Source: Akkermansia muciniphila (lineage in GTDB: Bacteria; Verrucomicrobiota; Verrucomicrobiia; Limisphaerales; SIAT01). Taken from it: 64,000 nt of DNA. The stretch covers positions 25,919 through 89,918 of the forward strand of contig CAMDJP010000004.1 of the NCBI GenBank assembly GCA_945900775.1, given 5' to 3'. The position numbers were made by a program, and so were the translations under genes. How positions within the stretch are numbered: position 1 is the first letter of the stretch; the number at the start of each line of letters is the position of its first letter. Below are positions 1 through 64,000 of this stretch, piece after piece. Under the pieces are notes generated by a model. It ran no database searches and was not told where the DNA came from. It worked only from the letters and a program-made list of their open reading frames with translations.

Positions 1-842
1 GAGAGGATTTTCGCGAGGCCCCAGTCCATCACGAGCACCTCGCCGTACTCGCCAATCATGAGGTTCGCGGGCTTGAGGTCGCGATGGATTGTCCGGCGGG
101 AATGGGCGTAGGCGACGGCGTCGCACACCTTCTGGAAGATCGTGAGCAGTTGCGTGAGCGGGTAGCGGGCGACGAGACGCGTGTCGCCCTTCTTCAGCCC
201 GTCGAGCACTTCCTTGAGTGTGGTGCCGCGGACGTACTTCATCGCGTAGAAAGTTCGGCCGTGCGGGTCGGTGCCTAAATCATAGATGGGGACGATGTTC
301 GGGTGCTCAAGTTGGCCGAGAACGAGAGCCTCTTGTACGAAGCGCCTCGAGTTATCCGGTGCGGCGGCGACCTCGGGGAGGAGCACCTTTAGGGCCACGT
401 CCCGCTGTATGTGGCGGTCGTGGGCGACGATTACCTCGCCCATGCCCCCTTTCTTGAGTGACTTGCCCGGTTCGTAACGATCGTTAGCGGCGGGCACGCT
501 GGAGGGGTCGACCGCCACGGGTAGTTCAGCCGGGGTTGACTCGGGGAGGGTCAATTCAATCAGTGTCCGACCGACTTCGAGTTTCTGGGTCGCGGTGAAA
601 CGACGACGGCCGACAATCTGTTGGCCGTCGAGGAAGGTGCCGTAACGGCTGCCGGTGTCCTCAATCTCCATCGCTTCGGGCGTGACGATGAGCCGGGCGT
701 GGCGCCGGGAGATTTCCTGGGCGGGGACGACGATGGAGCAGGTGGGGTCGCGGCCAATGAGGTATTCGCCCGGTTCGAGGGCGTAGCAGGCGAGGATTTG
801 GTCGCCTTTGCGCGCCACGAATTGGACGATGTGAGACGGCAT
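1..842 (-). CDS. FHA-domain Ser/Thr protein kinase (N-terminal part; C-terminus lies left of the window)
   Basis: Absent from the ORF track because it runs off the window edge. My translation of the minus strand from ATG at 840-842 gives MPSHIVQFVARKGDQ..IGRDPTCSIVVPAQEISRRHARL..DTGSRYGTFLDGQ (FHA signature). This is followed by GKSLKKGGMGEV..VALKVL, HRDLKPANLM (63-86) and DWGLAK (Hanks kinase subdomains). Confidence 0.85.
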   Translation of the reverse strand, partial: MPSHIVQFVARKGDQILACYALEPGEYLIGRDPTCSIVVPAQEISRRHARLIVTPEAMEIEDTGSRYGTFLDGQQIVGRRRFTATQKLEVGRTLIELTLPESTPAELPVAVDPSSVPAANDRYEPGKSLKKGGMGEVIVAHDRHIQRDVALKVLLPEVAAAPDNSRRFVQEALVLGQLEHPNIVPIYDLGTDPHGRTFYAMKYVRGTTLKEVLDGLKKGDTRLVARYPLTQLLTIFQKVCDAVAYAHSRRTIHRDLKPANLMIGEYGEVLVMDWGLAKIL

Positions 843-953
843 TTTTCCTCGCGCGAAGAATAGGAAGGACGCGGCGGATGTCGAGCGGCAATCGGCCAGT
901 CCGGCCGTTCGCGCGAATCATTCATCCGCACACGGAAAAAATAACCAGTTGCA

Positions 954-1955
954 TTGAATAGTTTGCTCGGTATGATTTTTTTGAATTATCAACTGATGCG
1001 TGTATCCCCAACAATCGCGATAAACGCTTTCATGGAGCTGGTCCGCCAGCCTGTGTTCCTGCTGCTTTTCTCGGCGTCATCGGGCTTCATGATCTTCCTC
1101 GCGGCCGTGCCCTACTTCGGATTCGGCGACGACCCGAAGCTGGTGAAGGATGGCGCGCTGGCGGTGATGCTGGTGTCGGGGCTGTTTGGCGCAGTGATCA
1201 GTGCATCCTCCTCGGTGGCCCACGAGATTCGCACCGGCACGGTACTAGCGGTGCTGGCGAAGCCGGTGGGCCGGGCGCAATTCCTGTTGGCGAAATTTGC
1301 CGGTGTGGCGGGGGCGTTGGCGCTGTTGACCTACGTGAATCTCTTGGCAGCGCTGCTGGCGAGTCGGATGGCGTTCGACGCCTACGGCGACGCGGACATG
1401 CTTGGCTCAGGCATCTTCTTCGCGGCACTGGCGGGCGGCTATCTCGTCGGCGCGCTGGCGAACTATTTTCTCAGTCGGCCGTTTGTGGCCAGCGCGGTGC
1501 TCGCTTCGGTCGCGCTGCTCACGCTGGCGTTTGTAATCATCAATTTCCTCGATAAGAAGGGCACGGGACAGGCTTTCGGAACCGGCGTGGATTGGCGGCT
1601 GATTCCCGTGTCGGTGCTGGTGCTGTTCGCGCTCTGGATTCTTGCGGCCATCGCGCTGGCCTGCTCGACGCGGCTGGAGCTAATGCCGACGCTTTCGATC
1701 TGCACGGCCGTTTTCCTGCTGGGGCTGATGTCGGATTACTTCTTCGGCGTCGCGGCGCGCGAGGGGAAATGGTGGGCACAAACGCTTTACACCATCATCC
1801 CGAACTGGCAACAACTCTGGATGGCTGACGCGCTGGAGCCCGAAAAAACGCTGCCGTGGCGGTACATCGGCTCGGCGCTGGCGTATGTAGCAGCCTATCT
1901 GGGCGTGGCGCTTTCGTTGGCGCTTTACCTGTTCGAGGACCGTGAGCTGAGCTGA
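954..1955 (+). CDS. ABC-2/NosY-like polytopic membrane permease
   Basis: 333-aa ORF with multiple hydrophobic segments. It carries the motif HEIRTGTVLAVLAKPVGRAQFLLAKFAG, typical of ABC-2 type permeases. TTG at 954; first ATG at 972, so the start is uncertain. Confidence 0.6.
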   Translation: MNSLLGMIFLNYQLMRVSPTIAINAFMELVRQPVFLLLFSASSGFMIFLAAVPYFGFGDDPKLVKDGALAVMLVSGLFGAVISASSSVAHEIRTGTVLAVLAKPVGRAQFLLAKFAGVAGALALLTYVNLLAALLASRMAFDAYGDADMLGSGIFFAALAGGYLVGALANYFLSRPFVASAVLASVALLTLAFVIINFLDKKGTGQAFGTGVDWRLIPVSVLVLFALWILAAIALACSTRLELMPTLSICTAVFLLGLMSDYFFGVAAREGKWWAQTLYTIIPNWQQLWMADALEPEKTLPWRYIGSALAYVAAYLGVALSLALYLFEDRELS

Positions 1956-1972
1956 GTCTGGATTAATTTCGT

Positions 1973-3865
1973 ATGGAGCAGAACAACAAGACGGGCGGAG
2001 TGATCAATGTAGCCGTGGCGTTTCTGGCCGCGTTGGTCGGCGTGTGGCTGGCGGTGAGCAGCAATTCGTTGACCGGTTACGCGGCGCTGATTTTCGTCAT
2101 CTCTGCCGCGGCGGTGGCTCTCATCAGCCTCTTTCACATCTTCTTGGAGCAACACGAGCGCTTGGAGCGCTTGGAGTATGCCGAAATCGAGGCCAAGACC
2201 CGCGGTAGCGCGCTCTTTGAAACGGAGGCGGGAAGTTTCCCGGCCCAGCAGTCTCGCGAGCAGTTCGAGCGCTGGGGTGTGCCGACGCTGATGATTATTC
2301 TGCTGCTATCCCAGATCGCTGCGTTGTACTGGTTGATCTGGAAGAAGCTTGGCCCAGCTTACACAGACTACGCGGCTGCGATAAAACGAGGCCATTCGGT
2401 CCCAGGCATCTCGGAACCGCTTCTGCCACTCTGCATGGCTGCGGGGTTGTTGGTGGTTCTGTTCCTCCGCGGCAAATACGTCTGCGCGATGGCGCGGCAC
2501 GGCGGACAGAATCTCCTGCGTCCTGGCGGTGGCTATTTGCTGCTCTGCTCGTACCTTTACGCGCTGGTGGCGGTGGTGCTAGTGGCGGCGCAGTTCAACT
2601 ATGCGATTGCTGACATCGTCGTCGGTTGGGTGCTGGTGGCCGGTTTGGTTTTCCTAACGCTCGAAAACCTCTTCCGCGTGGTGTTCGAGGCGTACCGGCC
2701 GCGGTTGAAGGGTCAGGAAGCTCACCTCCTCTACGACAGTCGGCTTGTCGGTTTCCTCGGCCAGAGCCGGAGCATGGGGTCCACTGTGGCCCACACGCTC
2801 GATTACCAGTTCGGCTTCAAGGTGTCGGAGACGTGGGGTTATCAATTCCTGCAGGAGCGGTTCTTTATGCTGCTCGCCTGCCTGATTGGGTTGCCGGTGC
2901 TTTGTACCTGTGTGGTGATTATCAAGCCAGCCGAGCAGGCGTTGCTCGAGCGCTGGGGCAAGCCCGTGGTTAGTCACGAGGTCCTCCAACCGGGGGCCCA
3001 TTTCAAGTGGCCGTGGCCGATGGATAAGATTTACCGCTACCAACCGGGCCGCGTTCAAAATTTCAACATTGGATTCGTGCCTGATCCGGCGAAGGAAAAG
3101 GAGATGTTCACGATCTGGACCGCCTCCCACGCGAAGGAGGAGTACGACATGCTTGTCTCCACTCGGCCCAAGGCCGGAGCGGCGGCGGACGCGCCGGTGA
3201 GCCTGCTCAGCGTGAGTATCCCGGTCCAATTCCAGATTACGAACGTGGTGGATTGGGCTTACGAGAATGTCGAGGCGGCTCAGGTGCTCGAGAGCGTGGC
3301 CACACGCGAGGTGGCACGCTATCTCCTGAGTGTGGATCTCGACGAAATCACAACCACCGGTCGTGGCAAGGCCGTAGCCGTGCTGCGCGAGCGCATTCAA
3401 GAGTCAGCCGAAAAGCAAAAGCTCGGGGTACAGATTGTTTATATCGGCCTTCAAGACATTCATCCGCCGATGAAAATCGCGGCTGACTTCGAAACCGCCG
3501 TGGGCGAACAACAGCGGAAGCAGGTCCGGATTCTGGAGGCGCAGGCGGGTGCGTATCGTACCAACACCCTCGCAGGAGCGGAGGCGTTCCGCCGCGAGGC
3601 AGTGGCCGAGGCGGAGTTCACGCGCCGCACAGCGCGACTGATGGCGCAGTCGGCACAGTTCACGAATCAGATGCGCGCCTTTGATTCCGCGCCGCTGGTC
3701 TATCCACAGCGTGTTTATCTCTCCTCGCTCGAACGCGCCCTGGTTGGCGTGCGCAAATTTGTCATCGGCGCGACCAACACTCAGGAAGTGATTCAACTGA
3801 ACCTCGAGGAGAAAGTTCGCAAGGATATCCTCGATATCAAACTTCCTCCCACCAAAACCCCTTAA
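1973..3865 (+). CDS. SPFH/band-7 (HflK-like) protein with a long polytopic N-terminal membrane region
   Basis: 630 aa. The first ~300 aa contain several hydrophobic helices. An SPFH-type core follows (IIKPAEQALLERWGKPV..GAHFKWPWPMDKIYRY..) and then a coiled-coil-like Ala/Glu/Arg-rich tail. Confidence 0.75.
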   Translation: MEQNNKTGGVINVAVAFLAALVGVWLAVSSNSLTGYAALIFVISAAAVALISLFHIFLEQHERLERLEYAEIEAKTRGSALFETEAGSFPAQQSREQFERWGVPTLMIILLLSQIAALYWLIWKKLGPAYTDYAAAIKRGHSVPGISEPLLPLCMAAGLLVVLFLRGKYVCAMARHGGQNLLRPGGGYLLLCSYLYALVAVVLVAAQFNYAIADIVVGWVLVAGLVFLTLENLFRVVFEAYRPRLKGQEAHLLYDSRLVGFLGQSRSMGSTVAHTLDYQFGFKVSETWGYQFLQERFFMLLACLIGLPVLCTCVVIIKPAEQALLERWGKPVVSHEVLQPGAHFKWPWPMDKIYRYQPGRVQNFNIGFVPDPAKEKEMFTIWTASHAKEEYDMLVSTRPKAGAAADAPVSLLSVSIPVQFQITNVVDWAYENVEAAQVLESVATREVARYLLSVDLDEITTTGRGKAVAVLRERIQESAEKQKLGVQIVYIGLQDIHPPMKIAADFETAVGEQQRKQVRILEAQAGAYRTNTLAGAEAFRREAVAEAEFTRRTARLMAQSAQFTNQMRAFDSAPLVYPQRVYLSSLERALVGVRKFVIGATNTQEVIQLNLEEKVRKDILDIKLPPTKTP

Positions 3866-3875
3866 CCTAATTTTT

Positions 3876-4769
3876 ATGAAAGCTCAGAAACTCATTAACC
3901 TTTTTGTTGGCGGCCTGCTCCTGCTGCTCTTTGTGGCGATTCTCTTCACATTCCAAGTGCGGGAGACGGAAGTGGTGATTGTCTCCACGCTCGGCCAGCC
4001 CTCCACTAAAGCCTATCATCCCGGCCTGAATCTCAAGCTCCCGTGGCCGATTCAGACCGTGCAGCGTTTCGATAAGCGCGTGCGTGTGTATCAAACCAAG
4101 TACGACCAGATTGCCGATAAGGAAGGCAAGCCGATGATGATGATGGTGTATGCCGGTTGGCGCATCGCCGATCCTGCCGTCTTCAGCCGCAAGTTCGATA
4201 ACATGAAGAACGCCGAGGACAGTCTCCGTGAAATGATTTCCTCCGAGCGCAATGCCGTGGTGGGCGAGAACCTTTTCGCTGACTTCGTTTCCACCGATCC
4301 GTCGAAGGTCAAGTTCGAGCAGGTCGAGAAAGAGATGCTCTCTCGTGCGAATCGCAAGGCTGGCGAGAATTACGGCATTGAGATTGCCTTCCTGGGCATT
4401 CAGCGGTTGGGGCTGCCCGAGAGCAGCACGCAAGTCATCTTCGACCGCATGAAGGCGGAGCGGAAAGGGGTTGTGGATAAATTGCAGGCCGAGGGCGAAT
4501 CCGAATCCAAGCGTATCCGGACCACCGCCGAGACGGAGAGCGCCAAAGCACTTGCAGCTGCTGAGGCGAAGGTAATCGAGTTGCGCGGTGCGGCCGAAGC
4601 CGAAGCCGCCAAGTCGTATCGCACGCTCGAGCTCAATCCCGATTTGGCAATCTTTCTCCAGAAACTGAGCACCTTGGAATCCTCCCTCAAGGAACGTTCC
4701 ACACTGATCCTTGACGAGCGCACGCCGCCCTTCGATCTCCTCAGCCCCGCGCCGAAGAACAAGAAGTGA
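3876..4769 (+). CDS. SPFH/band-7 protein, HflC-like
   Basis: 297 aa. Single N-terminal TM (LINLFVGGLLLLLFVAILF), then VRETEVVIVSTLGQP..GLNLKLPWPIQTV and a coiled-coil tail AEGESESKRIRTTAETESAKALAAAEAKV. Lies 10 bp after the previous SPFH gene. Confidence 0.8.
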   Translation: MKAQKLINLFVGGLLLLLFVAILFTFQVRETEVVIVSTLGQPSTKAYHPGLNLKLPWPIQTVQRFDKRVRVYQTKYDQIADKEGKPMMMMVYAGWRIADPAVFSRKFDNMKNAEDSLREMISSERNAVVGENLFADFVSTDPSKVKFEQVEKEMLSRANRKAGENYGIEIAFLGIQRLGLPESSTQVIFDRMKAERKGVVDKLQAEGESESKRIRTTAETESAKALAAAEAKVIELRGAAEAEAAKSYRTLELNPDLAIFLQKLSTLESSLKERSTLILDERTPPFDLLSPAPKNKK

Positions 4770-4776
4770 GACTGCC

Positions 4777-5886
4777 ATGAGCGAACCGCAATCCCCTGTT
4801 TCTTCCGGAGCTCCGCCGCACGGCGAAGCTGGCGCTCAGGCCATGGCCGAGGCACTTCGCGGCAGCTTCGTCTTCATCAAAGTCGTGATGGTAATCCTCG
4901 TGCTGGCTTTCCTCTTCTCCGGGTTCTTCACTTTGAAACCCCAAGAGCAGGCCGTGGTGCTGCGTTTTGGCAAACTGTCGCAGCCGATCACCTTCGGCAA
5001 GTCCGCCGATCCTAGCGGCGTACTCCAGCAACCCGGTCTTTATCTCGCGTGGCCGTCGCCGATTGCCGAGGTGAAACGCATCGCCGCCGGCCGCCTGCAA
5101 ACTGTCGAATCCACTGCTGGCTGGTACGCCGTGACGGCGGCGCAGGAAGCTGCCGGTCAGGAACCGCCCCCGGGCCCGACCCTCAACCCCGCTCGCGACG
5201 GCTACACCATCACCGCCGACGAGAACATCATCCACATTCGCGCTCGGCTCGAGTACGAGGTTAAGGACCTGTGGGTCTATGACTCCTCGTTTGAGAACGC
5301 GAAGACCGTGGCATGGAGCGCGTTGAACAACGCAATCTTTTATGCTTCCGCCCGTTTTACAGCCGCCGAAGCGGTGAGCAAACAGGCCGAAGTCCGGGCG
5401 ACAATCGAGGACCGCGTTCGCCAGTTGGTGCAGGCGCACGAGCTACCCATCAATATCGCACGGAACGCCGTCACGCTGAACAAACTCAGGGAGCCACGAC
5501 AGGTGGCCGAGGCCTTCCAAGCCGCCCGCAGCGCTGAGCAGCAGAAGAGCACGGCCATCAACGACGCCCGCAACTACAAGATTGCCATCGAGAGCCGCCG
5601 ACAGGGCGAATACGCCGCTCTCGTCAACGGCGGTGAAGCCGAAGCGCGCCGCCTTCTCCTTACCGCGCAGGCCGACGCCAAGTCGTTCCTCGCTCAGCTT
5701 CCTTCTTTTGAGAAGGAGCCCGAGGTGTTCAAGCAGCGCCGGCTTACCGAGACATTAGGGCGTGTGCTGGAGAGTAAGACCGAGAAATGGTTCCTTCCAA
5801 CGCGCGCCGATGGCCAACCGCGGCAGCTCCGTTTGCTACTCGGGCCCGAGCCGCTCGAAACAAAGGATTTCCAAACCCAACCCTGA
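4777..5886 (+). CDS. SPFH/band-7 protein, HflK-like (third paralog)
   Basis: ATG at 4777, 7 bp after the upstream stop; the 4711 start in the ORF track overlaps the previous gene. TM segment FIKVVMVILVLAFLFSGFF, then KPQEQAVVLRFGK and a coiled-coil C-terminal region. Confidence 0.7.
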   Translation: MSEPQSPVSSGAPPHGEAGAQAMAEALRGSFVFIKVVMVILVLAFLFSGFFTLKPQEQAVVLRFGKLSQPITFGKSADPSGVLQQPGLYLAWPSPIAEVKRIAAGRLQTVESTAGWYAVTAAQEAAGQEPPPGPTLNPARDGYTITADENIIHIRARLEYEVKDLWVYDSSFENAKTVAWSALNNAIFYASARFTAAEAVSKQAEVRATIEDRVRQLVQAHELPINIARNAVTLNKLREPRQVAEAFQAARSAEQQKSTAINDARNYKIAIESRRQGEYAALVNGGEAEARRLLLTAQADAKSFLAQLPSFEKEPEVFKQRRLTETLGRVLESKTEKWFLPTRADGQPRQLRLLLGPEPLETKDFQTQP

Positions 5887-5892
5887 CGCGCC

Positions 5893-7944
5893 ATGCAAGT
5901 CACCTCGCTTTTTTCCCGCCACGAATCGTCGCACGACCACAGTCATGGCGACCACGGTCATGACCACGGCGATCACGACCATTCGCACGACGACAGCCAC
6001 GGCGAGCACAATCATTCCCACAGCAACATGCCGTTGCCGTGGCTGATCACCGGCCTGCTGTTCGTCATCAACAGCTTTGTCGTCGGCCTCATCTTTGAGA
6101 AGGGGTATTACGTGGACGACTTCAGCGCGATGATTGGCGCCATCATCCTCGGCTTCCCGATTATTCGCACGGCCGTCGAGGATTTGCGCCGTGGCGCGCT
6201 CACCACCAACGAACTGGTGGCGATTGCCGTGCTCGCCTCGTTCGCTTCGGGCCATTATCAGGAGGCTGGTGTCGTCGCCTTCTTTATGCTGCTGGGCGAG
6301 ATTATCGAGACCCGCACTGCGGCCGGCGCGCGCGCTTCGATCGAGTCGCTTATCAAACTCACGCCCACCAAGGCCCGCCGTATCGCGGCCGGTGGCGAGG
6401 AGGAGATTGACGTGAAGAACTTGGCCATCGGCGATGTTATCCGTATCCGGCCCGGCGACAACGTCTCGGCCGACGGCGTCATCGTCACCGGCCTCGGCTC
6501 GATTAATCAGGCCAACATCACCGGTGAATCGCTGCCGGTGGACAAGAAACCGGGCGACGACGTCTTTGCCGGCACACAGAACCTCACCGGCCTGCTCGAG
6601 GTGCGCGTGACCAAAGCCGGAACCGATTCGGCCCTCGGCCGCGTGCGCGAACTGATTCTTGCCGCCGAGAAGACGAAGTTGCCGCTGATGAAGATCGTGG
6701 ACCAGTACATGAGCTTCTACACGCCGCTGGTGCTGGTAATCGGCGCGCTGGTCTGGGCCTTCACGCAGGACCTGCAGATTGTCATCACTATCTTCATCGC
6801 TGCCTGCCCGTGCGCGTTCATCCTCGCGACACCGACGGCGATGGTCGCCGCCCTTTCTGCCGCCGCCCGCCTCGGCATTCTCATCAAGAACGTCAGCGAC
6901 ATCGAGGCTGCTGCGAAAATCAATGCCTTCGTCTTCGACAAAACTGGCACCATCACCACCGGCAAACTCGCCGTCAGCCGTCTGGCGCCGCTCAACGGCG
7001 TTGCGCCGGCAGAACTCTTGCGTGCTACTGCCGCTGCTGAGAAGTACAGTAACCACCCGACTGCCAAGGCGCTCTCCTTGCTCGCCCAGGAAACTGGCGT
7101 GCCACTGCCCGAGCCGCAGGACTTCTCCGAGGCCCCGGGTCGTGGGGTACAGGCAACCGTGGAGGGCGCGCGCATCCTCGTCGGCCGCGCCCAGTGGTTG
7201 CGCGATAACGGCGTGCCGGACGATTTTACCGCCTCAGTGGATGTGAATGAAACCGAGGGCTACAGCCTTGTGTTCGTCGCCCGCGACGGCAAGTGCATCG
7301 GCTGGGTGGGAATGCAGGATCAGATTCGCAGCGAGGCCCGTGCGGCGCTTGCTGATCTCAAAAAGGAAGGCGTTCGCCGCATCTCGCTCGTCTCTGGTGA
7401 CCGCACGCCGGTAGCCCAGCGTGTCGGTCACGAGGTTGGTTGCGACGATATCGTGGGCGACTGCCTGCCGCAGGACAAGGTTGAGTTCGTCCATCAAATC
7501 CACGCGAAAGGTTACAAAGTCGCGGTGGTTGGTGACGGTGTAAATGACGCGCCGGCGCTTGCCGCGGGCGACATCGGCATCGCGATGGGCGCGGCTGGCA
7601 GCGAAGTTGCCATTCATAGCGCGACCATTGCGCTGATGAATAATGATCTTCGCCGTCTCCCATTCCTCGTACGACTCTCACGGATGACCCGCACGGTGAT
7701 TAACCAGAACTTCTTCTTCGGTGTCTTGTTCGTGCTCGGCGGATTCGTTCTCGCGGCACTCAAGATCACAAGTCCCATCGCTGCCGCCGTGTTGCACGTC
7801 GTGGGCGCGATGCTGGTGATTTTCAACAGCGCGCGCCTCGTGCGGCAAGGCGAAGAGCTCGATCCGTTCCACGGTCATGCGCCGACGACTCCGGACAAAG
7901 CCGAGAGTGCTCCGGTGGGCGAAATCGCTCATACGCACGCCTGA
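5893..7944 (+). CDS. Heavy-metal translocating P1B-type ATPase with a His-rich N-terminus
   Basis: Motifs TGES (ITGESLP), CPC (AACPCAFILATP), DKTGTIT, HP (YSNHPTAKAL) and GDGVNDAPAL. The N-terminus SHDHSHGDHGHDHGDHDHSHDDSHGEHNHSHS takes the place of a CxxC HMA domain. Confidence 0.9.
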   Translation: MQVTSLFSRHESSHDHSHGDHGHDHGDHDHSHDDSHGEHNHSHSNMPLPWLITGLLFVINSFVVGLIFEKGYYVDDFSAMIGAIILGFPIIRTAVEDLRRGALTTNELVAIAVLASFASGHYQEAGVVAFFMLLGEIIETRTAAGARASIESLIKLTPTKARRIAAGGEEEIDVKNLAIGDVIRIRPGDNVSADGVIVTGLGSINQANITGESLPVDKKPGDDVFAGTQNLTGLLEVRVTKAGTDSALGRVRELILAAEKTKLPLMKIVDQYMSFYTPLVLVIGALVWAFTQDLQIVITIFIAACPCAFILATPTAMVAALSAAARLGILIKNVSDIEAAAKINAFVFDKTGTITTGKLAVSRLAPLNGVAPAELLRATAAAEKYSNHPTAKALSLLAQETGVPLPEPQDFSEAPGRGVQATVEGARILVGRAQWLRDNGVPDDFTASVDVNETEGYSLVFVARDGKCIGWVGMQDQIRSEARAALADLKKEGVRRISLVSGDRTPVAQRVGHEVGCDDIVGDCLPQDKVEFVHQIHAKGYKVAVVGDGVNDAPALAAGDIGIAMGAAGSEVAIHSATIALMNNDLRRLPFLVRLSRMTRTVINQNFFFGVLFVLGGFVLAALKITSPIAAAVLHVVGAMLVIFNSARLVRQGEELDPFHGHAPTTPDKAESAPVGEIAHTHA

Positions 7945-7950
7945 CGGGTC

Positions 7951-8319
7951 ATGAATTGCTTCGTCCATTCAATCGCACCGGCCGTCGGCATCTGCAAACA
8001 GTGTGGTCGCGGTCTCTGCTGTGATTGTGCTGCAGAGGTCGAGCAGTCGTTGGCGTGCAAAGGTCGATGTGAAGCCGCGGTGGCGTCGTTGAATGAATTA
8101 AACGACCGCGCCAAGACCGCGTACCACAAGGCCGCCGGCTCTTACACAAAGATAGCCACCGTCATAGGGCTGACTGGCCTGCTGTTCACGGTTGTGGGCA
8201 TAATGATGCGGAAAGCGGACTTCATCACGTTGCTGGTCTTCACGCCTCTGGGCTTAGTGTTTCTGTTATGCTCGGTTTTCTTTTTCCATTCGGCTAAGCA
8301 ATATCGCAGCCGCGACTGA
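7951..8319 (+). CDS. Cys-rich (B-box/zinc-ribbon-like) membrane protein
   Basis: 122 aa. The N-terminal 42 aa hold 8 Cys plus 1 His (NCFVHSIAPAVGICKQCGRGLCCDC..ACKGRC), followed by two hydrophobic helices. Starts 6 bp after the ATPase stop. Confidence 0.55.
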   Translation: MNCFVHSIAPAVGICKQCGRGLCCDCAAEVEQSLACKGRCEAAVASLNELNDRAKTAYHKAAGSYTKIATVIGLTGLLFTVVGIMMRKADFITLLVFTPLGLVFLLCSVFFFHSAKQYRSRD

Positions 8320-8327
8320 CAACATTT

Positions 8328-9536
8328 ATGACGGCGATCGAGACACTCAATCGGGGTAGCGGAGGCCAGCCCAGCACAGAGACAGTCATCTCCGTGCGCG
8401 GGTTGGTGAAGGTGTTCAAGGATTTCTGGGGCCGACCCAAGGCGCGCGCGGTGGACAACGTGTCGTTCGACGTCCGCCGCGGCGAGATCTTCGGTCTGCT
8501 TGGGCCAAACGGCTCGGGCAAGTCCACGACCATTAAGATGCTGCTCGGTTTGTTGCATCCGACGAAGGGGCATATCGAGGTGTTCGGCAAGTCGCCGCGC
8601 GACGTGGCCACCAAGTCGCGTATCGGTTATCTGCCCGAGGAATCCTACCTCTACCGCTACTTGAACTGCCACGAGACGCTCGATTTCTTCGGCAACCTCT
8701 TCCAACTCCCCGACGGCGAACGGCAGAAGCGCGCCGAGCAGTTGCTCGAGATGGTCGGCCTGAACCAGACCCGCACCCGTGTGGTGGGTGAGTTTTCCAA
8801 GGGCATGCAGCGACGCATCGGTCTCGCGCAGGCGCTCATCAACGACCCCGACCTCGTCATCCTCGATGAACCGACCGCCGGCCTCGACCCGATTGGCTGC
8901 CGCGAGGTGAAGGACCTGATTCTCGCTCTGGCGCAGCGCGGCAAGACGGTGATTCTCTCCAGTCATTTGCTGGCGGACGTGGAGGACCTCTGCGATCGCG
9001 TGGTGATTTACTACGGGGGCAAGATTCAGGCGGACGGCACGCTCAAGGAATTGCTTACCGAGCGCGACTCGATGCGCATCACAACGCCGCCACTGTCGCA
9101 GGAGACGATGCAGCGGGTGCTGGAGGTGATCCGCAAGGACGTGGCCGAGGATAAGATTCACGTGGACAACCCGACGCAGAACCTCGAGAGCTACTTCCTC
9201 GGTGTGGTCCAGCGGGCGCGCGCCGCCGGCGAGACCTCGGGTGCTACTTCAGGGCACCATGTCGCGGCGTACCTGCAGAGTGGCGGTGAAGGTAAGAGTC
9301 CGAGTCAGGCGGACAAGATGCTCGAGCGTCTAGCCGCTCCGCAGGCGGTCGCCACGCCAACGATTTCGAACCAAACCGCTCCCGCCGCACCGGCCGTGGA
9401 TGCCACCAAACTGGCTGCGCTCACGCAGTCGCAGCCGCCGCTGCAGTCCGTCCCTACGTCCACAACCGAGCTGAAAATCGATTTGAGCAAGGCGAACGAG
9501 AAGCTCTCCGGCATGCTGGGCGGCGACAAGAAGTAA
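8328..9536 (+). CDS. ABC transporter ATP-binding protein with a low-complexity C-terminal tail
   Basis: Walker A GPNGSGKST, Q-loop, signature FSKGMQRR, Walker B LVILDEPTAGLD and H-loop SSHLL. The last ~110 aa are Ala/Pro/Thr/Gln-rich. Confidence 0.9.
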   Translation: MTAIETLNRGSGGQPSTETVISVRGLVKVFKDFWGRPKARAVDNVSFDVRRGEIFGLLGPNGSGKSTTIKMLLGLLHPTKGHIEVFGKSPRDVATKSRIGYLPEESYLYRYLNCHETLDFFGNLFQLPDGERQKRAEQLLEMVGLNQTRTRVVGEFSKGMQRRIGLAQALINDPDLVILDEPTAGLDPIGCREVKDLILALAQRGKTVILSSHLLADVEDLCDRVVIYYGGKIQADGTLKELLTERDSMRITTPPLSQETMQRVLEVIRKDVAEDKIHVDNPTQNLESYFLGVVQRARAAGETSGATSGHHVAAYLQSGGEGKSPSQADKMLERLAAPQAVATPTISNQTAPAAPAVDATKLAALTQSQPPLQSVPTSTTELKIDLSKANEKLSGMLGGDKK

Positions 9537-9568
9537 ACGTGTTTCTGGGCTGAACTGATTCTCCCGCG

Positions 9569-10984
9569 ATGCAACAGACTTGGGCCATCATCTCCTTGAC
9601 ATGGAAGGCGGCACTGCGCTTCCGCCTCATCTGGGTGCTGGCCGTTCTGCTGGTGCTCTGCGTCGTGGGGTTGCCGCTCATCATCAAGGATGACGGCACC
9701 GCGCGCGGTCTCACGCAGATCCTGATGACCTACACGCTCAGCGCCATCACAGCTATCCTAGGCTTGGCGACGATTTGGCTCTCGTGCGGCACGCTCGCGC
9801 GCGACGTGGAAGAGTGCCAGATGCAGATGGTCGCTACGAAGCCGATTCATCGCTGGCAGATCTGGCTGGGGAAATGGCTCGGCATCATGGGATTGAACGC
9901 TGCGCTGCTCGCGCTGGCCGGCGGCACAGTGTACGGGATGGTGTTGTTTCGCTCGTCAAAGCTTTCGGAGAAACAGCGCGAGATTCTGTATCGAGAAGTG
10001 CTCATCGGGCGCGCCTCGGTGAAAGAGGCCGTCCGTGACTTAGAGCCACAGGTTGAGGAGGTCTTTCAAAAAGAGGCGCCGCAGCGGCTTACCGCCGATG
10101 AGATGCAGGACAAGAAATTGATTGAAGGGTTTAAGGCTCAAATCCGCGAGGCTTACAAAGCGCGTGAGCAGATTATCCGTCCCGGCTACATGCGCGAGTG
10201 GAAGCTTAACGTCCCGGCAGCGCAGGGTTTCGCGACGAACCACATTGTCGTATTGCGGGTGAAGTTCATGTCTGCGAGCGGTGGATCCCAGTCGTATCCG
10301 ACCATCTGGGAGGTGGGCAAGCCGGAGTCGCCGAATCAGGTGCGCGCCACCAAGATGCTGACCACGGACACGTTTCACGAGTTTCCCATCCCAGCCAATA
10401 CCTTCGAGAAGGACGGCACGCTTACGGTACGTCTTACCAATCCGTCTCAAAACAACGTGCCGCTGCTCGCGCCGCTGGAGGAGGGGTTGGAGGTGCTTTA
10501 TCGCGAGTCGAGTTTCATTCTAAATTTCGTGCGGGGGCTGGCCATCATCTTCTGTTGGTTCGGCCTGCTGGCCGCGCTGGGTTTGACGGCGGCGAGCTTT
10601 ATGTCGTTCTCGATGGCGGCCTTTGCCTGCATCGGGTTGCTGATAGTGGTGATGTCCGGCGGCATCCTTAAGGAAGTGATAAAAGATCGCACACTCTTCG
10701 GCCGTGGCGGGCACGAAGAAGCGCAGACCGAGGTGGTTTGGACGAAGGTGAAGGAGGGTGTTGATGTGGTTATGATCGGGGTGTACGGGGTGCTGCTCGG
10801 GGTTATCCAAGCCGTGGAAGATTATTCGCCGATCGAATCGCTCAGTTCGGGACGAAGCATCACGTGGGGGCAACTGGCGAAGGCGTACGGACTGATGTGG
10901 TTGCTCTTCGGCGGAGTTTGCAGCACGGTCGGCATCATCACCTTCACCCGACGCGAACTGGCGACCGCTCAGTCAAAGGTATGA
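9569..10984 (+). CDS. ABC-2-like membrane permease with a large extracytoplasmic loop
   Basis: 471 aa. N-terminal TMs; the motif ECQMQMVATKPIHRWQIWLGKWLG parallels the one in the 954-1955 permease. A ~200-aa hydrophilic loop is followed by C-terminal TMs. Confidence 0.6.
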   Translation: MQQTWAIISLTWKAALRFRLIWVLAVLLVLCVVGLPLIIKDDGTARGLTQILMTYTLSAITAILGLATIWLSCGTLARDVEECQMQMVATKPIHRWQIWLGKWLGIMGLNAALLALAGGTVYGMVLFRSSKLSEKQREILYREVLIGRASVKEAVRDLEPQVEEVFQKEAPQRLTADEMQDKKLIEGFKAQIREAYKAREQIIRPGYMREWKLNVPAAQGFATNHIVVLRVKFMSASGGSQSYPTIWEVGKPESPNQVRATKMLTTDTFHEFPIPANTFEKDGTLTVRLTNPSQNNVPLLAPLEEGLEVLYRESSFILNFVRGLAIIFCWFGLLAALGLTAASFMSFSMAAFACIGLLIVVMSGGILKEVIKDRTLFGRGGHEEAQTEVVWTKVKEGVDVVMIGVYGVLLGVIQAVEDYSPIESLSSGRSITWGQLAKAYGLMWLLFGGVCSTVGIITFTRRELATAQSKV

Positions 10985-12504
10985 TGTCCAATCGCAAGCC
11001 CATCTTCCTGCTGCTGGCCATGGTTCTACTGGTCGGTGTTTTCTTCTCGCAGCAGAATCTCAATCGCCAGCGCGAGGAGCTGAAACTCACCTATCGTGCG
11101 GAGATGCTCGAGAATGCGCCGCCGTTCCTCGCCTTCACCACGGCGGCACTGGGTGGCTTCCGCGGTCTTATCTCCAGTTATCTCTGGCTGCGGATGAACG
11201 AGCTGCAACTGAACGAGAAATATTTCGAGATGGTCCAGCTCGCCGACTGGATCACGAAGATGCAGCCGCGGATGCCTATGGTCTGGGTGCACCAGGCGTG
11301 GAACATGGGTTACAACGTCTCGGTAAAGTTCCCTGACCATGCCGACCGCTGGCTTTGGGTGCAGCGTGGTATCACGCTGTTGCGTGACGAAGGGCTCAAA
11401 TACAACCCTGAGGAGCCGCTCATCTATCACGAGTTGGCGTGGCATTTTCAACACAAGATGGGCGCCAATCTCGATAATGCCCACAACTACTACAAAATGA
11501 AGTGGGGCGAGGAGATGACTCCAATTTTTGGCGACCGACCGGATTTCGATGCCCTGATCAATCCGCAGACCGATGAGCAGAAGGCGCGCGCCAAGCTACT
11601 TCGTGAGAAGTACAAGATGGATCCTTCTGTGATGAAGCGTGTGGACCAAGTCTACGGTCCGCTCGAATGGCGATTACCCGAGACTCAGTCGATTTATTGG
11701 GGCTGGCTGGGACTGGAAAAGACGAAGGACAACGTTGCGCGGCGTGCCCTATTCATGAAACTACGGCGCGTCGTCTATCAGTCAATGCAGCTCGCCTTCC
11801 AACGCGGGCGTCTGGTGGAAAATAAGTATGACAGGGTTTATGAGACCGCGCCGAATCTCGATATTGTCGACAAGGTGAACCAAGCCTACGTTGATCAACG
11901 GACCGAAGCTGAGCAGATTGATAAGGAGAATATTGCCAATGCCCACCGCAATTTTCTCAAGAACGCCATCACCCAACTCTACTTGCACAACCGAGAAAAA
12001 GAGGCGGTGAAGTGGCTGCGTTATTACGCGACTGAGTATCCTGATTTTCTCCGGCAGACCGAGCCCTCCGTCGTTGCCGGGGGCGTGAACTTCGACAAGT
12101 TCGTGCTTATGCGTGTGCAGGAACAGATTGGCACCGGCGGCCGAGACAAGACCGTGAGTGCCATCGAGGGTATGATTACCCGCCATTTTCAGGACTTAGC
12201 TATCGGGGAGGAGGATCGTGCGGTGGGGCTCGAGCGGATGGCTCGCCGGATTTATCAGCACTATCAGGAACGCTCCGCCGGCGCCGAGAAGGGGCGCGTG
12301 GACCTTCCGCCGTACGACCGGATGAAAGGCGTGGTTCTGGAGCGAATCCTCCAGCGAGGCAGCCCAGAACTGAGGGTCCGTTTGGTCAGCGTCTTGGGAT
12401 TGTCGCCGTCGGTTCTCACCAACCGCTTGCAGGTTCTCCCGCAGACCAACGCCCCGTCGGCGAATCTGCCCCCCACCAAGGCCGTCGCGCCGGCGAAGAA
12501 GTGA
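10981..12504 (+). CDS. Membrane-anchored protein of unknown function
   Basis: ATG at 10981 overlaps the upstream stop (ATGA). N-terminal anchor MMSNRKPIFLLLAMVLLVGVFF, then a ~480-aa hydrophilic Trp/Tyr-rich domain. I recognise no family. Confidence 0.6.
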   Translation: MMSNRKPIFLLLAMVLLVGVFFSQQNLNRQREELKLTYRAEMLENAPPFLAFTTAALGGFRGLISSYLWLRMNELQLNEKYFEMVQLADWITKMQPRMPMVWVHQAWNMGYNVSVKFPDHADRWLWVQRGITLLRDEGLKYNPEEPLIYHELAWHFQHKMGANLDNAHNYYKMKWGEEMTPIFGDRPDFDALINPQTDEQKARAKLLREKYKMDPSVMKRVDQVYGPLEWRLPETQSIYWGWLGLEKTKDNVARRALFMKLRRVVYQSMQLAFQRGRLVENKYDRVYETAPNLDIVDKVNQAYVDQRTEAEQIDKENIANAHRNFLKNAITQLYLHNREKEAVKWLRYYATEYPDFLRQTEPSVVAGGVNFDKFVLMRVQEQIGTGGRDKTVSAIEGMITRHFQDLAIGEEDRAVGLERMARRIYQHYQERSAGAEKGRVDLPPYDRMKGVVLERILQRGSPELRVRLVSVLGLSPSVLTNRLQVLPQTNAPSANLPPTKAVAPAKK

Positions 12505-12534
12505 GCGAGGGTGGCCGGTCGCTTTTCGCCGCCG

Positions 12535-14340
12535 TCACTTCTTCTTGAAGTAGAGCTCCTCAGCATTCCACGAGATGCGATAGCTGCTGAGCACCGTCGG
12601 GCGCACATTGCCGAGGTCACTGCGAACGGCCGAGTAGACAATTGGGGCGACGGTGTAGATCATCGGCTGCTGCTCGGCGAGAATCGCTTGGACCTCGTCG
12701 AAGAGTTTCTTGCGCTTCGGGAAGTCGAGCTCCTTCACTTGGGCGTTCATCAGGAAGTCGATGCGCGCCTCCCAGTCGGTCGCGGGTGTTTTCTGCCGTG
12801 GGAACCACTGGTGGGTGAAGCCTTCGCTCTTGAGCACGTTCATACTCGAGGCCGGGTCGGTGCCGCCGCCGCCGAGCCCGAGCAGGATGCAGTCGTAGTC
12901 GTAGGTGTTGTTGATTTTGGCGACGAGTGTGTTGAACTCGATTGGTTGGAACACCAGCTTCACGCCTAGCTTCTTCAGGTCGTCCTGGATGAGTACCGCC
13001 GTCCGCTCGCGCACGCTGTTACCGGTGTTCGTATTCAGTACAAACTCAATCACTTTGCCGCTCGCGTCCTCCAGCAGGTCGTCGCCGTTGCGGTCCTCGA
13101 TGCCGATTTCCTTCAGTAGCGCCCGCGCGCGAGAAAGGTCGAAGGGATATTTCGACACTTCGGGGTTGTTCCACTTCTTGTTCTCGAGCGAGACGAAGCC
13201 GTAGTTTGGAAAGGCGCGCCCCGCGTAGATGGCCTTCACGATGCTGGGCCGATCGATCGCGTGGCTGATCGCCTGCCGGAACTTCGCGTTGCGGAACCAG
13301 TTCAGCTTGTGCGCCGCGACGATCGGCTGGCCGCCCTTGGCCTGCTGGTTCGTGTTCTGGTTGAACCAGAGGAAGCCACGCTCCAGCCCCAGCCCCAGTT
13401 CCGTCAGGTTGAACTTGCCCTTGTCCGCCTCCGTCCTGAATCGCTCGTACTCGTCCGGTCGCACATTCTCGTGCATGTCCGCCTCGCCCTTGAGGAAGCG
13501 CAGGCTCATCGCGTTCATGTCCGGCAGCACCGTGTAGATTACGGTGTCGAGGTATGGCAGGCGCTGACCCTTGGTGTCCACGGCGAAATAGTTCGGGTTC
13601 CGCTCCAGCAACGTGAATTCTCCGGGCTTGAACTGCTTCAGCTTGAACGGCCCGCACCCCACCAGCTCCTGCGGCTTCGTGTTGATTCCGTAGGCGGAGG
13701 GGAACCGCTTCTCCTTCACTGCCGGTTCCAGCACGTGTTTGGGGATGATCGCCACGCTGCCGAAATACTCGATGAACGGCGCGTACGGCGCCGGCGTCAC
13801 CACCTTCACCGTGAAATCGTCCAGCTTCGTCACCTCGAAGTTCTTCCCGTCGATCTTGAAGAGGTCCGCCGTCACGTTGTCGATCTCTGGATTATAAATC
13901 ACCTCCCACGTGAAGACGACGTCCGCCGCCGTCAGCGGCTTGCCATCGCTCCAGACCACCCCTTTGCGCAGCGTGAAGGTCCACGTCTGCTGGTCCGGCT
14001 CGACCTTCCAAGACTCCGCGAGGCCCGGGCCGACCGTCTGCGTCGGCGTGTCCACGCTCACCAGCCCGCTGAAGATGAGGCGGATGATGTCCGTCGAGCT
14101 CGACTCGTTCTCAGTGATCGGGTTGAACGTCTTCGGATCGCCAAAGGTCGCAATAACCAGCCGCCCGCCCGGTGTCCCCGGCTCGCATTTCGATACCAAC
14201 GGCTTTTCGGGCAAAGGCGCGGCGGCAGCCTTGGGCGCGCCCGCATTGGGAGATTCCTTCTTGCCACAGGCCGTCAGGCAGAGCAACGAGGCGAGGCAGA
14301 CGAGGGGGAGGTTCGAAACAGTGGAGCGCAGTGTCTTCAT
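12535..14340 (-). CDS. ABC transporter substrate-binding lipoprotein, family 5 (peptide/nickel type)
   Basis: 601 aa. Lipobox LTAC in MKTLRSTVSNLPLVCLASLLCLTACGKK. Overall OppA/DppA-like sequence (GGRLVIATFGDPKTFNP, WSDGKPLTA.DVVFT). No cognate permease genes are adjacent. Confidence 0.85.
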   Translation of the reverse strand: MKTLRSTVSNLPLVCLASLLCLTACGKKESPNAGAPKAAAAPLPEKPLVSKCEPGTPGGRLVIATFGDPKTFNPITENESSSTDIIRLIFSGLVSVDTPTQTVGPGLAESWKVEPDQQTWTFTLRKGVVWSDGKPLTAADVVFTWEVIYNPEIDNVTADLFKIDGKNFEVTKLDDFTVKVVTPAPYAPFIEYFGSVAIIPKHVLEPAVKEKRFPSAYGINTKPQELVGCGPFKLKQFKPGEFTLLERNPNYFAVDTKGQRLPYLDTVIYTVLPDMNAMSLRFLKGEADMHENVRPDEYERFRTEADKGKFNLTELGLGLERGFLWFNQNTNQQAKGGQPIVAAHKLNWFRNAKFRQAISHAIDRPSIVKAIYAGRAFPNYGFVSLENKKWNNPEVSKYPFDLSRARALLKEIGIEDRNGDDLLEDASGKVIEFVLNTNTGNSVRERTAVLIQDDLKKLGVKLVFQPIEFNTLVAKINNTYDYDCILLGLGGGGTDPASSMNVLKSEGFTHQWFPRQKTPATDWEARIDFLMNAQVKELDFPKRKKLFDEVQAILAEQQPMIYTVAPIVYSAVRSDLGNVRPTVLSSYRISWNAEELYFKKK

Positions 14341-14639
14341 AATAATCGGAAGCGGCCCGACGTTAGCGACAAACGCCCGAGGCGCAAAACAAAAAGAAGC
14401 CTCGCGGGAGCCGTGAGTCTGCCGATTTCACCTCCGGCACGCGGTTGAGAACCGAAGGTACGGGGATTTGTATCGTCGGCACAAAAAGTGGGCCGCCAAA
14501 AAACGGCGTTTTGGTATCTGGCCCCGTCTTCTTAATTAAGTTGAGGGCAAGATGCGGTTGCGGCCTTGTCAGGGGTGCGCCAATGCCGTTATCGTCTCCT
14601 CCCCTGAATGGGAACGGTGAACCTTGAAACCCTGAAACG

Positions 14640-15986
14640 ATGAGCATCCGCGTCCGATTCGCCCCCAGCCCGACGGGCTACCTCCACATCGGCGGCGCCC
14701 GCACGGCGCTGTTCAACTGGCTTTACGCCCGCCACACCGGCGGCACGTTCATCCTGCGCATCGAAGATACCGACGAGGCGCGCAATTCGCAGGAGGCGGT
14801 GGACGTGATTCTCAGCGGCCTCCGCTGGATGGGTCTGGACTGGGATGAGGGCCCGCAGACCGGCGCGGCCAACGGGCCGAGCAAGGGCGAGCGCGGTCCG
14901 TATTTCCAGAGCCAGCGAAAGGCTATCTACCAGAAGCGTGTGCAGGAGTTGAAGGAGAAGGGGCTCGCGTACGATCACGAGGGGGCGGTGAAGTTTCGTA
15001 TGCAGCGCGAGCCAGTGGTGATTCCTGACCTCGTCGTCGGCAACGTCACCCGCGAGTTGACGGACCGGGAGAAGATGGATCCGGACTTCGTAATCGTGAG
15101 GTCGGACGGCCAGCCGGTGTTCCACTTGGTGAACGTGATTGATGATCTTGAAATGGCCATTACACACGTGATCCGCGGCGAGGATCATCTCTCGAACACA
15201 GCCAAGCATATCGCACTCTTCAAGGCGTTCGGCGTGGCGCCGCCCAACTACGCGCATATCCCGCTGATTCTGAACAAGGACGGTTCGAAGATGAGCAAGC
15301 GCGACACTGGCGCGAGCTTGACGGGCTATATCGAGGAGGGCTACGCGCCCGAGGCGGTGGTGAACTACCTGAGCCTCCTCGGCTGGTCGCCCAAAGGCAA
15401 CCGCGAGGTGGTGCCGCTCAAGGAAGTCATTGAGCTGTTCGACCTGCCGCAGGTCCTGCGGCACAACGCGCGGTTCGATTTGGACAAGCTGCACTGGATT
15501 AATGGCGAATATATCAAGGGGATGGATGCGCCGCGCTTCGGCCAACTCGCACAGGAGGCACTCGTCGCAGCCGGCGTGAGCACCGCAGGCTGTGATGCCG
15601 CGTACGTGGCCGCCGCCTTCGCCACGGCCAAAGAGAAAGTGAAGCAGTTCCGTGAGATTCCGGCCTTCACAGACTTCTATTTCAAGGATGCGATCGTGCC
15701 TGACGCCGAGGCCGCCGCGAAATCGTTCGTACCGGAGAACAAGCCGCGCGTGGAGAAGCTGCGCGCGGCTTTCGCGCAGATTGCCGCGTTCGATGCCGTG
15801 TCGCTCGAGCAGACTCTCAAGGCCATCTGTGCCGAGCTGGGCGTGAAGGCGGGCGTGCTCGTCGCGCCGGTGCGCGTGGCCTGCACAGGTCGTTCTGTGG
15901 GCCCGAGCCTTTATCACCTGATGGAAATCTTGGGGAAGGAACGCGTGCTCAAGCGGCTCGACGCCGCGCTGACCAAGATGGACTGA
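14640..15986 (+). CDS. gltX: Glutamate--tRNA ligase
   Basis: Class I signatures: HIGG (PTGYLHIGGARTALFNW) and KMSKR (GSKMSKRD). Typical GltX N-terminus MSIRVRFAPSPTG. Confidence 0.95.
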   Translation: MSIRVRFAPSPTGYLHIGGARTALFNWLYARHTGGTFILRIEDTDEARNSQEAVDVILSGLRWMGLDWDEGPQTGAANGPSKGERGPYFQSQRKAIYQKRVQELKEKGLAYDHEGAVKFRMQREPVVIPDLVVGNVTRELTDREKMDPDFVIVRSDGQPVFHLVNVIDDLEMAITHVIRGEDHLSNTAKHIALFKAFGVAPPNYAHIPLILNKDGSKMSKRDTGASLTGYIEEGYAPEAVVNYLSLLGWSPKGNREVVPLKEVIELFDLPQVLRHNARFDLDKLHWINGEYIKGMDAPRFGQLAQEALVAAGVSTAGCDAAYVAAAFATAKEKVKQFREIPAFTDFYFKDAIVPDAEAAAKSFVPENKPRVEKLRAAFAQIAAFDAVSLEQTLKAICAELGVKAGVLVAPVRVACTGRSVGPSLYHLMEILGKERVLKRLDAALTKMD

Positions 15987-16003
15987 GTCGAGAGCGGGGG
16001 AAG

Positions 16004-16543
16004 ATGCAACAGGACTTCCCCATCAAGCTCGCCTCGCCGCAGACGATGCGGTGGTTTTACGGACTGGCCGCGTTTCTCATTGGGTTTAACCTAGTAGCCG
16101 CGGTGCTCGCCGTGTCTCTGTCCATCCCGTGGCTGTGGGCTGCTCCCGTCATCCTCCTGCTGGTCTTGTGGTTGCTGCTTATCCATTTCGCCCGCGCCGC
16201 ATTGCTTTCTGCGGTCATCGAGCTAGGGAAGGATTCATTTCGTATTCGCGGCGATCTCTTCAGCCGTCGCGTCCCGTTGTGTGAACTAATCGTGGCCGAG
16301 ACGCGCGTGGTGGACTTCGTCGCCGAGCCTGTGTTAAAGCCGAAGTGGAAGCTTTGGGGCATCGCGTTGCCAGGGCATCAGGCCGGATTCTTCAGCCTGC
16401 ACAACGGCCAGCGCGCCTATGTTTTCCTGAACGACACCGCCGGCGTTGTCTTCTTGCGGACGTGCGCGGGACGCACCATCTTGCTGACGCCATCCGAGCC
16501 CGAGGCTTTCGTGGCCGCGCTGAAGTCACGGATTGTCTCTTAG
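16004..16543 (+). CDS. Membrane protein with a bacterial PH-like C-terminal domain (hypothetical)
   Basis: 179 aa. Two N-terminal TM helices, then a small soluble domain. Assignment is weak and based on architecture only. Confidence 0.5.
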   Translation: MQQDFPIKLASPQTMRWFYGLAAFLIGFNLVAAVLAVSLSIPWLWAAPVILLLVLWLLLIHFARAALLSAVIELGKDSFRIRGDLFSRRVPLCELIVAETRVVDFVAEPVLKPKWKLWGIALPGHQAGFFSLHNGQRAYVFLNDTAGVVFLRTCAGRTILLTPSEPEAFVAALKSRIVS

Positions 16544-16549
16544 ACACAC

Positions 16550-17869
16550 GTGAGCGATTCAAAGACATTTTCCAATCCCCCGACCTTTCGCGAGGCGGCC
16601 CGTTTCTGGCTCAAGCTCGGGTTCATCAGCTTCGGCGGGCCGACGGGCCAGATTGCCATCATGCACGAGGAAATCGTGGAGCGGCGGAAATGGGTCGACG
16701 AAGGCCGCTTCTTGCACGCGCTGAACTTTTGCATGCTGTTGCCGGGGCCGGAGGCTCAGCAACTCGCGATTTATCTAGGCTGGATTTTACACGGCACGTG
16801 GGGCGGCATCGTGGCCGGGGTGCTCTTCGTGCTGCCGGCGGCGCTGCTCCTGTGGGGACTCAGCTACGTGTACGTCGCCTACGGAAACCTTGCAGCCATC
16901 GCGGCAGTGTTCGCTGGGTTGAAGCCCGCCGTGTTCGCGCTCGTCGTCGCCGCAGTCCTGCGAATTGGCCAGAAAGTGTTGAAGAACGAGGCGATGTGGG
17001 CGGTCGCGCTACTGGCATTTGCTGGCATCTACTTCTTGAAGCTGCCGTTTCCAATCCTCATCGGTATCGCGGCGCTGGTCGGCTGGATTGGCGGCAAGAT
17101 TGCGCCGAAACAGTTCGTCGTCATCAAAAGCCATGGCAAGAAAGAGCAGGGGAGCGAAGCCGTGATCCCCGAGGCGGCGTATCACCGCGTCGAGCCGACG
17201 ATGTCGCGCGCGGTGAAGATCACCCTACTCTGCTTTGCGCTCTGGTGGGTGCCGGTGGCGCTGCTCGGACTCTGGCTCGGCTGGCAACACACGCTGGTGA
17301 GCGAAGGCCTCTTCTTCAGCAAGGCGGCGATGGTAACGTTCGGCGGCGCGTACGCGGTGCTCCCCTACGTCGCGCAGCAGGCGGTGGAGAACCACCACTG
17401 GCTCAGCGGTCCGCAGATGCTCGACGGCCTCGGCCTCGCAGAGTCGACGCCCGGGCCGCTCATCATGGTGCTGCAGTTCGTCGGTTTCCTCGGCGGCTGG
17501 AACCAGCCCGGCAACCTCTCGCCGCTGCTTGCGGCCACGCTCGGCGCGGCCATTACGACTTGGACGACCTTTGTGCCGTGCTTCCTCTGGATCTTTCTCG
17601 GTGCGCCTTACATCGAGCGCTTGCGCGAAAACGCACGGCTCGCCGCCGCGCTCTCGGCGGTGACAGCGGCGGTGGTGGGCGTGGTGCTGAACCTCGCGCT
17701 CTGGTTCGGCCTGCAGGTGCTCTTCCCGCAGCGCTGGGAACCGGATTGGTTCGCCGTGGTGGTCGCGTCCATTGCCTTCGCAGGCCTCGTCCGGTTCAAG
17801 TGGAACGTCGTCGCCGTCGTACTCGGCGCCGGTGGCCTTGGCCTGATCCACAAACTGCTGGTCAGCTAA
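16550..17869 (+). CDS. chrA: Chromate transporter (CHR family, two-domain)
   Basis: FISFGGPTGQIAIMHEEIVERRKWVDEGRFLHALNFCMLLPGPEAQQLAIYLGW. A second repeat reads TFGGAYAVLPYVAQQAVENHHWL..ESTPGPLIM. Confidence 0.9.
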   Translation: MSDSKTFSNPPTFREAARFWLKLGFISFGGPTGQIAIMHEEIVERRKWVDEGRFLHALNFCMLLPGPEAQQLAIYLGWILHGTWGGIVAGVLFVLPAALLLWGLSYVYVAYGNLAAIAAVFAGLKPAVFALVVAAVLRIGQKVLKNEAMWAVALLAFAGIYFLKLPFPILIGIAALVGWIGGKIAPKQFVVIKSHGKKEQGSEAVIPEAAYHRVEPTMSRAVKITLLCFALWWVPVALLGLWLGWQHTLVSEGLFFSKAAMVTFGGAYAVLPYVAQQAVENHHWLSGPQMLDGLGLAESTPGPLIMVLQFVGFLGGWNQPGNLSPLLAATLGAAITTWTTFVPCFLWIFLGAPYIERLRENARLAAALSAVTAAVVGVVLNLALWFGLQVLFPQRWEPDWFAVVVASIAFAGLVRFKWNVVAVVLGAGGLGLIHKLLVS

Positions 17870-17908
17870 GCCGGATTCCGCCACATTGCCGCCGCTTCGG
17901 ACAGCTGT

Positions 17909-18520
17909 ATGACCACCGCCAACAAGATTACCATCGGACGCATCGTGCTCGTGCCGTTCTTCGCGGTGCAGTTGCTCTACTACGCGAAGACTGGCCTGGA
18001 TTTACATCGATGGCTTGCCTTGGCGGCGTTCATTCTTGCTGCGGCGAGCGACTGGCTGGACGGCTACCTCGCTCGGAATTGCGGCCAACACACGGAGCTT
18101 GGCGAGGTGCTCGATCCGTTGGCGGATAAGTTCCTCTCCGTTACCGCGCTGGTGCTGTTCAGCATCGGGCTCGATTGGGATCTTGTCCGGCTGCCACTCT
18201 GGCTTGCTGGAACAGTCATCGGCCGTGACGCGATTCTCATTCTCGGCTGGCTAGTGGTTCAACGGTTTCATCCCGACGTGAAGATTCGGCCGCGTTTTAT
18301 CGGCAAGACCGGCACGGTGATGCTGATGGCGTGCGTTATCTGCGCCCTGATGCGCGGCCCGGAGCAAGTGACATGGCTGTTGGCGCTGGCCACGGCAGTC
18401 TGCGACGGCGTGTCCGGCATCTTTTATCTCTTCGACGGACTGCGGCAGATGAACGATGATCCGGCAGCCTCGGCTTCCACGACGTCATCGGATGCGGGCA
18501 AGGATTCGAACAAAGGTTGA
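17909..18520 (+). CDS. pgsA: CDP-alcohol phosphatidyltransferase (PgsA-like)
   Basis: Motif DWLDGYLAR..G..LDPLADK (D-G-x2-A-R-x8-G-x3-D-x3-D) and a polytopic membrane profile. Confidence 0.85.
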   Translation: MTTANKITIGRIVLVPFFAVQLLYYAKTGLDLHRWLALAAFILAAASDWLDGYLARNCGQHTELGEVLDPLADKFLSVTALVLFSIGLDWDLVRLPLWLAGTVIGRDAILILGWLVVQRFHPDVKIRPRFIGKTGTVMLMACVICALMRGPEQVTWLLALATAVCDGVSGIFYLFDGLRQMNDDPAASASTTSSDAGKDSNKG

Positions 18521-18523
18521 ACT

Positions 18524-18997
18524 ATGGTGAACGAATTTATTCCCACGCTTCAGGAAGGTGATCCCGCGCCGGACTTCACCACGACCACGAGCGGTGGCGG
18601 CACGCTCTCGCTCGCTGCCCTGCGCGGAAAGAACGTCGTGCTTTACTTCTATCCGAGGGACGACACGCCCGGCTGCACTAAGGAGGCCTGTGCCTTCCGC
18701 GACCAGTTTGCCGCATTCCAGCAGAAGGGTGCGGTCGTCTTGGGCGTCAGCCCCGACGACGTGAAGGCACATGACAAGTTCGTGCAGAAATATCGGCTGC
18801 CGTTCACATTGTTGGTCGATGAGGAGAAGAAGATTGTCACCGCCTACGGGGTCTGGGGCCAGAAGAGTTTCCTCGGCAAGAAATATATGGGTACCCACCG
18901 CGTCACCTTCCTCATCGGGCCGGACGGACGTATCCGGAAGGTCTGGCCGAAGGTGAAGCCGGAACTGCACGCCGCCGAGGTGCTTGCGGCTCTCTGA
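18524..18997 (+). CDS. bcp: Thioredoxin-dependent peroxiredoxin Bcp
   Basis: 157 aa. FYPRDDTPGCTKEACAFRD active-site context, typical of BCP/PrxQ. Confidence 0.9.
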   Translation: MVNEFIPTLQEGDPAPDFTTTTSGGGTLSLAALRGKNVVLYFYPRDDTPGCTKEACAFRDQFAAFQQKGAVVLGVSPDDVKAHDKFVQKYRLPFTLLVDEEKKIVTAYGVWGQKSFLGKKYMGTHRVTFLIGPDGRIRKVWPKVKPELHAAEVLAAL

Positions 18998-19074
18998 GCT
19001 GGGCGTGATTGACGATTGACTTTCCGTGCTGGGAAGCCTTCCTTGGCGCGGGCGAAACGAACATCCTAACAACC

Positions 19075-19680
19075 ATGAATGACACCGCAATCCTCACCGT
19101 GGGCCAAGACGTACCCGACTTCGAGATGGAGACCTACGAGCCGGCCAAAGCCCTCTTCGGTAAGCTCTCCCTGGCCGAGTTGAAGAAGCAGAACAAGTGG
19201 ACCATCCTCGTCTTCTACCCGGCCGACTTCACCTTCGTCTGCCCCACCGAGTTGGCCGACTTGGCTGAGAAGCACGCCGAGCTGCAGAAGCTGGGCGCCG
19301 AGGTCGCCACCGTTTCCACCGACACCAAGTTCTCTCACCTCGCCTGGCGCGATTCTGAGAAGCTCCTCGCCAGCGTGAAGTACCCGATGGCCGCCGACCC
19401 GACCGGCAAGGTCTCCCGGATGTTCGGCGTGTACGATGCCGCTACCGGCCTAGCCCTTCGCGGGACCTTCATCATCAACCCCGGCGGCAAGCTCGTCTCC
19501 AGCGAGGTAAACTTCTACAACGTCGGCCGCGATGCTGCCGAGTTGGTGCGCAAGATGCAGGCGAACGAATACCTCGTGCAGCATCCTGCTGAGGCGTGTC
19601 CTGCGAAGTGGACCCCCGGCAAGAAGACCCTCAAGCCCTCCGAGAAGATGGTCGGCAAAGTCTTCGAGGCGCTCCAGTAA
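19075..19680 (+). CDS. Typical 2-Cys peroxiredoxin (AhpC/Prx1 family)
   Basis: ATG at 19075 (MNDTAILTVGQDVPDF). Peroxidatic Cys in FYPADFTFVCPTE; resolving Cys in EACPAKW. Confidence 0.9.
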   Translation: MNDTAILTVGQDVPDFEMETYEPAKALFGKLSLAELKKQNKWTILVFYPADFTFVCPTELADLAEKHAELQKLGAEVATVSTDTKFSHLAWRDSEKLLASVKYPMAADPTGKVSRMFGVYDAATGLALRGTFIINPGGKLVSSEVNFYNVGRDAAELVRKMQANEYLVQHPAEACPAKWTPGKKTLKPSEKMVGKVFEALQ

Positions 19681-19707
19681 GCGCGCGCGAACTCGGGACT
19701 CACGCGG

Positions 19708-20273
19708 TCAAGGTGCTGGTGGCTTCGGGTTATTTCCGATGCCGAAGATTCTTCGAAGCGTCCCGAGCGGAACACGCGCCCATGCGCGTTCGTGCAGATA
19801 ATAGAGGACGATTTTTGTGATAACTTCCGAGGCGCCAATGATCAGTGCTTTGCGAGCGTCTCTCGTCCACAAATAGGAGACCAATATCGTATCGATGGTG
19901 CCGACGATGCGCCAGCTTACGGCCTTCAGAAGACTGCGTAGATTCGAATCACGCAGCGGCAGTTGCGATACCGGTTCCTCCTTCGGAAAGGGGCTGTGCC
20001 GGCGCATCGTGCCGAGTGGTACGAGTGCCCACGCTCGCTCGTGCAGATAGTACAGGGCGATTTTCGTAATGGCCTCCGTGCCTCCAATCGCAACCGCCTG
20101 CCCGGCGTGCCCCGTCCAAAAAAAGGAAATCACCATCGTGTCGATTGTGCCGATGATGCGCCAGCTCACCGCCTTGAACACGCTGCGCAGGCGCGAATCG
20201 CGAAGCTGATGCATCTCGCCCGATCCCGAAGACGCGCCTTGCGTCGGTTCAGTGGGATCGACGGGGGTCGTCG

Positions 20274-20277
<4 letters not shown>
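19708..20277 (-). CDS. Membrane protein made of two tandem DUF2061-like repeats
   Basis: 189 aa. Two highly similar halves: LRDSRLRSVFKAVSWRIIGTIDTMVISFFWTG..ITKIALYYLHERAWALVPLG and LRDSNLRSLLKAVSWRIVGTIDTILVSYLWT..ITKIVLYYLHERAWARVPLG. The start overlaps the cysN stop by 4 bp. Confidence 0.7.
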
Positions 20278-21593
<1,316 letters not shown>

Positions 21594-21613
21594 GGGAGGA
21601 CGAGGGCTTGGGT

Positions 21614-22552
21614 TTAGAAGTAGCCGGCTTTCTTGCGGTCTTCCATCGCGGCTTCGCTGGCCTTGTCGTCGGCGCGGGTGCCGCGCTCGGTGATGCGGGC
21701 GGCGGCGACTTCGCGGATGATGTCGTCCACGGTGCTGGCCGGGCTGTCAATCATGCCAGTGCTGATCATGTCGGCGATGGTGCGGACGCGGCAGACCATC
21801 GTCTTGAGCGGCTCTTTCGCGGTCGGACGTGCGCCGGCGTAAACATCGGGCTGACCGTTCGTCGCGTGCGGCGGCGGCACGGGCAGCCACTGGCCGCCGC
21901 GCCGGAAGCACTCGCGGGTGTGGCTGAAGTAGATGGTCGGCACCTCGAGCTTCTCGCGCTGGATGTATTCCCACACGTCCATCTCGGTCCAGTTGGAGAG
22001 CGGGAAGACGCGCATGTTTTCGCCCGGGTTCACGCGGGCGTTGTAGAGGTTCCAGATTTCGGGACGCTGATTTTTGGGATCCCACTGGCCGAACGCATCG
22101 CGGAAACTGAAGAAGCGTTCCTTGGCGCGGGCTTTCTCTTCGTCGCGTCGCGCGCCGCCGATGCAGCAGTCGAAACGGAACTCTTCAATCGCACCGAGCA
22201 GCACGGGAATCTGAAGCTGGTTGCGGCTGACTTGGCCGGGCGTGGGCGTAGCGAGGCCTTTGGCGAAGGCGTCGTCCACGGTGCGGACGATGAGCTTGGC
22301 GCCGAGTTCTTTCGCGCGGCGGTCGCGGAAATCAATCAGCTCGGGGAATTCGTGACCGGTCTCGACATTAAGAAAGGGCATCGGAATCTCGGAGGGACGA
22401 AAGGCTTTTTCAGCGAGGCGCAGGATGCAGATGGAATCTTTGCCGCCGGAGAAAAGAATCGCCGGGCGCTCGAAACTTGCCGCCACTTCACGCAGCACGT
22501 GAATGGCCTCCGTTTCGAGATACTGAAGATGGTCGAGATGGTATGAGCTCAT
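21614..22552 (-). CDS. cysD: Sulfate adenylyltransferase subunit 2
   Basis: PP-loop ILFSGGKDS; N-terminus MSSYHLDHLQYLETEAIHVLREV. ATG at 22550-22552 overlaps the cysH stop (ATGA). Confidence 0.92.
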   Translation of the reverse strand: MSSYHLDHLQYLETEAIHVLREVAASFERPAILFSGGKDSICILRLAEKAFRPSEIPMPFLNVETGHEFPELIDFRDRRAKELGAKLIVRTVDDAFAKGLATPTPGQVSRNQLQIPVLLGAIEEFRFDCCIGGARRDEEKARAKERFFSFRDAFGQWDPKNQRPEIWNLYNARVNPGENMRVFPLSNWTEMDVWEYIQREKLEVPTIYFSHTRECFRRGGQWLPVPPPHATNGQPDVYAGARPTAKEPLKTMVCRVRTIADMISTGMIDSPASTVDDIIREVAAARITERGTRADDKASEAAMEDRKKAGYF

Positions 22553-23214
22553 TTGTCGGCCATCGCCTTTCCGCCCCAACTGGCGTGGAGGCCGCACTCA
22601 CGTTTTTCATCCGCCTTGGCGGGATCGAAGTAATCCCACTCGTTGGGAAGGTTGTGTCGTTGCAGATACGATTCCATCTCGGCGTCGCTCCAATAAAACA
22701 CCGGGCTGACTTTGAGTGTGCCGAAATTGGGGTCGTGCGAAACGATGTCGAGGCCGGCGCGATTGGGGTTTTGGACTTTGCGTAGCGCGGTGAGCCAGAC
22801 AGCGGGCGCAAGTTCCTTCATGCCGCGCAGGAACGGCTCCAGTTTCATCGTGGTGCTGAAGGCTTTGATGCGCTCCTCGTTCTCCGGCGTCGGCTCGGGC
22901 ATACCGCCGTGAACGGCGTCGTAGTTCGCGGCGGTGAGGCGCGGCACGTAGGCTTTGATGTTCAGCTTGAGCAGCGCGCGCAGCGTTTCGGCATGCGCGT
23001 AAGTCGCGGGCCGATTGTAACCGTGATCCACCCACAGCACAGGAATGTCCGGCTGCACTTGCGTGGCGAGGTGGAGGATGACGGCTTCGTAAGGGCGATA
23101 GTTAGTCGAGACAATCGCGCGGCCGTTGGCTTGCGCGATGGCCCAACGAACGATTTCGAGCGGCGACTTATCGCGCAGGTCGACGTTGGCCTGGCCGATT
23201 TGTTCAGCGGTCAT
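22549..23214 (-). CDS. cysH: Phosphoadenosine phosphosulfate (PAPS)-type reductase, with no Fe-S cysteine cluster
   Basis: Alignable by eye to E. coli CysH (DIPVLWVDHGY, KLEPFLRGMKEL, C-terminal KRECGLH). ECGLH holds the only Cys in the protein. Confidence 0.9.
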   Translation of the reverse strand: MTAEQIGQANVDLRDKSPLEIVRWAIAQANGRAIVSTNYRPYEAVILHLATQVQPDIPVLWVDHGYNRPATYAHAETLRALLKLNIKAYVPRLTAANYDAVHGGMPEPTPENEERIKAFSTTMKLEPFLRGMKELAPAVWLTALRKVQNPNRAGLDIVSHDPNFGTLKVSPVFYWSDAEMESYLQRHNLPNEWDYFDPAKADEKRECGLHASWGGKAMADK

Positions 23215-23228
23215 GGCGATGAATGGAA

Positions 23229-24917
23229 TTAGTTCGCGGCGACCTGTTCGTTCCAGAGCGTGCGCGAGACCCAGTCACCGAAACGCTCGGAGCCGATGCG
23301 GTTCTTTGCGTATTGCTCGAGCAGCGGACGCAGCTCGGCGACGATATCCGGGTCCTTCACGTTATCTTTCCAGAGTCGGTTGAGGCGGGTGCAAGCTTCG
23401 TTGCCACCGAGGTAGACCTGATAGCGGCCGGGCGCTTTGCCGACGAAGCCGATTTCGGCCATGTACGGGCGGGCGCAGCCGTTCGGGCAGCCGGTCATGC
23501 GGATGATGATTTCGTTGTCCTTCAGGCCGAGTTCGCCGAGGACGTTCTCGAAGCGGCTGAGCAACTCGGGCAGGTAGCGTTCGCTCTCGGCGAGGCCGAG
23601 GCCGCAGGTCGGCATCGAGGGGCAGGCCATCGAGGCGCGTCGCAGGGCAGTGGTCTGGTTCTCGACCGGGATGCCGTGGTCGGCGAGCAACTGCGTGATG
23701 GACGACTGGTCGGCTGGCGTGATGTTGGCGAGGACGATGTTCTGCGATGGTGTGAGGCGGAACTCGGGTTTGAAGCGCTCGGCGATGAGCTTGAGTGCGC
23801 TCTTTAATTGGTAGCCGTCCTTGTCCTTGATGCGGCCGGTCTCGACGTATAGGCCGAGGAACTTTCGACCATCCGTGGCGGTGTCCCAGCCGAAGTGGTC
23901 GCCTTGGCGCTCGAACTTGAACGGCTTCGCGTCGGCGAGTTTGTAGCCGAGGCGGGTCTCGAGTTCCGACCGGAACCACAGGGCGCCCTTTTCCTCGAGT
24001 ACATATTTCAGGCGGGCGTGCTTTCGGTTGGTGCGGTCGCCGAAGTCGCGATGGATGGTGAGCACGCTCTTCGAGACATCGACGAGCTGCGCGGGCGTGA
24101 GGAAGCCAATGACGTCGGCGATGCGCGGGTAGGTCTCCTCGTTGCCGTGGCTGCGGCCGAGGCCACCGCCCACGGTGAGGTTGTAACCGGCGAGCTTGCC
24201 GCTCTCCTCGATGGCGATGTAGCCGAGGCAGTTCGTGAAGATGTCCACGTCGTTCACCGGCGTGGCAGCGAAGGCGGCCTTGAACTTGCGGGGCAGGTAG
24301 GTCTTGCCGTAGAGCGGGTCGACGAACTCCTTGTTCTCGGACGCGCTGAGGTCGAGCTGCACGCCTTCGACCCAGATAGAATGATAGGCCTTGGTGATGG
24401 GCATGAGTGCTTCGCTCACGCGCGTGGCATCGGCGAGCAGTTGCACGTCGAGGCCGTTGCGGGCGGGCGTTGGGGGCGACATCACATTGCGGTTTACGTC
24501 ACCGCAGGCGGCGATGGTGTCCATCATGGCCTCGTTGAGTTGTTTCATCAGCGGCCCAAGGCCGGCCTTCACCACGCCGTGGAACTGGAAGCTCTGGCGG
24601 GAGGTGATGCGCAGGGTCTGGTTGCCGAACTGCGTGGCGAGTTGGTCGTACACGAGGTACTGGCGGGCGTTGAGCACGCCGCCGGGGATGCGCCCGCGAA
24701 TCATCCAGATGAAGAGCTTGCCGGTCTTGCGTTTGTCCCGGTCGTCCTGCTGGTAGATGCCGTGGAACTTGAGGAACTGCTGGTCGTCCTCGGTGAAGCG
24801 GTCGACAGCCGGGTCGTTCAAGGTTCCGGCGATATTACCAGCCAAGGTGGGGATGGCGGTCTTGATCACCTCGTTGTGCGTCGGCTTCTTCTCGGATGCG
24901 GCGTTATTTTCAATCAT
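23229..24917 (-). CDS. Assimilatory sulfite reductase hemoprotein (siroheme/4Fe-4S; CysI/Sir family)
   Basis: 562 aa. Cys cluster motifs SMACPSMPTCGLGLAE and MTGCPNGCARPY. NirA/CysI-like repeats (FKFHGIYQQDDRD). Confidence 0.9.
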   Translation of the reverse strand: MIENNAASEKKPTHNEVIKTAIPTLAGNIAGTLNDPAVDRFTEDDQQFLKFHGIYQQDDRDKRKTGKLFIWMIRGRIPGGVLNARQYLVYDQLATQFGNQTLRITSRQSFQFHGVVKAGLGPLMKQLNEAMMDTIAACGDVNRNVMSPPTPARNGLDVQLLADATRVSEALMPITKAYHSIWVEGVQLDLSASENKEFVDPLYGKTYLPRKFKAAFAATPVNDVDIFTNCLGYIAIEESGKLAGYNLTVGGGLGRSHGNEETYPRIADVIGFLTPAQLVDVSKSVLTIHRDFGDRTNRKHARLKYVLEEKGALWFRSELETRLGYKLADAKPFKFERQGDHFGWDTATDGRKFLGLYVETGRIKDKDGYQLKSALKLIAERFKPEFRLTPSQNIVLANITPADQSSITQLLADHGIPVENQTTALRRASMACPSMPTCGLGLAESERYLPELLSRFENVLGELGLKDNEIIIRMTGCPNGCARPYMAEIGFVGKAPGRYQVYLGGNEACTRLNRLWKDNVKDPDIVAELRPLLEQYAKNRIGSERFGDWVSRTLWNEQVAAN

Positions 24918-24939
24918 AAGTAAAAAACTTAACTTGCAA

Positions 24940-24967
24940 ATGATATCAATTTTCTGGGTGTCGTCAA
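24940..24967 (-). promoter_or_regulatory. Putative sigma70-like promoter of the sulfate assimilation operon
   Basis: On the minus strand: TTGACG (24962-24967), a 16-nt spacer, then TATCAT (24940-24945), ending 22 nt upstream of the ATG at 24917. Sequence pattern only. Confidence 0.25.
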
Positions 24968-25374
24968 ACGCTTTTTTAAGCGAATGGGTCCTGCCAACCT
25001 GTCAATTATACAGGAAATTGCCGTTCTCCGGCAAGGGCGCTATTCTAGGCTAGGTTCGCGGGTCTTTTCTAGCGGTTTTGATGTGAAAATGGAAGGTTGT
25101 CCCCGAAAAATTTGGTTGCGAGCGCAAAAACGCGCGTGTCTCGGCAAAAACTGATGGTTCTATGGATTAAACCTTTGGCTTTTAAATCAAACAGTCCTTC
25201 CAAAGGCATTGCAGTCCCATTCTCAGCCACGCACTTGTTCAGCCGACGCACTCTTTTTAATGAAAGAATTCTCGCCCCTCGGCGGCGTTGGGAAGTTGGG
25301 AAGCCTTGAAGAGAGGATGAGCTGGATTAAATCTCAGATTGAATTTCAGCCGCCCCGCACTAATCTAAATCGTC

Positions 25375-28266
25375 ATGCATCGGTGCGTTGTCACCTCACT
25401 CGGTTATATCCTGCTCAGTGCCTTCGCACCAGGTGCGGCCCTCGCGGCCACGGCGCCATCGAGCACCGAGCTGGAGTTCTTCGAGAAAAAAATCCGTCCA
25501 CTACTCGCCGCGCAGTGCTTCGAGTGCCATAGCGAGAAGAAGGCCAAGGGCGGCCTCCGCCTCGATTCGCGCGACGGCTGGGCCAAGGGCGGCGAGAGCG
25601 GTCCGGCTATCCTCCTCGGCACTCCGGACAAGAGTCCGCTCCTCCGCGCCGTGCGTTATACCGATAAGGACCTTCAGATGCCGCCCAAGCGCAAGCTCAG
25701 CCCCGAGCAGCTTGCCGCCTTCGAACAATGGGTGAAGCTCGGTGCGCCAGATCCGCGCACGGCGACTGCCGCAATCGAGACCAAGAAAACCGGCATGACC
25801 ATCGAGGAAGGGCGGAAGTTCTGGTCATACCAGCCGCCCAAGGCTGTTGCTCTACCGACCGTGAATGACGCCGCGTGGCCGCGCACGGACATCGACCGAT
25901 TCATCCTCGCGCCAATTGAGGCGAAGAATCTCAAGCCTGCGCCGGACGCTGACCCCACCACGCTTGTCCGCCGTGTCTACTTCGACCTCACCGGTCTACC
26001 GCCGACACCGGAGCAGATCGATCAGTTCCTCAACGACAAGGCACCCGACGCTTACGTGCGTCTGGTGGATCGCCTGCTCGCCTCGCCGCATTTCGGCGAG
26101 CGCTGGGGACGGCACTGGCTCGACGTGGTGCGTTTCGCTGAGTCGATGACGCTGCGCGGGTTCGTCTTCAAGGAGGCGTGGCGCTATCGCGATTACGTCA
26201 TCGAATCCTTCAATGCCGATCGTCCGTTCGACCAATTCGTTCGTGAGCAGGTTGCCGGTGACCTCCAGCCGCACGGTTCCCTCGCTGAGCGTCGTCGCCA
26301 ACTGACCGCCACCGCGTTTCTCGCGCTCGCGAATTCCAATCTGGAGGAGCAGGACAAAAAGCAGCTCGAGATGGACGTGGTGGACGAGCAACTCGACGTC
26401 ATCAGCAAGGCGTTTCTTGGACAGACGGTCACCTGCGCCCGTTGCCACGACCACAAGTTCGACCCCATCCCCACGCGCGATTACTACGCTCTCGCCGGCA
26501 TCCTCAAGAACACGCACACCCTTGAGCATTCCAACGTCTCCAAGTGGATCGAACTTCCGCTGCCCGCTGAGCCGACCGAAGAGGCCGCGTACAAAAAACA
26601 CGATTCCGCTGTCGCTGCGTTGCAAGCAAAGATCAAGTCTGCGAAGGATGCCGCCAAGCCGGTAGCGAACGCTAGCGACAAGACGAAGCCGGTCTCTATC
26701 CGGCTCGCCGACTTACCCGGTGTCGTCGTGGATGATAGCAAGGCTGTGCGTGTCGGCGAGTGGACGCTCTCCAAGTACAGCGGCCGCTTCATCGGCGAAG
26801 GTTACTTGCACGACGCTGACGCTAGTAAAGGGAAGAAGACACTCACCTTCCAACCCGAGCTTCCGCACGCCGGCCTTTACGAGGTACGCCTCGGTTATAT
26901 CGCTGGTCGGAACCGCGCTACGAACGCGCCGGTCACCGTCTTCAGCGCCGATGGTGAGAAGACCTTTCACATCAATCAACAGGAACAGGCGGTGCTCGAT
27001 GGCCACTTCGTTTCGCTGGGCCAACACCGTTTCGAACAGAATGGTGCCGGCTTTGTCATCCTCAGCAACGAAGGCACCAAAGGGGTCGTCGTTGCCGACG
27101 CGGTGTTGTTCGTCCCTGTCGATGCGAACGCGCCGGGCAAGACCGTGGCCGTGACGTCTGCGACCTCCGACAACAAGAAGGATGCAAAGAAGGATGCGAA
27201 GAAAGAGGCCGTGCCCGACTCGATCAAGCAGATGGAGGCTGAACTGAAAAAGCTCACGGACTCCGGACCGAAGCGTCCGCTCTTCATGACCGTGCGTGAG
27301 GAGGCGACCTACGGCGATATTGCCGTGCACATCCGTGGCAGCGTCCACAACCTCGGTGAGAAGGTGCCGCGAGGCTTCCTACAAGTCGCTAGCCTGAGCA
27401 AACCTTCCACACCAATCGCCCAAGGACAGAGTGGTCGTCGTGAACTGGCCGAATGGCTCACCAGCACCGGGAACCCGCTTACCGCGCGCGTCATGGCTAA
27501 CCGCACGTGGCATTGGCTTTTCGGCGCTGGGATTGTTCGCACCACCGACAACTTCGGCACCACTGGTGAACTTCCGTCGCATTCCGAACTGCTCGATTAT
27601 CTCGCGCTGAAGTTCGCGCAGGGAAACTGGTCCGTGAAAAAAATCGTGCGCGAAATCGTGCTGAGCCGCACTTATCAACTTGCTAGCACCGCCACGCTGG
27701 AACAGGCGAAGGCCGATCCCGATAACCGCCTCTTCAGCCACGCCCAACGCCGCCGGCTTGATGCCGAGTGCATCCACGACGCGATGCTCTCTGCCGCCGG
27801 CACACTCGATCTGACTGTCGGTGGCGCCACAATCAAGTCCGGCACGACCGCCGACTACGCTTACAAGCATAGCGGCACCCGCCGCAGCGTCTACGCGCCC
27901 GTCCTGCGCAACTCGCTTCCGGAGATTTTCGAGATGTTCGATTTCGCCGACCCGAGCGTCGTCACCGGTCGCCGAAACACGAGCACTGTCGCGCCGCAGG
28001 CACTCTTTCTGATGAACCACCCCTTCGCCATCGAGCAGGGTCGCACGGCGGCGGGCCGGATTCTTAACGAGAAACTGCCGGATGACGCCGCGCGCGCGAC
28101 TCGCGCCTATCGTCTTATCCTAGGTCGCGTTCCGACCGAGGCTGAACGCCAAATCGCGCTTCGGCACATCGCCGCCGCCGGTCCGGAGGCTCCGCAGCAG
28201 CGCAAGGCGTGGGCTCAATTTTGTCAGGCCCTCTTCGCTGCCCCCGATTTCCGATACGTAAATTGA
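25375..28266 (+). CDS. Secreted PSCyt1 / DUF1549 / DUF1553 protein (Planctomycete cytochrome-c-domain family)
   Basis: 963 aa with a signal peptide. FFEKKIRPLLAAQCFECHS has CxxCH at 25516-25530; a second CxxCH sits in [11 protein letters not shown] (26434-26448). Also present: [30 protein letters not shown] and a C-terminal FRYVN. Confidence 0.9.
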   Translation: MHRCVVTSLGYILLSAFAPGAALAATAPSSTELEFFEKKIRPLLAAQCFECHSEKKAKGGLRLDSRDGWAKGGESGPAILLGTPDKSPLLRAVRYTDKDLQMPPKRKLSPEQLAAFEQWVKLGAPDPRTATAAIETKKTGMTIEEGRKFWSYQPPKAVALPTVNDAAWPRTDIDRFILAPIEAKNLKPAPDADPTTLVRRVYFDLTGLPPTPEQIDQFLNDKAPDAYVRLVDRLLASPHFGERWGRHWLDVVRFAESMTLRGFVFKEAWRYRDYVIESFNADRPFDQFVREQVAGDLQPHGSLAERRRQLTATAFLALANSNLEEQDKKQLEMDVVDEQLDVISKAFLGQTVTCARCHDHKFDPIPTRDYYALAGILKNTHTLEHSNVSKWIELPLPAEPTEEAAYKKHDSAVAALQAKIKSAKDAAKPVANASDKTKPVSIRLADLPGVVVDDSKAVRVGEWTLSKYSGRFIGEGYLHDADASKGKKTLTFQPELPHAGLYEVRLGYIAGRNRATNAPVTVFSADGEKTFHINQQEQAVLDGHFVSLGQHRFEQNGAGFVILSNEGTKGVVVADAVLFVPVDANAPGKTVAVTSATSDNKKDAKKDAKKEAVPDSIKQMEAELKKLTDSGPKRPLFMTVREEATYGDIAVHIRGSVHNLGEKVPRGFLQVASLSKPSTPIAQGQSGRRELAEWLTSTGNPLTARVMANRTWHWLFGAGIVRTTDNFGTTGELPSHSELLDYLALKFAQGNWSVKKIVREIVLSRTYQLASTATLEQAKADPDNRLFSHAQRRRLDAECIHDAMLSAAGTLDLTVGGATIKSGTTADYAYKHSGTRRSVYAPVLRNSLPEIFEMFDFADPSVVTGRRNTSTVAPQALFLMNHPFAIEQGRTAAGRILNEKLPDDAARATRAYRLILGRVPTEAERQIALRHIAAAGPEAPQQRKAWAQFCQALFAAPDFRYVN

Positions 28267-28380
28267 ATCCGCGCATTCGGTTTTGATAGGCCAACGGGTT
28301 CTCCCTGCAACGCAGAGGGGATGTGAGCAAGGCCTTCAGGCTACTGGGTTGGTTGCCGTCATCCGATCGAGCGCACGGGC

Positions 28381-28665
28381 TCACAGATCCCGGTTGCGCG
28401 TGTAGGAGTGGGTTGCGGTCACGCCGAGGAAGGCCCGCACGAAGTCCGCGTGACCGTCCGCAAAGGTGGCATTGGACTGGTTGTCGTTTACCCGCGTGTG
28501 CATGTAATACTCCGGCGGCGCATTGCTGTTGAGCGAACTCCAGAAGGGAAACCAGATTCCGTGGTCAACGTTCATCCCTTGGTTTCGCCAGCTTTTGGAG
28601 CGGCTGCTGTTCAGGTTGCAATCAATCAGAATAGCGGCTACCGTCGCGCGTCCAATATCCGGCAT
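28381..28665 (-). pseudogene. Possible remnant (C-terminal fragment) of a prepilin-type / H-X9-DG (DUF1559-like) pseudopilin gene
   Basis: 94-aa ORF ending ..HTRVNDNQSNATFADGHADFVRAFL. This resembles the conserved C-terminal H..N..FxDGHV motif of PVC pseudopilin-like proteins. There is no N-terminal methylation/TM domain, and an in-frame stop lies two codons upstream of the Met. Confidence 0.35.
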
Positions 28666-30097
28666 GAATCACCTTGAATCAGGTTTTGTTTCCCGCCGAC
28701 AAGCGCTGCAGTCGGCCGGGTGCGGTTTCGGTTCGCTCGCGCTGGCGGGACTGTTGGCTCAACGCGCTGACGCCGCAAATCCGCTCGCGCCCAAGGCGCC
28801 GCATTTGAAGCCGCGCGCCAAGCGGATTATCTTCCTCTTCATGCAGGGCGGTGTGAGTCACGTGGATTCGTACGACCACAAGCCGATCCTTTTGAAGCAG
28901 GACGGCAAGATGATGCCCTTCCACGATTCGAGGACAATCGCCAATTCGGGCAAGAAGGACGCCATCGAGCAGCGTGTGATGAAGCCGCTCTGGAAGTTCG
29001 CCCAGCACGGCAAGAGCGGCCGTTGGGCCAGTGATCTTTTCCCGGAGGTCAACAAGCACTTGGACGATCTTACGTTCATCCACTCGATGCACACCGAGGG
29101 CATCGCCCACGGTCCTGCAACGCTCTTCCTGCACTGCGGCTCGACCAACCTGATTAGGCCCTCGATTGGCTCGTGGGTCAGCTACGGCCTCGGCACGGAG
29201 AACGAGAATCTCCCGGCGTTCGTCTCCATCAGCCCTTCCAGCGGCAACGGCGGCGCGCGCAATTTTGGTAACGCCTTCCTGCCGCCAGTTTATCAAGGCA
29301 CGGGCATTGGCAAGGCCGGCGCTCCTGCGAGCGAGGCGGTCATCCGCAACCTCGCGCATCCGGAAATGAAGCTGGCTGAGCAGCGCAAGCAGTTTGATCT
29401 ATTCCAGTCCCTCAACGCTGAGCAACTCAAGCGCAGCCCCGGTGATACGGAGTTGGAGGCCGTCATCAATTCCTACGAGCTAGCGTGGCGAATGCAGAAT
29501 TACGCGCCCGACGCCTTTGATACCTCGAAGGAAACGCCCGAGACGCTCGCGCTCTACGGCATCGGCGAAAAGGCGACGGACAACTTCGGCCGCCAATGCC
29601 TCATGGCTCGGCGCCTCTGCGAATCCGGCGTACGCTTCATCCAGGTGACCTACGGCGACAACTCCGCCAACCCCGCGTGGGATCAGCATTCGAACCTCCC
29701 CAAGCACGGTGACCACGCGCGCGCCGTCGATAAGCCGATGGCTGGCCTGCTTGCCGACCTCGAGCAGCGCGGGTTGCTGAAAGATACGATTGTCTGGTGG
29801 TGCGGCGAGTTTGGTCGCACGCCTTACGCCGAGAAGAACGGTACCGGCCGTGATCACAACCCGAACGGCTTCACCACGTGGCTTGCGGGCGGCGGCCTGA
29901 AAAAGGGCTTCGCGCACGGCGCCACCGACGAGTTTGGCCACAAGGCGGTGCAGGACAAAGTGCACATGCACGACCTACACGCCACCCTGCTCCATATGCT
30001 TGGCCTCGACCACGAGCGACTCACTTACCGCTACGACGGGCGTGATTTCCGGCTCACCGATGTCCACGGTCACGTGGTGAAGGAGATTTTCGCCTAA
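28664..30097 (+). CDS. DUF1501 protein (sulfatase/alkaline-phosphatase-like fold, Tat-exported)
   Basis: ATG at 28664. Twin-arginine signal MNHLESGFVSRRQALQSAGCGFGSLALAGLLA. Also IIFLFMQGGVSHVDSYD, GRDHNPNGFTTWLAGGG and the C-terminus [15 protein letters not shown]. Confidence 0.9.
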   Translation: MNHLESGFVSRRQALQSAGCGFGSLALAGLLAQRADAANPLAPKAPHLKPRAKRIIFLFMQGGVSHVDSYDHKPILLKQDGKMMPFHDSRTIANSGKKDAIEQRVMKPLWKFAQHGKSGRWASDLFPEVNKHLDDLTFIHSMHTEGIAHGPATLFLHCGSTNLIRPSIGSWVSYGLGTENENLPAFVSISPSSGNGGARNFGNAFLPPVYQGTGIGKAGAPASEAVIRNLAHPEMKLAEQRKQFDLFQSLNAEQLKRSPGDTELEAVINSYELAWRMQNYAPDAFDTSKETPETLALYGIGEKATDNFGRQCLMARRLCESGVRFIQVTYGDNSANPAWDQHSNLPKHGDHARAVDKPMAGLLADLEQRGLLKDTIVWWCGEFGRTPYAEKNGTGRDHNPNGFTTWLAGGGLKKGFAHGATDEFGHKAVQDKVHMHDLHATLLHMLGLDHERLTYRYDGRDFRLTDVHGHVVKEIFA

Positions 30098-30140
30098 ACG
30101 GCCCGCAACACGGTGCGAGGCGTCGCGTGCGAAAACCATT

Positions 30141-31511
30141 TTGAATCCGCCTCAAAACAACCACGACCGGCGATCGAATCGGCGCGAGTTCCTGCGCGTG
30201 GGCGTGCTGGGCGCGGCTGGTTTGTCTCTACCTCAGTTGTTGGCGGCACGACAGACGGGTGCCGGCGTCGAGGCGAAGGCCGATTCCTGCCTAATCATCT
30301 TCCTCAATGGCGGCCCCAGCCATCTCGACATGTGGGACATGAAGCCCGAGGCGCCGTCGGAAATCCGCGGCGAGTTCCGGCCGATCGACACCACGCTACC
30401 CGGCGTGCAGCTTTGCGAACACCTGCCGCGGCTCGCGCGCCAGCTGCACCATTGCACGCTGATCCGCTCGATGAACCACAGCGTGAACAATTCCCACGCC
30501 GCCGCTGTGTACGCCGCGCTCACGGGGCACGATCGCGGTGAGCAGGGCGGCGGCGCCAAGCCCGGGGACCATCCGAACATGGGCTCGGTGCTCGCCCGGT
30601 TGCGTCCGGTCGCTGCGACCTCGCTGCCCTACGTGGCGCTGCCGTACAAGACGCAGGAAGGCGCTGGCGGCCCATTGCAGCCCGGCTTCATCGCTGGTTT
30701 CATCGGCGCGCACCACGATCCATTCTGGGTTTTGGAAGATCCGAGCCGTCCTGATTTCCGCGTGCAGAATCTCACGCCGCCGGAGGGCATGAACAACATC
30801 CGCCTCGCAGGCCGCGATGAACTGTTGCGTTCGTTCGATCAGACTTTTTTGCAGAAGCAGCCGACTAGTCGCTCGCCCTATGAATCACTCGGTGAATTCC
30901 AACGTCGCGCGTTCGATTTGCTCACGGCCGACACCACGCGCCGAGCGTTTGAGTTGGAGCGCGAGACGGTGGCGATGCGTGAATCGTACGGACGCAACAT
31001 CTACGGGCAGAGCGTGCTGCTCGCGCGGAGGCTCATCGAGGCCGGCACGCGCGTGGTGACGATGAGTTGGGCGCCGGACGCGAACGCCACATGGGACACG
31101 CACGGCGGCAATTTCCAGAAGCTGAAGACGACGTTGCTTCCGCAGTTCGATGCCGCCTGTTCGAGCCTGCTGGAAGATTTGCGCCAGCGAGGTCTTCTGA
31201 AACGGACGCTTGTCGCGGTGATTGGTGATTTCGGCCGCACGCCGCGCATCAACAACAATGCCGGGCGCGACCACTGGAACGCCTGCTACAGCGTCATGCT
31301 CGCCGGCGGTGGGATCAAGGCTGGGTTCGTCCACGGCGCCAGCGACCGCACCGGTTCGCTGCCGGCCGATCGACCCACCACGCCGGGCGACGTCATCGCC
31401 ACCATCTATCATCTGCTCGGCGTCAATCCGCGCACGGAACTGAACGATAACCTCAGCCGTCCGCACATGCTCGTGCCGCACGGCCAGGTGTTGCAAGAGA
31501 TAATGGGCTGA
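30141..31511 (+). CDS. DUF1501 protein (second subtype, Tat-exported)
   Basis: TTG start. Tat motif SNRREFLRVGVLGAAG. Also LIIFLNGGPSHLDMWDMKPEAP and GRDHWNACYSVMLAGGG. Confidence 0.9.
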   Translation: MNPPQNNHDRRSNRREFLRVGVLGAAGLSLPQLLAARQTGAGVEAKADSCLIIFLNGGPSHLDMWDMKPEAPSEIRGEFRPIDTTLPGVQLCEHLPRLARQLHHCTLIRSMNHSVNNSHAAAVYAALTGHDRGEQGGGAKPGDHPNMGSVLARLRPVAATSLPYVALPYKTQEGAGGPLQPGFIAGFIGAHHDPFWVLEDPSRPDFRVQNLTPPEGMNNIRLAGRDELLRSFDQTFLQKQPTSRSPYESLGEFQRRAFDLLTADTTRRAFELERETVAMRESYGRNIYGQSVLLARRLIEAGTRVVTMSWAPDANATWDTHGGNFQKLKTTLLPQFDAACSSLLEDLRQRGLLKRTLVAVIGDFGRTPRINNNAGRDHWNACYSVMLAGGGIKAGFVHGASDRTGSLPADRPTTPGDVIATIYHLLGVNPRTELNDNLSRPHMLVPHGQVLQEIMG

Positions 31512-31528
31512 CGTTATTTTTCTAGCCG

Positions 31529-32461
31529 ATGAAAATATTTTCGCCCCTCCTCGCGCTTTGTTTTGCGGCGCGTCTCTTCGCCGCCGATTCGTTTGACCAA
31601 TCCGGCGTGGCGCTGGAGGTGGATTCAACTGACGCGAAGCTTGCCAAGATTGTCCTACTCGCCGGTACGCCGAGCAGCAAGTCGGGCGCGCACGAGTACT
31701 TCGCCGGCTGCGCGCTGCTGCTGCAGTGGCTCAAGGAGCAGCCGGGCGTCTGGCCGGTGATGGCGCGCGAGTGGCCCAAGAACGAGAAGATTCTCGAAGG
31801 GGCGAAGGCGATCGTCTATTTCGGCGACGGCGGCGGCAAGCAGCCGTTCGTGAACCCGGAACGTTGGGCGAAGCTTACCAAGATGATCGACGGCGGCGCT
31901 GGCTTCGTGCTGCTGCATCAGGCGGTGGATTTCCCCAAAGGCCCCGATGCGGAGAAGGTGATGGACTGGGTCGGCGGCGTATTCCACGGCGACATCGGCT
32001 GCCGCGGTCATTGGGACATGGATCTCAAGCCGACAGGCGAACATCCCGTGGTGCGAGGCGTGAAGCCCTTCGCTGCGCCGGGCGACGGTTGGCTTTACAA
32101 CCTGCACTTCGGCTCCGCGACCAAGCCGCTCCTCGTTGGTCAAGTGCCCGAGAAGTCGCGCAGTTCGGTGGACGCGAAGAAGCACGCCGGACGCGATGAG
32201 GTGATTGCGTGGGCCAGCGAGCGCCCTTCGGGTGGGCGCGGCTTTGGCTTCACGGGTGCGGATTTGCACAAGAGTTGGGGCTACCAGAGCCAGCGCAAAC
32301 TGGTCGTCAACGCAATCCTCTGGACCGCGAAGCTGGACGTGCCCGAAGGCGGCGCGAAGACGACTTTCATCGAGGCCGATCTCTCCAAGAACCTCGATAA
32401 GAAGACTGCCCCACCGGCCAAAGCGACCCCCAAAACCGCGCCCAAGCCGTCGGTGAAATAA
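31529..32461 (+). CDS. Secreted ThuA-like (class I glutamine-amidotransferase-like fold) protein
   Basis: Signal peptide MKIFSPLLALCFAARLFAAD. Also IVLLAG..HEY..LL, GGAGFVLLHQAV and KLVVNAILWTA, consistent with the ThuA domain. Confidence 0.7.
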   Translation: MKIFSPLLALCFAARLFAADSFDQSGVALEVDSTDAKLAKIVLLAGTPSSKSGAHEYFAGCALLLQWLKEQPGVWPVMAREWPKNEKILEGAKAIVYFGDGGGKQPFVNPERWAKLTKMIDGGAGFVLLHQAVDFPKGPDAEKVMDWVGGVFHGDIGCRGHWDMDLKPTGEHPVVRGVKPFAAPGDGWLYNLHFGSATKPLLVGQVPEKSRSSVDAKKHAGRDEVIAWASERPSGGRGFGFTGADLHKSWGYQSQRKLVVNAILWTAKLDVPEGGAKTTFIEADLSKNLDKKTAPPAKATPKTAPKPSVK

Positions 32462-32478
32462 GCTCACACCAACAAGGT

Positions 32479-32540
32479 TGAGGCCTGTTCGAATCGACCC
32501 CAACCAAGAGGACTCGATACCGTTTCGGCCTCATTTCTCT
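32479..32540 (+). terminator. Hairpin followed by a T-rich tract, downstream of the ThuA-like gene
   Basis: TGAGGCC (32479-32485) pairs with GGCCTCA (32527-32533). There is an inner ATCGA/TCGAT pairing, and TTTCTCT follows. The long interrupted stem makes this weak. Confidence 0.25.
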
Positions 32541-33022
32541 CGATGTTTCGCTCTTAAAAACAGTCTATCGTGCCCGTAGAACGACCTGTTTTTAGTGTCC
32601 GAAGAGATTTTGTTGGCCTGTCTCTTGAGGGTGCCGCCCCATTTTCGGAGGGCCGAATTGCACGCAGCCGCCTCACCCGAACGAGGAGAGTATCAGCAGG
32701 CATCGGTCTATCTCATTCTACTTCTTGTTCACCCTGCAAAAGCCGGGATAAATCCGAAAAAGGACTATTCAGGAGGTCTCATTTTTGATACAAAATCTCG
32801 CTGTACTGGCTGCTTGTTGCACCAGTCGCGTCAGGTTGGTATCAGAAAAACTGCTGAGGCCACCTTACGCAGGAAAACGCAACATAACCTCGCATAAAAA
32901 AGCGCTACGTAGCTCCCATCATCGCCCTCCTCTGTGTCAGCGCACTATTCGTCGTCCGCTGGGTCGGTGATACTGCCACTAGCACGCCCAAGTCCCTGCG
33001 AGTCCTCACGGCGGCAGAGCAG

Positions 33023-35233
33023 GTGCGTGCATTGCGTGCGAAGGCCAAAGGGGGCAACAGCAAGCTCCTCGCGGTCCAAGCGCTTGCACAAGCGACGCCT
33101 GCCGCCAAGGGGGTGTCCATCTACGGGACGCGCTGGGGCCGTGAAGAGAAACAAGAGTTGAAGGCGTTCTCGGGGTGGGCTGGGCAGTTCTCCTCAGCCA
33201 CACCGGCGGAGAAGGGACAGTTGATTAAAGCAGGTGTTGAGCTCGCCAAAGAACGCCGGCTCGTGATGGCCGACTTGATTGAGTTCGATCCGGCGGCTGC
33301 GGTGGCGGCGGCGATTCCACAGGAAGTCCGCGCGGAACTACCTGAGGAAGTTCTCGCACACACGGAACGCCGCATCTCCGGCGTGGGAAATCTGGATGTG
33401 TACGGCATCACTCCAGCGCGGGGTGCCAAGCAATCGGTGCCGCTGATCGAGCGCACAGCCCGCTTGGGCGGCCGCGCGTATCAAGCCAATACGTACGGTG
33501 TTCTCGCGAGCTTTGGTACCGTGAAGGATCTCTACATGCACGGTGTGGCTGTGGATGGCCGGATTGCGTTGGCCGATGCGCCCGTGCGTACTTTGGAAGC
33601 GGGGGAGAAGGTGGCTGCAGGCGCAGCAATCATCGCGTCTCATCCCGTCCAACTCGACCCAGCTCTCGCGCAAAGTGCAGGAGCACCGCGCTTGGCGGAA
33701 GGTGCCGGTGGATATCACTGCCTCTGTTGCAGCACGGAGGCCAAGGCGAATTATGATGGTTCACGCTGGGCCGCTCTGGGCGAGGGAGGAACCGTCGCTG
33801 CTGCCATTGGACGCGCCTATAAAAATACCGGCAGCAAATCGGTGCTGGTCATACCCGTGCAGTTCCCCGACCAGGCCGGTTCGCCGTGGTCCAGTGATGG
33901 AGTTCGGGACACTAGGATTAGCCAAATCCAATCCTACTTCAGCACCGCCTCATACGCGGCCTTTAATCTCAACAATGCCACGGTCATTTCCCTACAGACA
34001 CTGCCCTCAAATCGTTCCACCTACCGAACTGGTGCTGGAGAACATAACTCGACCCTTCTCACAACGTTGGCCACAGATGCGAGCACTCTAGCCACGGCCG
34101 CCGGTTACGATCCCGACGACTACGATTTCGTGAGCTTCGTCATCAACCACAACCTTTGGAGTGGCGTCGCTGGCCTGGCATACTTAGGTGATAAGCACAG
34201 CTTCATCGACGGTGATGGGGCGGAGACGTCAGCGGTTTACATCCATGAGTTGGGCCATAATCTGGGCCTCTATCACGCCGGCTCATGGGACTCAACTAGC
34301 AATGTGCCCGACAGTTCCAGTGGCACAACCAGCGAATATGGAAATAGGTTCGATGCGATGGGAGATACTTACACCTATTCCTACGACCAACTGCATTTCA
34401 ATGCGAGTTTCAAGAACGCCTTGGATTGGTTGCCCGATAGCTACGTCACCACGGTCACCACGGATGTGACAATGAACCTGTATGCCATGGACCGGACGCA
34501 AGTGAGCGGGCGGGCCTACGCCGTCAAAATCCCCGCGGGTATAACCTTGGACGGCATCAGCAATCTGGATTATTGGGTCGAATTCCGCAGCCGCTACACG
34601 GGTGTCGACACCATCCAAAACGGCGTGCTCATTTACACCGCCAACACCGCTCATGATAACGGCGCCTCGAAGCTGCTGGATATGGCCCCCGCCACCTCCA
34701 CCTTTCTCGACGCTGGGTTGCCGATAGGCAGTTCCTTTCCCACGGCCGATGGCCTATGGCGAATCACGGTCAATTCCCAGGCCGGCTCCGGGAATGACAG
34801 CCTCATCAATGTGACCATTTCGGATGCTCGTCCACCTGTCATCACCACCCAACCTGCGAGTGTCACCGCGAGTTATGGAAGTGCTGTCTCCTTCTCCGTG
34901 GTGGCCACTGGATCTAGTCTAACATATCAATGGTCCAAAGATAACGCCACGTTGACCGGAAAAACAGACGCTACTTTGTCCATTCCCGATTTTCAGTCGG
35001 CCAACCTTGGATCGTACACCGTTACTATCACCGGCGCGCACGGCACCGCTATCAGCAGCGCGGCGACATTGACGGTTTCGGAGAGTGGCGGCGGTGGCGG
35101 TGGCGGCGGCGGGTGCGGTTACACCACGCCGCCCGAGCAGATTATCCTGATTGGCTGGGCCGTGTTGTTGCTCTGCCGCCTTCTGCAAGGCGCATCCGCT
35201 GGCGCGTTCAAGCCGCGCGAAGAAGCGGTGTAA
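33023..35233 (+). CDS. Metzincin zinc metalloprotease with a C-terminal Ig-like domain, poly-Gly linker and hydrophobic C-terminal anchor
   Basis: HELGHNLGLYH (HExxHxxGxxH) at 34244-34276. Ig-like segment PPVITTQPASVTASYGSAVSFSVVATGSSLTYQW..GSYTVTITG. Poly-Gly run at 35087-35113, then TPPEQIILIGWAVLLLCRLL. The true start is probably upstream (see finding at 32888-33022). Confidence 0.8.
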   Translation: MRALRAKAKGGNSKLLAVQALAQATPAAKGVSIYGTRWGREEKQELKAFSGWAGQFSSATPAEKGQLIKAGVELAKERRLVMADLIEFDPAAAVAAAIPQEVRAELPEEVLAHTERRISGVGNLDVYGITPARGAKQSVPLIERTARLGGRAYQANTYGVLASFGTVKDLYMHGVAVDGRIALADAPVRTLEAGEKVAAGAAIIASHPVQLDPALAQSAGAPRLAEGAGGYHCLCCSTEAKANYDGSRWAALGEGGTVAAAIGRAYKNTGSKSVLVIPVQFPDQAGSPWSSDGVRDTRISQIQSYFSTASYAAFNLNNATVISLQTLPSNRSTYRTGAGEHNSTLLTTLATDASTLATAAGYDPDDYDFVSFVINHNLWSGVAGLAYLGDKHSFIDGDGAETSAVYIHELGHNLGLYHAGSWDSTSNVPDSSSGTTSEYGNRFDAMGDTYTYSYDQLHFNASFKNALDWLPDSYVTTVTTDVTMNLYAMDRTQVSGRAYAVKIPAGITLDGISNLDYWVEFRSRYTGVDTIQNGVLIYTANTAHDNGASKLLDMAPATSTFLDAGLPIGSSFPTADGLWRITVNSQAGSGNDSLINVTISDARPPVITTQPASVTASYGSAVSFSVVATGSSLTYQWSKDNATLTGKTDATLSIPDFQSANLGSYTVTITGAHGTAISSAATLTVSESGGGGGGGGGCGYTTPPEQIILIGWAVLLLCRLLQGASAGAFKPREEAV

Positions 35234-35349
35234 GCAGGCTTGTGGCGCACCTTCACCCTCTACGCCTCTGATTTCTTAAGCTCTCAATAAGGCCAAACGC
35301 AGGAAGCAGGTCGTTGGCTCAGAACGAATAGTTGCCGGCTTCCGTCGTC

Positions 35350-37848
35350 ATGATTTATGATCGGACGAACACAGGATTCATGGGCCGCTTTCTTATCAAC
35401 GGACTGATGTTTTTTTTGGCCGCTGTCCCGCTTCATGCGGCGGACACGGCGGGTGTGGAGTTTTTCGAGAAACGGATCCGACCCATCCTCGTCGAGCGTT
35501 GCTACGAGTGCCATAGTGCGCAGGCGAACAAGGTCAAGGGCGGTCTGCGTCTCGATACGCGCGAGGCGCTGCTCAAGGGAGGCGATACCGGTCCAGCGCT
35601 TGTCCCCGGCGATCCGGATAAGTCGCCTCTTATCAAGGCGGTGCGTTACAAGAATCAGGATTTGCAGATGCCCCCGAAAAGCCCGCTCACGCCCGGGCAG
35701 GTCCGAGACCTCGAGCAATGGGTGAAGATGGGCGCGCCCGATCCTCGGGCTGTGGCTGCGGTTTCGCCTTCGGGCAGGCGTGAGATTAACATCGAGGAGG
35801 GTCGCAAGTTCTGGGCGTTCCAGCCGCTGGCCAATCCGGTGGTCGCCAAAATCCAATCTGGTCGGAACGCGATTGACGCTTTCATTTTGGCCAAACTGGC
35901 AGAGAAGGGGCTTCGGCCTGCACCACCAGCGGATAAGCGTGCGTTGTTGCGCCGTGCGACGTTCGACCTCATCGGCCTGCCGCCAACGCCAGCGGAGATG
36001 CAGGCCTTCCTCGCGGACCAATCTCCGGACGCCTTCGCAAGGGTGGTCGAACGGCTTCTCGCCTCGCCGCAGTACGGCGAGCGTTGGGGGCGGCATTGGC
36101 TCGACGTGGCGCGTTACGCGGATTCAAACGGGCTCGATGAGAACGTGGCCTTCGGCAACGCGTGGCGTTACCGAGACTATGTGGTGAACGCCTTCAACCA
36201 CGACAAGCCGTACGACCAGTTCCTCGTCGAGCAGATTGCCGGCGACCTGTTACCGACAGCCGAGAACGTCGCGGTAAAGCATGAGCGGTTGACCGCGCTC
36301 GGATTCCTTTCCCTCGGCCCCAAGCTCCTCGCCGAACCGGACAAGGTGAAGTTGGAGATGGACCTGATTGACGAGCAGATCGACACGCTTGGTCGCGCGG
36401 TAATGGGTATGACGCTCGGTTGCGCGCGTTGTCACGACCACAAGTTCGACCCCGTTGCCACCGAGGATTACTACTCGCTCGCCGCCATCTTCAAGAGCAC
36501 ACGCACGATGGATGACCTCAAGACCATTGCCAAGTGGCACGAGCCACTGATGGCCTTGCCAGAGGATTTCAAGGCGAATGCGGACCATGAGAAGCGCGTC
36601 GCTGCGCAGAAAGAAACGATTACCAAGTTCATTGCCGAGGCGAACCGTGCACTGCTCATCGCCCTCAAAACCTCCACGCTGCCGCCGAAGCCCGAGTCGC
36701 GCTATCCCACAAACACGACGGCCGAGTTGGAGAAGTTTCGCAGCGAACTCGCGCGATTGCAGAAGGAGGCGCCCGAGTTGCCGAGCACGATGGGGGTGAC
36801 CGAGGCGACGAATGTGGTGAGGGCATTTCCCGTCCACATCCGAGGCAGCCATCTCACGCTGGGCAAGGCTGTGTCGCGCGGCGTGCCGCCGGTGATGACG
36901 ATTTCCGCCCAGCCGAAGTTTGCGGAGCAGCAGAGCGGCCGACTCGAACTCGCTCGCTGGCTCGCCAGCGCGGAGCATCCGCTCACCGCGCGTGTGATGG
37001 TAAACCGCATCTGGCGCTGGCATTTTGGCCGCGGCTTAGTCGCGAGTACCGACAACTTCGGCGCGCTCGGCGAACGACCGTCGCACCCGGAACTGCTCGA
37101 CTGGCTCGCTCGCCAGTTCATCGCTTCGGGTTGGAGCGTGAAGGCGTTGCACCGGCTCATCATGTCCAGCGCGACCTACCAGATGGCCTCGGAAGCGGCG
37201 GACGCAAGCCCCTTGGTACTTTTTGGAAAAGATAGAGAGCGCGCTGCGTCGCGAAGCTCCGTTTCGACAGGGGAAGATTCGGAGAACCGATTTTATGCAC
37301 GCTTTCATCAACGCCGACTCGAAGCGGAAGAGATCCGCGATGCGTTGCTGTCCGTCGCCGGCACGCTCGATCTTACGATGGGCGGCAAGACCCTTCCGCT
37401 GAAGAACCGCGAGTTCGTCTTCGACCACACCTCGAAGGACGCCACCACCTACGCCAGTCTGCGCCGAGCGATTTATCTGCCGGTCATCCGCAACCATCTC
37501 TACGACCTCTTCGAGCAGTTCGATTATCCTGATCCAGCCGTGCCCAGCGGTAGCCGCAACACTACCACGGTGGCACCGCAGGCGCTGCTGATGATGAACA
37601 GCGAACTCGTTCGCGAGGCCGCCGAGAAGTTTGCCGCGCATCTGCTCGCACAAACCAAATTGTCCGATGCGAAGCGCGTGGAGCTAGCCTACGTGAAGGC
37701 TTATGGACGCCCACCAACTGTGCGTGAGCTTGATCGAGCGCAGCGGTTCTTGGGCCAGAATACGGATAAAAACGGTGGCGCAACAGGGGCGTGGGAGATG
37801 TTCTGCCAAGCACTGCTGGCAGCGAACGAATTCATCCACCTGAACTGA
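35350..37848 (+). CDS. Secreted PSCyt1 / DUF1549 / DUF1553 protein (second copy)
   Basis: [19 protein letters not shown] has CxxCH at 35500-35514; [11 protein letters not shown] is at 36421-36435. Also [17 protein letters not shown] and [12 protein letters not shown]. Alternative start at ATG 35380 ([20 protein letters not shown] signal peptide). Confidence 0.9.
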
Positions 37849-37850
37849 AC

Positions 37851-39266
37851 GTGAACCTGGCATCTTTTCAATATCTCTCCCGACGCGACGCGCTACAGCG
37901 TGCAGCCGGCGGTTTCGGCTGGCTGGCGGCCTCCGCGTTGCTGGCTGACGAAACGCGTGCCGCGGCCAATCCACTTGCGCCAAAGAAACCGCATTTTCCC
38001 GCGCGGGCCAAACGCGTCATCTTTCTCTTCATGAAGGGCGGTCCGTCGCACTTGGACACATTCGATCCCAAGCCGCTGCTCGATCGCGATGACGGCAAGC
38101 CGTTCCCCGCTGCGAAACCGCGCGTGCAGTTCGCGGCAACGGGCGAGTTGCTCAAGTCGCCGTGGAAATTTCAGAACCACGGCAAGAGCGGGCTTCCCGT
38201 GAGTGAGCTCTTCCCGAATGTCGCGCAGTGCGTGGATGACCTTTGCATCGTCCGCTCGTTGCACGGTACGAACGCGGCGCACGGCGGTGCGCTCCTCAAG
38301 CTCCACACCGGCAGCGACAACTTCGTCCGGCCGAGTATGGGCGCGTGGGTCAACTACGGTCTTGGTTCCGAGAACCAGAACCTTCCCGGTTTCATTACCA
38401 TCTGCCCCACACTCGCGCATGGCGGCGTGAACAACTGGGGCGCGGCTTTCCTACCCGCCGCGTATCAGGGCACGCCGCTCGGCAACGCCGCCATCCCGGT
38501 CACCGCGGCCACCGTGCGGCACATCAAGAACACGCGCCTCACGCCGACGCAGCAGCGCGCACAGCTCGATCTGCTCGCGCAAATGAACCGCGATCACCTC
38601 GCGAAGGCCGGCCCGAATCCGGCCCTCGAGGGCCGCTTGAATTCCTTCGAGCTCGCCTTCCGCATGCAGATCGCGATGCCCGAGGCGCAGGATTTGTCGA
38701 AGGAGACCGAGGCGACGAAAAAGCTCTACGGACTCGACGACAAGGTGACAGAGAACTTCGGCCGCCAATGTCTCATGGCTCGCCGTTTCGCCGAGCGCGG
38801 TGTCCGTTTCATCCAGGTCACACACAGCGACGGTGATGTGCAATGGGACCAGCACGGCAACCTCCGCAAAGGCCACACGAAGAACGCCGCCGAGGTCGAC
38901 AAACCCATCGCCGGACTCTTGAAGGACCTGAAGGCGCGCGGGCTGTTGAAGGACACGCTTGTTCTCTGGGGCGGGGAGTTTGGTCGAACCCCTGCGGCGC
39001 AGGGTGCCCGTGATGGTCGCGATCACAACCCCGAGGGCTTCACGATGTGGATGGCGGGAGGCGGTGTGAAACCGGGCATTGCTTATGGGGCGACCGATGA
39101 TTACGGATGGTTCGCCGCCGAAAACAAGGTGCACATCCACGACCTTCACGCCACGGTGCTGGCCCTGCTCGGGCTCGATCATGAGCGGCTCACCTACCGC
39201 TACGCCGGACGCGACTTCCGGCTCACGGATGTACACGGGCACGTGGTGAAAGAGATTTTCGCCTGA
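37851..39266 (+). CDS. DUF1501 protein (paired subtype, Tat-exported)
   Basis: GTG at 37851, 2 bp after the upstream stop. Tat motif [24 protein letters not shown]. Also [17 protein letters not shown] and [17 protein letters not shown]. The C-terminus [15 protein letters not shown] is identical to that of the 28664 copy. Confidence 0.9.
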
Positions 39267-39514
39267 CGAAAACAACCCCTCTTCGACTTGGCTTTGGTAT
39301 AAATAGGATAAATATCCGGTTCTAAATTACCTGTTCCGTTAACTTCGATGCCAGCGCGCCGCCCAGACAACCCTCGGCGCTCGACACGCAGCCCACGCTA
39401 CGGCACGCTCCGCACGTGGGCTTTTCGCCGCAGCAATTCGAGCAGCTCCAGCGACGGTTGAGCGGTCGCCGCCGTAGAACTTCGGAGGTCGAGCCACACG
39501 CAACCGTACATCAG

Positions 39515-40009
39515 GTGCTTCTCGGCGTGGACCCTTCCTTGCGCGGCACCGGCTACGGCATCATCCGCCTCGCCAATCCCCATCCCGCGACGCTCGCCCA
39601 GGGCACGATCCATTGCCCCACTACTTGGGACCGCTCGCGGTGTCTGGCGAAGATTTCACATACGCTACGTGAAGTGATCCGCGAGTACCGCCCCGCCGTC
39701 TGCGCGATCGAAAGCCTTTTCTACGCCCAGAACCTGAAGACCGCGCTCATCATGGGCGAGGCGCGTGGCGCGGCACTGGCGGCAATCGCCGAGGAAGGCT
39801 TGGAGATTTTTGAGATTGCTCCACGCAAAGTGAAGCTCGCGGTCGTCGGCTACGGTGCAGCGCAGAAAATCGCCGTCGCCAAGATGGTCCAGCGCATGCT
39901 CGGCTTGGTCAATCTGCCCGAGCCCGACGCAGCGGATGCGCTCGCGCTGGCGCTCGCCTTCGCCCAAGAGCAGGGGAGGCCCGCGCTCTCGGCGCCGAAG
40001 AAGATTTGA
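39515..40009 (+). CDS. ruvC: Crossover junction endodeoxyribonuclease RuvC
   Basis: LLGVDPSLRGTGYGII, ESLFYAQNLKTALIMGEARG and ADALALALA. GTG at 39515 gives the typical ~164 aa. The ORF stays open upstream to GTG at 39416, so the start is uncertain. Confidence 0.85.
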   Translation: MLLGVDPSLRGTGYGIIRLANPHPATLAQGTIHCPTTWDRSRCLAKISHTLREVIREYRPAVCAIESLFYAQNLKTALIMGEARGAALAAIAEEGLEIFEIAPRKVKLAVVGYGAAQKIAVAKMVQRMLGLVNLPEPDAADALALALAFAQEQGRPALSAPKKI

Positions 40010-40089
40010 CGTCGACGAGCTGTTCTCGGCGACTTTGTGCTTTTTCAGCGCCGGATGAATCGGCAAGACTCTCCGCAGCAGACGCGCAG

Positions 40090-40692
40090 ATGATTACATC
40101 TCTACACGGCAAGTTGATTAAATCGCTCCCGACGCAGGTCGTCGTGGAGGTCCACGGTATCGGCTACGAGGTGCTCATCCCGCTCTCGTCGTTCGACAAG
40201 CTTCCGGCGCCGGGAGAGGAGGTGCGCTTGCTGACGCATCTTGCGGTGCGCGAGGACGCCCATGTGCTCTACGGTTTCATCACCTCCAACGAGCGTGAGC
40301 TTTTCCGGTTACTCATCAATACCGTCAGCGGCATCGGTCCGAAGATTGCCTTGAACATTCTCAGCGGCATTAACGCCGCCGCGTTCCGCACCGCCGTGAC
40401 AAGCGGCGACGTGAAGTCGCTCTCGCAAGTTTCTGGTGTTGGAAAGAAAACCGCCGAGCGGATAGTCGTCGAGTTGCGCGACAAGCTAGGAGCCGTGACG
40501 AGCGATATCGCGGTGGGTGGCCAACCGATGCCTGCGAACGATCAAAAGTTGCATGACGCCGTGTTGGCGCTTGGCGCTCTGGGTTTCAAGCCGAACGACG
40601 CGCATGACGCCGTGCGCGCCGCGATTGCTGTCCTCGGGCCGCAAGCCGCGGTGGAGCAGATTGTCCGTGCCGCGCTCAAGAAGGGTGCGTGA
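40090..40692 (+). CDS. ruvA: Holliday junction DNA helicase subunit RuvA
   Basis: ATG at 40090: MITSLHGKL..VVVEVHGIGYEVLIP. HhH motifs VSGIGPKIALNIL and VSGVGKKTAERIVVEL. Confidence 0.9.
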   Translation: MITSLHGKLIKSLPTQVVVEVHGIGYEVLIPLSSFDKLPAPGEEVRLLTHLAVREDAHVLYGFITSNERELFRLLINTVSGIGPKIALNILSGINAAAFRTAVTSGDVKSLSQVSGVGKKTAERIVVELRDKLGAVTSDIAVGGQPMPANDQKLHDAVLALGALGFKPNDAHDAVRAAIAVLGPQAAVEQIVRAALKKGA

Positions 40693-41399
40693 TGGACGGC
40701 GCACCCGTCCAACCTGCCGCGCCAAAACCCAGCGGCCCTATCACCCCGCAACGCGCTAAATGGCACGGCCGTCTCGCCGCACGACTCGTTCACACGCTCG
40801 TCACGCTGGTCGCCGCCACGCTTCGTTACGAGTTCCGAAATCGCTCCGGTTTTTTTAACGGCGAGCCGGCGACGCCGGCCATCTACGCCATCTGGCATAA
40901 CCGACTTGCTCTCTCGCTCATCGTCCATCGCAAGTTTATCCAGCCCCATCATCCGTCTCGTCGCCTCGCTGCACTCGTCAGCGCGAGCCGCGATGGCGGG
41001 TTGCTTGCCCGCATCCTCGAACTCTTCGACGTTGAACCGGTCCGCGGTTCTTCCAGTCGCCGCGGCGCGCAAGCCTTGCTGGAGCTGACTTCGTGGGCGG
41101 AACAGGGGCATAACATCGCGATCACACCTGACGGCCCGCGTGGCCCCTGCTATCGCGTTCAAGACGGAGCCATCGCGCTCGCGCAGCTCACGGGTCGGCT
41201 GATTGTCCCGGTCTCCTATTCGCTCGGCTGGAAACTCCGGCTGCGGAGTTGGGATCGCTTTCAAATCCCGCTGCCATTCAGCCGTTGCCGAGTCGAGTTT
41301 GGTGAGCCAATCCGAGTTCCGCATGAAGCCGATGCTGCCGAACGCGAAGGTCTCCGGTTCGAACTGGAAAGCCGGCTCAAGGCCATGACGGTCGATTGA
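40689..41399 (+). CDS. DUF374 / lysophospholipid acyltransferase-family protein
   Basis: IYAIWHNRL..SASRDGGLLARILELFDVEPVRGSSSRRGAQAL..GHNIAITPDGPRGP. The start overlaps the ruvA stop. Confidence 0.7.
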   Translation: MMDGAPVQPAAPKPSGPITPQRAKWHGRLAARLVHTLVTLVAATLRYEFRNRSGFFNGEPATPAIYAIWHNRLALSLIVHRKFIQPHHPSRRLAALVSASRDGGLLARILELFDVEPVRGSSSRRGAQALLELTSWAEQGHNIAITPDGPRGPCYRVQDGAIALAQLTGRLIVPVSYSLGWKLRLRSWDRFQIPLPFSRCRVEFGEPIRVPHEADAAEREGLRFELESRLKAMTVD

Positions 41400-41423
41400 G
41401 CTTTCGGAGGTGCAAGCGGCACG

Positions 41424-41987
41424 TCACTTCTCCTTCCCGAAATCTTCGTTGCGATAGCGGTCGCGTCGTTGCTGAACGTCCCCGATATACTTCTTGGTGG
41501 TCGGAAAGGTGATTTGCGAGGCGAAGATCGCGCTGTTGGTTTCTGCGGCATCTTTGTTCCAGCGCAGCACGTGGGTGCGGCCGGCATTGTAATCCGCCAG
41601 CGCATAGGCAGGCGGGTTGTCCGTGTGCGGATAGCGTTTCAGGAGCTTCGCGAGATACCAAGAGCCAGCGAGCGTGTTCGTGCCGGGATCGAGGAGGTGG
41701 CTGAACTGGAAGCTCGCGATGCGCTCGGCTTCGGCCCACTCGTGCGCGGCGGCATCGCGGATCTGCATCAGACCGAGTTCGCCAGCGCGACCGCGCGCAT
41801 CCGGATTGAAACGGCTTTCGCGCCAGACGATGGCCTTCACGAGCGCGGGGTCGACATGGTAGCGCCGCGCGGCGGTGAGGATTGCCGTGTCGTGTCGTGA
41901 CTCGCGCCAGTGGCGGTACCACCAGACGCCAATCACGGCGTCCACGACGACAACGGCGAGTGCAAGCCGAAGCCAGCGGCGTTTCAT
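41424..41987 (-). CDS. Lytic transglycosylase (SLT domain), membrane-anchored
   Basis: Internal ATG at 41985-41987 gives MKRRWLRLALAVVVVDAVIGVWW (anchor). Catalytic ESRFNPDARGRAGELGLMQI, plus ADYNAG. The longer ORF to 42236 would overlap priA. Confidence 0.8.
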   Translation of the reverse strand: MKRRWLRLALAVVVVDAVIGVWWYRHWRESRHDTAILTAARRYHVDPALVKAIVWRESRFNPDARGRAGELGLMQIRDAAAHEWAEAERIASFQFSHLLDPGTNTLAGSWYLAKLLKRYPHTDNPPAYALADYNAGRTHVLRWNKDAAETNSAIFASQITFPTTKKYIGDVQQRRDRYRNEDFGKEK

Positions 41988-42071
41988 CGTTCGTTTGTAA
42001 GCGGCAACCGCGACGTGCGCGAGCGCGTTTTTGCCCTCGACTCCAGCCTCTCGACCCTCGACCTTTTTGCT

Positions 42072-44300
42072 GTGGTTGCACGAGTGACATTGGAAATCGC
42101 GCTCCGGAAGGAGTTTGATTACCTCATCCCTCCCGAACTTGCGGGGCAGATTGAGGTAGGCTCGCGCGTGAAGGTGCCGTTCGGACCGAGACAGGTGATG
42201 GGCTGTGTAACTGGGCTCATCGAGGCCTCGTCGCATGCAGCCTTGAAGCCAATCGCTAAGGTCGTGGGCACTCGCTCGCTCGTCACGCCGCGGGTTCTCG
42301 CGCTCGCACGTTGGATCGCCGATTACTACTGCTGCGCACCGGAGATTGCGCTCAAAAGTGTGCTGCCCGAGGCGGTGCGCAAGGAGAAGGAGGGGTGGCG
42401 CGAACGGCTTTTCGTCCGGTTTATGGCGCCGGTCGGTGAGGCGCCGAAATTAACCAAACGTCAGCAGGAAATTTTGAAGATCATCGAGGATCGGCGCGAA
42501 CTGCCATTGCAGGAATTGCTCACGCTGGTCGAAACCACGCCCGACACGATTCGCCGGCTCGAGGACAAGGGATTAGTCACCATCGCGCTGCAGGTTTCCG
42601 AACGCGATCCGTACGCACACGAAAATATCCTACCCACGCAACCTCTGCCGCTGAACGCGGAGCAAAGCGCGGCGTTGGTGAAAATTCTCGCGGTGATGGA
42701 TTCGCCTTCGACCACTGCTAGCAACGCGACTTTTCTCCTCCACGGCGTGACCGGCAGCGGCAAAACAGAGGTCTATTTGCAGGGCATCGCTCACGCGTTG
42801 GCGCAGGGTAAAGGTGCGATTGTGCTCGTGCCAGAAATCGCACTCACGCCGCAGACGGTGGAGCGGTTTAAGGCGCGTTTCAGCCATGGGCCGCTCAAGA
42901 CGCTCGTTGCCGTATTACATAGTCATCTCTCCGCCGGCGAACGCCACGATGAATGGCACAAGATACGGCAGGGCCGCGCGCGCATCGTGATCGGCGCGCG
43001 TTCGGCAATCTTCGCGCCCGTGGAACCGCTCGGATTAATCATCGTGGATGAGGAACACGAGCATTCCTACAAGCAGGAGGAATCGCCCCGTTACCACGCG
43101 CGCGATGTAGCGGTCGTTCGCGGTCGGATGGAGAATGCGGTCGTCGTGCTCGGTTCGGCGACGCCGTCGCTGGAGAGTTATCACAACGCGAAGAAGGGCA
43201 AGTACGCGCTGCTCGAAATGCCCACGCGTGCGGACGACAAGAAGATGCCGCTGGTGCGCGTGGTGGACATGAGGCACGAAGGACACAAGGAAAAGGGGCC
43301 GCCGATTTTCGCGCAGCGCCTGAAGGATGCGATCACTACACGCCTGGAGCGCAAGGAACAGACAATTCTCTTTCTCAACCGGCGTGGCTTCGCGACGTCA
43401 TTGCAATGTCCGAAGTGCGGTTACGTGGCCGAATGCCCGAACTGCAGTGTATCGCTCACGTACCATCGCCGGGAGCAGCGGCTTTGCTGTCACATTTGCA
43501 ACCACACGGCGTCGGCCCCGAGCATTTGCCCAAATAACCAATGCCGCAATACAGCCATTCGCTTTGCTGGAACCGGCACTGAGAAGGTTGAGGATGTTCT
43601 GGTGAAGCTGTTCCCGAAAGCCAATGTGCGACGGATGGATTCCGACGCGCTCAAGCGCAAGGAGGATTATCGGACAATCCTCGGCGATTTTCGCCGTGGC
43701 AAAATCGACATTCTCGTCGGCACGCAGATGATCGCGAAGGGGTTGCACTTCCCGAACGTGACGCTTGTCGGAATCATCCACGCCGATCTGAGTTTGCATC
43801 AAGCCGACTTTCGCGCGGGCGAGCGCACGTTTCAGCTTATCACGCAGGTGGCCGGTCGCGCAGGTCGCGGCGATGTGGAAGGCGAAGTAATCGTGCAGAC
43901 CTTCACGCCGTTTCATTCGGCGATTCAGTTCGCGCGCCGTCACGACTTCGCGGGCTTCTACGACGAGGAGGTTGGATTTCGAGCGCAACTTCACTATCCG
44001 CCGCTCGGCCGCGTGGCGTTGCTCACGCTCAAAGGACGTAATGAGGAAAAGGTCGCGTTCTCCGCCGAGCACTTGCGCAAGGAACTGGAGAAGGTGTTGA
44101 AGGATTGGAAGGATCTCGTTATCGCCGGCCCCGCACCTGCGCCACTGGCCCGCGCTGAAACCTTCTATCGTCATCAACTCATGCTGCGTACCGGTCGGAT
44201 GAGCCAACTCAGCCGCGAATTGGCAAAGATTATGATCGCTTTTAAGCTGCCGGAAGAAGTGGCACTTGCTGTGGACATTGATCCAGTGAACCTGTCGTGA
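42072..44300 (+). CDS. priA: Primosomal protein N' (replication restart helicase PriA)
   Basis: Walker A GVTGSGKTEVYL and DEEH (IIVDEEHE). Cys-rich zinc-binding insert CPKCGYVAECPNCSVSLTYH..CCHICNH. GTG at 42072 avoids overlap with the divergent SLT gene. Confidence 0.9.
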   Translation: MVARVTLEIALRKEFDYLIPPELAGQIEVGSRVKVPFGPRQVMGCVTGLIEASSHAALKPIAKVVGTRSLVTPRVLALARWIADYYCCAPEIALKSVLPEAVRKEKEGWRERLFVRFMAPVGEAPKLTKRQQEILKIIEDRRELPLQELLTLVETTPDTIRRLEDKGLVTIALQVSERDPYAHENILPTQPLPLNAEQSAALVKILAVMDSPSTTASNATFLLHGVTGSGKTEVYLQGIAHALAQGKGAIVLVPEIALTPQTVERFKARFSHGPLKTLVAVLHSHLSAGERHDEWHKIRQGRARIVIGARSAIFAPVEPLGLIIVDEEHEHSYKQEESPRYHARDVAVVRGRMENAVVVLGSATPSLESYHNAKKGKYALLEMPTRADDKKMPLVRVVDMRHEGHKEKGPPIFAQRLKDAITTRLERKEQTILFLNRRGFATSLQCPKCGYVAECPNCSVSLTYHRREQRLCCHICNHTASAPSICPNNQCRNTAIRFAGTGTEKVEDVLVKLFPKANVRRMDSDALKRKEDYRTILGDFRRGKIDILVGTQMIAKGLHFPNVTLVGIIHADLSLHQADFRAGERTFQLITQVAGRAGRGDVEGEVIVQTFTPFHSAIQFARRHDFAGFYDEEVGFRAQLHYPPLGRVALLTLKGRNEEKVAFSAEHLRKELEKVLKDWKDLVIAGPAPAPLARAETFYRHQLMLRTGRMSQLSRELAKIMIAFKLPEEVALAVDIDPVNLS

Positions 44301-44359
44301 AGTGTCGGCCGGTTGATTCCGCATTCGACAACGTCCCAGCGGTTTGTTAACTCACTTCT

Positions 44360-45196
44360 GTGTCGTCTACGCCGAGCGTTCTGCTGCTGATTCCCGCGTA
44401 CAACGAGGAGCACCGTATCGAGCCGGTGCTTCGCGAGTACGTCGCCCATTTTCGTGCGCATCACGCGGGCCGATTCCAGCTCGTAGTGGTATTGAATGGT
44501 TGCCGCGACAACACGCTCGGCGTGGTGAACCGTGTTGCTGGTGAATTCTCCGAAGTCAGCGCGCTCAATTTCCCGGCGCCCATCGGCAAAGGTGGCGCCA
44601 TCATCGAAGGACTTCGCCTCGCGCCGACCGCCGATCTCATCGGCTACGTGGATGCCGACGGAGCCACGCCGCCGAGCGCATTTTACGAGTTGGCGCGCCG
44701 CTGCGCCGCCGGCGAGGCGGATTGCATGATTGGTTCACGCTGGCTGCCCGGCGCCGTGTTGCTGCAAAGCCAGACGCGTCTACGCCGCTTTGTGAGCCGC
44801 TGTTTCCATCTGGTCGTCGAGTCCCTTTTCTGGCTCGGCATCAAGGACACGCAATGCCCCGCGAAGGTAATGCGCCGTGCCGCGGCGGAGAAGATCCACG
44901 GCGCGCTGCGCATCGCCGACCTCGCTTTCGATGTGAACCTACTGGTGGCATTGAACCGTGCCGGTTTCACAGTGCGCGAAGTGCCGGTGGAGTGGGCCGA
45001 CAAACTCGGCTCGAAAGTGAGTGCGAATCTCTGGCGCTGCGCGTTGGTGATGTTCCTTTCCGTCGTACGGCTGCGGCTGATCTATTCCCCGTTCTACCGT
45101 CTTCTGGCACCACTGCGGCCTTTGGAGACGTGGGTTTATCTCACCCTTCTCCACGCCCCTGCGCCGCGTCGAGGAACGGAGCCTAAACAGAATTAG
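44360..45196 (+). CDS. Family 2 glycosyltransferase (polyprenol-phosphate sugar transferase-like)
   Basis: LLIPAYNEEHRI, YVDADGATPP (DxD) and a C-terminal TM segment. GTG start. Confidence 0.85.
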   Translation: MSSTPSVLLLIPAYNEEHRIEPVLREYVAHFRAHHAGRFQLVVVLNGCRDNTLGVVNRVAGEFSEVSALNFPAPIGKGGAIIEGLRLAPTADLIGYVDADGATPPSAFYELARRCAAGEADCMIGSRWLPGAVLLQSQTRLRRFVSRCFHLVVESLFWLGIKDTQCPAKVMRRAAAEKIHGALRIADLAFDVNLLVALNRAGFTVREVPVEWADKLGSKVSANLWRCALVMFLSVVRLRLIYSPFYRLLAPLRPLETWVYLTLLHAPAPRRGTEPKQN

Positions 45197-46472
45197 CCGC
45201 GCTTGACTGGGTCGATTCGCGCTCGCGCCAAGAGAAGAAGAGCGCGACGACGAGAAAGAGAAGGTTGAACAGACCGAGGGTTTGCACGACACGAATGAAT
45301 CCGGTCAGCGGTTCCAGGGTGCTGGAACGTTTCGCGACTACGGACAAGACGACCAGATAGCTTATCGCTACAATCATGAGCCACGGGACGACTGCGTAAC
45401 GGCCTCGCGCGAGCAGATGGCTATTCAGCACGCCAGCGAGTACTAACGGCGTCATCGCCCACGCAAACCACGGCACCAGCGGTGCTGCTATGGGCAGGAA
45501 CGATGGATCGTACACGAGGCGTAGCGGTAGCTCTGGAAAAAGCGTGCAGAAACCGGCCGCGCCGCCAGCGATGAGGGCTGTGAGACCGAGTGTTTGGAAT
45601 AGTACGTTGCTTTTCTCACCGGTCGCCGTCGCGCGCGCCACCTTCGGGAACATCACCATCACGATCGGGCCGACGAGGAAGACCAGCGCGCGCCCGATCA
45701 TCCCCGCCGCCGCGTAGAAGCCGGTCTGTTCGGCCTTGAAATAGTGTTGCACAAGAATCATGTCCGCGCACATCAGGAGGATTCCCGCACCCGCGCCGAA
45801 CTTGAATGGGACCAACCGTTTCACCCACGGACGCCAGAGAAATGGCTCATCTCCAGCGTTACGCAGAGCATCGCGCGCCGCCCACCACACCAGAGCCAGC
45901 GCGGCGAAGTAGCCGAGCCAGACGCCCACCATCACGCTGGTTACGTATGCGCTGAAGCCGACGATGACGGCGATCGAGATTAAACGCACTACGCTGAGTG
46001 AGAAGATACTGCCGCCGAGCCGCAGAAAATCCTGACGCCCCTGCAATACGCCCGAGAAAACTGGAAGCCAAAGGGCCATCAGCGCACAGGCCATCGTGAT
46101 CCAGAGCGTGCCGGGACTGGAGATTTTTAGCGTCTCGAGGAGTTGGTTTTGAAACACGAGCACGATGGCAGCGGTTGCGATCCATATGACGAGGATTCCG
46201 AGAAGCACCGTACGGAGCGCGGCGGCGAGTTGTCGGCGGTCGCCGTCGGTCTGCGCCGCGGCAGTTTGCTGCGCTAGGGTGGTTTGAATGCCGATGACGG
46301 GAATGCCGACGAGATTCAGCAGTTGCAGCAGCGTAGTGAAAACCCCGTAGTCAGCCTTGGGCATCTCTTTCGCGAATTTGTGGACGGCGTACGAGGCAAG
46401 GCCTCCGAGGAAGATTGCCGCCGTGAGGCCACCGCTCTGGCGCAGGAAGGTGGAGAGGGATTCGCGGTTCAT
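45183..46472 (-). CDS. Polysaccharide/oligosaccharide flippase (MOP/Wzx-like) membrane protein
   Basis: 429 aa with ~12 hydrophobic segments, in a polysaccharide gene context. Its 3' end overlaps the convergent GT2 gene by 14 bp. Confidence 0.7.
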   Translation of the reverse strand: MNRESLSTFLRQSGGLTAAIFLGGLASYAVHKFAKEMPKADYGVFTTLLQLLNLVGIPVIGIQTTLAQQTAAAQTDGDRRQLAAALRTVLLGILVIWIATAAIVLVFQNQLLETLKISSPGTLWITMACALMALWLPVFSGVLQGRQDFLRLGGSIFSLSVVRLISIAVIVGFSAYVTSVMVGVWLGYFAALALVWWAARDALRNAGDEPFLWRPWVKRLVPFKFGAGAGILLMCADMILVQHYFKAEQTGFYAAAGMIGRALVFLVGPIVMVMFPKVARATATGEKSNVLFQTLGLTALIAGGAAGFCTLFPELPLRLVYDPSFLPIAAPLVPWFAWAMTPLVLAGVLNSHLLARGRYAVVPWLMIVAISYLVVLSVVAKRSSTLEPLTGFIRVVQTLGLFNLLFLVVALFFSWRERESTQSSAANSV

Positions 46473-46478
46473 CGCAGG

Positions 46479-47609
46479 TCAGGGCAACGACAGCAGGAAA
46501 CGAGTGAGCAGCGCCGTGGCGCGTTCAAGCTGGGTGAGGGCAATCCATTCGTTGGCCGTGTGGGCTTGAGCGATGTCGCCGGGTCCGAAGACGACGCTGG
46601 GGATGTCACCACGGGCGAGAATGGCAGCGTCGCAAAAAAAATCCACGCCGAGCGGACGAGATTGGCCGGCTGCGTCCAAGAACTCGCGCACGAGTGGCTG
46701 GCGCGGATCGGTTTCAAGCGCAGGGCAGGAGCCGGATTTGGTATTGGCGATGGTTGCGGCGAGCTTGTGTTTGCGGAGCAGGGCTTGGATTTCGCGACGA
46801 ATGCCGGCCTCCGTCTCGCCCGGCAACGTGCGGCGATCAATGGAGATTTCGCAGCGATCGGGCACGATATTCGCCTGGACGCCACCACGGATGGCGCCGA
46901 CGTTCACCGTGCCGTGGCCGAGCAGCGGGTGGCGGCGGCAACGCAATTGTGCGGCGTAATCGGTCTCCAATACATCGACCACGCGAGCCATCGCATGGAT
47001 GGCATTTCGTCCCAACTCGGGACGCGCGCCGTGAGCGGCCTTACCGTGTGTGGTGAGTCGGAGCCAGAGATCGCCTTTGTGTGCTGTAACGACGCGGCAG
47101 CGCGTTGGTTCGCCGACGATGGCGAGGTCAGCCTTGAAACCACTGCGAGCCAGTGCGCGCGAGCCGCTTTGCCCGTTCTCCTCGTCCACCAGTCCAGCAA
47201 AAATAATCTCGGTGTGCCGGGGGCGTTGCTTGCTTTTGGCAACAGCGCAAAGTGCAGTGAAGTAAGCGGCCACGCTGCCTTTTGTATCGCAGGCGCCGCG
47301 ACCGTGAAGTCGGCCGTTCTTGATGACAGGTTGCAGTTGTTTACCTTCGGCGCTGACGGTGTCGAGGTGCGGTGCGAGCAGGATGCGGCGCTCGACCTTG
47401 CCGGTGGGCGAGAGGCTAGTGAGAAAATTAGCGCGGTCAGGCAGGACGTCTTGAAAGCCGATGAAATCGAGACCAGCGTGGCGCGCTTCATGGGAGAGGA
47501 ACTCGGCAACGTGCTGTTCGCCGGCGCGAGCGTCGCCAGCGGGGAGGAAGGCGGGGTTCACGCTCGGCAGCGCGACGAGTTCACGAAGCAATTTGGTGGC
47601 GGCCTCCAT
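46479..47609 (-). CDS. M20-family metallohydrolase (ArgE/DapE/CPG2-like)
   Basis: LLAPHLDTV, GRGACDTKG, LVDEENG and AHTANEW, which are typical M20 metal-ligand motifs. Confidence 0.85.
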   Translation of the reverse strand: MEAATKLLRELVALPSVNPAFLPAGDARAGEQHVAEFLSHEARHAGLDFIGFQDVLPDRANFLTSLSPTGKVERRILLAPHLDTVSAEGKQLQPVIKNGRLHGRGACDTKGSVAAYFTALCAVAKSKQRPRHTEIIFAGLVDEENGQSGSRALARSGFKADLAIVGEPTRCRVVTAHKGDLWLRLTTHGKAAHGARPELGRNAIHAMARVVDVLETDYAAQLRCRRHPLLGHGTVNVGAIRGGVQANIVPDRCEISIDRRTLPGETEAGIRREIQALLRKHKLAATIANTKSGSCPALETDPRQPLVREFLDAAGQSRPLGVDFFCDAAILARGDIPSVVFGPGDIAQAHTANEWIALTQLERATALLTRFLLSLP

Positions 47610-47656
47610 GAACGAAGACTTTAGCGCCCCTCAGGAAAAGTGTCGAGTGCGCGCGG

Positions 47657-48502
47657 TCAGGCCTTCTTTCGGCCGATAATGTTGGTGTAACGGCGGCCGG
47701 GATGGCGGGCGATAAGCGCGTCGAAGTCGGTCAGCGGTAGAAGCTGGCCTCCGGCGGTCAACTCGGAAAGTTCGAGACCGAGGTTACGCAGTTCTTCGAG
47801 AAAGGCTTTTGGATTCGTGCCAGCTTGCCGCAGGCCATGGGGCCAGAACTCGGTCATCAGCACGAGGCTTGGAGAGCGGCGGATCGTCTGCTCAAGGCCG
47901 GCGATGACCCCGCCTTCAGCCCCCTGCACGTCGATTTTGATGAAGTCCACCCGCTCGACACCGAGGCGTTCGAGGAGTTCATCGACAGGCGCGGTCTCAA
48001 CCTCGACCGCCTGCCAGTCGGCTGCAGTGCTGGCATCGGGCTGATAGAGGCGATTATCGCCGCGGTTATCAGAGGAGACGAAGAGCTTTAGTCGGCCTCG
48101 TGTCGCCGCGGCGGCGATGGGCATGGCTGTGACATTCGTCGCGTTGTTGGCAGCGATGGTTTCTTTCAGGAAGCCGTGGCTCTCGGGGTCGGGCTCGAGT
48201 GCGATGATTTTTCCGGAGGGACCAATCCGTTTGCACGCGAGCGCGGTGTAGAAACCGATGTTGGCGCCGACGTCTAGGAAGGTCATGCCCGGCTTGCAGG
48301 TGTCGCGGAAGAAGGCGAGCTCGCCGCGTTCGTACACGCGGAAGAAGAGCGCGCCCGAGACGACAGGGTCGCGCGGGTTGAGGACGATTACGGCATCATC
48401 GTAACGTACGATGCGGGGGAGCAGCGCGCGGATGAGCCAGTTGGCGAAGCGTCGGAGCGGGCGCGGGCGGAGCAGCGTGCAGTAGATGAATTCCGCAATC
48501 AT
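47657..48502 (-). CDS. FkbM-family SAM-dependent methyltransferase
   Basis: FLDVGANIGFYT (SAM-binding motif I), IIALEP and FIKIDVQGAE. Confidence 0.8.
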   Translation of the reverse strand: MIAEFIYCTLLRPRPLRRFANWLIRALLPRIVRYDDAVIVLNPRDPVVSGALFFRVYERGELAFFRDTCKPGMTFLDVGANIGFYTALACKRIGPSGKIIALEPDPESHGFLKETIAANNATNVTAMPIAAAATRGRLKLFVSSDNRGDNRLYQPDASTAADWQAVEVETAPVDELLERLGVERVDFIKIDVQGAEGGVIAGLEQTIRRSPSLVLMTEFWPHGLRQAGTNPKAFLEELRNLGLELSELTAGGQLLPLTDFDALIARHPGRRYTNIIGRKKA

Positions 48503-48511
48503 CGCTCGGGC

Positions 48512-49468
48512 TCAGATGCCGTGAGCTTCGCGATACCAAGAGACGAAGCGCCGGATGCCTTCCTCGATCTTGACCTGTGGATTATAGCCAAGCAGGCGCT
48601 GGGCTTTTTCGATGTTTGCGTAGGTGGCGACTACGTCACCGGGCTGCATCGGTTGGCGGTCGATGATGGCTTTGCGACCAAGCTGCTTCTCCAGCAACTC
48701 GATCATGTAGTCGAGCTTGACTGACTGTGATTCGCCGAGATTGATGATCTCGTAGCCGAACTCACGGTTCATGGTCGCCACGACCCCGTCCACGTTGTCG
48801 TCCACGTAGGTGTAATCGCGTGAGGTGGAGCCGTCGCCGAAGACAGGGATCGGCTTTCCGGCGGCAATCAGCTTGCAAAACTTGTAGATGGCGAGGTCGG
48901 GGCGCTGACGCGGGCCGTACACGGTGAAGAAGCGCAGCACGCAGACATCCATGCCGTAAATGTGGTGATAGACGTGGCCGAGCGATTCGCAGGCGAGCTT
49001 GGTGGAGGCGTAGGGCGAGATGGCGGTGAAGATCGGGTCGTCCTCGGAGAAAGGCAGGCGCGAGTTCGTGCCGTACACCGAGGAGGTGGAGGCGATGGTG
49101 ACCTTCTTCACGCCACTGAGCCGCGCGGCCTCGAGCAGGTTGACTGTGCCTTCGACGTTCACGCGCGCGTAGAGGATGGGATCGAGAAGGCTCGGGCGCA
49201 CGCCGGCCCGTGCAGCGAGGTGGATCATCTGGTCGAACCGTACACTGGCGAAGAGTTCGTCCACTGCCGCGCGGTCGGTGATATCGCCATGCACGAACGT
49301 GAACGGCTTAGCGAGCGCCTGCAGGTGGCGCAGTCGGCCCTGCTTGATGGCGGGGTCGTAGTAAGCGTTGAGGTCGTCGATGGTCCAGACGTGATGGCCC
49401 TGCTTCAGCAGTCGTTCACAGACGTGCGAGCCGATAAAACCTGCGCCTCCTGTGACCAGAATGTTCAC
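48512..49468 (-). CDS. NAD-dependent nucleotide-sugar epimerase/dehydratase (SDR extended family)
   Basis: MNILVTGGAGFIGSH Rossmann motif; catalytic YASTK (SPYASTKLACE). Confidence 0.9.
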   Translation of the reverse strand: MNILVTGGAGFIGSHVCERLLKQGHHVWTIDDLNAYYDPAIKQGRLRHLQALAKPFTFVHGDITDRAAVDELFASVRFDQMIHLAARAGVRPSLLDPILYARVNVEGTVNLLEAARLSGVKKVTIASTSSVYGTNSRLPFSEDDPIFTAISPYASTKLACESLGHVYHHIYGMDVCVLRFFTVYGPRQRPDLAIYKFCKLIAAGKPIPVFGDGSTSRDYTYVDDNVDGVVATMNREFGYEIINLGESQSVKLDYMIELLEKQLGRKAIIDRQPMQPGDVVATYANIEKAQRLLGYNPQVKIEEGIRRFVSWYREAHGI

Positions 49469-49576
49469 GGGGCGGACGCTACCAAAACGCGCGCGCGCTT
49501 GTCGAGTGCCGCAGCGATGTCGCCTGTGTGCAATTTACGCTTGGCTCGGGTGGGGCCTTTCGCATAATCCGCCCCG

Positions 49577-50461
49577 ATGAACGAGACGTTACTGAAAATT
49601 GATCTCCCCGGAGTCACCAAGGTGAAGAGTGGAAAAGTGCGCGAGGTGTTCGACCTCGGCGAACACCTCCTCTTCGTGGCCAGCGACCGCATCTCCGCGT
49701 TCGACTGCGTGATGCCCAATGGCATCCCGCGAAAGGGCGAGGTGCTCACGCAGATCTCCCATTTCTGGTTCGACCAAACCGAGCGTCTCGTGCCGAATCA
49801 TCGCGTCGGCCGCAGCGGCGATCTTCCTGCTCAGCTCGCCGGTTTTGCGGACGCGCTGGGCCGCCGCAGCATGGTGGTGAAGAAGGCCCAACCGCTCGCC
49901 ATCGAGTGCATCGTTCGCGGCTACCTCTCTGGCTCCGGCTGGAAGGAGTACAAGAAGCAAGGCACTGTCTGCGGCATCAAACTGCCCGTCGGCCTCCGGG
50001 AGTCTGATGAATTGCCCGAACCGATTTTCACCCCCTCCACCAAGGCTGACACTGGTCACGACGAGAATATCTCCTTTGATGAAGCGGTGAAGATCGAGGG
50101 CGCTGCCGTCACCGAGAAGGTGCGTGACTTGAGCCTGAAAATCTACAAGCAGGCGCGTGACTACGCCCGCCAGCGCGGCATCATCATCGCCGACACGAAG
50201 TTCGAGTTCGGCAAGTTCGGTGGCGACCTCATCCTCATCGATGAGGTGCTTACGCCCGATTCCTCGCGCTTCTGGCCGGCGGACCAGTACAAGCCGGGCC
50301 AAGGCCAGCCGAGCTTCGATAAGCAATTCGTGCGCGATTACCTCGAGACCCTTAGTTGGGATAAAAACCCGCCCGCCCCTGCGCTCCCCGCCGACATCGT
50401 CGCCAAGACACAGACGAAATACCTCGAGGCCTACGAGCAGCTTACCGGCCGAAAGCTCTGA
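49577..50461 (+). CDS. purC: Phosphoribosylaminoimidazole-succinocarboxamide synthase
   Basis: [29 protein letters not shown] and [11 protein letters not shown]. Confidence 0.95.
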
Positions 50462-50612
50462 TACCCTCTGGCACAGGTCGCAGAGCGCGACCCTTCGAAA
50501 GAGAATGGACATTGTCGAGGGGGGATTAAGCTGGTCGTTCGGCCGGGCACGGGCGCGCTGAACGCCTCGCGACTTGCGCGAACGCAGGCCGGCCGCAACA
50601 ATCACGCCGGCC

Positions 50613-51533
50613 ATGCAAAACCTCGTCGAGGATTTCCTGCAGCACCTGCGCCACGAGCGCGGGCAGGCGGACCACACGCAGCGGACCTACGCGGCGTTGC
50701 TCGGCAAGTTCGTCGCGTGGTCTGAGCGCCAAGGCATCGGCGACTGGCGAGCCGTGGAGATGCGCCATCTGATGGATTTCCTCCAGCACGAGCGGACGCG
50801 ACGGCTCGACGGCGAACCGAAGGAATCTGCGAAACGGCTCAGTGCCGAGAGTGCCTACCTCCAAATCGCTGCGCTACGGTCTTTCTACAAGTTCGCCGAA
50901 ACGGAGAAGTATGTTAGTCGGAACATTGCCGAGGACCTCGCGTTGCCGAAACGCTGGAAACGTTTGCCCAAGGCACTGACAGCCGAAGAGGTGGAGCAAC
51001 TGCTGCGGCCGCTCGCGCCAGAGACGCCCGATTCGCTTTGTGACCAAGCGATGCTGGAGTTGGCTTACGCGAGCGGGCTGCGTCTCGCGGAACTGCGCGG
51101 GTTGCGCGTGGAGCAGTTGCATCTGGAAGCTGGCTTCATCAACGTAATCGGTAAGGGTAACAAGGAACGCGTGGTGCCGGTCGGTCGTGCGGCGGTGGCG
51201 GCGGTGCAGCGGTACCTCGATGTGGGCCGGCCGAAGCTCGTCACACCGCGCTCGCCGGCGACCGTGTTCTTGACGAAGCGCGGGACGCCGTTCGCGTCGG
51301 TCACACTCTGGTGGCGTATCAAGCGCCGTTCGCGGCTGGCAGGTATCGTGCGCAATCTCACGCCGCACATGCTGCGGCACAGTTTCGCCACACACCTGCT
51401 GGATCGTGGTGCGGATCTGCGCGTCATACAGGAGATGCTCGGTCACGCGAGCATCAGCACTACCGAGGTCTACACGCACGTGGCGGGCAGCCGCTTGCGT
51501 GAAGTGCACCGGAAGTTTCATCCGCGGGCCTGA
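50613..51533 (+). CDS. Tyrosine site-specific recombinase, XerC/XerD family
   Basis: ATG at 50613 (MQNLVEDFLQHLRHERG). Catalytic residues in GLRLAELRGL, HMLRHSFATHLL and LGHASISTTEVYTHV. Confidence 0.9.
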   Translation: MQNLVEDFLQHLRHERGQADHTQRTYAALLGKFVAWSERQGIGDWRAVEMRHLMDFLQHERTRRLDGEPKESAKRLSAESAYLQIAALRSFYKFAETEKYVSRNIAEDLALPKRWKRLPKALTAEEVEQLLRPLAPETPDSLCDQAMLELAYASGLRLAELRGLRVEQLHLEAGFINVIGKGNKERVVPVGRAAVAAVQRYLDVGRPKLVTPRSPATVFLTKRGTPFASVTLWWRIKRRSRLAGIVRNLTPHMLRHSFATHLLDRGADLRVIQEMLGHASISTTEVYTHVAGSRLREVHRKFHPRA

Positions 51534-51632
51534 ACGATTAGTCGTGCGCCGCTTATGCATGAGCGCGATTCAAGGGCGTGACGGAAGAAGGATTGAAACT
51601 GGCGATGCTCTCATCCACTCTCTCTGCTCTTT

Positions 51633-53192
51633 ATGCAAGAGGACCAACTCGACGAACTGCTCACCTGCCGTCTCGATTCCGGCCGCAAAGCCGTGGAGCC
51701 GTGTACTATCGTCATCTTTGGTGCTAGCGGCGATCTCACGGCCCGTAAGTTGATTCCCGCGCTCTACCATCTCTCCGTCGAGAAGCAGATGGCAACGCCC
51801 TTCCGCGTCATCGGTTTTGCGCGGCGCGAGAAATCCGACGCCAGCTTTCGTGAGGAGATGAAGCAAGCGCTCCAGCAGTTTTCGCGCACGAAGACGGTGG
51901 ACGCGGTGACTTGGGACGACTTTGCCGCGAATCTGCACTATTGCCAGGGCGACCTGACCGACGCAGCCGCTTACAAAAAGCTGGCCGATTCGCTGGCAAC
52001 TTTTCCTGACGAGCGGTTGCGGCGCAATCTGCTCTTTTACCTCTCGATTGGACCGAGCCAGTTTGCCCCGGTGGTCGAGCATTGTCACGAGGCAGGCCTG
52101 CTGGCTCGGAACGAGGCAGGACCATTCTGGCAGCGCGTGGTGGTCGAGAAGCCTTTCGGCCACGATGCGCCCTCGGCCCAGAAGCTCAATGCCGAGTTGA
52201 CTCGCTTCGCTCACGAGCGGCAGATCTTCCGCATCGACCATTACCTCGGCAAGGAGACGGTCCAGAACATCCTCATGTTCCGCTTCTCCAACTCCATCTT
52301 CGAGCGGCTCTGGAATCGCGAGTCGGTGGACCATGTGCAAATCACCGTGAGCGAGAAACTCGGTGTCGGCGGACGCGGCGGCTACTACGAAGAGGCCGGT
52401 GCGCTGCGCGACATGGTGCAGAACCACCTCTTGCAGGTACTCGCGCTGGTGGCGATGGAGCCACCAGTCTCGCTCCAGGCCGAGTCGGTGCGCGACGAAA
52501 AGGTGAAGGCGCTCAAGGCCATCCGCCCGCTCAACACGGAGGACGTCGCGCGACAGGTGGTGCGTGGTCAGTACTTCGCGGGGATGATTGATAATCAATT
52601 GCGCCCGGGCTACCGCCAAGAGACGAAGGTGGCGACGAACTCCAACACGGAGACCTACGCCGCGCTCAAGCTCTTCATCGACAACTGGCGCTGGAGCGGC
52701 GTGCCGTTCTATTTACGCACCGGCAAGAACCTGCCGCTCAGTGCGAGCGAGGTTCGCATCCAGTTCCGGCCTACACCAAACGTTCTCTTCGCCGCGAAGT
52801 CGGGAGGCAAGCTCGACCCGAACGCGCTCACACTGCGGCTCCAGCCGAACGAGGGCATCTCCATCCGCTTCAACGGCAAGGTCCCCGGCACCAGCACGCA
52901 GGTGCGTCCGGTGCGGATGCACTTCGGCTACGACACCGAGTTCGGCGCCTATACCCCCGAGGCGTACGAGCGACTGTTGCTCGAGGCGATGGCTGGCGAC
53001 GCCACACTTTTCATCCGCCGTGACGAGGTGGAGACGGCGTGGGGCATTGTGGACCCAATCCGTGCCGCCTGGGGTGAGAAGCCAATCACCAACCGCGAGT
53101 TCTACTCGGCGGGCACATGGGGACCGGTGGCGTCGGAGGACCTGCTCGCCCAGGCTGGTCATGTCTGGCGCGACCCGCAGCCGTTGAAGTGA
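51633..53192 (+). CDS. zwf: Glucose-6-phosphate dehydrogenase
   Basis: NADP site IFGASGDLTARKL; active site RIDHYLGKE. The length is typical. Confidence 0.95.
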   Translation: MQEDQLDELLTCRLDSGRKAVEPCTIVIFGASGDLTARKLIPALYHLSVEKQMATPFRVIGFARREKSDASFREEMKQALQQFSRTKTVDAVTWDDFAANLHYCQGDLTDAAAYKKLADSLATFPDERLRRNLLFYLSIGPSQFAPVVEHCHEAGLLARNEAGPFWQRVVVEKPFGHDAPSAQKLNAELTRFAHERQIFRIDHYLGKETVQNILMFRFSNSIFERLWNRESVDHVQITVSEKLGVGGRGGYYEEAGALRDMVQNHLLQVLALVAMEPPVSLQAESVRDEKVKALKAIRPLNTEDVARQVVRGQYFAGMIDNQLRPGYRQETKVATNSNTETYAALKLFIDNWRWSGVPFYLRTGKNLPLSASEVRIQFRPTPNVLFAAKSGGKLDPNALTLRLQPNEGISIRFNGKVPGTSTQVRPVRMHFGYDTEFGAYTPEAYERLLLEAMAGDATLFIRRDEVETAWGIVDPIRAAWGEKPITNREFYSAGTWGPVASEDLLAQAGHVWRDPQPLK

Positions 53193-53207
53193 TGAAGTAA
53201 TCGGGCC

Positions 53208-53927
53208 ATGCCGCGTCACGAACTGATCCCGTTCGCCGACAACCTCTCGCTTGCCCGTGCTGTGGCTGAACGCTGGCTGGCATTACTCGCCAAGCATTCC
53301 GCAGGCGCGCCGTTCTGCGTCGCGCTCTCCGGAGGTCGCATCCCCAAATTGTTCTACGCCGAGATTGTTCGGCTCGCTGCTGGGCAAACGAAGATTTTCG
53401 CGAGCGTCCATTTCTTCTGGGGCGACGAACGTTGTGTGCCGCCTGGCGATCCGGAGAGCAATTTCGCGTTGGCGAACGAACACCTTTTCAAGCCGCTCGG
53501 AATCGCTTCAGAAAATATTCATCGTGTCCGGGGCGAACTCGCGCCGGATGAAGGCGCTGCGGAAGCGGCGCGTGAAATTGCGCGTGTTGTGTCGGCGAAT
53601 GCCGCAGGCCAACCCGTGTTCGACCTCGTCTTCCTTGGAATGGGTGAGGATGGCCATGTGGCCTCCCTGTTTCCTGGTGAGAGCGAAGAGGCGGTGTCGA
53701 GCAGTGCCGTCTGTTGCGCGGTGATGGCGTCGAAGCCGCCCCCGCGGCGTATTACACTCGGCTACGCTGCTCTGGCCGCAGCCAAGGAAGTCTGGGTGAT
53801 GGCCTCGGGCGCAGGCAAAGAGACAGCGTTGATGAAATCCATCTCGGAGAACGGCCACACGCCGTTAGCGCGGCTCCTGCGGCTGCGCGCAATCACGCGA
53901 ATCTTCAGTGATATCAAGCCGACTTGA
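53208..53927 (+). CDS. pgl: 6-phosphogluconolactonase
   Basis: ALSGGRIP, FWGDERCVP and GMGEDGHVASLFPG. Lies immediately downstream of zwf. Confidence 0.9.
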   Translation: MPRHELIPFADNLSLARAVAERWLALLAKHSAGAPFCVALSGGRIPKLFYAEIVRLAAGQTKIFASVHFFWGDERCVPPGDPESNFALANEHLFKPLGIASENIHRVRGELAPDEGAAEAAREIARVVSANAAGQPVFDLVFLGMGEDGHVASLFPGESEEAVSSSAVCCAVMASKPPPRRITLGYAALAAAKEVWVMASGAGKETALMKSISENGHTPLARLLRLRAITRIFSDIKPT

Positions 53928-53957
53928 GCGGTGGAAGGCGCTGCGGCGCCGACGTGA

Positions 53958-54131
53958 TCAGATGTACTTCAGGTAGATGACGACGGCCGTGGCAAGAAGG
54001 ATTGTGGCGAGGGTCACGCTGCCGATAATGAAGACGATGGCAATCCGGCTGACCTCAGCCTCGCTGACCTGCTTCGGGAGCGGAGCAGCCGGCGTCGTAT
54101 CGTGCGACGTAGATTTTGCCAGAGATGGCAT
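53958..54131 (-). CDS. Small single-pass membrane protein (hypothetical)
   Basis: 57 aa counted from ATG 54129-54131, which is preceded on the minus strand by GGAGGAAAACAAAGGC (a strong Shine-Dalgarno). C-terminal TM IAIVFIIGSVTLATILLATAVVIYL. Confidence 0.4.
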   Translation of the reverse strand: MPSLAKSTSHDTTPAAPLPKQVSEAEVSRIAIVFIIGSVTLATILLATAVVIYLKYI

Positions 54132-54639
54132 GCCTTTGTTTTCCTCCAACAATCCGAAAATTATAGTGTCATCGACTATCTTTGCCTATCAGGGCTTCGC
54201 TGACTTTGGCGTAGGGGATTCCCTTATGCTTGGGAATGAACTTATGAACTGCTAACCCCCCGCTTCAGAGAAGAAAGACGCCTGGGAGCGCAGAGAAATT
54301 CACATCGGCTGGGACTGTCCGTGATGGGTGGGCGGGTTCCTCGACTCGACAATTCGCGCAGGAGGGGAAGGAAGAGAGAGTCCCCATCGACTCGGTGAAC
54401 AAGGGCGAGTTTTTCGTGAACATCTCGCAATTGATCACATTCGGACTGCTGCTCGTGCTGAAGGTGCAGGAGCAGAGGTAGCAATTATTAGTGATTATTC
54501 ATCATAGCCTCAGCCTGCGGAAAATCCCGATGGCGTTCTGAGGTCGAGGCTCCGGGGATGGGCAACCGCACTGTCCGAGGGCCGTTTGGAGGCCGATTTG
54601 CGCTTGGCTGGCTCGAGGTGCTGCGTCATTCTGCGGAGC

Positions 54640-55548
54640 ATGAAGCTACCTCCCGCCATCGTTCGTCTGCTTGCAGCAGCCTTTCTTGCCGTCGGTTCGT
54701 TTTCGCATGCTGAAGAGAAGCTCTTTGTCGCTACACCGCTCACCGAGTCGAAGCAGTTCACTCCCGGTATCGAGGGGCCTGCCTGCGATCGCGCGGGGAA
54801 TATCTATGCGGTCAACTTCGCGAAGCAGCAGACCGTTGGGCGCACTGCGCCTGACGGCAAGAGCGAGATTTTTGTGACGTTGCCCGGCAAAAGTACTGGG
54901 AACGGCATCGTGTTCGACCGCGATGGGGTGATGTTAATCGCCGATTACGTCGGGCACAACGTGCTGCGCGTCGATATGGCAACGCGTGACATCACTGTCT
55001 TCGCGCACAACCCGGCGATGAACCAGCCGAATGACCTCGCGCTCGGGCCCGACGGCACCTTGTACGCCAGCGATCCTGATTGGAAGAACGAGACGGGACA
55101 GCTTTGGAGGATTGATCGCGACGGCAAGACGACGCGGTTGGCGGAAAAGATGGGCACGACCAACGGTATCGAGGTTAGTCCTGATGGAAAGACGCTTTAC
55201 GTGAACGAGAGTGTGCAGCGCAATGTCTGGGCCTTCGATATCGCCGCCGACCGCACGCTGAAGAACAAGCGACTGCTCCGCAAGTTCGAGGATCACGGCT
55301 TCGACGGGATGCGCGCGGATGTCGATGGCAACCTGTACATCACGCGTTACGGAAAGGGCGTCGTGGCGGTCGTCTCACCGAAGGGCGAGTTGCTGCGCGA
55401 GATTAACGTACTGGGCAAGCAGCCGAGCAACCTCTGTTTCGGCGGGCCCGATGGCCGTACGGTCTATGTCACCGAAGTGGAGCACGCGCGCCTTGTTCAG
55501 TTTCGCGCGGATAAACCGGGCCTAGCTTGGCGGCGCTGGCAGAGGTGA
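54640..55548 (+). CDS. Secreted SMP-30/gluconolactonase/LRE-family beta-propeller protein
   Basis: ATG at 54640 with signal peptide MKLPPAIVRLLAAAFLAVGSFSHA. Repeats PNDLALGPDGTLYASD, TNGIEVSPDGKTLYV, DGMRADVDGNLYI and PSNLCFGGPDGRTVYVT. Confidence 0.85.
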   Translation: MKLPPAIVRLLAAAFLAVGSFSHAEEKLFVATPLTESKQFTPGIEGPACDRAGNIYAVNFAKQQTVGRTAPDGKSEIFVTLPGKSTGNGIVFDRDGVMLIADYVGHNVLRVDMATRDITVFAHNPAMNQPNDLALGPDGTLYASDPDWKNETGQLWRIDRDGKTTRLAEKMGTTNGIEVSPDGKTLYVNESVQRNVWAFDIAADRTLKNKRLLRKFEDHGFDGMRADVDGNLYITRYGKGVVAVVSPKGELLREINVLGKQPSNLCFGGPDGRTVYVTEVEHARLVQFRADKPGLAWRRWQR

Positions 55549-55574
55549 GGCTGATGCGGAGGCGGGTCACGCGA

Positions 55575-58500
55575 TTACTTCGCCGCCCGCTGCTGGCTTG
55601 AGCCCACGCTGAAGCTCCGTTCCACGCGGCTCACGTTGCCCTGCTTATCCTTCACCGACACGGTGATTTTTGCATTCGCAAGCAACGTAATCGGCTTGGC
55701 GAACTTCAATTCCAAAACACCCTGCGCGCCGGGCTTAAACAGTGACGCGAGGTTATCGCCGGCCGCTGCGCCATCCACGGCGAAGCTCGCGGTGACGGTC
55801 AGGCTGCCCGGATCGAGGCCGGTATAGTAGTCGTACATTCCGATGAGGATTCGGTCGAGGCGCATGTTCGCGCCGGCGCGCGGCAACGTGAGCGCGAGCG
55901 TCGGGCGATTGTCGTCAAGCGCCCAGCCGAAGCCGCGCCGAGCCGGGTTGGAGGCGTCGTAATCGAGGTCAATCGGGCAGCCAAGATCAATCCAGCGCAC
56001 GAGCATGAAGCGGTCAGAATCGGTCAACGGCGCGACTTTCACGAGGTCACCGGCGGGGTTCTTCGCCTGACCAGCCACGGCTGCGGCAGGCGGCATTTCT
56101 CTACCAGTGAAGTCGAGATCGTAGCGGTGGCGGTTCTTGTCGGTGGGCACGCGCTCACCTTTGTGGGTGAAGAAGCCCGCGCCGGGTTCCGCCTCGGAAG
56201 GGTGAGAGTCGTTCGTGAACCCGTCGAGTCGGTCGCCGAATATTTTCCAGACCAGCAGGCTGCGGCGGCTGGCCTGCTTGCGGATGTAGCGCGAGGCGTT
56301 GGGATAACCCCACGAATCGTAGCCAATCGGCTTGTGACCGAACTTGGCCCGCTCATCGAGCGCGAGGCGATAATAGGTGCCGGGGAACTTCCCGTGGTGC
56401 TCGTTCTGGATGAGCTCGTCGTCGGCATCGAGCGCGAGTTGGCCGGCTGGCTTATCGAACTTCTTCGAGTGGCAGGCGGTACAGCTGCGGTCGAGGATCG
56501 GCTTGATGTCGCGGAAGTACTCGGGCGAGACGACGGTGCCGACCTGCTGCGCGAGACGCAGGCCGCCGGCGTTTGAGGTGTCCCACTGCTGCTTCGATTC
56601 ATCACGCGCCTTCGTGGTGAGAAGCGGCGTGGTGTTGATGAGGTCCCACACCTTGTAATCGGGCTTCGCCGCGAGCGTGAGTCTGAAGTCGGTCGGCGAC
56701 TGGCTGTGCGAGTGACAGCCGCCGCAGTCGGTGCGCACTTCGCCGGGGCGGAGTTGGTGCCACGTCTGCGACGTGTTCAACACCATCCCGCGCCGGTCAA
56801 TGGTCTGGAACGTGAACGCCGTGTCGGCGGGAATCTTGGCGAGAAAACTCGTGTCGGGCTCGCCGTCGGGATCCTTCGGTTGGCCGAGGACATTCTCCTT
56901 CGCACCAGCGGCGAGCGTGCCGAACTTGCGCACGGGGATTTCGCCGAGGATGCGGAGGCGTTCGCTGGCGTGATTGTAAAACCGGCGGCCGTTTTGCGCG
57001 CCGCCCTTGCGATCGGTGGTTGGGTCCATCGCGATGATGCGGATGGCGTGGATGTCGCTGTTCTCGTACAGGCCGATGTCGCCGCCTTGGTTGTGAAGGC
57101 TGATTGGCATTCCGTTGCCGTGGCTAGTGAACGCGTCCAGCCCACGCCACGGATCGCTTTCCCTGCCCGAAAAAGTGGATGTCACCTTGCCAGCGGGCAC
57201 GATGCCATTCGGATAGCTCTCGCGCTTGTAGAGGCTTGAACTACCGATGAGGCCGAAGGGCGTCCCTTCGGGAAGATATTTGCTCGCCTTGCCGTCGTTG
57301 GCCAGTGACACGAGCCGCTTGGGCTCCTTCATGCCGTACGTGCGCGAATAAGGTACGAGCGCGCGCGGCCAGCTTTCGTTGTACTCCGGATCATTCTTGA
57401 TGAGCCGCATTTGTGCGGGTTCGTTCACCACGGCGCCGCCTTTGATCAAGTAGATGCCGCCGTCGAGTTGCGGCAGGTAGGTGTATTGATGGTTTACGGG
57501 CCCGGGCGAATAAACGGTCAGCATGTGGTTATCTGGCGCGCCGGACGGATGGGTGAACTTGCCGACGGCTGGGGAGGTCTTATCGCCCAGCACAGCACGG
57601 TCGGCGGGGCCTTCGTTGTTCAGGGCAAATGGTGTGAAGGAAATAGCCTGCTCCGGCATGAACGGCATGCGGTAGTACTTGCCCTTGCCGTTGTCGAAGC
57701 GACCGAAGCGCAGCGCCGGGTTGCGCGGGCTGCCCATGTGCGCGGGGCTGAAGGTGACGGTCGGCGGCATCTTGATATACGCGCCGAAGCCGCTGTTGTT
57801 CTGGTTGTAATACTCCTCGACGATAATCGAGCCGTCGCTGAGCTGCGTCTGGAAATGGAAACCATTGGCCGCGCCGCCCGGATCGAACGCGCTGACTAAG
57901 GGCGCCCAGTTTGAGCCATCGGGATGGATTGTCCAGATGCCCCACGAAATCTCGCTGCGGATGCCCTGGCTCTCCAGCGTGCTGAAAAGGATTCGGCCAT
58001 CCGCGAGCGCCACGGGATGCAACGCACCGGCGATATTCAGGTGGCCGATTTTCTCAAGGTTCACCGGCGTCTCGTTATCGCCGATGCTCGCGTCGGAGTC
58101 ATCCATCACGAAGAGTTGCAGCGCGATGGATGGATAACCTTTGGAGGGACGGAATCCGTCGCGGTTGCTCGTGAACACGATGCGCCCGCCCGGCAATGGA
58201 CACGGCCCCATGTTGAACACGCCGTAATCGAAGTGCGCCTTGCCCTGCTGGCCCGGGCGGAAGCCATCGGCCCAATCGGCTGCGCCCGTATTCGGCGTGA
58301 ACCGCTGATTCGTGAGCCGCACGATACGGCGCGTCTTCACGTGAATCTTGAAGATATCCGAGCCCTGCCGCGGCGGCGTCCATGGGCTGGCCTTCTGCAG
58401 ATTGTGGAGATGCGAGTAATAGACCCACTCGCCGTCGAATGAGACCATCGGGTCGGTAATTGAACCGGTGCCGCCGGTCACGAGCAGTTCCTCGCTGCCG

Positions 58501-58772
58501 TCAGGATGGAGGAGCATCAGGTCCGCACCCGGCTCCATCGTGACCGGTTGCGAGAAGTCGGTGTAGAAGCGCTTGTGCGTCTTGTCGCCCGCGCGATGCG
58601 CGCGGACGTACACGATATCGTAGTCCAGCTTCACCGACTTATCGGTGCGCACATGCGGCACGTTCGTGTCGAGCGGCTGCTTGAAGAGCGGTTCCTTTTC
58701 CTGCGCGCGGGCGGTGCCGGACGCTGCGATGGCTAGCGTAAAAAGGAAGCGTGAGAGTACGTGCGTTTGCAT
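55575..58772 (-). CDS. Large secreted beta-propeller protein with two C-terminal CxxCH motifs (HzsA-related architecture)
   Basis: Internal ATG at 58770-58772 gives the signal peptide MQTHVLSRFLFTLAIAASGTARAQ. PD40/propeller-like segments (LLHPDGSEELL, RIVFTSNRDG, WTIHPDGSNW). CGGCH lies at 56712-56726 and CTACH at 56469-56483. Confidence 0.8.
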   Translation of the reverse strand: MQTHVLSRFLFTLAIAASGTARAQEKEPLFKQPLDTNVPHVRTDKSVKLDYDIVYVRAHRAGDKTHKRFYTDFSQPVTMEPGADLMLLHPDGSEELLVTGGTGSITDPMVSFDGEWVYYSHLHNLQKASPWTPPRQGSDIFKIHVKTRRIVRLTNQRFTPNTGAADWADGFRPGQQGKAHFDYGVFNMGPCPLPGGRIVFTSNRDGFRPSKGYPSIALQLFVMDDSDASIGDNETPVNLEKIGHLNIAGALHPVALADGRILFSTLESQGIRSEISWGIWTIHPDGSNWAPLVSAFDPGGAANGFHFQTQLSDGSIIVEEYYNQNNSGFGAYIKMPPTVTFSPAHMGSPRNPALRFGRFDNGKGKYYRMPFMPEQAISFTPFALNNEGPADRAVLGDKTSPAVGKFTHPSGAPDNHMLTVYSPGPVNHQYTYLPQLDGGIYLIKGGAVVNEPAQMRLIKNDPEYNESWPRALVPYSRTYGMKEPKRLVSLANDGKASKYLPEGTPFGLIGSSSLYKRESYPNGIVPAGKVTSTFSGRESDPWRGLDAFTSHGNGMPISLHNQGGDIGLYENSDIHAIRIIAMDPTTDRKGGAQNGRRFYNHASERLRILGEIPVRKFGTLAAGAKENVLGQPKDPDGEPDTSFLAKIPADTAFTFQTIDRRGMVLNTSQTWHQLRPGEVRTDCGGCHSHSQSPTDFRLTLAAKPDYKVWDLINTTPLLTTKARDESKQQWDTSNAGGLRLAQQVGTVVSPEYFRDIKPILDRSCTACHSKKFDKPAGQLALDADDELIQNEHHGKFPGTYYRLALDERAKFGHKPIGYDSWGYPNASRYIRKQASRRSLLVWKIFGDRLDGFTNDSHPSEAEPGAGFFTHKGERVPTDKNRHRYDLDFTGREMPPAAAVAGQAKNPAGDLVKVAPLTDSDRFMLVRWIDLGCPIDLDYDASNPARRGFGWALDDNRPTLALTLPRAGANMRLDRILIGMYDYYTGLDPGSLTVTASFAVDGAAAGDNLASLFKPGAQGVLELKFAKPITLLANAKITVSVKDKQGNVSRVERSFSVGSSQQRAAK

Positions 58773-58850
58773 AGCGTGAAGGTGAAATGATAGGGACGCC
58801 TCGTCGGTACGGCTATTCAATTCACGCCGTCCGAACTGGTTTTCAGGGGA

Positions 58851-60182
58851 TTACCGCGCAGCGGTCTTGGCGGGTTTGCGCTCGATACGGTAGAGCGACT
58901 TCTCGGTACGCAGGTAGAACGCGCCGTCCACCGCGGCAGGCGAGGCGAAGTGGCCGCTATCGAGCGTATTTTTGGCGAGCAGCTTGAATTGGTTTCCGGG
59001 TTCCAGTACGGCGGTGAAGCCGTCGCGGCTCGGGAAGTAGAGTTTGCCGTCGGCGAACAGCGGCGACGCTGAGAACTCGCCGCCGAGCCGCTCGCGCCAG
59101 CGTTCCTCGCCGGTCTTCGCGTCGAGGCAGGTGACGATGCCGCCGGAGTCGGTCACGAAATAAAGCGCGTCATCCACGAGAATTGGCGAGGGCATTTGAG
59201 GCGCGCCCTTTTTGTAGCGCCAAGCAATCTGCGGCGGTTGAGTGCCGTCGTAGCGCACGGCGAGCATCTCGGATTTCATAAAGCTGGTACTCAAGTAAAT
59301 CATCCCATGGCCGATGACGGGGCGGGGGACAATCGAGAATCCAAGTACTTCATATTTCAGCTTCCACAATTCCTTCCCCGTGGCTGGCTCGTAGCTGTAT
59401 AGCCAATCGGCGGCCGGCGAGAGAATCTGGGGCTTGCCGGCGAACTCCACAGCGAGTGGCGTGCCGTAGGCTTTCTTGAGCTGCGCATTTGGGTTCATCG
59501 CGCCGGAACGAGGTGTTTTCCAAGCCAGCTTGCCGGTGCGTTTGTCGAGAGCGGCGATGTACTGCACGTCGCTGCCGTCGCAGTGGAAAATCACGAAGTC
59601 ACCGGAAACGATGGGCGAAGAGCCGGGGCCATTCTCGTGCATCAGCTTCAAATCACGATTGGTCCAGAGAACCTTTCCAGATTTCGTGTCGAGGCAGGCG
59701 GTGCCGAACGTGCCGAAGTGCGCGTACAGGCGGCCGTTCTCGAGCACGGGCGTCGGCGAGGCGTAGCTGTTGAGCCGATGAATCCACTGCGGCTCTTTTT
59801 CGTTGAGGAGCTCGATGTTGTCCAACACACGCCCGGTGCGGCGGTCCACGCACACGGCGCGAAGGCTGACGGATTCGAGCACTGTGAGGGGCTGATTGCC
59901 GGTGTTACTCTTGGTTCGCCGTGCCGCATCTTCGGGCTTGGCGGAAGTTTCGATGGCGGTGGTGAGCCAAATCTGGTCGCCGGCGATGACGGGCGATGAC
60001 CAGCCACGTCCGGGGAGGGAGGTCTTCCAAGCTACATTCTCCGTCTCGCTCCACGTGGCGGGCAGGCCGGTGGTTTTGGCGTGGCCTTGGCCGTTCGGAC
60101 CGCGCCATTGAGGCCAGTCTTCGGCGGCGAGGAGAGGAGCAAGAAGAAAAATGGACGCGAGTGCGAAGAACAGTTTCATCAA
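58851..60182 (-). CDS. Secreted PQQ-like (BamB-type) beta-propeller repeat protein
   Basis: Signal peptide, then the hallmark EDWPQWRGPNGQGH. Repeated ..SSPVI.GD.I.. / ..CLD..TGK..W blades. Confidence 0.85.
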   Translation of the reverse strand: MMKLFFALASIFLLAPLLAAEDWPQWRGPNGQGHAKTTGLPATWSETENVAWKTSLPGRGWSSPVIAGDQIWLTTAIETSAKPEDAARRTKSNTGNQPLTVLESVSLRAVCVDRRTGRVLDNIELLNEKEPQWIHRLNSYASPTPVLENGRLYAHFGTFGTACLDTKSGKVLWTNRDLKLMHENGPGSSPIVSGDFVIFHCDGSDVQYIAALDKRTGKLAWKTPRSGAMNPNAQLKKAYGTPLAVEFAGKPQILSPAADWLYSYEPATGKELWKLKYEVLGFSIVPRPVIGHGMIYLSTSFMKSEMLAVRYDGTQPPQIAWRYKKGAPQMPSPILVDDALYFVTDSGGIVTCLDAKTGEERWRERLGGEFSASPLFADGKLYFPSRDGFTAVLEPGNQFKLLAKNTLDSGHFASPAAVDGAFYLRTEKSLYRIERKPAKTAAR

Positions 60183-60251
60183 TTACAAAGGATGTTAGTC
60201 AAAAAGGCAGGGTTGTCTGAACGTCGCGAAAGGCAAGGGGCGCGTGGCCGC

Positions 60252-61715
60252 TCAGAAGAGTTGCCGAATGGTTGGCGCGTTCTCGACGAGTTGAGCGAGG
60301 TCGCGGGGCACGCCGCGAGCCACGCGGAGTTCGCCGATGTCGAACAGCGTGTGCATCACCGTGCCGAGCAGCATCTGCGGTGTGACGGGATCCTCGGCGG
60401 GTTCGCCGTTGTTGCGGTCGGACTTACCGATGACCTGGCCCATCCGCAGACCACCGCCAGCCAGGGCGAGTGTGCCAAGGCTGGCCCAGTGGTCGCGGCC
60501 ACCGTTCTTGTTCACCTTCGGCGTGCGGCCGAAATCGCCCGTGATGACGAGCAATACCTTGTCAAAAAGGCCCCGCGCATCGAGGTCTTCGAGGAACGCG
60601 CTCACGGCCTTGTCCACGGTCGTTCCGAGCATATTCATGCCCTTCACGATGCCGGGGTTGTTGCCGTCGGCGTGCATATCCCAGCCTGCGCTGTGGACGG
60701 TGACGAAGCCTGCGCCGTTCTCGACGAGCCGGCGCGCGAGCAGCATCTGCTGGCCGAGGGTGGAGGGGCGGAAAGTTTTGTGGCCGATTTTCATCCGGCT
60801 CGTGTCGTAGCGCTCGACGAGGCGCTTGTCCTCCTTCGAGAGATCAAACGCCTTCGCGGCGCTGCCGAGGATGAGGTCGAAGGCCTGCTGGTTGAATTTG
60901 TCAGCCGCATCGAACTGGCGCGCGGCATCGGTGTCGCGACGCAGACGGTCGAGGGAGTTGAGCAGCGTACGGCGGTCATCGAGGCGATCTTCGGACACGA
61001 TGAGTTTCATGTCGTCCGCCACGGAACCAGCGCGGGGTGAGTTGCTGTTCTTGTTGCCGCCTTTGCCTTTCGAGCCCATCTCCGCTGATCCTTCGCCGTT
61101 ATGCTGGAAGGGGCCGTACGCGGGCCCCAGTACGCCGGGCGCGGAGCCCCGTTCGGCCCGCGACTTTTCACGCGAGTACTGGCTGTCCACTTCGTTGGCA
61201 CCAAGGAACGCGTAGGTGGGCAGGCCAGTTTTCGGATGGTTCGCGCCTCGCAGGCGGGCGTAGATGGAGCCGATGCTCTGGGCCTTCGCGGCGTCCTTCG
61301 AATCGGCGCCGCCGGTCAGCACGTGTACGTGCGCCGCGTCGTGGTCGCCCACGCGATGGTGGAACGAGCGGACGACGGCCATGCGGTGCGCCCATTGGCC
61401 AAGCTGCGGGAAGGTGCCTCCGAAGGTGACACCCGGCAGCGACGTGGCCACTTCGCCGGTGAGCGAGTGGTACGGCGCCGGCGCGTCCATATTCGGGTTG
61501 AAGGTTTCGATATGGCTCGCGCCGCCGGAGAGGTAGAGCATAACTACCGCCTTGTCGCGGATGAAGTGACCTCCGTTGCTGGCGGCGAGGGCGCGGCCGG
61601 CGATCAGATCCGCAATCGAAAGGCCGCCGAGGCCGAGCGAGCCGACGCGCAGGAAATCGCGCCGGGAAACGCCGGAGCAATTACGGGGGCCGGAGGCGGT
61701 CTGGAGAGTCAACAT
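60252..61715 (-). CDS. DUF1501 protein (fourth copy, Tat-exported)
   Basis: ATG at 61713-61715. Tat motif VSRRDFLRVGSLGLGG. Also VVMLYLSGGASHIETFNP and GRDHWASLGTLALAGGG. Confidence 0.9.
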   Translation of the reverse strand: MLTLQTASGPRNCSGVSRRDFLRVGSLGLGGLSIADLIAGRALAASNGGHFIRDKAVVMLYLSGGASHIETFNPNMDAPAPYHSLTGEVATSLPGVTFGGTFPQLGQWAHRMAVVRSFHHRVGDHDAAHVHVLTGGADSKDAAKAQSIGSIYARLRGANHPKTGLPTYAFLGANEVDSQYSREKSRAERGSAPGVLGPAYGPFQHNGEGSAEMGSKGKGGNKNSNSPRAGSVADDMKLIVSEDRLDDRRTLLNSLDRLRRDTDAARQFDAADKFNQQAFDLILGSAAKAFDLSKEDKRLVERYDTSRMKIGHKTFRPSTLGQQMLLARRLVENGAGFVTVHSAGWDMHADGNNPGIVKGMNMLGTTVDKAVSAFLEDLDARGLFDKVLLVITGDFGRTPKVNKNGGRDHWASLGTLALAGGGLRMGQVIGKSDRNNGEPAEDPVTPQMLLGTVMHTLFDIGELRVARGVPRDLAQLVENAPTIRQLF

Positions 61716-61793
61716 GGCTTTGTTGCGTTTTTTTTGGACTGGTCGGACGGCGCCTTCATTCACCGTCCGACTCGCGCCAGATATTCTTTGAGG

Positions 61794-62882
61794 CTACTTC
61801 TTTTCCACAATCCAGATATTACGGAACTGGAGCGGGTTGCCGTGGCCCTGAAGTTTAATCGGGCCGGGCGTCCCTTCGGGGTCATTACGTGAACCGCCGG
61901 TCTTTCCGGTAATCTCGAGGTTGTCGTGAATGAGTACGCCGTTGAGTTTGAGCGTCATCCGCGCGTTCTTGATTTTCTTGCCGGTCTCGTCGGCGACGGC
62001 GTTCGTGAACTCGACATCGTAGGCCTGCCACACGAGCGGCGATAGGCACATGTTCAGCTTCGGTTCGGCCTTAGTGTACACGCCGCCGGTCTCGTTGTTT
62101 TTGCCGTCGAGACCAAACGAGTCGAGAATCTGCACCTCGTAATGGTCCACCTGATAGAAGCCAGAATTACCGCGACCTTGGCCGCGTGCGTCGGGGCGGT
62201 AGGGGAGGAGAAATTCAACGTGCATGGTGTAATTGTTGAACTTCTTCAACGTGAGGATGTCCGCGCCGTCGGTATTGAGCAGCTTAGTCTTCTCATCCAC
62301 ACGGCCGCCTTTCCATTCTGTCTTGCCGGTGCCGTCGAAGAGAACAATCGCACCGGCGGACGGCTTGGCGCCCATCGAGGGGCTGACGCGCGTGGTCTTC
62401 TTCAGGGAGATGGCCTCGCCGCCCTCAATCTTGACCGTGAAGGTGTCGCCGCTGATGGTGCCGGTCGCGGCCTTGTGGCCGTGGGGCGGATTCGTGCTGG
62501 TGGCGCTGAACTCCTCCGGCTTCTGCGCGAGATACTTCTTGCCCGCAGCGGCGGCGGTGAAGATGCCGTTGCCGCCATCGTTCTTGCCGTCGAGCAGGAT
62601 CTTCTGCTTGCCGTCCCAGCCCGCGCCGGGAAGCCCGCCAGGGTAGAGGACGGCTTGGAAAGTCGACTTGCCGAGGGCGATCACCTGCGCACCGAAGTTG
62701 TAGCCCGCGTACTCGCCCTGCAGCTTAAAGTCGCTGGGGATTGTGGGGTCGGTCGCGTCGGTCCAGACGACTTTGCCGCCTTTTTCAGCCTTGCCGTCCT
62801 TCTCGGCCGCGGGGAGCTGTGAAAGGGGCGTGAGGGTTGCGAGTACGAGTGTGAGTGTGAAGTGACGACAGTTGAGTTTCAT
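61794..62882 (-). CDS. Secreted DUF1080 (3-keto-disaccharide hydrolase-like, concanavalin-fold) protein
   Basis: Signal peptide. C-terminal domain with KFNNYTMHVEF, NSGFY..YEVQILDS and IKLQGHGNPLQFRNIWI, typical of DUF1080. Confidence 0.85.
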   Translation of the reverse strand: MKLNCRHFTLTLVLATLTPLSQLPAAEKDGKAEKGGKVVWTDATDPTIPSDFKLQGEYAGYNFGAQVIALGKSTFQAVLYPGGLPGAGWDGKQKILLDGKNDGGNGIFTAAAAGKKYLAQKPEEFSATSTNPPHGHKAATGTISGDTFTVKIEGGEAISLKKTTRVSPSMGAKPSAGAIVLFDGTGKTEWKGGRVDEKTKLLNTDGADILTLKKFNNYTMHVEFLLPYRPDARGQGRGNSGFYQVDHYEVQILDSFGLDGKNNETGGVYTKAEPKLNMCLSPLVWQAYDVEFTNAVADETGKKIKNARMTLKLNGVLIHDNLEITGKTGGSRNDPEGTPGPIKLQGHGNPLQFRNIWIVEKK

Positions 62883-63060
62883 CCAGTTTCGTGTGTTGCG
62901 GTTGCTGTGTGCAATGGAGTTCTAACGTGCCGCCGCTGCGAAGTCACGCGCGGAAGCAGGGGTTTCGACCGCGTTCATCGTCGCCGTATTCGGACAATGA
63001 AAAGCCCCGGCCTTCCGGCCGAGGCTGTGTCCCTGTACCGCGATGCGTTTCTTCCGAATG

Positions 63061-63576
63061 TCAGCGGAGGTTCTGTCGCTGGGTCTGCTGGCTGCCGGTC
63101 TGCCTACCACCATATACGCCAGTGTTAGAAGGTTGCTGGTAGCCACCGCGAGTGTAGCCGCCTCCATTCATCGGTTGGCCCATCTGACCACCGCGGTTCA
63201 TTTGGCCACCACCGCCCATCTGACCACCACCGCCCATCTGACCACCACCGCCCATCTGACCACCACCGCCCATCTGACCACCGCGGTTCATTTGGCCACC
63301 GCCGCCCATCTGACCACCGCGGTTCATTTGGCCACCGCCGCCCATCTGACCGCCATTATTCGGCTGCTGGTAGCCGTTTTTATTGTAGCCACCTTGGTTG
63401 GACCCGGTGTTGGACTTAGGGTATTGCCCAGATCCGTTCTTGTTGTACCCGTTCACGCCCGTTCCGGTCTGCCCCGTGGTTCCCTGCTTCTGGCACGCGC
63501 TCACAGTAGCTGCAAAGGCTGGTGCCGTTGCGAACGCGAGCAGGGTGAGGCCGCTGAGGAGGAGTCTGTATTTCAT
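63061..63576 (-). CDS. Secreted or lipid-anchored low-complexity Gly/Gln/Asn/Met/Tyr-rich repeat protein
   Basis: Signal peptide MKYRLLLSGLTLLAFATAPAFAATVSAC, with a possible lipobox VSAC. The mature part is almost entirely G/Q/N/M/Y/T. Its core is GGGGQM and GGGGQMNRGGQM repeats. Confidence 0.7.
   Translation of the reverse strand: MKYRLLLSGLTLLAFATAPAFAATVSACQKQGTTGQTGTGVNGYNKNGSGQYPKSNTGSNQGGYNKNGYQQPNNGGQMGGGGQMNRGGQMGGGGQMNRGGQMGGGGQMGGGGQMGGGGQMGGGGQMNRGGQMGQPMNGGGYTRGGYQQPSNTGVYGGRQTGSQQTQRQNLR
63181..63354. repeat. Perfect in-frame tandem repeats (18-bp and 36-bp units) inside the 63061-63576 CDS
   Basis: The 18-bp unit CATCTGACCACCACCGCC occurs three times (63217-63270). The 36-bp unit CATCTGACCACCGCGGTTCATTTGGCCACCRCCGCC occurs at 63181-63216, 63271-63306 and 63307-63342. 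A partial unit follows to 63354. Confidence 0.9.
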
Positions 63577-63789
63577 AGGATCTCCGTTTGTTGGGTTGAG
63601 TTTGCCGACTTCACGAAACTTATTCGTCGAATAAGCAAAGTCAAATTTTCTAATTAACAGATTTTAAAAAACTTTTCCTGAACAGCTCGGACCAGCTCCG
63701 GTAGAAGATTGGGGTTGCCTAAAGCACCATCTTGTCACCCGCTGGGGTGACCGGAGTAGAGGTATTGCTCTGGAGGGAAGGGGAGGCGG

Positions 63790-64000
63790 TTACTGCGCCG
63801 TCTTGGCGCGGGCGTCGTCGAGCAGCTTCATGAAGGCCCCGAAGTAGTGGCCGTTGTCGTGGAAGGTGCGGCCGGAGACGAGGTTGCCGTCCACCACGCA
63901 CGGTTCGTTCACGTAAATGCCGCCACAGATCTCGAGGTCGAACTTGCACTTGTCGACGGTCGCCATCCGGCGGCCTTTCACGCAGCCGGCGCGCGCGGGG
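63790..64000 (-). CDS. DJ-1/PfpI-family protein (C-terminal part; N-terminus lies right of the window)
   Basis: The minus-strand reading frame is open to the window edge. ..AGCVKGRRMATVDKCKFDLEICGGIYVNEPCVVDGNLVSGRTFHDNGHYFGAFMKLL resembles the PfpI C-terminal half (VVDGNLVS.R). Confidence 0.65.
   Translation of the reverse strand, partial: PARAGCVKGRRMATVDKCKFDLEICGGIYVNEPCVVDGNLVSGRTFHDNGHYFGAFMKLLDDARAKTAQ

Follow-up and report, generated by a model that had tools for sequence, protein, structure and literature searches.

A block of nine genes in the 64,000-nt stretch of DNA that was analysed (hereafter the window) is a single operon, driven by a promoter located directly upstream of its first gene, and its gene order is conserved far beyond chance; the operon, which joins three SPFH genes to a heavy-metal pump, the parts of an ABC-2 transporter and an alpha-solenoid protein, is apparently undescribed, as the sequence-only reading had suspected, since no description of it was found in the literature. 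It is tentatively proposed, as a possibility that falls somewhat short of being probable, that the operon encodes a single inner-membrane assembly that faces the periplasm and serves the metal-linked handling of the envelope. The block, its boundaries and its promoter are composed as follows.

842-840 (start codon), - strand: FHA-Ser/Thr kinase gene, divergent, bounding the block on the 5' side
949..976, + strand: promoter, -35 TTGCAT (949-954), 16-nt spacer, -10 TATGAT (971-976)
996..1955, + strand: gene 1 (g1), ABC-2-type permease of 319 aa with about 6-8 hydrophobic helices
1973..3865, + strand: g2, HflK-like SPFH protein, 630 aa
3876..4769, + strand: g3, HflC-like SPFH protein, 297 aa, with a single helix at the N-terminus
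4777..5886, + strand: g4, second HflK-like SPFH protein, 369 aa, with a single helix at the N-terminus
5893..7944, + strand: g5, P1B heavy-metal ATPase (683 aa); N-terminal tail rich in His and Asp, CPC in M4, His in M6
7951..8319, + strand: g6, accessory protein, 122 aa, Cys-rich N-terminus and two helices
8328..9536, + strand: g7, ABC ATPase of the ABC-2 (DrrA/GldA/NosF-like) group, 402 aa
9569..10984, + strand: g8, NosY-like ABC-2 permease, 471 aa
10981..12504, + strand: g9, TPR-like all-alpha solenoid anchored in the membrane, 507 aa, overlapping g8 by 4 bp
12535-14340, opposite strand: SBP_bac_5 gene, convergent, bounding the block on the 3' side

The sequence-only reading had placed nine open reading frames on the + strand, with gaps of 17, 10, 7, 6, 6, 8 and 32 bp and a 4-bp ATGA overlap at 10981-10984; in the ORF listing of the window all nine are present at these coordinates, the re-measured gaps are identical and the overlap, at the g8/g9 junction, was read directly in the sequence. 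Its family calls (three Band_7/SPFH proteins, one P1B ATPase, one ABC ATPase and two weak ABC-2 permeases) are likewise correct, both permease matches lying below the Pfam gathering scores (21.5 vs 27 and 22.8 vs 27.2); g6 and g9 have no match among Pfam and NCBIfam families, no protease or NfeD emerged from family searches of all nine proteins, and none of the pieces attains the NCBIfam equivalog level for a separately characterised pathway. What has to be revised is the start of gene 1, which had been set at TTG 954: this codon falls on the end of the -35 hexamer, upstream of the -10, and, judging from the orthologs, which are 320 aa long and begin with MRQ..TIA.NAF, the most likely start of gene 1 is ATG 996. 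The -10 ends 19 nt before this ATG, and 16 of 17 orthologous loci show the pattern T[TG]GCA[AT]-16/17 nt-TA...T at 15-26 nt before the ATG of gene 1 (at 76 nt in a single locus), despite the differing upstream genes. A generic promoter scan missed it because its -35 matches TTGACA at only 3/6 positions; as for internal promoters and terminators, generic scanning yielded none above chance in the window, and the conserved promoter occurs solely before gene 1.

The gene order recurs in hundreds of Verrucomicrobiota-type genomes, and the colinearity of the block was assessed on 85 non-redundant related loci, kept from at least 575 encoding a g9 relative. In all 85, in which the last protein is 45-58% identical, the genes are colinear and on the same strand; all eight core genes (g1-g5 and g7-g9) are present in 37 of them, and every testable position is occupied with three exceptions, which insertions explain. 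The order also extends beyond close relatives, to a far more distant clade in which g9 is only about 30-35% identical, g4 about 20-27% and g5 50-55%, and where g2-g3-g4-g5-g7-g8-g9 are kept in order, g1 being missing. The flanking genes vary between genomes, and therefore the unit itself is what is inherited. The 122-aa g6, which had been counted as part of the set, occupies instead a variable slot outside the conserved core: it occurs in two close relatives and, weakly, in three others, and nowhere else among the loci compared, while in other genomes its place is taken by Phd/Doc, DUF4160/DUF2442, PemK or RES genes, toxin-antitoxin pairs among them, or by nothing. The g5/g7 junction is an insertion hot spot, with a minus-strand PemK pair in one genome; the ancestral g5-g7 gap is short, and the gene 1-type promoter pattern is not matched there, except for one weak hit.

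The SPFH proteins resemble HflK and HflC, the E. coli proteins of the SPFH3 family (PDB 7vhp, 7wi3): g2 (Band_7 E 1.1e-14) and g4 (4.9e-15) are nearest to HflK (7vhp_E at 2.8e-11 for g2; 5.3e-17 for g4), and g3 (Band_7 E 1e-22) is nearest to HflC (7vhp_G, 1.9e-23); the three genes are adjacent, and in each protein an N-terminal membrane anchor is followed by SPFH and coiled-coil regions. An N-terminal extension of about 300 aa distinguishes g2, with six extra hydrophobic helices by hydropathy before the anchoring helix and a conserved cytoplasmic juxtamembrane motif, E.YRPR...DYQFGFKVS.TW; this part has no Pfam match and is unrelated to g1, g8 or g9. More than 3,200 homologs of g2 were found, the best 120 of which are all about 606-633 aa long. 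In E. coli, 12 HflK/C heterodimers, with their SPFH domains in the periplasm, form a cage around FtsH, whose access to membrane substrates this cage is thought to control (PMC12005517). The trio might accordingly be simply the HflK/HflC of this lineage, acting on an FtsH encoded elsewhere, with the transporters co-transcribed in one membrane-protein quality-control or envelope-stress regulon and perhaps protected or presented as FtsH substrates by the cage. This explanation, to which the best matches among solved structures and NCBIfam models point, and which has the E. coli cage as its precedent, is nevertheless considered rather unlikely: g3 and g4 score under the equivalog cut-offs (108.5 bits vs 134.4 for TIGR01932 hflC; 101.8 vs 159.4 for TIGR01933 hflK), the paralogs are three rather than two, one of them with six additional helices, and in place of ftsH the operon contains genes for a P1B pump and for an ABC-2 transporter, no ftsH being seen in the inspected gene tables of the cluster among about 110 loci with enough sequence, retrieved with queries that did not include FtsH. 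Mere co-regulation, moreover, is not expected to give strict synteny with pump and ABC genes across deep divergence, and partners of these two kinds are unmentioned in the survey of prokaryotic SPFH operons (PMC2636767).

The pump possesses the full P1B core of PIB-4 (sCoaT, CtpD) and PIB-2 (ZntA) enzymes, scoring 537 bits against TIGR01525 (cut-off 346) and 455 bits against TIGR01512 (cut-off 313.5), and a His-rich tail stands in place of the classical HMA domain. Its C-terminal membrane part is closest to that of the PIB-4 pump sCoaT (7qbz), the M6 His being aligned to H657 of HEGxT, while its M4 carries the CPC found in PIB-2 and PIB-1. Nearly all full-length orthologs (median identity 72% among related loci) show CPCAF(I/V)LA(T/S)P in M4 and H.xG..(8)NS(A/F)RL in M6, and most begin with MQVTSLLS; the distant clade has CPCA(I/V)VLATP and H(T/A)xST...FNSARL. 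When the described motifs (PMC8880997) are used for comparison, the combination of CPC with H(N/V/T/A)xG/S differs from SPC+HEGxT, CPC+K...D and CPC+YN...MxxSS, so that no PIB-1, PIB-2 or PIB-4 signature fits completely. By its motifs, g5 is a P1B ATPase of unclassified subtype, with a CPC in M4, a PIB-4-type His in M6 and a His/Cys-rich tail; this signature is kept in both clades, and the lineage of the pump travels with the SPFH/ABC cluster, which sets it apart from the PIB-4 and PIB-2 pumps.

The median gaps between core genes (8, 13, 9, 28, 66, 73 and 1 bp) are larger at the g4-g5, g5-g7 and g7-g8 junctions than within the modules; in addition, some lineages have g8-g9 alone, adjoining housekeeping genes, and others g7-g8-g9 with no g1-g5 within 7 kb upstream, and therefore the block is modular rather than indivisible. 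These observations, together with the insertions tolerated between g5 and g7, are those expected of an operon of convenience, in which the pump, an ABC-2 exporter accompanied by its accessory protein and an SPFH set that stabilises the membrane would be independent and only co-regulated, e.g., under metal or envelope stress. Such an arrangement is held to be unlikely, given that the order is frozen in spite of the low identity of g4, that in each of the two clades the pump is of a cluster-specific subtype, that the unit is inherited without its flanks and that, in every Limisphaerales-type locus, the SPFH and pump genes lie between g1, which lacks an ATPase of its own, and the ATPase and permease with which it presumably works.

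The permeases do bracket the SPFH and pump genes, as previously noticed, g1 preceding them on the 5' side and g7-g8 following on the 3' side. Gene 1 (median identity 61% in 35 loci) matches PF12730 ABC2_membrane_4 weakly (E 2.3e-4), and g8 matches PF12679 weakly (E 6.3e-5), several g8 orthologs carrying a precomputed PF12679 match and being named 'multi-copper enzyme maturation permease' by one source. The C-terminal thirds of g1 and g8 are homologous (hhalign profile comparison, E 2.7e-5); of the motif reported as common to both, the part after KP (KP.(G/H)R.Q..L.K..G) holds, whereas the part before it does not, because a 2-residue indel upstream of KP makes the pattern as written fail on gene 1, and the shared stretch is the usual ABC-2 permease signature region. 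The ATPase g7 (PF00005, E 4.6e-35, 121.6 bits; median identity 70%) has drrA (219 bits) and GldA (210 bits) as its best NCBIfam matches, all under the cut-offs, and keeps the tail motifs TSGA.SG..VA.YL and A.EKL..LL in 69 orthologs. Between helices 3 and 4, g8 contains an insert of about 180 aa, predicted to comprise helices and a beta-sandwich and probably periplasmic; its AF2 model is poor (pLDDT 59 overall, about 75 in the insert), and Foldseek returns only weak CBM/jelly-roll matches for the insert (E >= 2e-3).

The last protein, g9, whose gene lies at a median of 1 bp from g8 and overlaps it in 46% of loci, represents a new family, with the signature motifs ALGGFRGLI and QLADWITK and 3,156 clusters at 50% identity in a representative library; no match was obtained in Pfam, NCBIfam and PDB sequence searches. 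The AF2 model (pLDDT 81.6) shows an N-terminal helix followed by 20-odd helices, for which Foldseek gives only generic TPR matches (TM-score < 0.3). The fusion partners of g9, which are FKBP_N+FKBP_C, ApbE, or an M56 membrane domain on one side with a secretin domain on the other, are typical of the periplasm, and from these fusions its location is therefore probably periplasmic; the invariant helix 48-77 could, alternatively, be a second membrane helix, in which case the solenoid would be cytoplasmic. A further reading, in which the ABC-2/g9 pair would export or extract an envelope glycan or lipid, with the beta-sandwich insert of g8 acting in the manner of the LptF/G jelly-roll or of a carbohydrate-binding module and with the metal pump being incidental, is very unlikely. 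In its favour, the g8 insert finds CBM and BcsB-type beta-sandwiches and is placed between helices 3 and 4 as in LptF/G, the ATPase part of g7 is similar to GldA and LptB, and a polysaccharide deacetylase adjoins one stand-alone g7-g9 locus; against it, the fold matches are weak (TM-score about 0.4-0.5, small targets, low-confidence model) and both the strict linkage to the P1B pump and the FKBP/ApbE fusions of g9 are left unexplained.

According to the assembly that is tentatively preferred, g2, g3 and g4 would assemble, on the periplasmic side of the membrane, into a hetero-oligomeric SPFH ring or dome modelled on the E. coli HflK/C cage; this ring would corral the P1B pump and the ABC-2 machine in place of, or alongside, FtsH. 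The pump would export from the cytoplasm a divalent transition metal, of the Zn/Co/Cd/Ni type rather than Cu(I); the ABC-2 machine would consist of two copies of g7 together with g8, g1 being added in this lineage, and the periplasmic beta-sandwich of g8 would cooperate with the membrane-anchored g9, probably a periplasmic binding platform or holdase, which in some lineages is fused to a prolyl isomerase or flavin transferase. The output may, speculatively, be the metal-linked handling of an envelope or periplasmic client, i.e., its metallation or maturation, or a controlled disposal of metal. All of these findings agree with the earlier suggestion that the SPFH scaffold may have the co-encoded transporters as its clients.

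Some analogies can be drawn with known systems. Membrane-anchored periplasmic TPR and PPIase chaperones are represented by YfgM-PpiD at the Sec translocon and by CcmI/CcmH with CcmAB; g9 shares with them a single N-terminal anchor, helical repeats, an optional PPIase fusion and the vicinity of an ABC-2-type complex, but no sequence or convincing fold match, so that this is an analogy only. In the nos cluster, NosDFY and NosL are the accessory factors from which N2O reductase receives its copper (PMC8457098), NosFY with NosD and NosL being an ABC-2 engine that loads copper into a periplasmic enzyme (PDB 7o0y); the likeness lies in the NosF-like ATPase and NosY-like permease (the g8 N-terminus has NosY, 7o0y_D, as its nearest solved relative, marginally and below significance, at E 0.073), in a putative periplasmic accessory partner and in the metal theme, whereas the present block has no NosD, NosL or N2OR, its partner is an alpha-solenoid and the metal source would be a P1B pump from the same operon, devoid of the Cu(I) signature. 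The stomatin cage, which encloses AQP1 and UT-B (PMC12407830), provides the design proposed here, namely an SPFH oligomer with transport proteins as clients, even though, being eukaryotic, homo-oligomeric, cytoplasm-facing and without genetic linkage to its clients, it is to be taken as an analogy only. Real, conserved in order and apparently undescribed, the operon is therefore a good candidate for a bacterial counterpart of such a scaffold cage, in which the clients would be transporters and not the FtsH protease.

The nine + strand open reading frames that a sequence-only reading had placed within 954-12504 are all present in the window, with the claimed gaps of 17, 10, 7, 6, 6, 8 and 32 bp and an ATGA overlap at 10981-10984 that can be read directly. 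Its family assignments were confirmed by Pfam and NCBIfam: a Band_7/SPFH domain is present in each of g2, g3 and g4, and the P1B ATPase and the ABC ATPase are g5 and g7, while g6 (a 122-aa protein, 7951-8319) and g9 (a helical-repeat protein, 10981-12504) are without match in either database; neither a protease nor NfeD is found among the nine proteins, as had been stated. The features that delimit the unit, which opens with the ABC-2 permease-like g1, are the following:

1-842, - strand: FHA-domain Ser/Thr protein kinase gene, divergent, start codon 842-840, running past the window start
949-954 (TTGCAT) and 971-976 (TATGAT), + strand: promoter-like pattern of g1
12535-14340, - strand: peptide-binding-protein gene, convergent with the operon

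An intergenic region of 153 bp is common to the operon and to the divergent kinase gene, a neighbour that is not kept in other genomes. A scan of window 1-14500 against Rfam returned no RNA element, the generic promoter and terminator scan gave counts at or below the shuffled expectation, and the hairpin 3' of g9 is not significant (z -1.2); PADLOC reported no defence system, g7 alone being matched, as a generic ATPase.

The start of the operon was analysed by aligning the regions upstream of g1 orthologs from 17 genomes. A T[TG]GCA[AT]-16/17 nt-TA...T pattern lies 15-26 nt before the ATG in 16 of these 17 genomes (76 nt in one locus), and the upstream neighbour genes differ among the genomes that share it. 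The start of g1 had been assigned to TTG 954; since this codon falls within the promoter pattern, the real start is better read as ATG 996, giving a protein of 319 aa, in line with orthologs of about 320 aa. A GAATAACC-like conserved element directly upstream of the -35 (window 930-948; orthologous regions L039, L027, L093, L091, L052 and L051) and a AAACGCACACTTT motif that precedes the -35 by about 60-80 nt, at some -100 from the start, in several genomes (L030, L039, L060, L093 and L052) may be operator sites for a regulator; the cluster itself encodes none of the MerR or ArsR type.

Genes of other kinds also lie in the window. Two PSCyt1/PSCyt2/PSD1 (DUF1549/DUF1553) genes, each followed by DUF1501 genes, occur at 25375-31511 and 35332-39266 on the + strand, one copy bearing a Golvesin_C domain, and a further DUF1501 gene lies at 60252-61763 on the - strand; DUF1549/DUF1553 with DUF1501 is a functionally uncharacterised gene pair characteristic of Planctomycetes-Verrucomicrobia. 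A 1081-aa protein (55575-58820, - strand), whose sole Pfam match is the hydrazine synthase alpha subunit middle domain (E 7e-13), is adjoined by the gene for a BamB-like PQQ beta-propeller (58851-60182). At 17909-19000 a CDP-alcohol phosphatidyltransferase and a redoxin are separate genes of 203 and 157 aa, likewise in two other assemblies; in one assembly of the same organism they are called as a single 362-aa fusion (L001:16929-18017 vs L002:9744-10832), a discrepancy due to a frameshift or else to faulty assembly.

That the gene order is conserved beyond this genome, one of the checks proposed with the sequence-only reading, was borne out. Relatives of g9 number in the thousands; a g9 scan with one genome per GTDB species gave at least 575 loci, and the best 80 of these at least 575 were kept, nearly all of them labelled Verrucomicrobiota, Limisphaerales, Pedosphaera or subdivision 3, the minority with other taxon labels being taken by us to be MAG mislabels. 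When the nine window proteins were compared by tblastn with these and other related loci, 85 non-redundant loci were obtained, all 85 of them colinear.

Presence of the operon genes in the related loci (present/testable loci; median identity to the window protein)
g1, ABC-2 permease-like: 3/3 (few loci reach that far upstream), with detection in 35 loci in all; 61%
g2, SPFH: 47/48; 42%
g3, SPFH: 54/54; 44%
g4, SPFH: 55/55; 40%
g5, P1B ATPase: 55/57; 72%
g7, ABC ATPase: 67/67; 70%
g8, ABC-2 permease-like: 77/77; 48%
g9, helical-repeat protein: query gene; 50%

Insertions account for all three misses, and all eight core genes (the nine without g6) are found together in 37 of the 85 loci. Median gaps across loci are 8, 13, 9, 28, 66, 73 and 1 bp, with g8 and g9 overlapping in 46% of loci; the flanking genes are not conserved between genomes, and therefore the unit itself is what is inherited. 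An exhaustive g9 profile search yielded 3,156 clusters at 50% identity, whose distant members were aligned and their loci retrieved from metagenomes. In a distant clade of about 20 gut, rumen and digester loci the order g2-g3-g4-g5-g7-g8-g9 is retained, without g1, at identities to the window of 30-35% for g9, 50-55% for g5, 52-58% for g7, 25-29% for g8 and about 19-27% for g4. Elsewhere only g8-g9 is found, beside housekeeping genes (L094, L101, L104, L105 and L151), or g7-g8-g9 without g1-g5 within 7 kb upstream (L155, L156, L167 and L170); the system is therefore modular, g8-g9 being the tightest pair, and the full set recurs over a very deep split. The neighbours of the stand-alone ABC/solenoid modules are unrelated housekeeping genes (adenylate kinase, DJ-1, Usp, MgsA, pyruvate formate-lyase).

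Only g6, which had been counted as a member of the set, drops out of it, being detected in just two close relatives and weakly in three others. The g5-g7 gap measures 60 nt or less in about half of the Limisphaerales-type loci, and the g1-type promoter pattern has no match in these short gaps, one weak hit excepted; in about a third of the orthologous loci the slot is occupied by toxin-antitoxin pairs (Phd/Doc-Fic, DUF4160/DUF2442 and, on the minus strand, PemK), a RES-domain gene or other small genes. Slots are located as follows:

window 7945-8327: g5-g7 slot, holding g6
L087:6649-7238: g5-g7 slot of a related locus
L062:6324-6907: the same
L090:8039-8559: the same
L080:3723-7247: the same
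L093:16090-16670: the same

The g5-g7 junction is thus an insertion hot spot, and g6 is best seen as one further occupant of it. As a separate matter, g6 was considered as the counterpart of an extension carried by g8 in the clade with g9-FKBP proteins, where g8 reaches about 600-620 aa with an N-terminal two-helix DUF2628 extension (L007:8137-9999, L008, P0151); the idea was rejected, the two showing no similarity.

The three SPFH proteins match PF01145 with E values from 1e-14 to 1e-22, and their most similar relatives are HflK for g2 and g4 and HflC for g3, in alignments that span the coiled-coil region. About seven hydrophobic helices precede the SPFH domain of g2, six of them extra and contained in an N-terminal extension of about 300 aa that has no family match; the idea that this six-helix domain is a degenerate ABC-2 permease, as in a Rosetta-stone fusion, was rejected (hhalign probability below 1% against g1, g8 and g9). 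Conservation within the extension is highest in a basic juxtamembrane segment, E.YRPR...DYQFGFKVS.TW, for which a cytoplasmic location is predicted provided that the SPFH domain lies in the periplasm like that of HflK (PMC12005517).

As to the ABC-2 machine, g7 (PF00005, 121.6 bits; best NCBIfam matches drrA and GldA, under their cut-offs) is an ABC ATPase of the DrrA/GldA/NosF group, with a long tail carrying two conserved short motifs. For g1 and g8 the Pfam ABC2_membrane matches are weak and below gathering (21.5 against a threshold of 27, and 22.8 against 27.2); several orthologs have precomputed PF12679 or PF12730 hits. The motif that they had been said to share holds downstream of KP; upstream of KP it fails, a 2-residue indel being needed; profile comparison also finds their C-terminal thirds homologous (E 2.7e-5). 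The N-terminus of g8 resembles NosY marginally (E 0.073), and between its helices 3 and 4 there is an insert of about 180 aa, modelled with moderate confidence as helices plus a beta-sandwich, the remainder of the model being poor (pLDDT 59).

The pump g5 has the E1-E2 ATPase and HAD core (537 bits for TIGR01525, whose cut-off is 346), and most of its orthologs start with MQVTSLLS followed by a His/Asp/Cys-rich stretch. CPC is found in M4 of all 51 orthologs in which M4 is covered, and also in the distant clade, whose pump keeps the g5 signature. In P1B pumps of the PIB-2 type (ZntA) an M5 Lys goes with an M6 Asp, and in those of the PIB-1 type (CopA) an M5 YN with M6 MxxSS. At the ZntA positions (K693-D714; PMC8880997) the M5-M6 sequence of g5, read directly, has no Lys/Asp pair, and the YN of LpCopA is aligned to LF and its M6 Met/Ser to H..GA. 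The full-length protein is about equidistant from CopA, ZntA and the PIB-4 pump sCoaT; in its C-terminal membrane part the nearest of them is sCoaT, with the M6 His aligned to H657 of HEGxT. The PIB-4 signature, however, is SPC in M4 with HEGxT in M6 (PMC8880997), whereas g5 has CPC and, next to the kept His, V, N, T or A in place of Glu. We read g5 as a divalent-metal exporter of an unclassified P1B subtype.

By sequence g9 belongs to no family and resembles no solved structure, with no Pfam match even at E <= 10; its model, of good confidence (pLDDT 81.6), shows an N-terminal helix leading into an all-alpha solenoid. Many g9 relatives carry C-terminal FKBP_N and FKBP_C domains, a single cluster representative has an ApbE (flavin transferase) fusion, and in another the g9-like region is placed between a BlaR1-type M56 membrane domain and a secretin domain. 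Representatives bearing these fusions are P0449 (692 aa), P0389 (1284 aa) and P0365 (643 aa); those with ApbE and M56/secretin, being single representatives each, could be gene-calling artefacts. Domains of this kind usually belong to the periplasm, and the solenoid is therefore probably located there; this placement would be reversed if the invariant helix 48-77 (ALGGFRGLI) formed a second membrane helix, as it may.

Taken as a whole, the comparisons show a compact, deeply conserved single gene set with its own promoter, and we infer that the soluble domains of its membrane proteins are mostly directed to the periplasm. Our leading interpretation, held tentatively and at somewhat less than even chances, is that the gene products form one assembly for the metal-linked handling of an envelope client, in which an HflK/C-like heteromeric ring would organise or enclose the pump and the ABC-2 engine with its partner g9. 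It is put forward because the SPFH and pump genes have ABC genes on either side, because g1 is without an ATPase of its own, because the cluster and its pump subtype are passed on together and because the gene order has stayed fixed across a very large divergence. Such a design is made plausible by the stomatin cage, which encloses transport proteins (PMC12407830), and by NosDFY with NosL, where an ABC-2 engine takes part in the loading of a periplasmic metalloenzyme (PMC8457098, PDB 7o0y).

A single assembly also has points against it. One is that the SPFH proteins may really act on an FtsH encoded elsewhere; the trio, with its HflK and HflC relatives, would then be a lineage-specific HflKC working on FtsH, a rival that we consider unlikely but serious, no ftsH being found in the cluster or in the listed flanks of related loci. 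Another is that the modules can separate; that they are independent and merely co-regulated is, in our estimate, a shade less probable still, set against an order that survives in the distant clade. The fold matches of g8 are carbohydrate-binding-type sandwiches, treated as weak hints since the structure is of low confidence. That the system exports a glycan or lipid, the metal pump being incidental, is improbable.

Within the single-assembly interpretation a more specific and rather unlikely version can be formulated, in which g2-g4 would build a closed periplasmic vault over an inner-membrane patch holding the metal pump and an ABC-2 mechanotransducer, the confined chamber concentrating divalent metal and inserting it into exported clients held by g9, with FKBP or ApbE assisting g9 in some lineages. 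Such a structure, if real, would be a compartment for metallation or maturation in bacteria, and no SPFH cage before it would have had non-protease clients defined genetically.

The role of bacterial SPFH proteins beyond FtsH modulation is a long-standing open question, their clients having mostly been deduced from weak phenotypes. In the present case candidate clients can be read from the genome: a pump and an ABC machine have stayed tied to an HflK/C-like trio while identity has fallen to only about 20-30% for some of the proteins, and the idea of an SPFH cage around transporters becomes directly testable on seven or eight defined gene products. The cluster brings a large new protein family, g9, which exceeds 3,000 clusters at the 50% level, a new six-helix domain fused to the HflK-like g2, and an unclassified P1B ATPase subtype, that of g5; all occur in environmentally abundant, poorly studied Verrucomicrobiota. 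No description of this gene combination was found in the full-text literature searched, and a survey of prokaryotic SPFH operons mentions NfeD partners and the HflK-HflC pair and no transporter (ABC/ATPase) partners (PMC2636767).

Compared with known systems, g9 resembles TPR proteins at the level of fold only (generic TPR matches, TM-score <0.3), their sequence models giving no match. The adjacency of a DrrA/NosF/GldA-group ATPase, g7, and the permease g8 recalls NosFY/COG1277-like transporters, whereas the NosD, NosL and N2O reductase of the Nos system are absent from the cluster and from related loci. SPFH-NfeD operons of the stomatin/flotillin type have an adjacent NfeD, found neither among the nine proteins nor in the related-locus gene tables. 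The likeness to HflK/HflC (SPFH3, modulators of FtsH) lies in the Band_7/SPFH domain followed by a coiled-coil region in g2, g3 and g4; yet g2 (91.3) and g4 (101.8) stay below the hflK equivalog cut-off of 159.4 (TIGR01933) and g3 (108.5) below that of hflC, 134.4 (TIGR01932), and where HflK/HflC consists of one K and one C, each with a single N-terminal helix, the present operon encodes three paralogs in the order K, C, K.

Follow-up and report, generated by a model that had tools for sequence, protein, structure and literature searches.

DUF1501/PSCyt gene pairs in a verrucomicrobial genome: recurrence, conserved residues and a proposed role as a periplasmic two-subunit metalloenzyme

Genes of the region and their setting

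The window, that is, the whole stretch of DNA analysed here, is 64,000 nucleotides long, and between positions 25375 and 39266 it carries seven genes on the plus strand, among them two modules in which a gene for a large partner protein is followed by a gene for a DUF1501 protein. The preliminary description had assigned PSCyt1/DUF1549/DUF1553, DUF1501, ThuA and metzincin-Ig domains to these genes; the Pfam scan confirmed every domain, with all matches in the region far exceeding the gathering scores, and the motif scan found the four CxxCH motifs exactly where they had been placed. The module 1 partner gene (25375-28266) codes for 963 aa, as had been stated, with a Sec-type signal peptide at the N-terminus followed by PSCyt1 (25516-25689, with CFECH at 25516-25530), PSCyt2/DUF1549 (25891-26517, with CARCH at 26434-26448), Golvesin_C (26725-27114) and PSD1/DUF1553 (27433-28167). 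[quoted passage not shown] The module 1 DUF1501 gene (28664-30097, longer ORF start at 28523; Pfam 3.4e-143) codes for 477 aa, the length given by an independent gene call, with the twin-arginine motif SRRQALQ and 57% identity to the module 2 copy. The gap between these two genes is 397 bp (28267-28663), and it carries an ORF of 94 aa on the minus strand (28381-28665) with the tail ATFADGHADFV, which had no Pfam match, did not significantly resemble a DUF1559 protein and may be a gene remnant.

In module 2 the partner gene starts at ATG 35380 and extends to 37848 (longer ORF start at 35332); its product is 822 aa and not about 830 aa as first estimated, and it is 100% identical to the 822-aa protein P0121. 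Besides a Sec-type signal peptide it carries PSCyt1 with CYECH at 35500-35514, PSCyt2/DUF1549 with CARCH at 36421-36435, and PSD1/DUF1553. The DUF1501 gene that follows (37851-39266, longer ORF start at 37791; Pfam) codes for 471 aa with the motif SRRDALQ. The gap of 2 bp claimed for this module holds provided that DUF1501 begins at GTG 37851, as it does in genes called independently on metagenome contigs of identical sequence. The order of the genes and the RR motifs stand in both modules, but tight coupling does not hold for module 1 with its 397-bp gap.

Three genes lie between the modules. The first (30141-31511, 456 aa from TTG) codes for a stand-alone DUF1501 protein of a second subtype by Pfam, with the motif NRREFLR and 28% identity to the paired copies; a gene call of 437 aa would remove the RR motif, which is present in 71 of the 72 family members. 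Orthologues found elsewhere are flanked by neither PSCyt nor ThuA genes, and this subtype evidently works without a PSCyt neighbour. The second (31529-32461, 310 aa) codes for a ThuA-like protein (Pfam ThuA, 3.6e-10) whose adjacency to DUF1501 is not conserved in relatives. The third (33023-35233, 736 aa) codes for a metzincin-type (HExxH) peptidase with matches to Reprolysin_3, Peptidase_M11, Ig_3 and I-set and a tail in which a poly-Gly run is followed by a hydrophobic stretch. Both of the latter had been counted as extra exported proteins, which is borne out for the ThuA-like protein by its Sec signal peptide and not for the metzincin, which has no evident signal peptide at its N-terminus and whose gene lies outside the conserved module. 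Exported ThuA-like, 3-keto-disaccharide-hydrolase-domain and PQQ propeller proteins are encoded in the same window.

The seven genes had also been regarded as an island. Since the G+C content of the region (0.58-0.63) is the same as that of the remaining window, the flanks are housekeeping genes (sulfate assimilation at one end, ruvC/ruvA/priA at the other), module 2 and the second-subtype DUF1501 have orthologues in quite different gene neighbourhoods, and only the pairs stay together in relatives, we rejected the island as a unit. Neither module is out of the ordinary, and the two-gene arrangement that they represent is very common.

Recurrence of the gene pair

The pairing of DUF1501 with PSCyt1/PSCyt2/PSD1 proteins is not an undescribed system, as had been supposed, because Kamneva et al. 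reported this two-gene architecture of PVC bacteria in 2012 (PMC3542564) and He et al. revisited it in 2017 (PMC5615132). Between them, and for the latter in the parts drawn on here, these papers cover the Tat signal, the cytochrome motifs, the electron-transfer hypothesis and carbohydrate-binding inserts, listed as Laminin_G_3, F5_F8_type_C and others, whereas the insert in module 1 is Golvesin_C/CBM84-like. With the same three-domain partner, the downstream twin-arginine DUF1501 and occasional carbohydrate-binding inserts, the published module is essentially identical to those in the window, except that the spacer of module 1 is unusually long. The earlier statement that these families are biochemically uncharacterised still applies, for no published biochemical function for the pair was found in a literature search.

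That the adjacency is recurrent was confirmed by counting 75 scorable partner loci from Planctomycetota, Verrucomicrobiota, Acidobacteriota and Armatimonadota. In 65 of them DUF1501 immediately followed the partner gene in the same orientation, in 2 more it was directly upstream, and 8 partner genes had no adjoining DUF1501. The same gene order is found on plasmids of Gammaproteobacteria and Bacteroidota; to our knowledge, neither these two groups nor the Acidobacteriota and Armatimonadota are known for PVC-like internal membranes. The two partners co-diverge, the distance matrices of partner and DUF1501 being correlated at r = 0.695 (the maximum in 500 permutations was 0.186), which would also be expected from plain co-inheritance of adjoining genes. 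Because both CxxCH motifs are present in 59/59 homologues and DUF1501 is downstream in 65/75 loci, the pairing and the conservation of the motifs are more than chance. No recurrent third gene was found among the nearest neighbours, which span 90-104 Pfam families, each in at most 5 loci. On plasmids of Alteromonadaceae and Bacteroidota the pair is near genes for GH43, GH115, GH98, GH88, pectate lyase, TonB and SusC/D; across 80 loci the neighbours are heterogeneous, and the glycan context outside the plasmid examples is anecdotal.

A comparable arrangement is known from Proteobacteria as the DUF1800-DUF1501 operon (Gonçalves et al. 2016, PMC5122149), in which a twin-arginine DUF1501 gene comes right after the gene for a larger partner without known function; the two genes are likewise 2 bp apart in Rhizobium lusitanum. 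Homology between DUF1800 and DUF1549/DUF1553 was not detected (hhalign probability 0.5%), although with a single DUF1800 sequence this was a weak test.

Conserved features of the two proteins

The full-length partner homologues have exactly two CxxCH motifs per protein, and C35, C38, H39, C342, C345, H346 and H348 are invariant in 59/59. M91-P92-P93 is conserved in 58-59/59, and most members give weak Cytochrom_C and Cytochrome_CBB3 family matches. The N-terminus, with its CxxCH and conserved Met-Pro-Pro, would be a class-I cytochrome c domain, and the invariant site CxRCHxHK[FY]DP in DUF1549 may be a second heme or metal site. The two partners that lack PSCyt1 (2/2) retain CARCH, and in each case a separate cytochrome c gene is found nearby. 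The predicted structure of the module 2 partner is all-alpha (pLDDT 64), with no fold relative in the PDB, and it is poor precisely around CARCH (pLDDT ~30), which is thus a possible heme site. The CBM84-like insert of module 1 sits at a variable site between DUF1549 and DUF1553, the same slot that Laminin_G_3 occupies in homologues. The partner N-termini have Sec-like signals and no RR. On the other hand, the RR motif is present in 71-72 of 72 DUF1501 proteins, including all three of the region, and since the Pfam TAT_signal model matches only 1/49 of the sequences, their putative Tat export is assigned from the motif alone.

The sulfatase/phosphatase-like fold attributed to DUF1501 was corroborated. 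Foldseek with the structure model (pTM 0.79) found S1 sulfatases and LtaS with probability 1.0, every neighbour being a hydrolase or transferase, and most DUF1501 members have sub-threshold Pfam Phosphodiest and Sulfatase matches. The alpha/beta fold is common to DUF1501 and S1 sulfatases (human arylsulfatase A; carrageenan and chondroitin sulfatases), as is a conserved block, VDxxhGxLhxxLxxxGLhxxThVhh.G, leading into the metal-ligand motif, and the profile alignment matches the sulfatase block VD…GLxxNTIVIFxGDHG. However, identity is 9-14%, the TM-score is 0.33-0.40, and the Pfam Sulfatase match reaches 11 bits where the cut-off is 25. In the numbering of the module 2 protein, G63, H144, W332, D333, H335, F377, R379 and H392 are invariant in 72/72, position 376 is E or D (E376 in the module 2 copy) and position 69 is D or E in 72/72, and S66 is retained in 66/72. 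This His/Asp-rich set suggests that DUF1501 is likely to have a live active site, and it is presumably similar to the two-metal sites found in alkaline phosphatase and NPP. In the model, H144 would begin the helix where sulfatases carry the formylglycine. The formylglycine motif C/S-x-P-x-R is essentially absent (4/72 sequences only) and the sulfatase GDHG is replaced by G[ED]FG, so the active site of DUF1501 differs from that of formylglycine sulfatases. With sulfatase genes making up only 7 of 142 nearest neighbours of the pair, the specific link to sulfated glycans suggested earlier was not upheld.

The two paired DUF1501 proteins do have an identical C-terminus, over the final 19 residues, but this is not a special feature, since the consensus of 49 sequences shows it to be a motif conserved in the family. 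The DNA coding for it has 7 differences in 57 positions, which must all be synonymous given the identical residues, and therefore recent gene conversion was rejected.

Proposed function and alternatives

We propose that each pair is a self-contained periplasmic two-subunit metalloenzyme that acts on glycans and has a heme link, a reading that has, in our judgement, an even chance of being correct. DUF1501 would be the catalytic subunit, a metal-dependent member of the alkaline-phosphatase/sulfatase superfamily with an active site unlike that of formylglycine sulfatases, and it would cross the membrane by Tat already folded, the metal probably having been loaded in the cytoplasm. The large, mostly alpha-helical partner would be exported unfolded by Sec, which would let heme c be attached in the periplasm, and its heme or hemes would pass electrons to or from the metal centre of DUF1501 or hold this centre in an active redox state. 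The slot between DUF1549 and DUF1553 would take carbohydrate-binding modules and therefore, we propose, set the choice of substrate, likely glycans, or oligomers derived from them, that have entered the periplasm. The glycan link is plausible because of the CBM84-like insert, the Laminin_G_3 slot, the GH, lyase and SusC/D neighbours and the literature. In certain periplasmic dehydrogenases, for instance SorAB sulfite dehydrogenase, the catalytic subunit leaves by Tat and the cytochrome c subunit by Sec. The pair would have the same split of labour and export routes between two products but has no sequence or fold kinship to them, DUF1501 having a fold of the hydrolase type in which no redox cofactor site is recognised, and the parallel concerns a possible working mode and not membership. 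We know of no member of the alkaline-phosphatase superfamily that needs an electron-transfer partner.

Alternatively, DUF1501 could work without redox chemistry, like the rest of its superfamily, as a phospho-, sulfo- or other esterase or as a transferase, with a partner that binds and presents the polymer or serves as an anchor and with hemes that are structural or vestigial. The hydrolases and transferases that make up its structural neighbours, its invariant three His, several Asp/Glu and one Ser, and the sub-threshold Phosphodiest matches in 35/49 members all agree with this, as do the variable slot, which suits a targeting role, and the pairing of DUF1501 with DUF1800, of which one copy (L090) is without CxxCH, unlike the PSCyt partner (PMC5122149). 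Nevertheless, we consider it rather unlikely: invariance of both CxxCH motifs and Met-Pro-Pro would be unexpected in vestigial hemes, a cytochrome c gene is nearby in both cases where the N-terminal heme domain is missing, and He et al., in the parts of PMC5615132 drawn on here, found the genes enriched in genomes of oxic water layers.

That same enrichment, together with the anticorrelation with glycoside hydrolase genes reported there, would suit a periplasmic dehydrogenase or oxidase in which a redox-active metal centre in DUF1501 oxidises a sugar-derived substrate and electrons leave through the partner heme or hemes to the respiratory chain. The layout of Tat and cytochrome c, which would parallel that of SorAB, would also suit it, as would the proteins of the window that are tied to oxidative sugar pathways (ThuA-like, 3-keto-disaccharide-hydrolase and PQQ propeller) and the Saccharobesus cluster, in which, by its record annotation, genes for cytochrome c and cytochrome b come next and would tie the pair to the membrane. 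This is doubtful because the fold has no precedent for redox catalysis, a cofactor-binding motif was not found, Saccharobesus is a single case, and the ThuA adjacency is not kept in relatives. A module that reports a periplasmic ligand to an ECF sigma/anti-sigma system or is connected with PVC internal membranes is very improbable, for although module 2 orthologues come immediately after ECF sigma factor and FecR/Laminin_G_3 anti-sigma genes, an ECF link is mentioned for a Rhodopirellula PSD1/PSCyt2 protein (PMC2754498), and the internal-membrane tie was first proposed in 2012 and a correlation with compartmentalised species reported (PMC3542564), sigma and anti-sigma genes are not recurrent neighbours across 73 loci, which fits regulation by them and not membership, the pair extends beyond the PVC phyla, and invariant catalytic-looking residues with tens of paralogues per genome suit enzymes better.

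The two-gene module itself has been known since 2012, and to it the present analysis adds the adjacency count, the co-divergence of the partners, the invariance of the CxxCH motifs, the sulfatase/alkaline-phosphatase fold of DUF1501 without a formylglycine motif and with G[ED]FG in place of GDHG, its candidate active-site residues and the CBM84-like insert at a variable site.

Gene content and the limits of the conserved unit

Seven long ORFs, all on the plus strand, extend from 25375 to 39266. By Pfam, the first (25375-28266) codes for a giant protein of 963 aa with PSCyt1, PSCyt2/DUF1549, Golvesin_C, and PSD1/DUF1553 domains and is followed by a DUF1501 gene (28523/28664-30097), and these two genes make up module 1. 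They are followed by a DUF1501 gene of a second subtype, here called the middle DUF1501 (30141-31511), a ThuA gene (31529-32461), an ORF with weak matches to metzincin-family peptidases and an Ig domain (33023-35233), and module 2, which consists of a second giant with PSCyt1, PSCyt2, and PSD1 (35332/35380-37848) and its own DUF1501 gene (37791/37851-39266). In both giants, referred to below as the partners, PSCyt1, PSCyt2 (DUF1549), and PSD1 (DUF1553) occur in this order with Pfam E-values from 1e-18 to 1e-86. The Pfam scan thus assigned to both modules the domain families that the preliminary description had claimed, its coordinates for the four CxxCH motifs were exact, and in modules 1 and 2 a DUF1501 with a twin-arginine motif does adjoin the giant on the same strand.

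Independent gene calls on identical ENA metagenome contigs agree with most of our starts and give lengths of 477 aa for the module 1 DUF1501, 822 aa for the module 2 partner, and 471 aa for the module 2 DUF1501. Using those starts the intergenic gap is 2 bp in module 2, as had been described, and 397 bp in module 1. The partners carry Sec-type signal peptides at their N-termini, where RR is absent, and the three DUF1501 proteins of the region have the RR motifs SRRQALQ, SRRDALQ, and NRREFLR. The public gene call for the middle DUF1501 (437 aa) begins 19 codons late, and the TTG start at 30141 is likelier because the shorter call would be without an RR motif, which is present in 71 of 72 family members. 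The paired DUF1501 proteins end in 19 identical residues, and recent gene conversion was rejected as the reason because 7 of the 57 nucleotides differ, all of them synonymously. Promoter and terminator scans across the region gave only background levels and did not define operons.

The spacer of module 1 contains a minus-strand ORF of 94 aa (28381-28665) whose end, '…NATFADGHADFVRAF', is reminiscent of the H-X9-DG tail with which DUF1559 pseudopilin-like proteins terminate. Its origin as a DUF1559 remnant was not established, since Pfam gave no match and a BLASTP comparison with a DUF1559 protein reached only E 0.18-0.9; the ORF may be what is left of a gene that split module 1. In the metzincin-Ig ORF (33023-35233), which is preceded by 561 bp without a long ORF, no signal peptide is recognisable at the first possible start, and its tail has a run of nine Gly followed by 'CGYTTPPEQIILIGWAVLLLCRLL…', which, judged by eye only, looks like a PEP-CTERM-type sorting signal.

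The seven genes had been regarded as an island, and this was rejected on uniform G+C, housekeeping flanks, and orthologues in other contexts. The G+C is equal inside and outside the region, and downstream lie ruvC, ruvA, a lytic transglycosylase gene, and priA. The upstream flank (20274-24917, minus strand) codes for an EF-Tu-type GTPase (CysN-like), PAPS reductase, and sulfite/nitrite reductase, that is, assimilatory sulfate reduction, and no functional link was found between these genes and the module 1 pair. Orthologues of module 2 with about 70% identity sit elsewhere, directly after genes for an ECF sigma factor and a FecR/Laminin_G_3 anti-sigma protein. At two such loci (L091, 7805-9990, and L092, 7810-10001) the sigma, anti-sigma, and module 2 orthologues share one strand and are only 0-10 bp apart, in what looks like a four-gene operon; sigma and anti-sigma genes of this type are absent from the window. 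Orthologues of the middle DUF1501 are unusually well conserved, with 65-72% identity between Verrucomicrobiota and Planctomycetota. A conserved pair of second-subtype DUF1501 and ThuA was considered and discarded, because all three distant orthologues (L094, L095, and L096) are without a ThuA or PSCyt neighbour; in two of these three loci an AhpC/Redoxin gene lies within two genes of the stand-alone DUF1501. The conserved units are two-gene pairs only and not seven genes. The closest named matches to the proteins of the window are from Verrucomicrobiota of the Limisphaerales/Pedosphaera group, and there are cultured relatives in Roseimicrobium species whose DUF1501 orthologues are 78% identical.

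A known and widespread pair

The preliminary description had also considered the system undescribed, and this does not hold because Kamneva et al. 2012 (PMC3542564) already gave this locus type, a twin-arginine DUF1501 beside a PSCyt1/PSCyt2/PSD1 protein that occasionally carries Laminin_G_3 or F5_F8_type_C. They proposed electron transfer to sugars or proteins and called the function unclear. He et al. 2017 (PMC5615132) described the architectures in freshwater Verrucomicrobia, where PSCyt2 genes adjoin a conserved family of unknown function, catalogued the carbohydrate-binding inserts, and reported an inverse correlation with glycoside hydrolase gene density and an enrichment in oxic layers. 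Both modules of the window have the domain order, same-strand DUF1501, RR motif, and CxxCH of the 2012 module, and they are unremarkable examples of a module that is already known, is very abundant, and still lacks an explanation. A biochemical function for the pair was not found in the full text of open-access papers and preprints. The earlier functional guess, a heme-bearing subunit working with a Tat-exported hydrolase-like protein, is reasonable and agrees with the earlier published guesses.

DUF1501 also occurs with other proteins. Gonçalves et al. 2016 (PMC5122149) found DUF1800 and DUF1501 genes joined in an operon in Proteobacteria, the DUF1501 protein again having a Tat signal, and we confirmed this pair in Rhizobium lusitanum, with a gap of 2 bp. 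The partner studied here is neither a member of DUF1800 nor recognisably homologous to it: 47 partners gave no Pfam match to DUF1800 at E up to 5, and the hhalign probability was 0.5% in a comparison that is weak because it used one Rhizobium DUF1800 only. On a Vibrio maritimus plasmid (L088, 1-5423) a short DUF1501 of 398 aa comes after the gene for a very large LamG-like protein (record 29736-36719), and DUF1501 may thus have further partner types.

The adjacency of DUF1553 and DUF1501 genes was counted by scanning with a partner alignment, one genome per species, and analysing the best 80 loci of at least 600 matches. Neighbours were called with HMMs from our own alignments against six-frame ORFs, and the 75 loci in which the sequence continued for 1.2 kb or more downstream were scorable. 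Among these, DUF1501 is directly downstream on the same strand in 65, mostly with a gap of a few tens of bases or fewer, directly upstream in 2, and absent in 8, and the pairing is therefore general. The 8 loci without DUF1501 revealed no alternative partner, their downstream genes being mutually unrelated. Nor did Pfam, applied at about 70 loci to the closest ORF on either side, reveal a recurrent third gene: the neighbours belong to 90-104 Pfam families, of which the commonest, Sulfatase, accounts for 5 of 69 ORFs downstream and 2 of 73 upstream. The best 80 loci come from Planctomycetota, Verrucomicrobiota, Acidobacteriota, and Armatimonadota, and the same gene order is found on plasmids of Catenovulum and Saccharobesus (Gammaproteobacteria), Chondrinema and Haliscomenobacter (Bacteroidota), and Singulisphaera. 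In 59 complete pairs the pairwise distances of partner and DUF1501 correlate with r = 0.695 (maximum of 500 permutations, 0.186), and in 33 of them both proteins have the same nearest-relative locus. This co-divergence, together with the shared nearest relatives, indicates that the two genes have been duplicated and passed on together. The partner family forms 69,253 clusters at 50% identity with E ≤ 1e-3, 37,722 with 1e-10, and 13,230 with 1e-30.

Four of the loci that bear the pair (L024, L025, L041, and L063) are from lake metagenome bins titled 'Akkermansia muciniphila' or 'Candidatus Kuenenia stuttgartiensis'. DUF1501 has been reported to be absent from both species (PMC4960237; PMC3542564), and these titles are probably wrong.

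The two proteins

In each of the 59 full-length partners CxxCH occurs exactly twice. The first motif is in PSCyt1, where C35, C38, and H39 are invariant and an invariant M91-P92-P93 follows about 52 residues on; from the alignment, this Met-Pro-Pro could well provide the distal ligand, as in a class-I cytochrome c. A CxxCH with a later Met, as in class I c-type cytochromes, is thus present, and PSCyt1 scores above its cut-off; the Cytochrom_C and Cytochrome_CBB3 matches of the partners are below theirs. The second motif, C-x-R-C-H-D-H-K-[FY]-D-P in DUF1549, is invariant, as are one block of 10 residues and, in DUF1553, NRxW and several Arg and Asp. The partner model is mainly alpha-helical with pLDDT 64, falling to about 30 around CARCH, and for a model of this low confidence the search of the PDB by fold gave a best E of only 0.24.

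Between CARCH and the beginning of DUF1553 the 59 partners have anything from 150 to 426 residues, and giant 1, with 343, is near the top of this range because of its Golvesin_C insert at aa 451-580. This insert matches residues 907-1039 of the Paenibacillus xanthan lyase 6f2p with E 5e-18 and was the only match in a PDB sequence search of the partner. Xanthan-binding modules of P. nanensis enzymes have been assigned to CBM84 (PMC11002231), and by our own reading the C-terminal module of 6f2p is CBM84. Laminin_G_3 occupies the same slot in the Catenovulum and Chondrinema partners and is C-terminal instead in two other loci. Among the best 150 partner representatives many have a length of 900-1250 aa and a match in two parts, interrupted near query residue 400-425, which fits a domain-insertion hot spot. 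The slot is thus defined, the binding modules in it are predicted to set specificity, and a first substrate guess that the insert suggests for module 1 is an acidic, xanthan-like polysaccharide.

A DUF1501 structure model was built from 49 sequences (pTM 0.79, mean pLDDT 72). With it, Foldseek retrieved many S1 sulfatases and the lipoteichoic acid synthase LtaS with probability 1.0 and E 4e-6, at TM-scores of merely 0.33-0.40 and identities of 9-14%. On this model DUF1501 is a distant member of the alkaline-phosphatase fold superfamily, whose alpha/beta fold it has in common with the S1 formylglycine sulfatases. Against PDB chains a single DUF1501 sequence gave no match, and a profile gave sulfatase and LtaS below threshold only. 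Pfam likewise gave only sub-threshold matches for the 49 proteins, to Phosphodiest, the nucleotide pyrophosphatase/phosphodiesterase family, in 35 (16.5 bits against a gathering cut-off of 23) and to Sulfatase in 24 (11 bits against 25).

Conservation was read from 72 diverse DUF1501 proteins, including all four copies of the window, with residues numbered as in the 471-aa module 2 copy. The fourth copy (60252-61763, minus strand) is divergent, with 27-32% identity to the other three. It adjoins genes for a 3-keto-disaccharide-hydrolase domain protein (61794-62882) and a PQQ_2 beta-propeller (58851-60182), the latter followed by the gene for a protein of 1081 aa that contains an HZS_alpha (hydrazine synthase alpha middle) domain (55575-58820), and this cluster of exported proteins (55575-62882, all minus strand) has no PSCyt partner. 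None of the 72 proteins departs from G63, H144, W332, D333, H335, F377, R379, or H392, and all have an acidic residue at positions 376 (E or D) and 69 (D or E); S66 (66/72), K74 (71/72), and R390 (70/72) are nearly invariant. As far as the alignment tells, the three invariant His, several invariant carboxylates, and the near-invariant Ser would be compatible with a site for one or two metals.

In profile alignment to the PDB the sulfatase block '…VDxxVGxLxxxLxxxGLxxNTIVIFxGDHG' was matched by a DUF1501 block, which places Glu/Asp-Phe in DUF1501 where sulfatases have their Asp-His/Asn metal ligands. Thus, where S1 sulfatases have G-D-H/N-G, DUF1501 has G-[ED]-F-G-R, with Phe in 72/72. The C/S-x-P-x-R formylglycine motif occurs in only 4 of the 72 and at no fixed position, and formylglycine chemistry, a possibility raised in the preliminary description, is therefore unlikely. 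With the S1 metal motif replaced and this motif so rare, the idea of sulfate esters as substrates loses support. In the model H144 opens the helix after strand 131-138, and at this helix start, we take it, sulfatases have their formylglycine and NPP and LtaS their Thr nucleophile; H144 may therefore be equivalent to the nucleophile position. Very likely DUF1501 is an active metal enzyme, as predicted here, and very likely it is not a sulfatase in the S1 sense.

Possible chemistry and its significance

The explanation with most support, in our view as likely as not, is that the pair is a self-contained periplasmic two-subunit enzyme acting on a glycan or oligosaccharide, with DUF1501 as the catalytic metal subunit and the partner as the heme subunit. 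DUF1501 would be exported folded by Tat, which suggests that its metal or cofactor is loaded in the cytoplasm. The partner would be exported by Sec, like heme c proteins, and would supply at least one heme, and the binding modules in its slot would choose the substrate, most likely a glycan or oligosaccharide.

Two partners that lack PSCyt1 bear on the role of the heme. Both retain CARCH, and in each case cytochrome c is encoded by a gene of its own no more than about 3 kb away: in Saccharobesus (L006, 13474-15490) two small proteins with a C-terminal CxxCH and a cytochrome b are encoded nearby, the cytochrome c gene being followed by the cytochrome b gene, and near the other, P0239, a PSCyt1-WD40 protein is encoded (L097, 10986-12431). 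This pattern of fusion or separation suggests, from two cases, that the heme domain has a function in the system. A plain esterase, for which the partner hemes would be merely structural, seems unlikely. It is quite doubtful that the pair is a true dehydrogenase or oxidase in which the hemes carry electrons for catalysis. Equally improbable in our estimate is a redox-coupled DUF1501, which would be the first such enzyme with the sulfatase/alkaline-phosphatase fold, its His-rich metal centre being fed or drained by the heme partner for oxidative and not hydrolytic cleavage or modification of glycans. The 2012 idea of a tie to internal membranes is weakened because the pair is not confined to PVC phyla and occurs also in Acidobacteriota, Armatimonadota, Bacteroidota, and Gammaproteobacteria.

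The window adds a further instance of the module, with evidence of no new kind, and is no more testable than thousands of other loci. What is gained with the two-subunit enzyme in mind is a list of residues for mutagenesis, the unlikelihood of formylglycine chemistry, a defined slot for binding modules, a substrate guess, and cultured relatives. Were DUF1501 redox-coupled, tens of thousands of pairs would constitute a large unrecognised class of carbohydrate-active enzymes that act beside glycoside hydrolases in Planctomycetota, Verrucomicrobiota, and Acidobacteriota. The open question of the module's chemistry is important in itself. One Rhodopirellula genome is reported to have 41 copies of each of two partner domains (PMC2754498), and this number together with the approximately 37,700 clusters (50% identity, E ≤ 1e-10) places the pair among the largest protein systems of environmental bacteria without a known reaction. 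Solving that reaction would change the genome-based reading of carbon turnover in these phyla.
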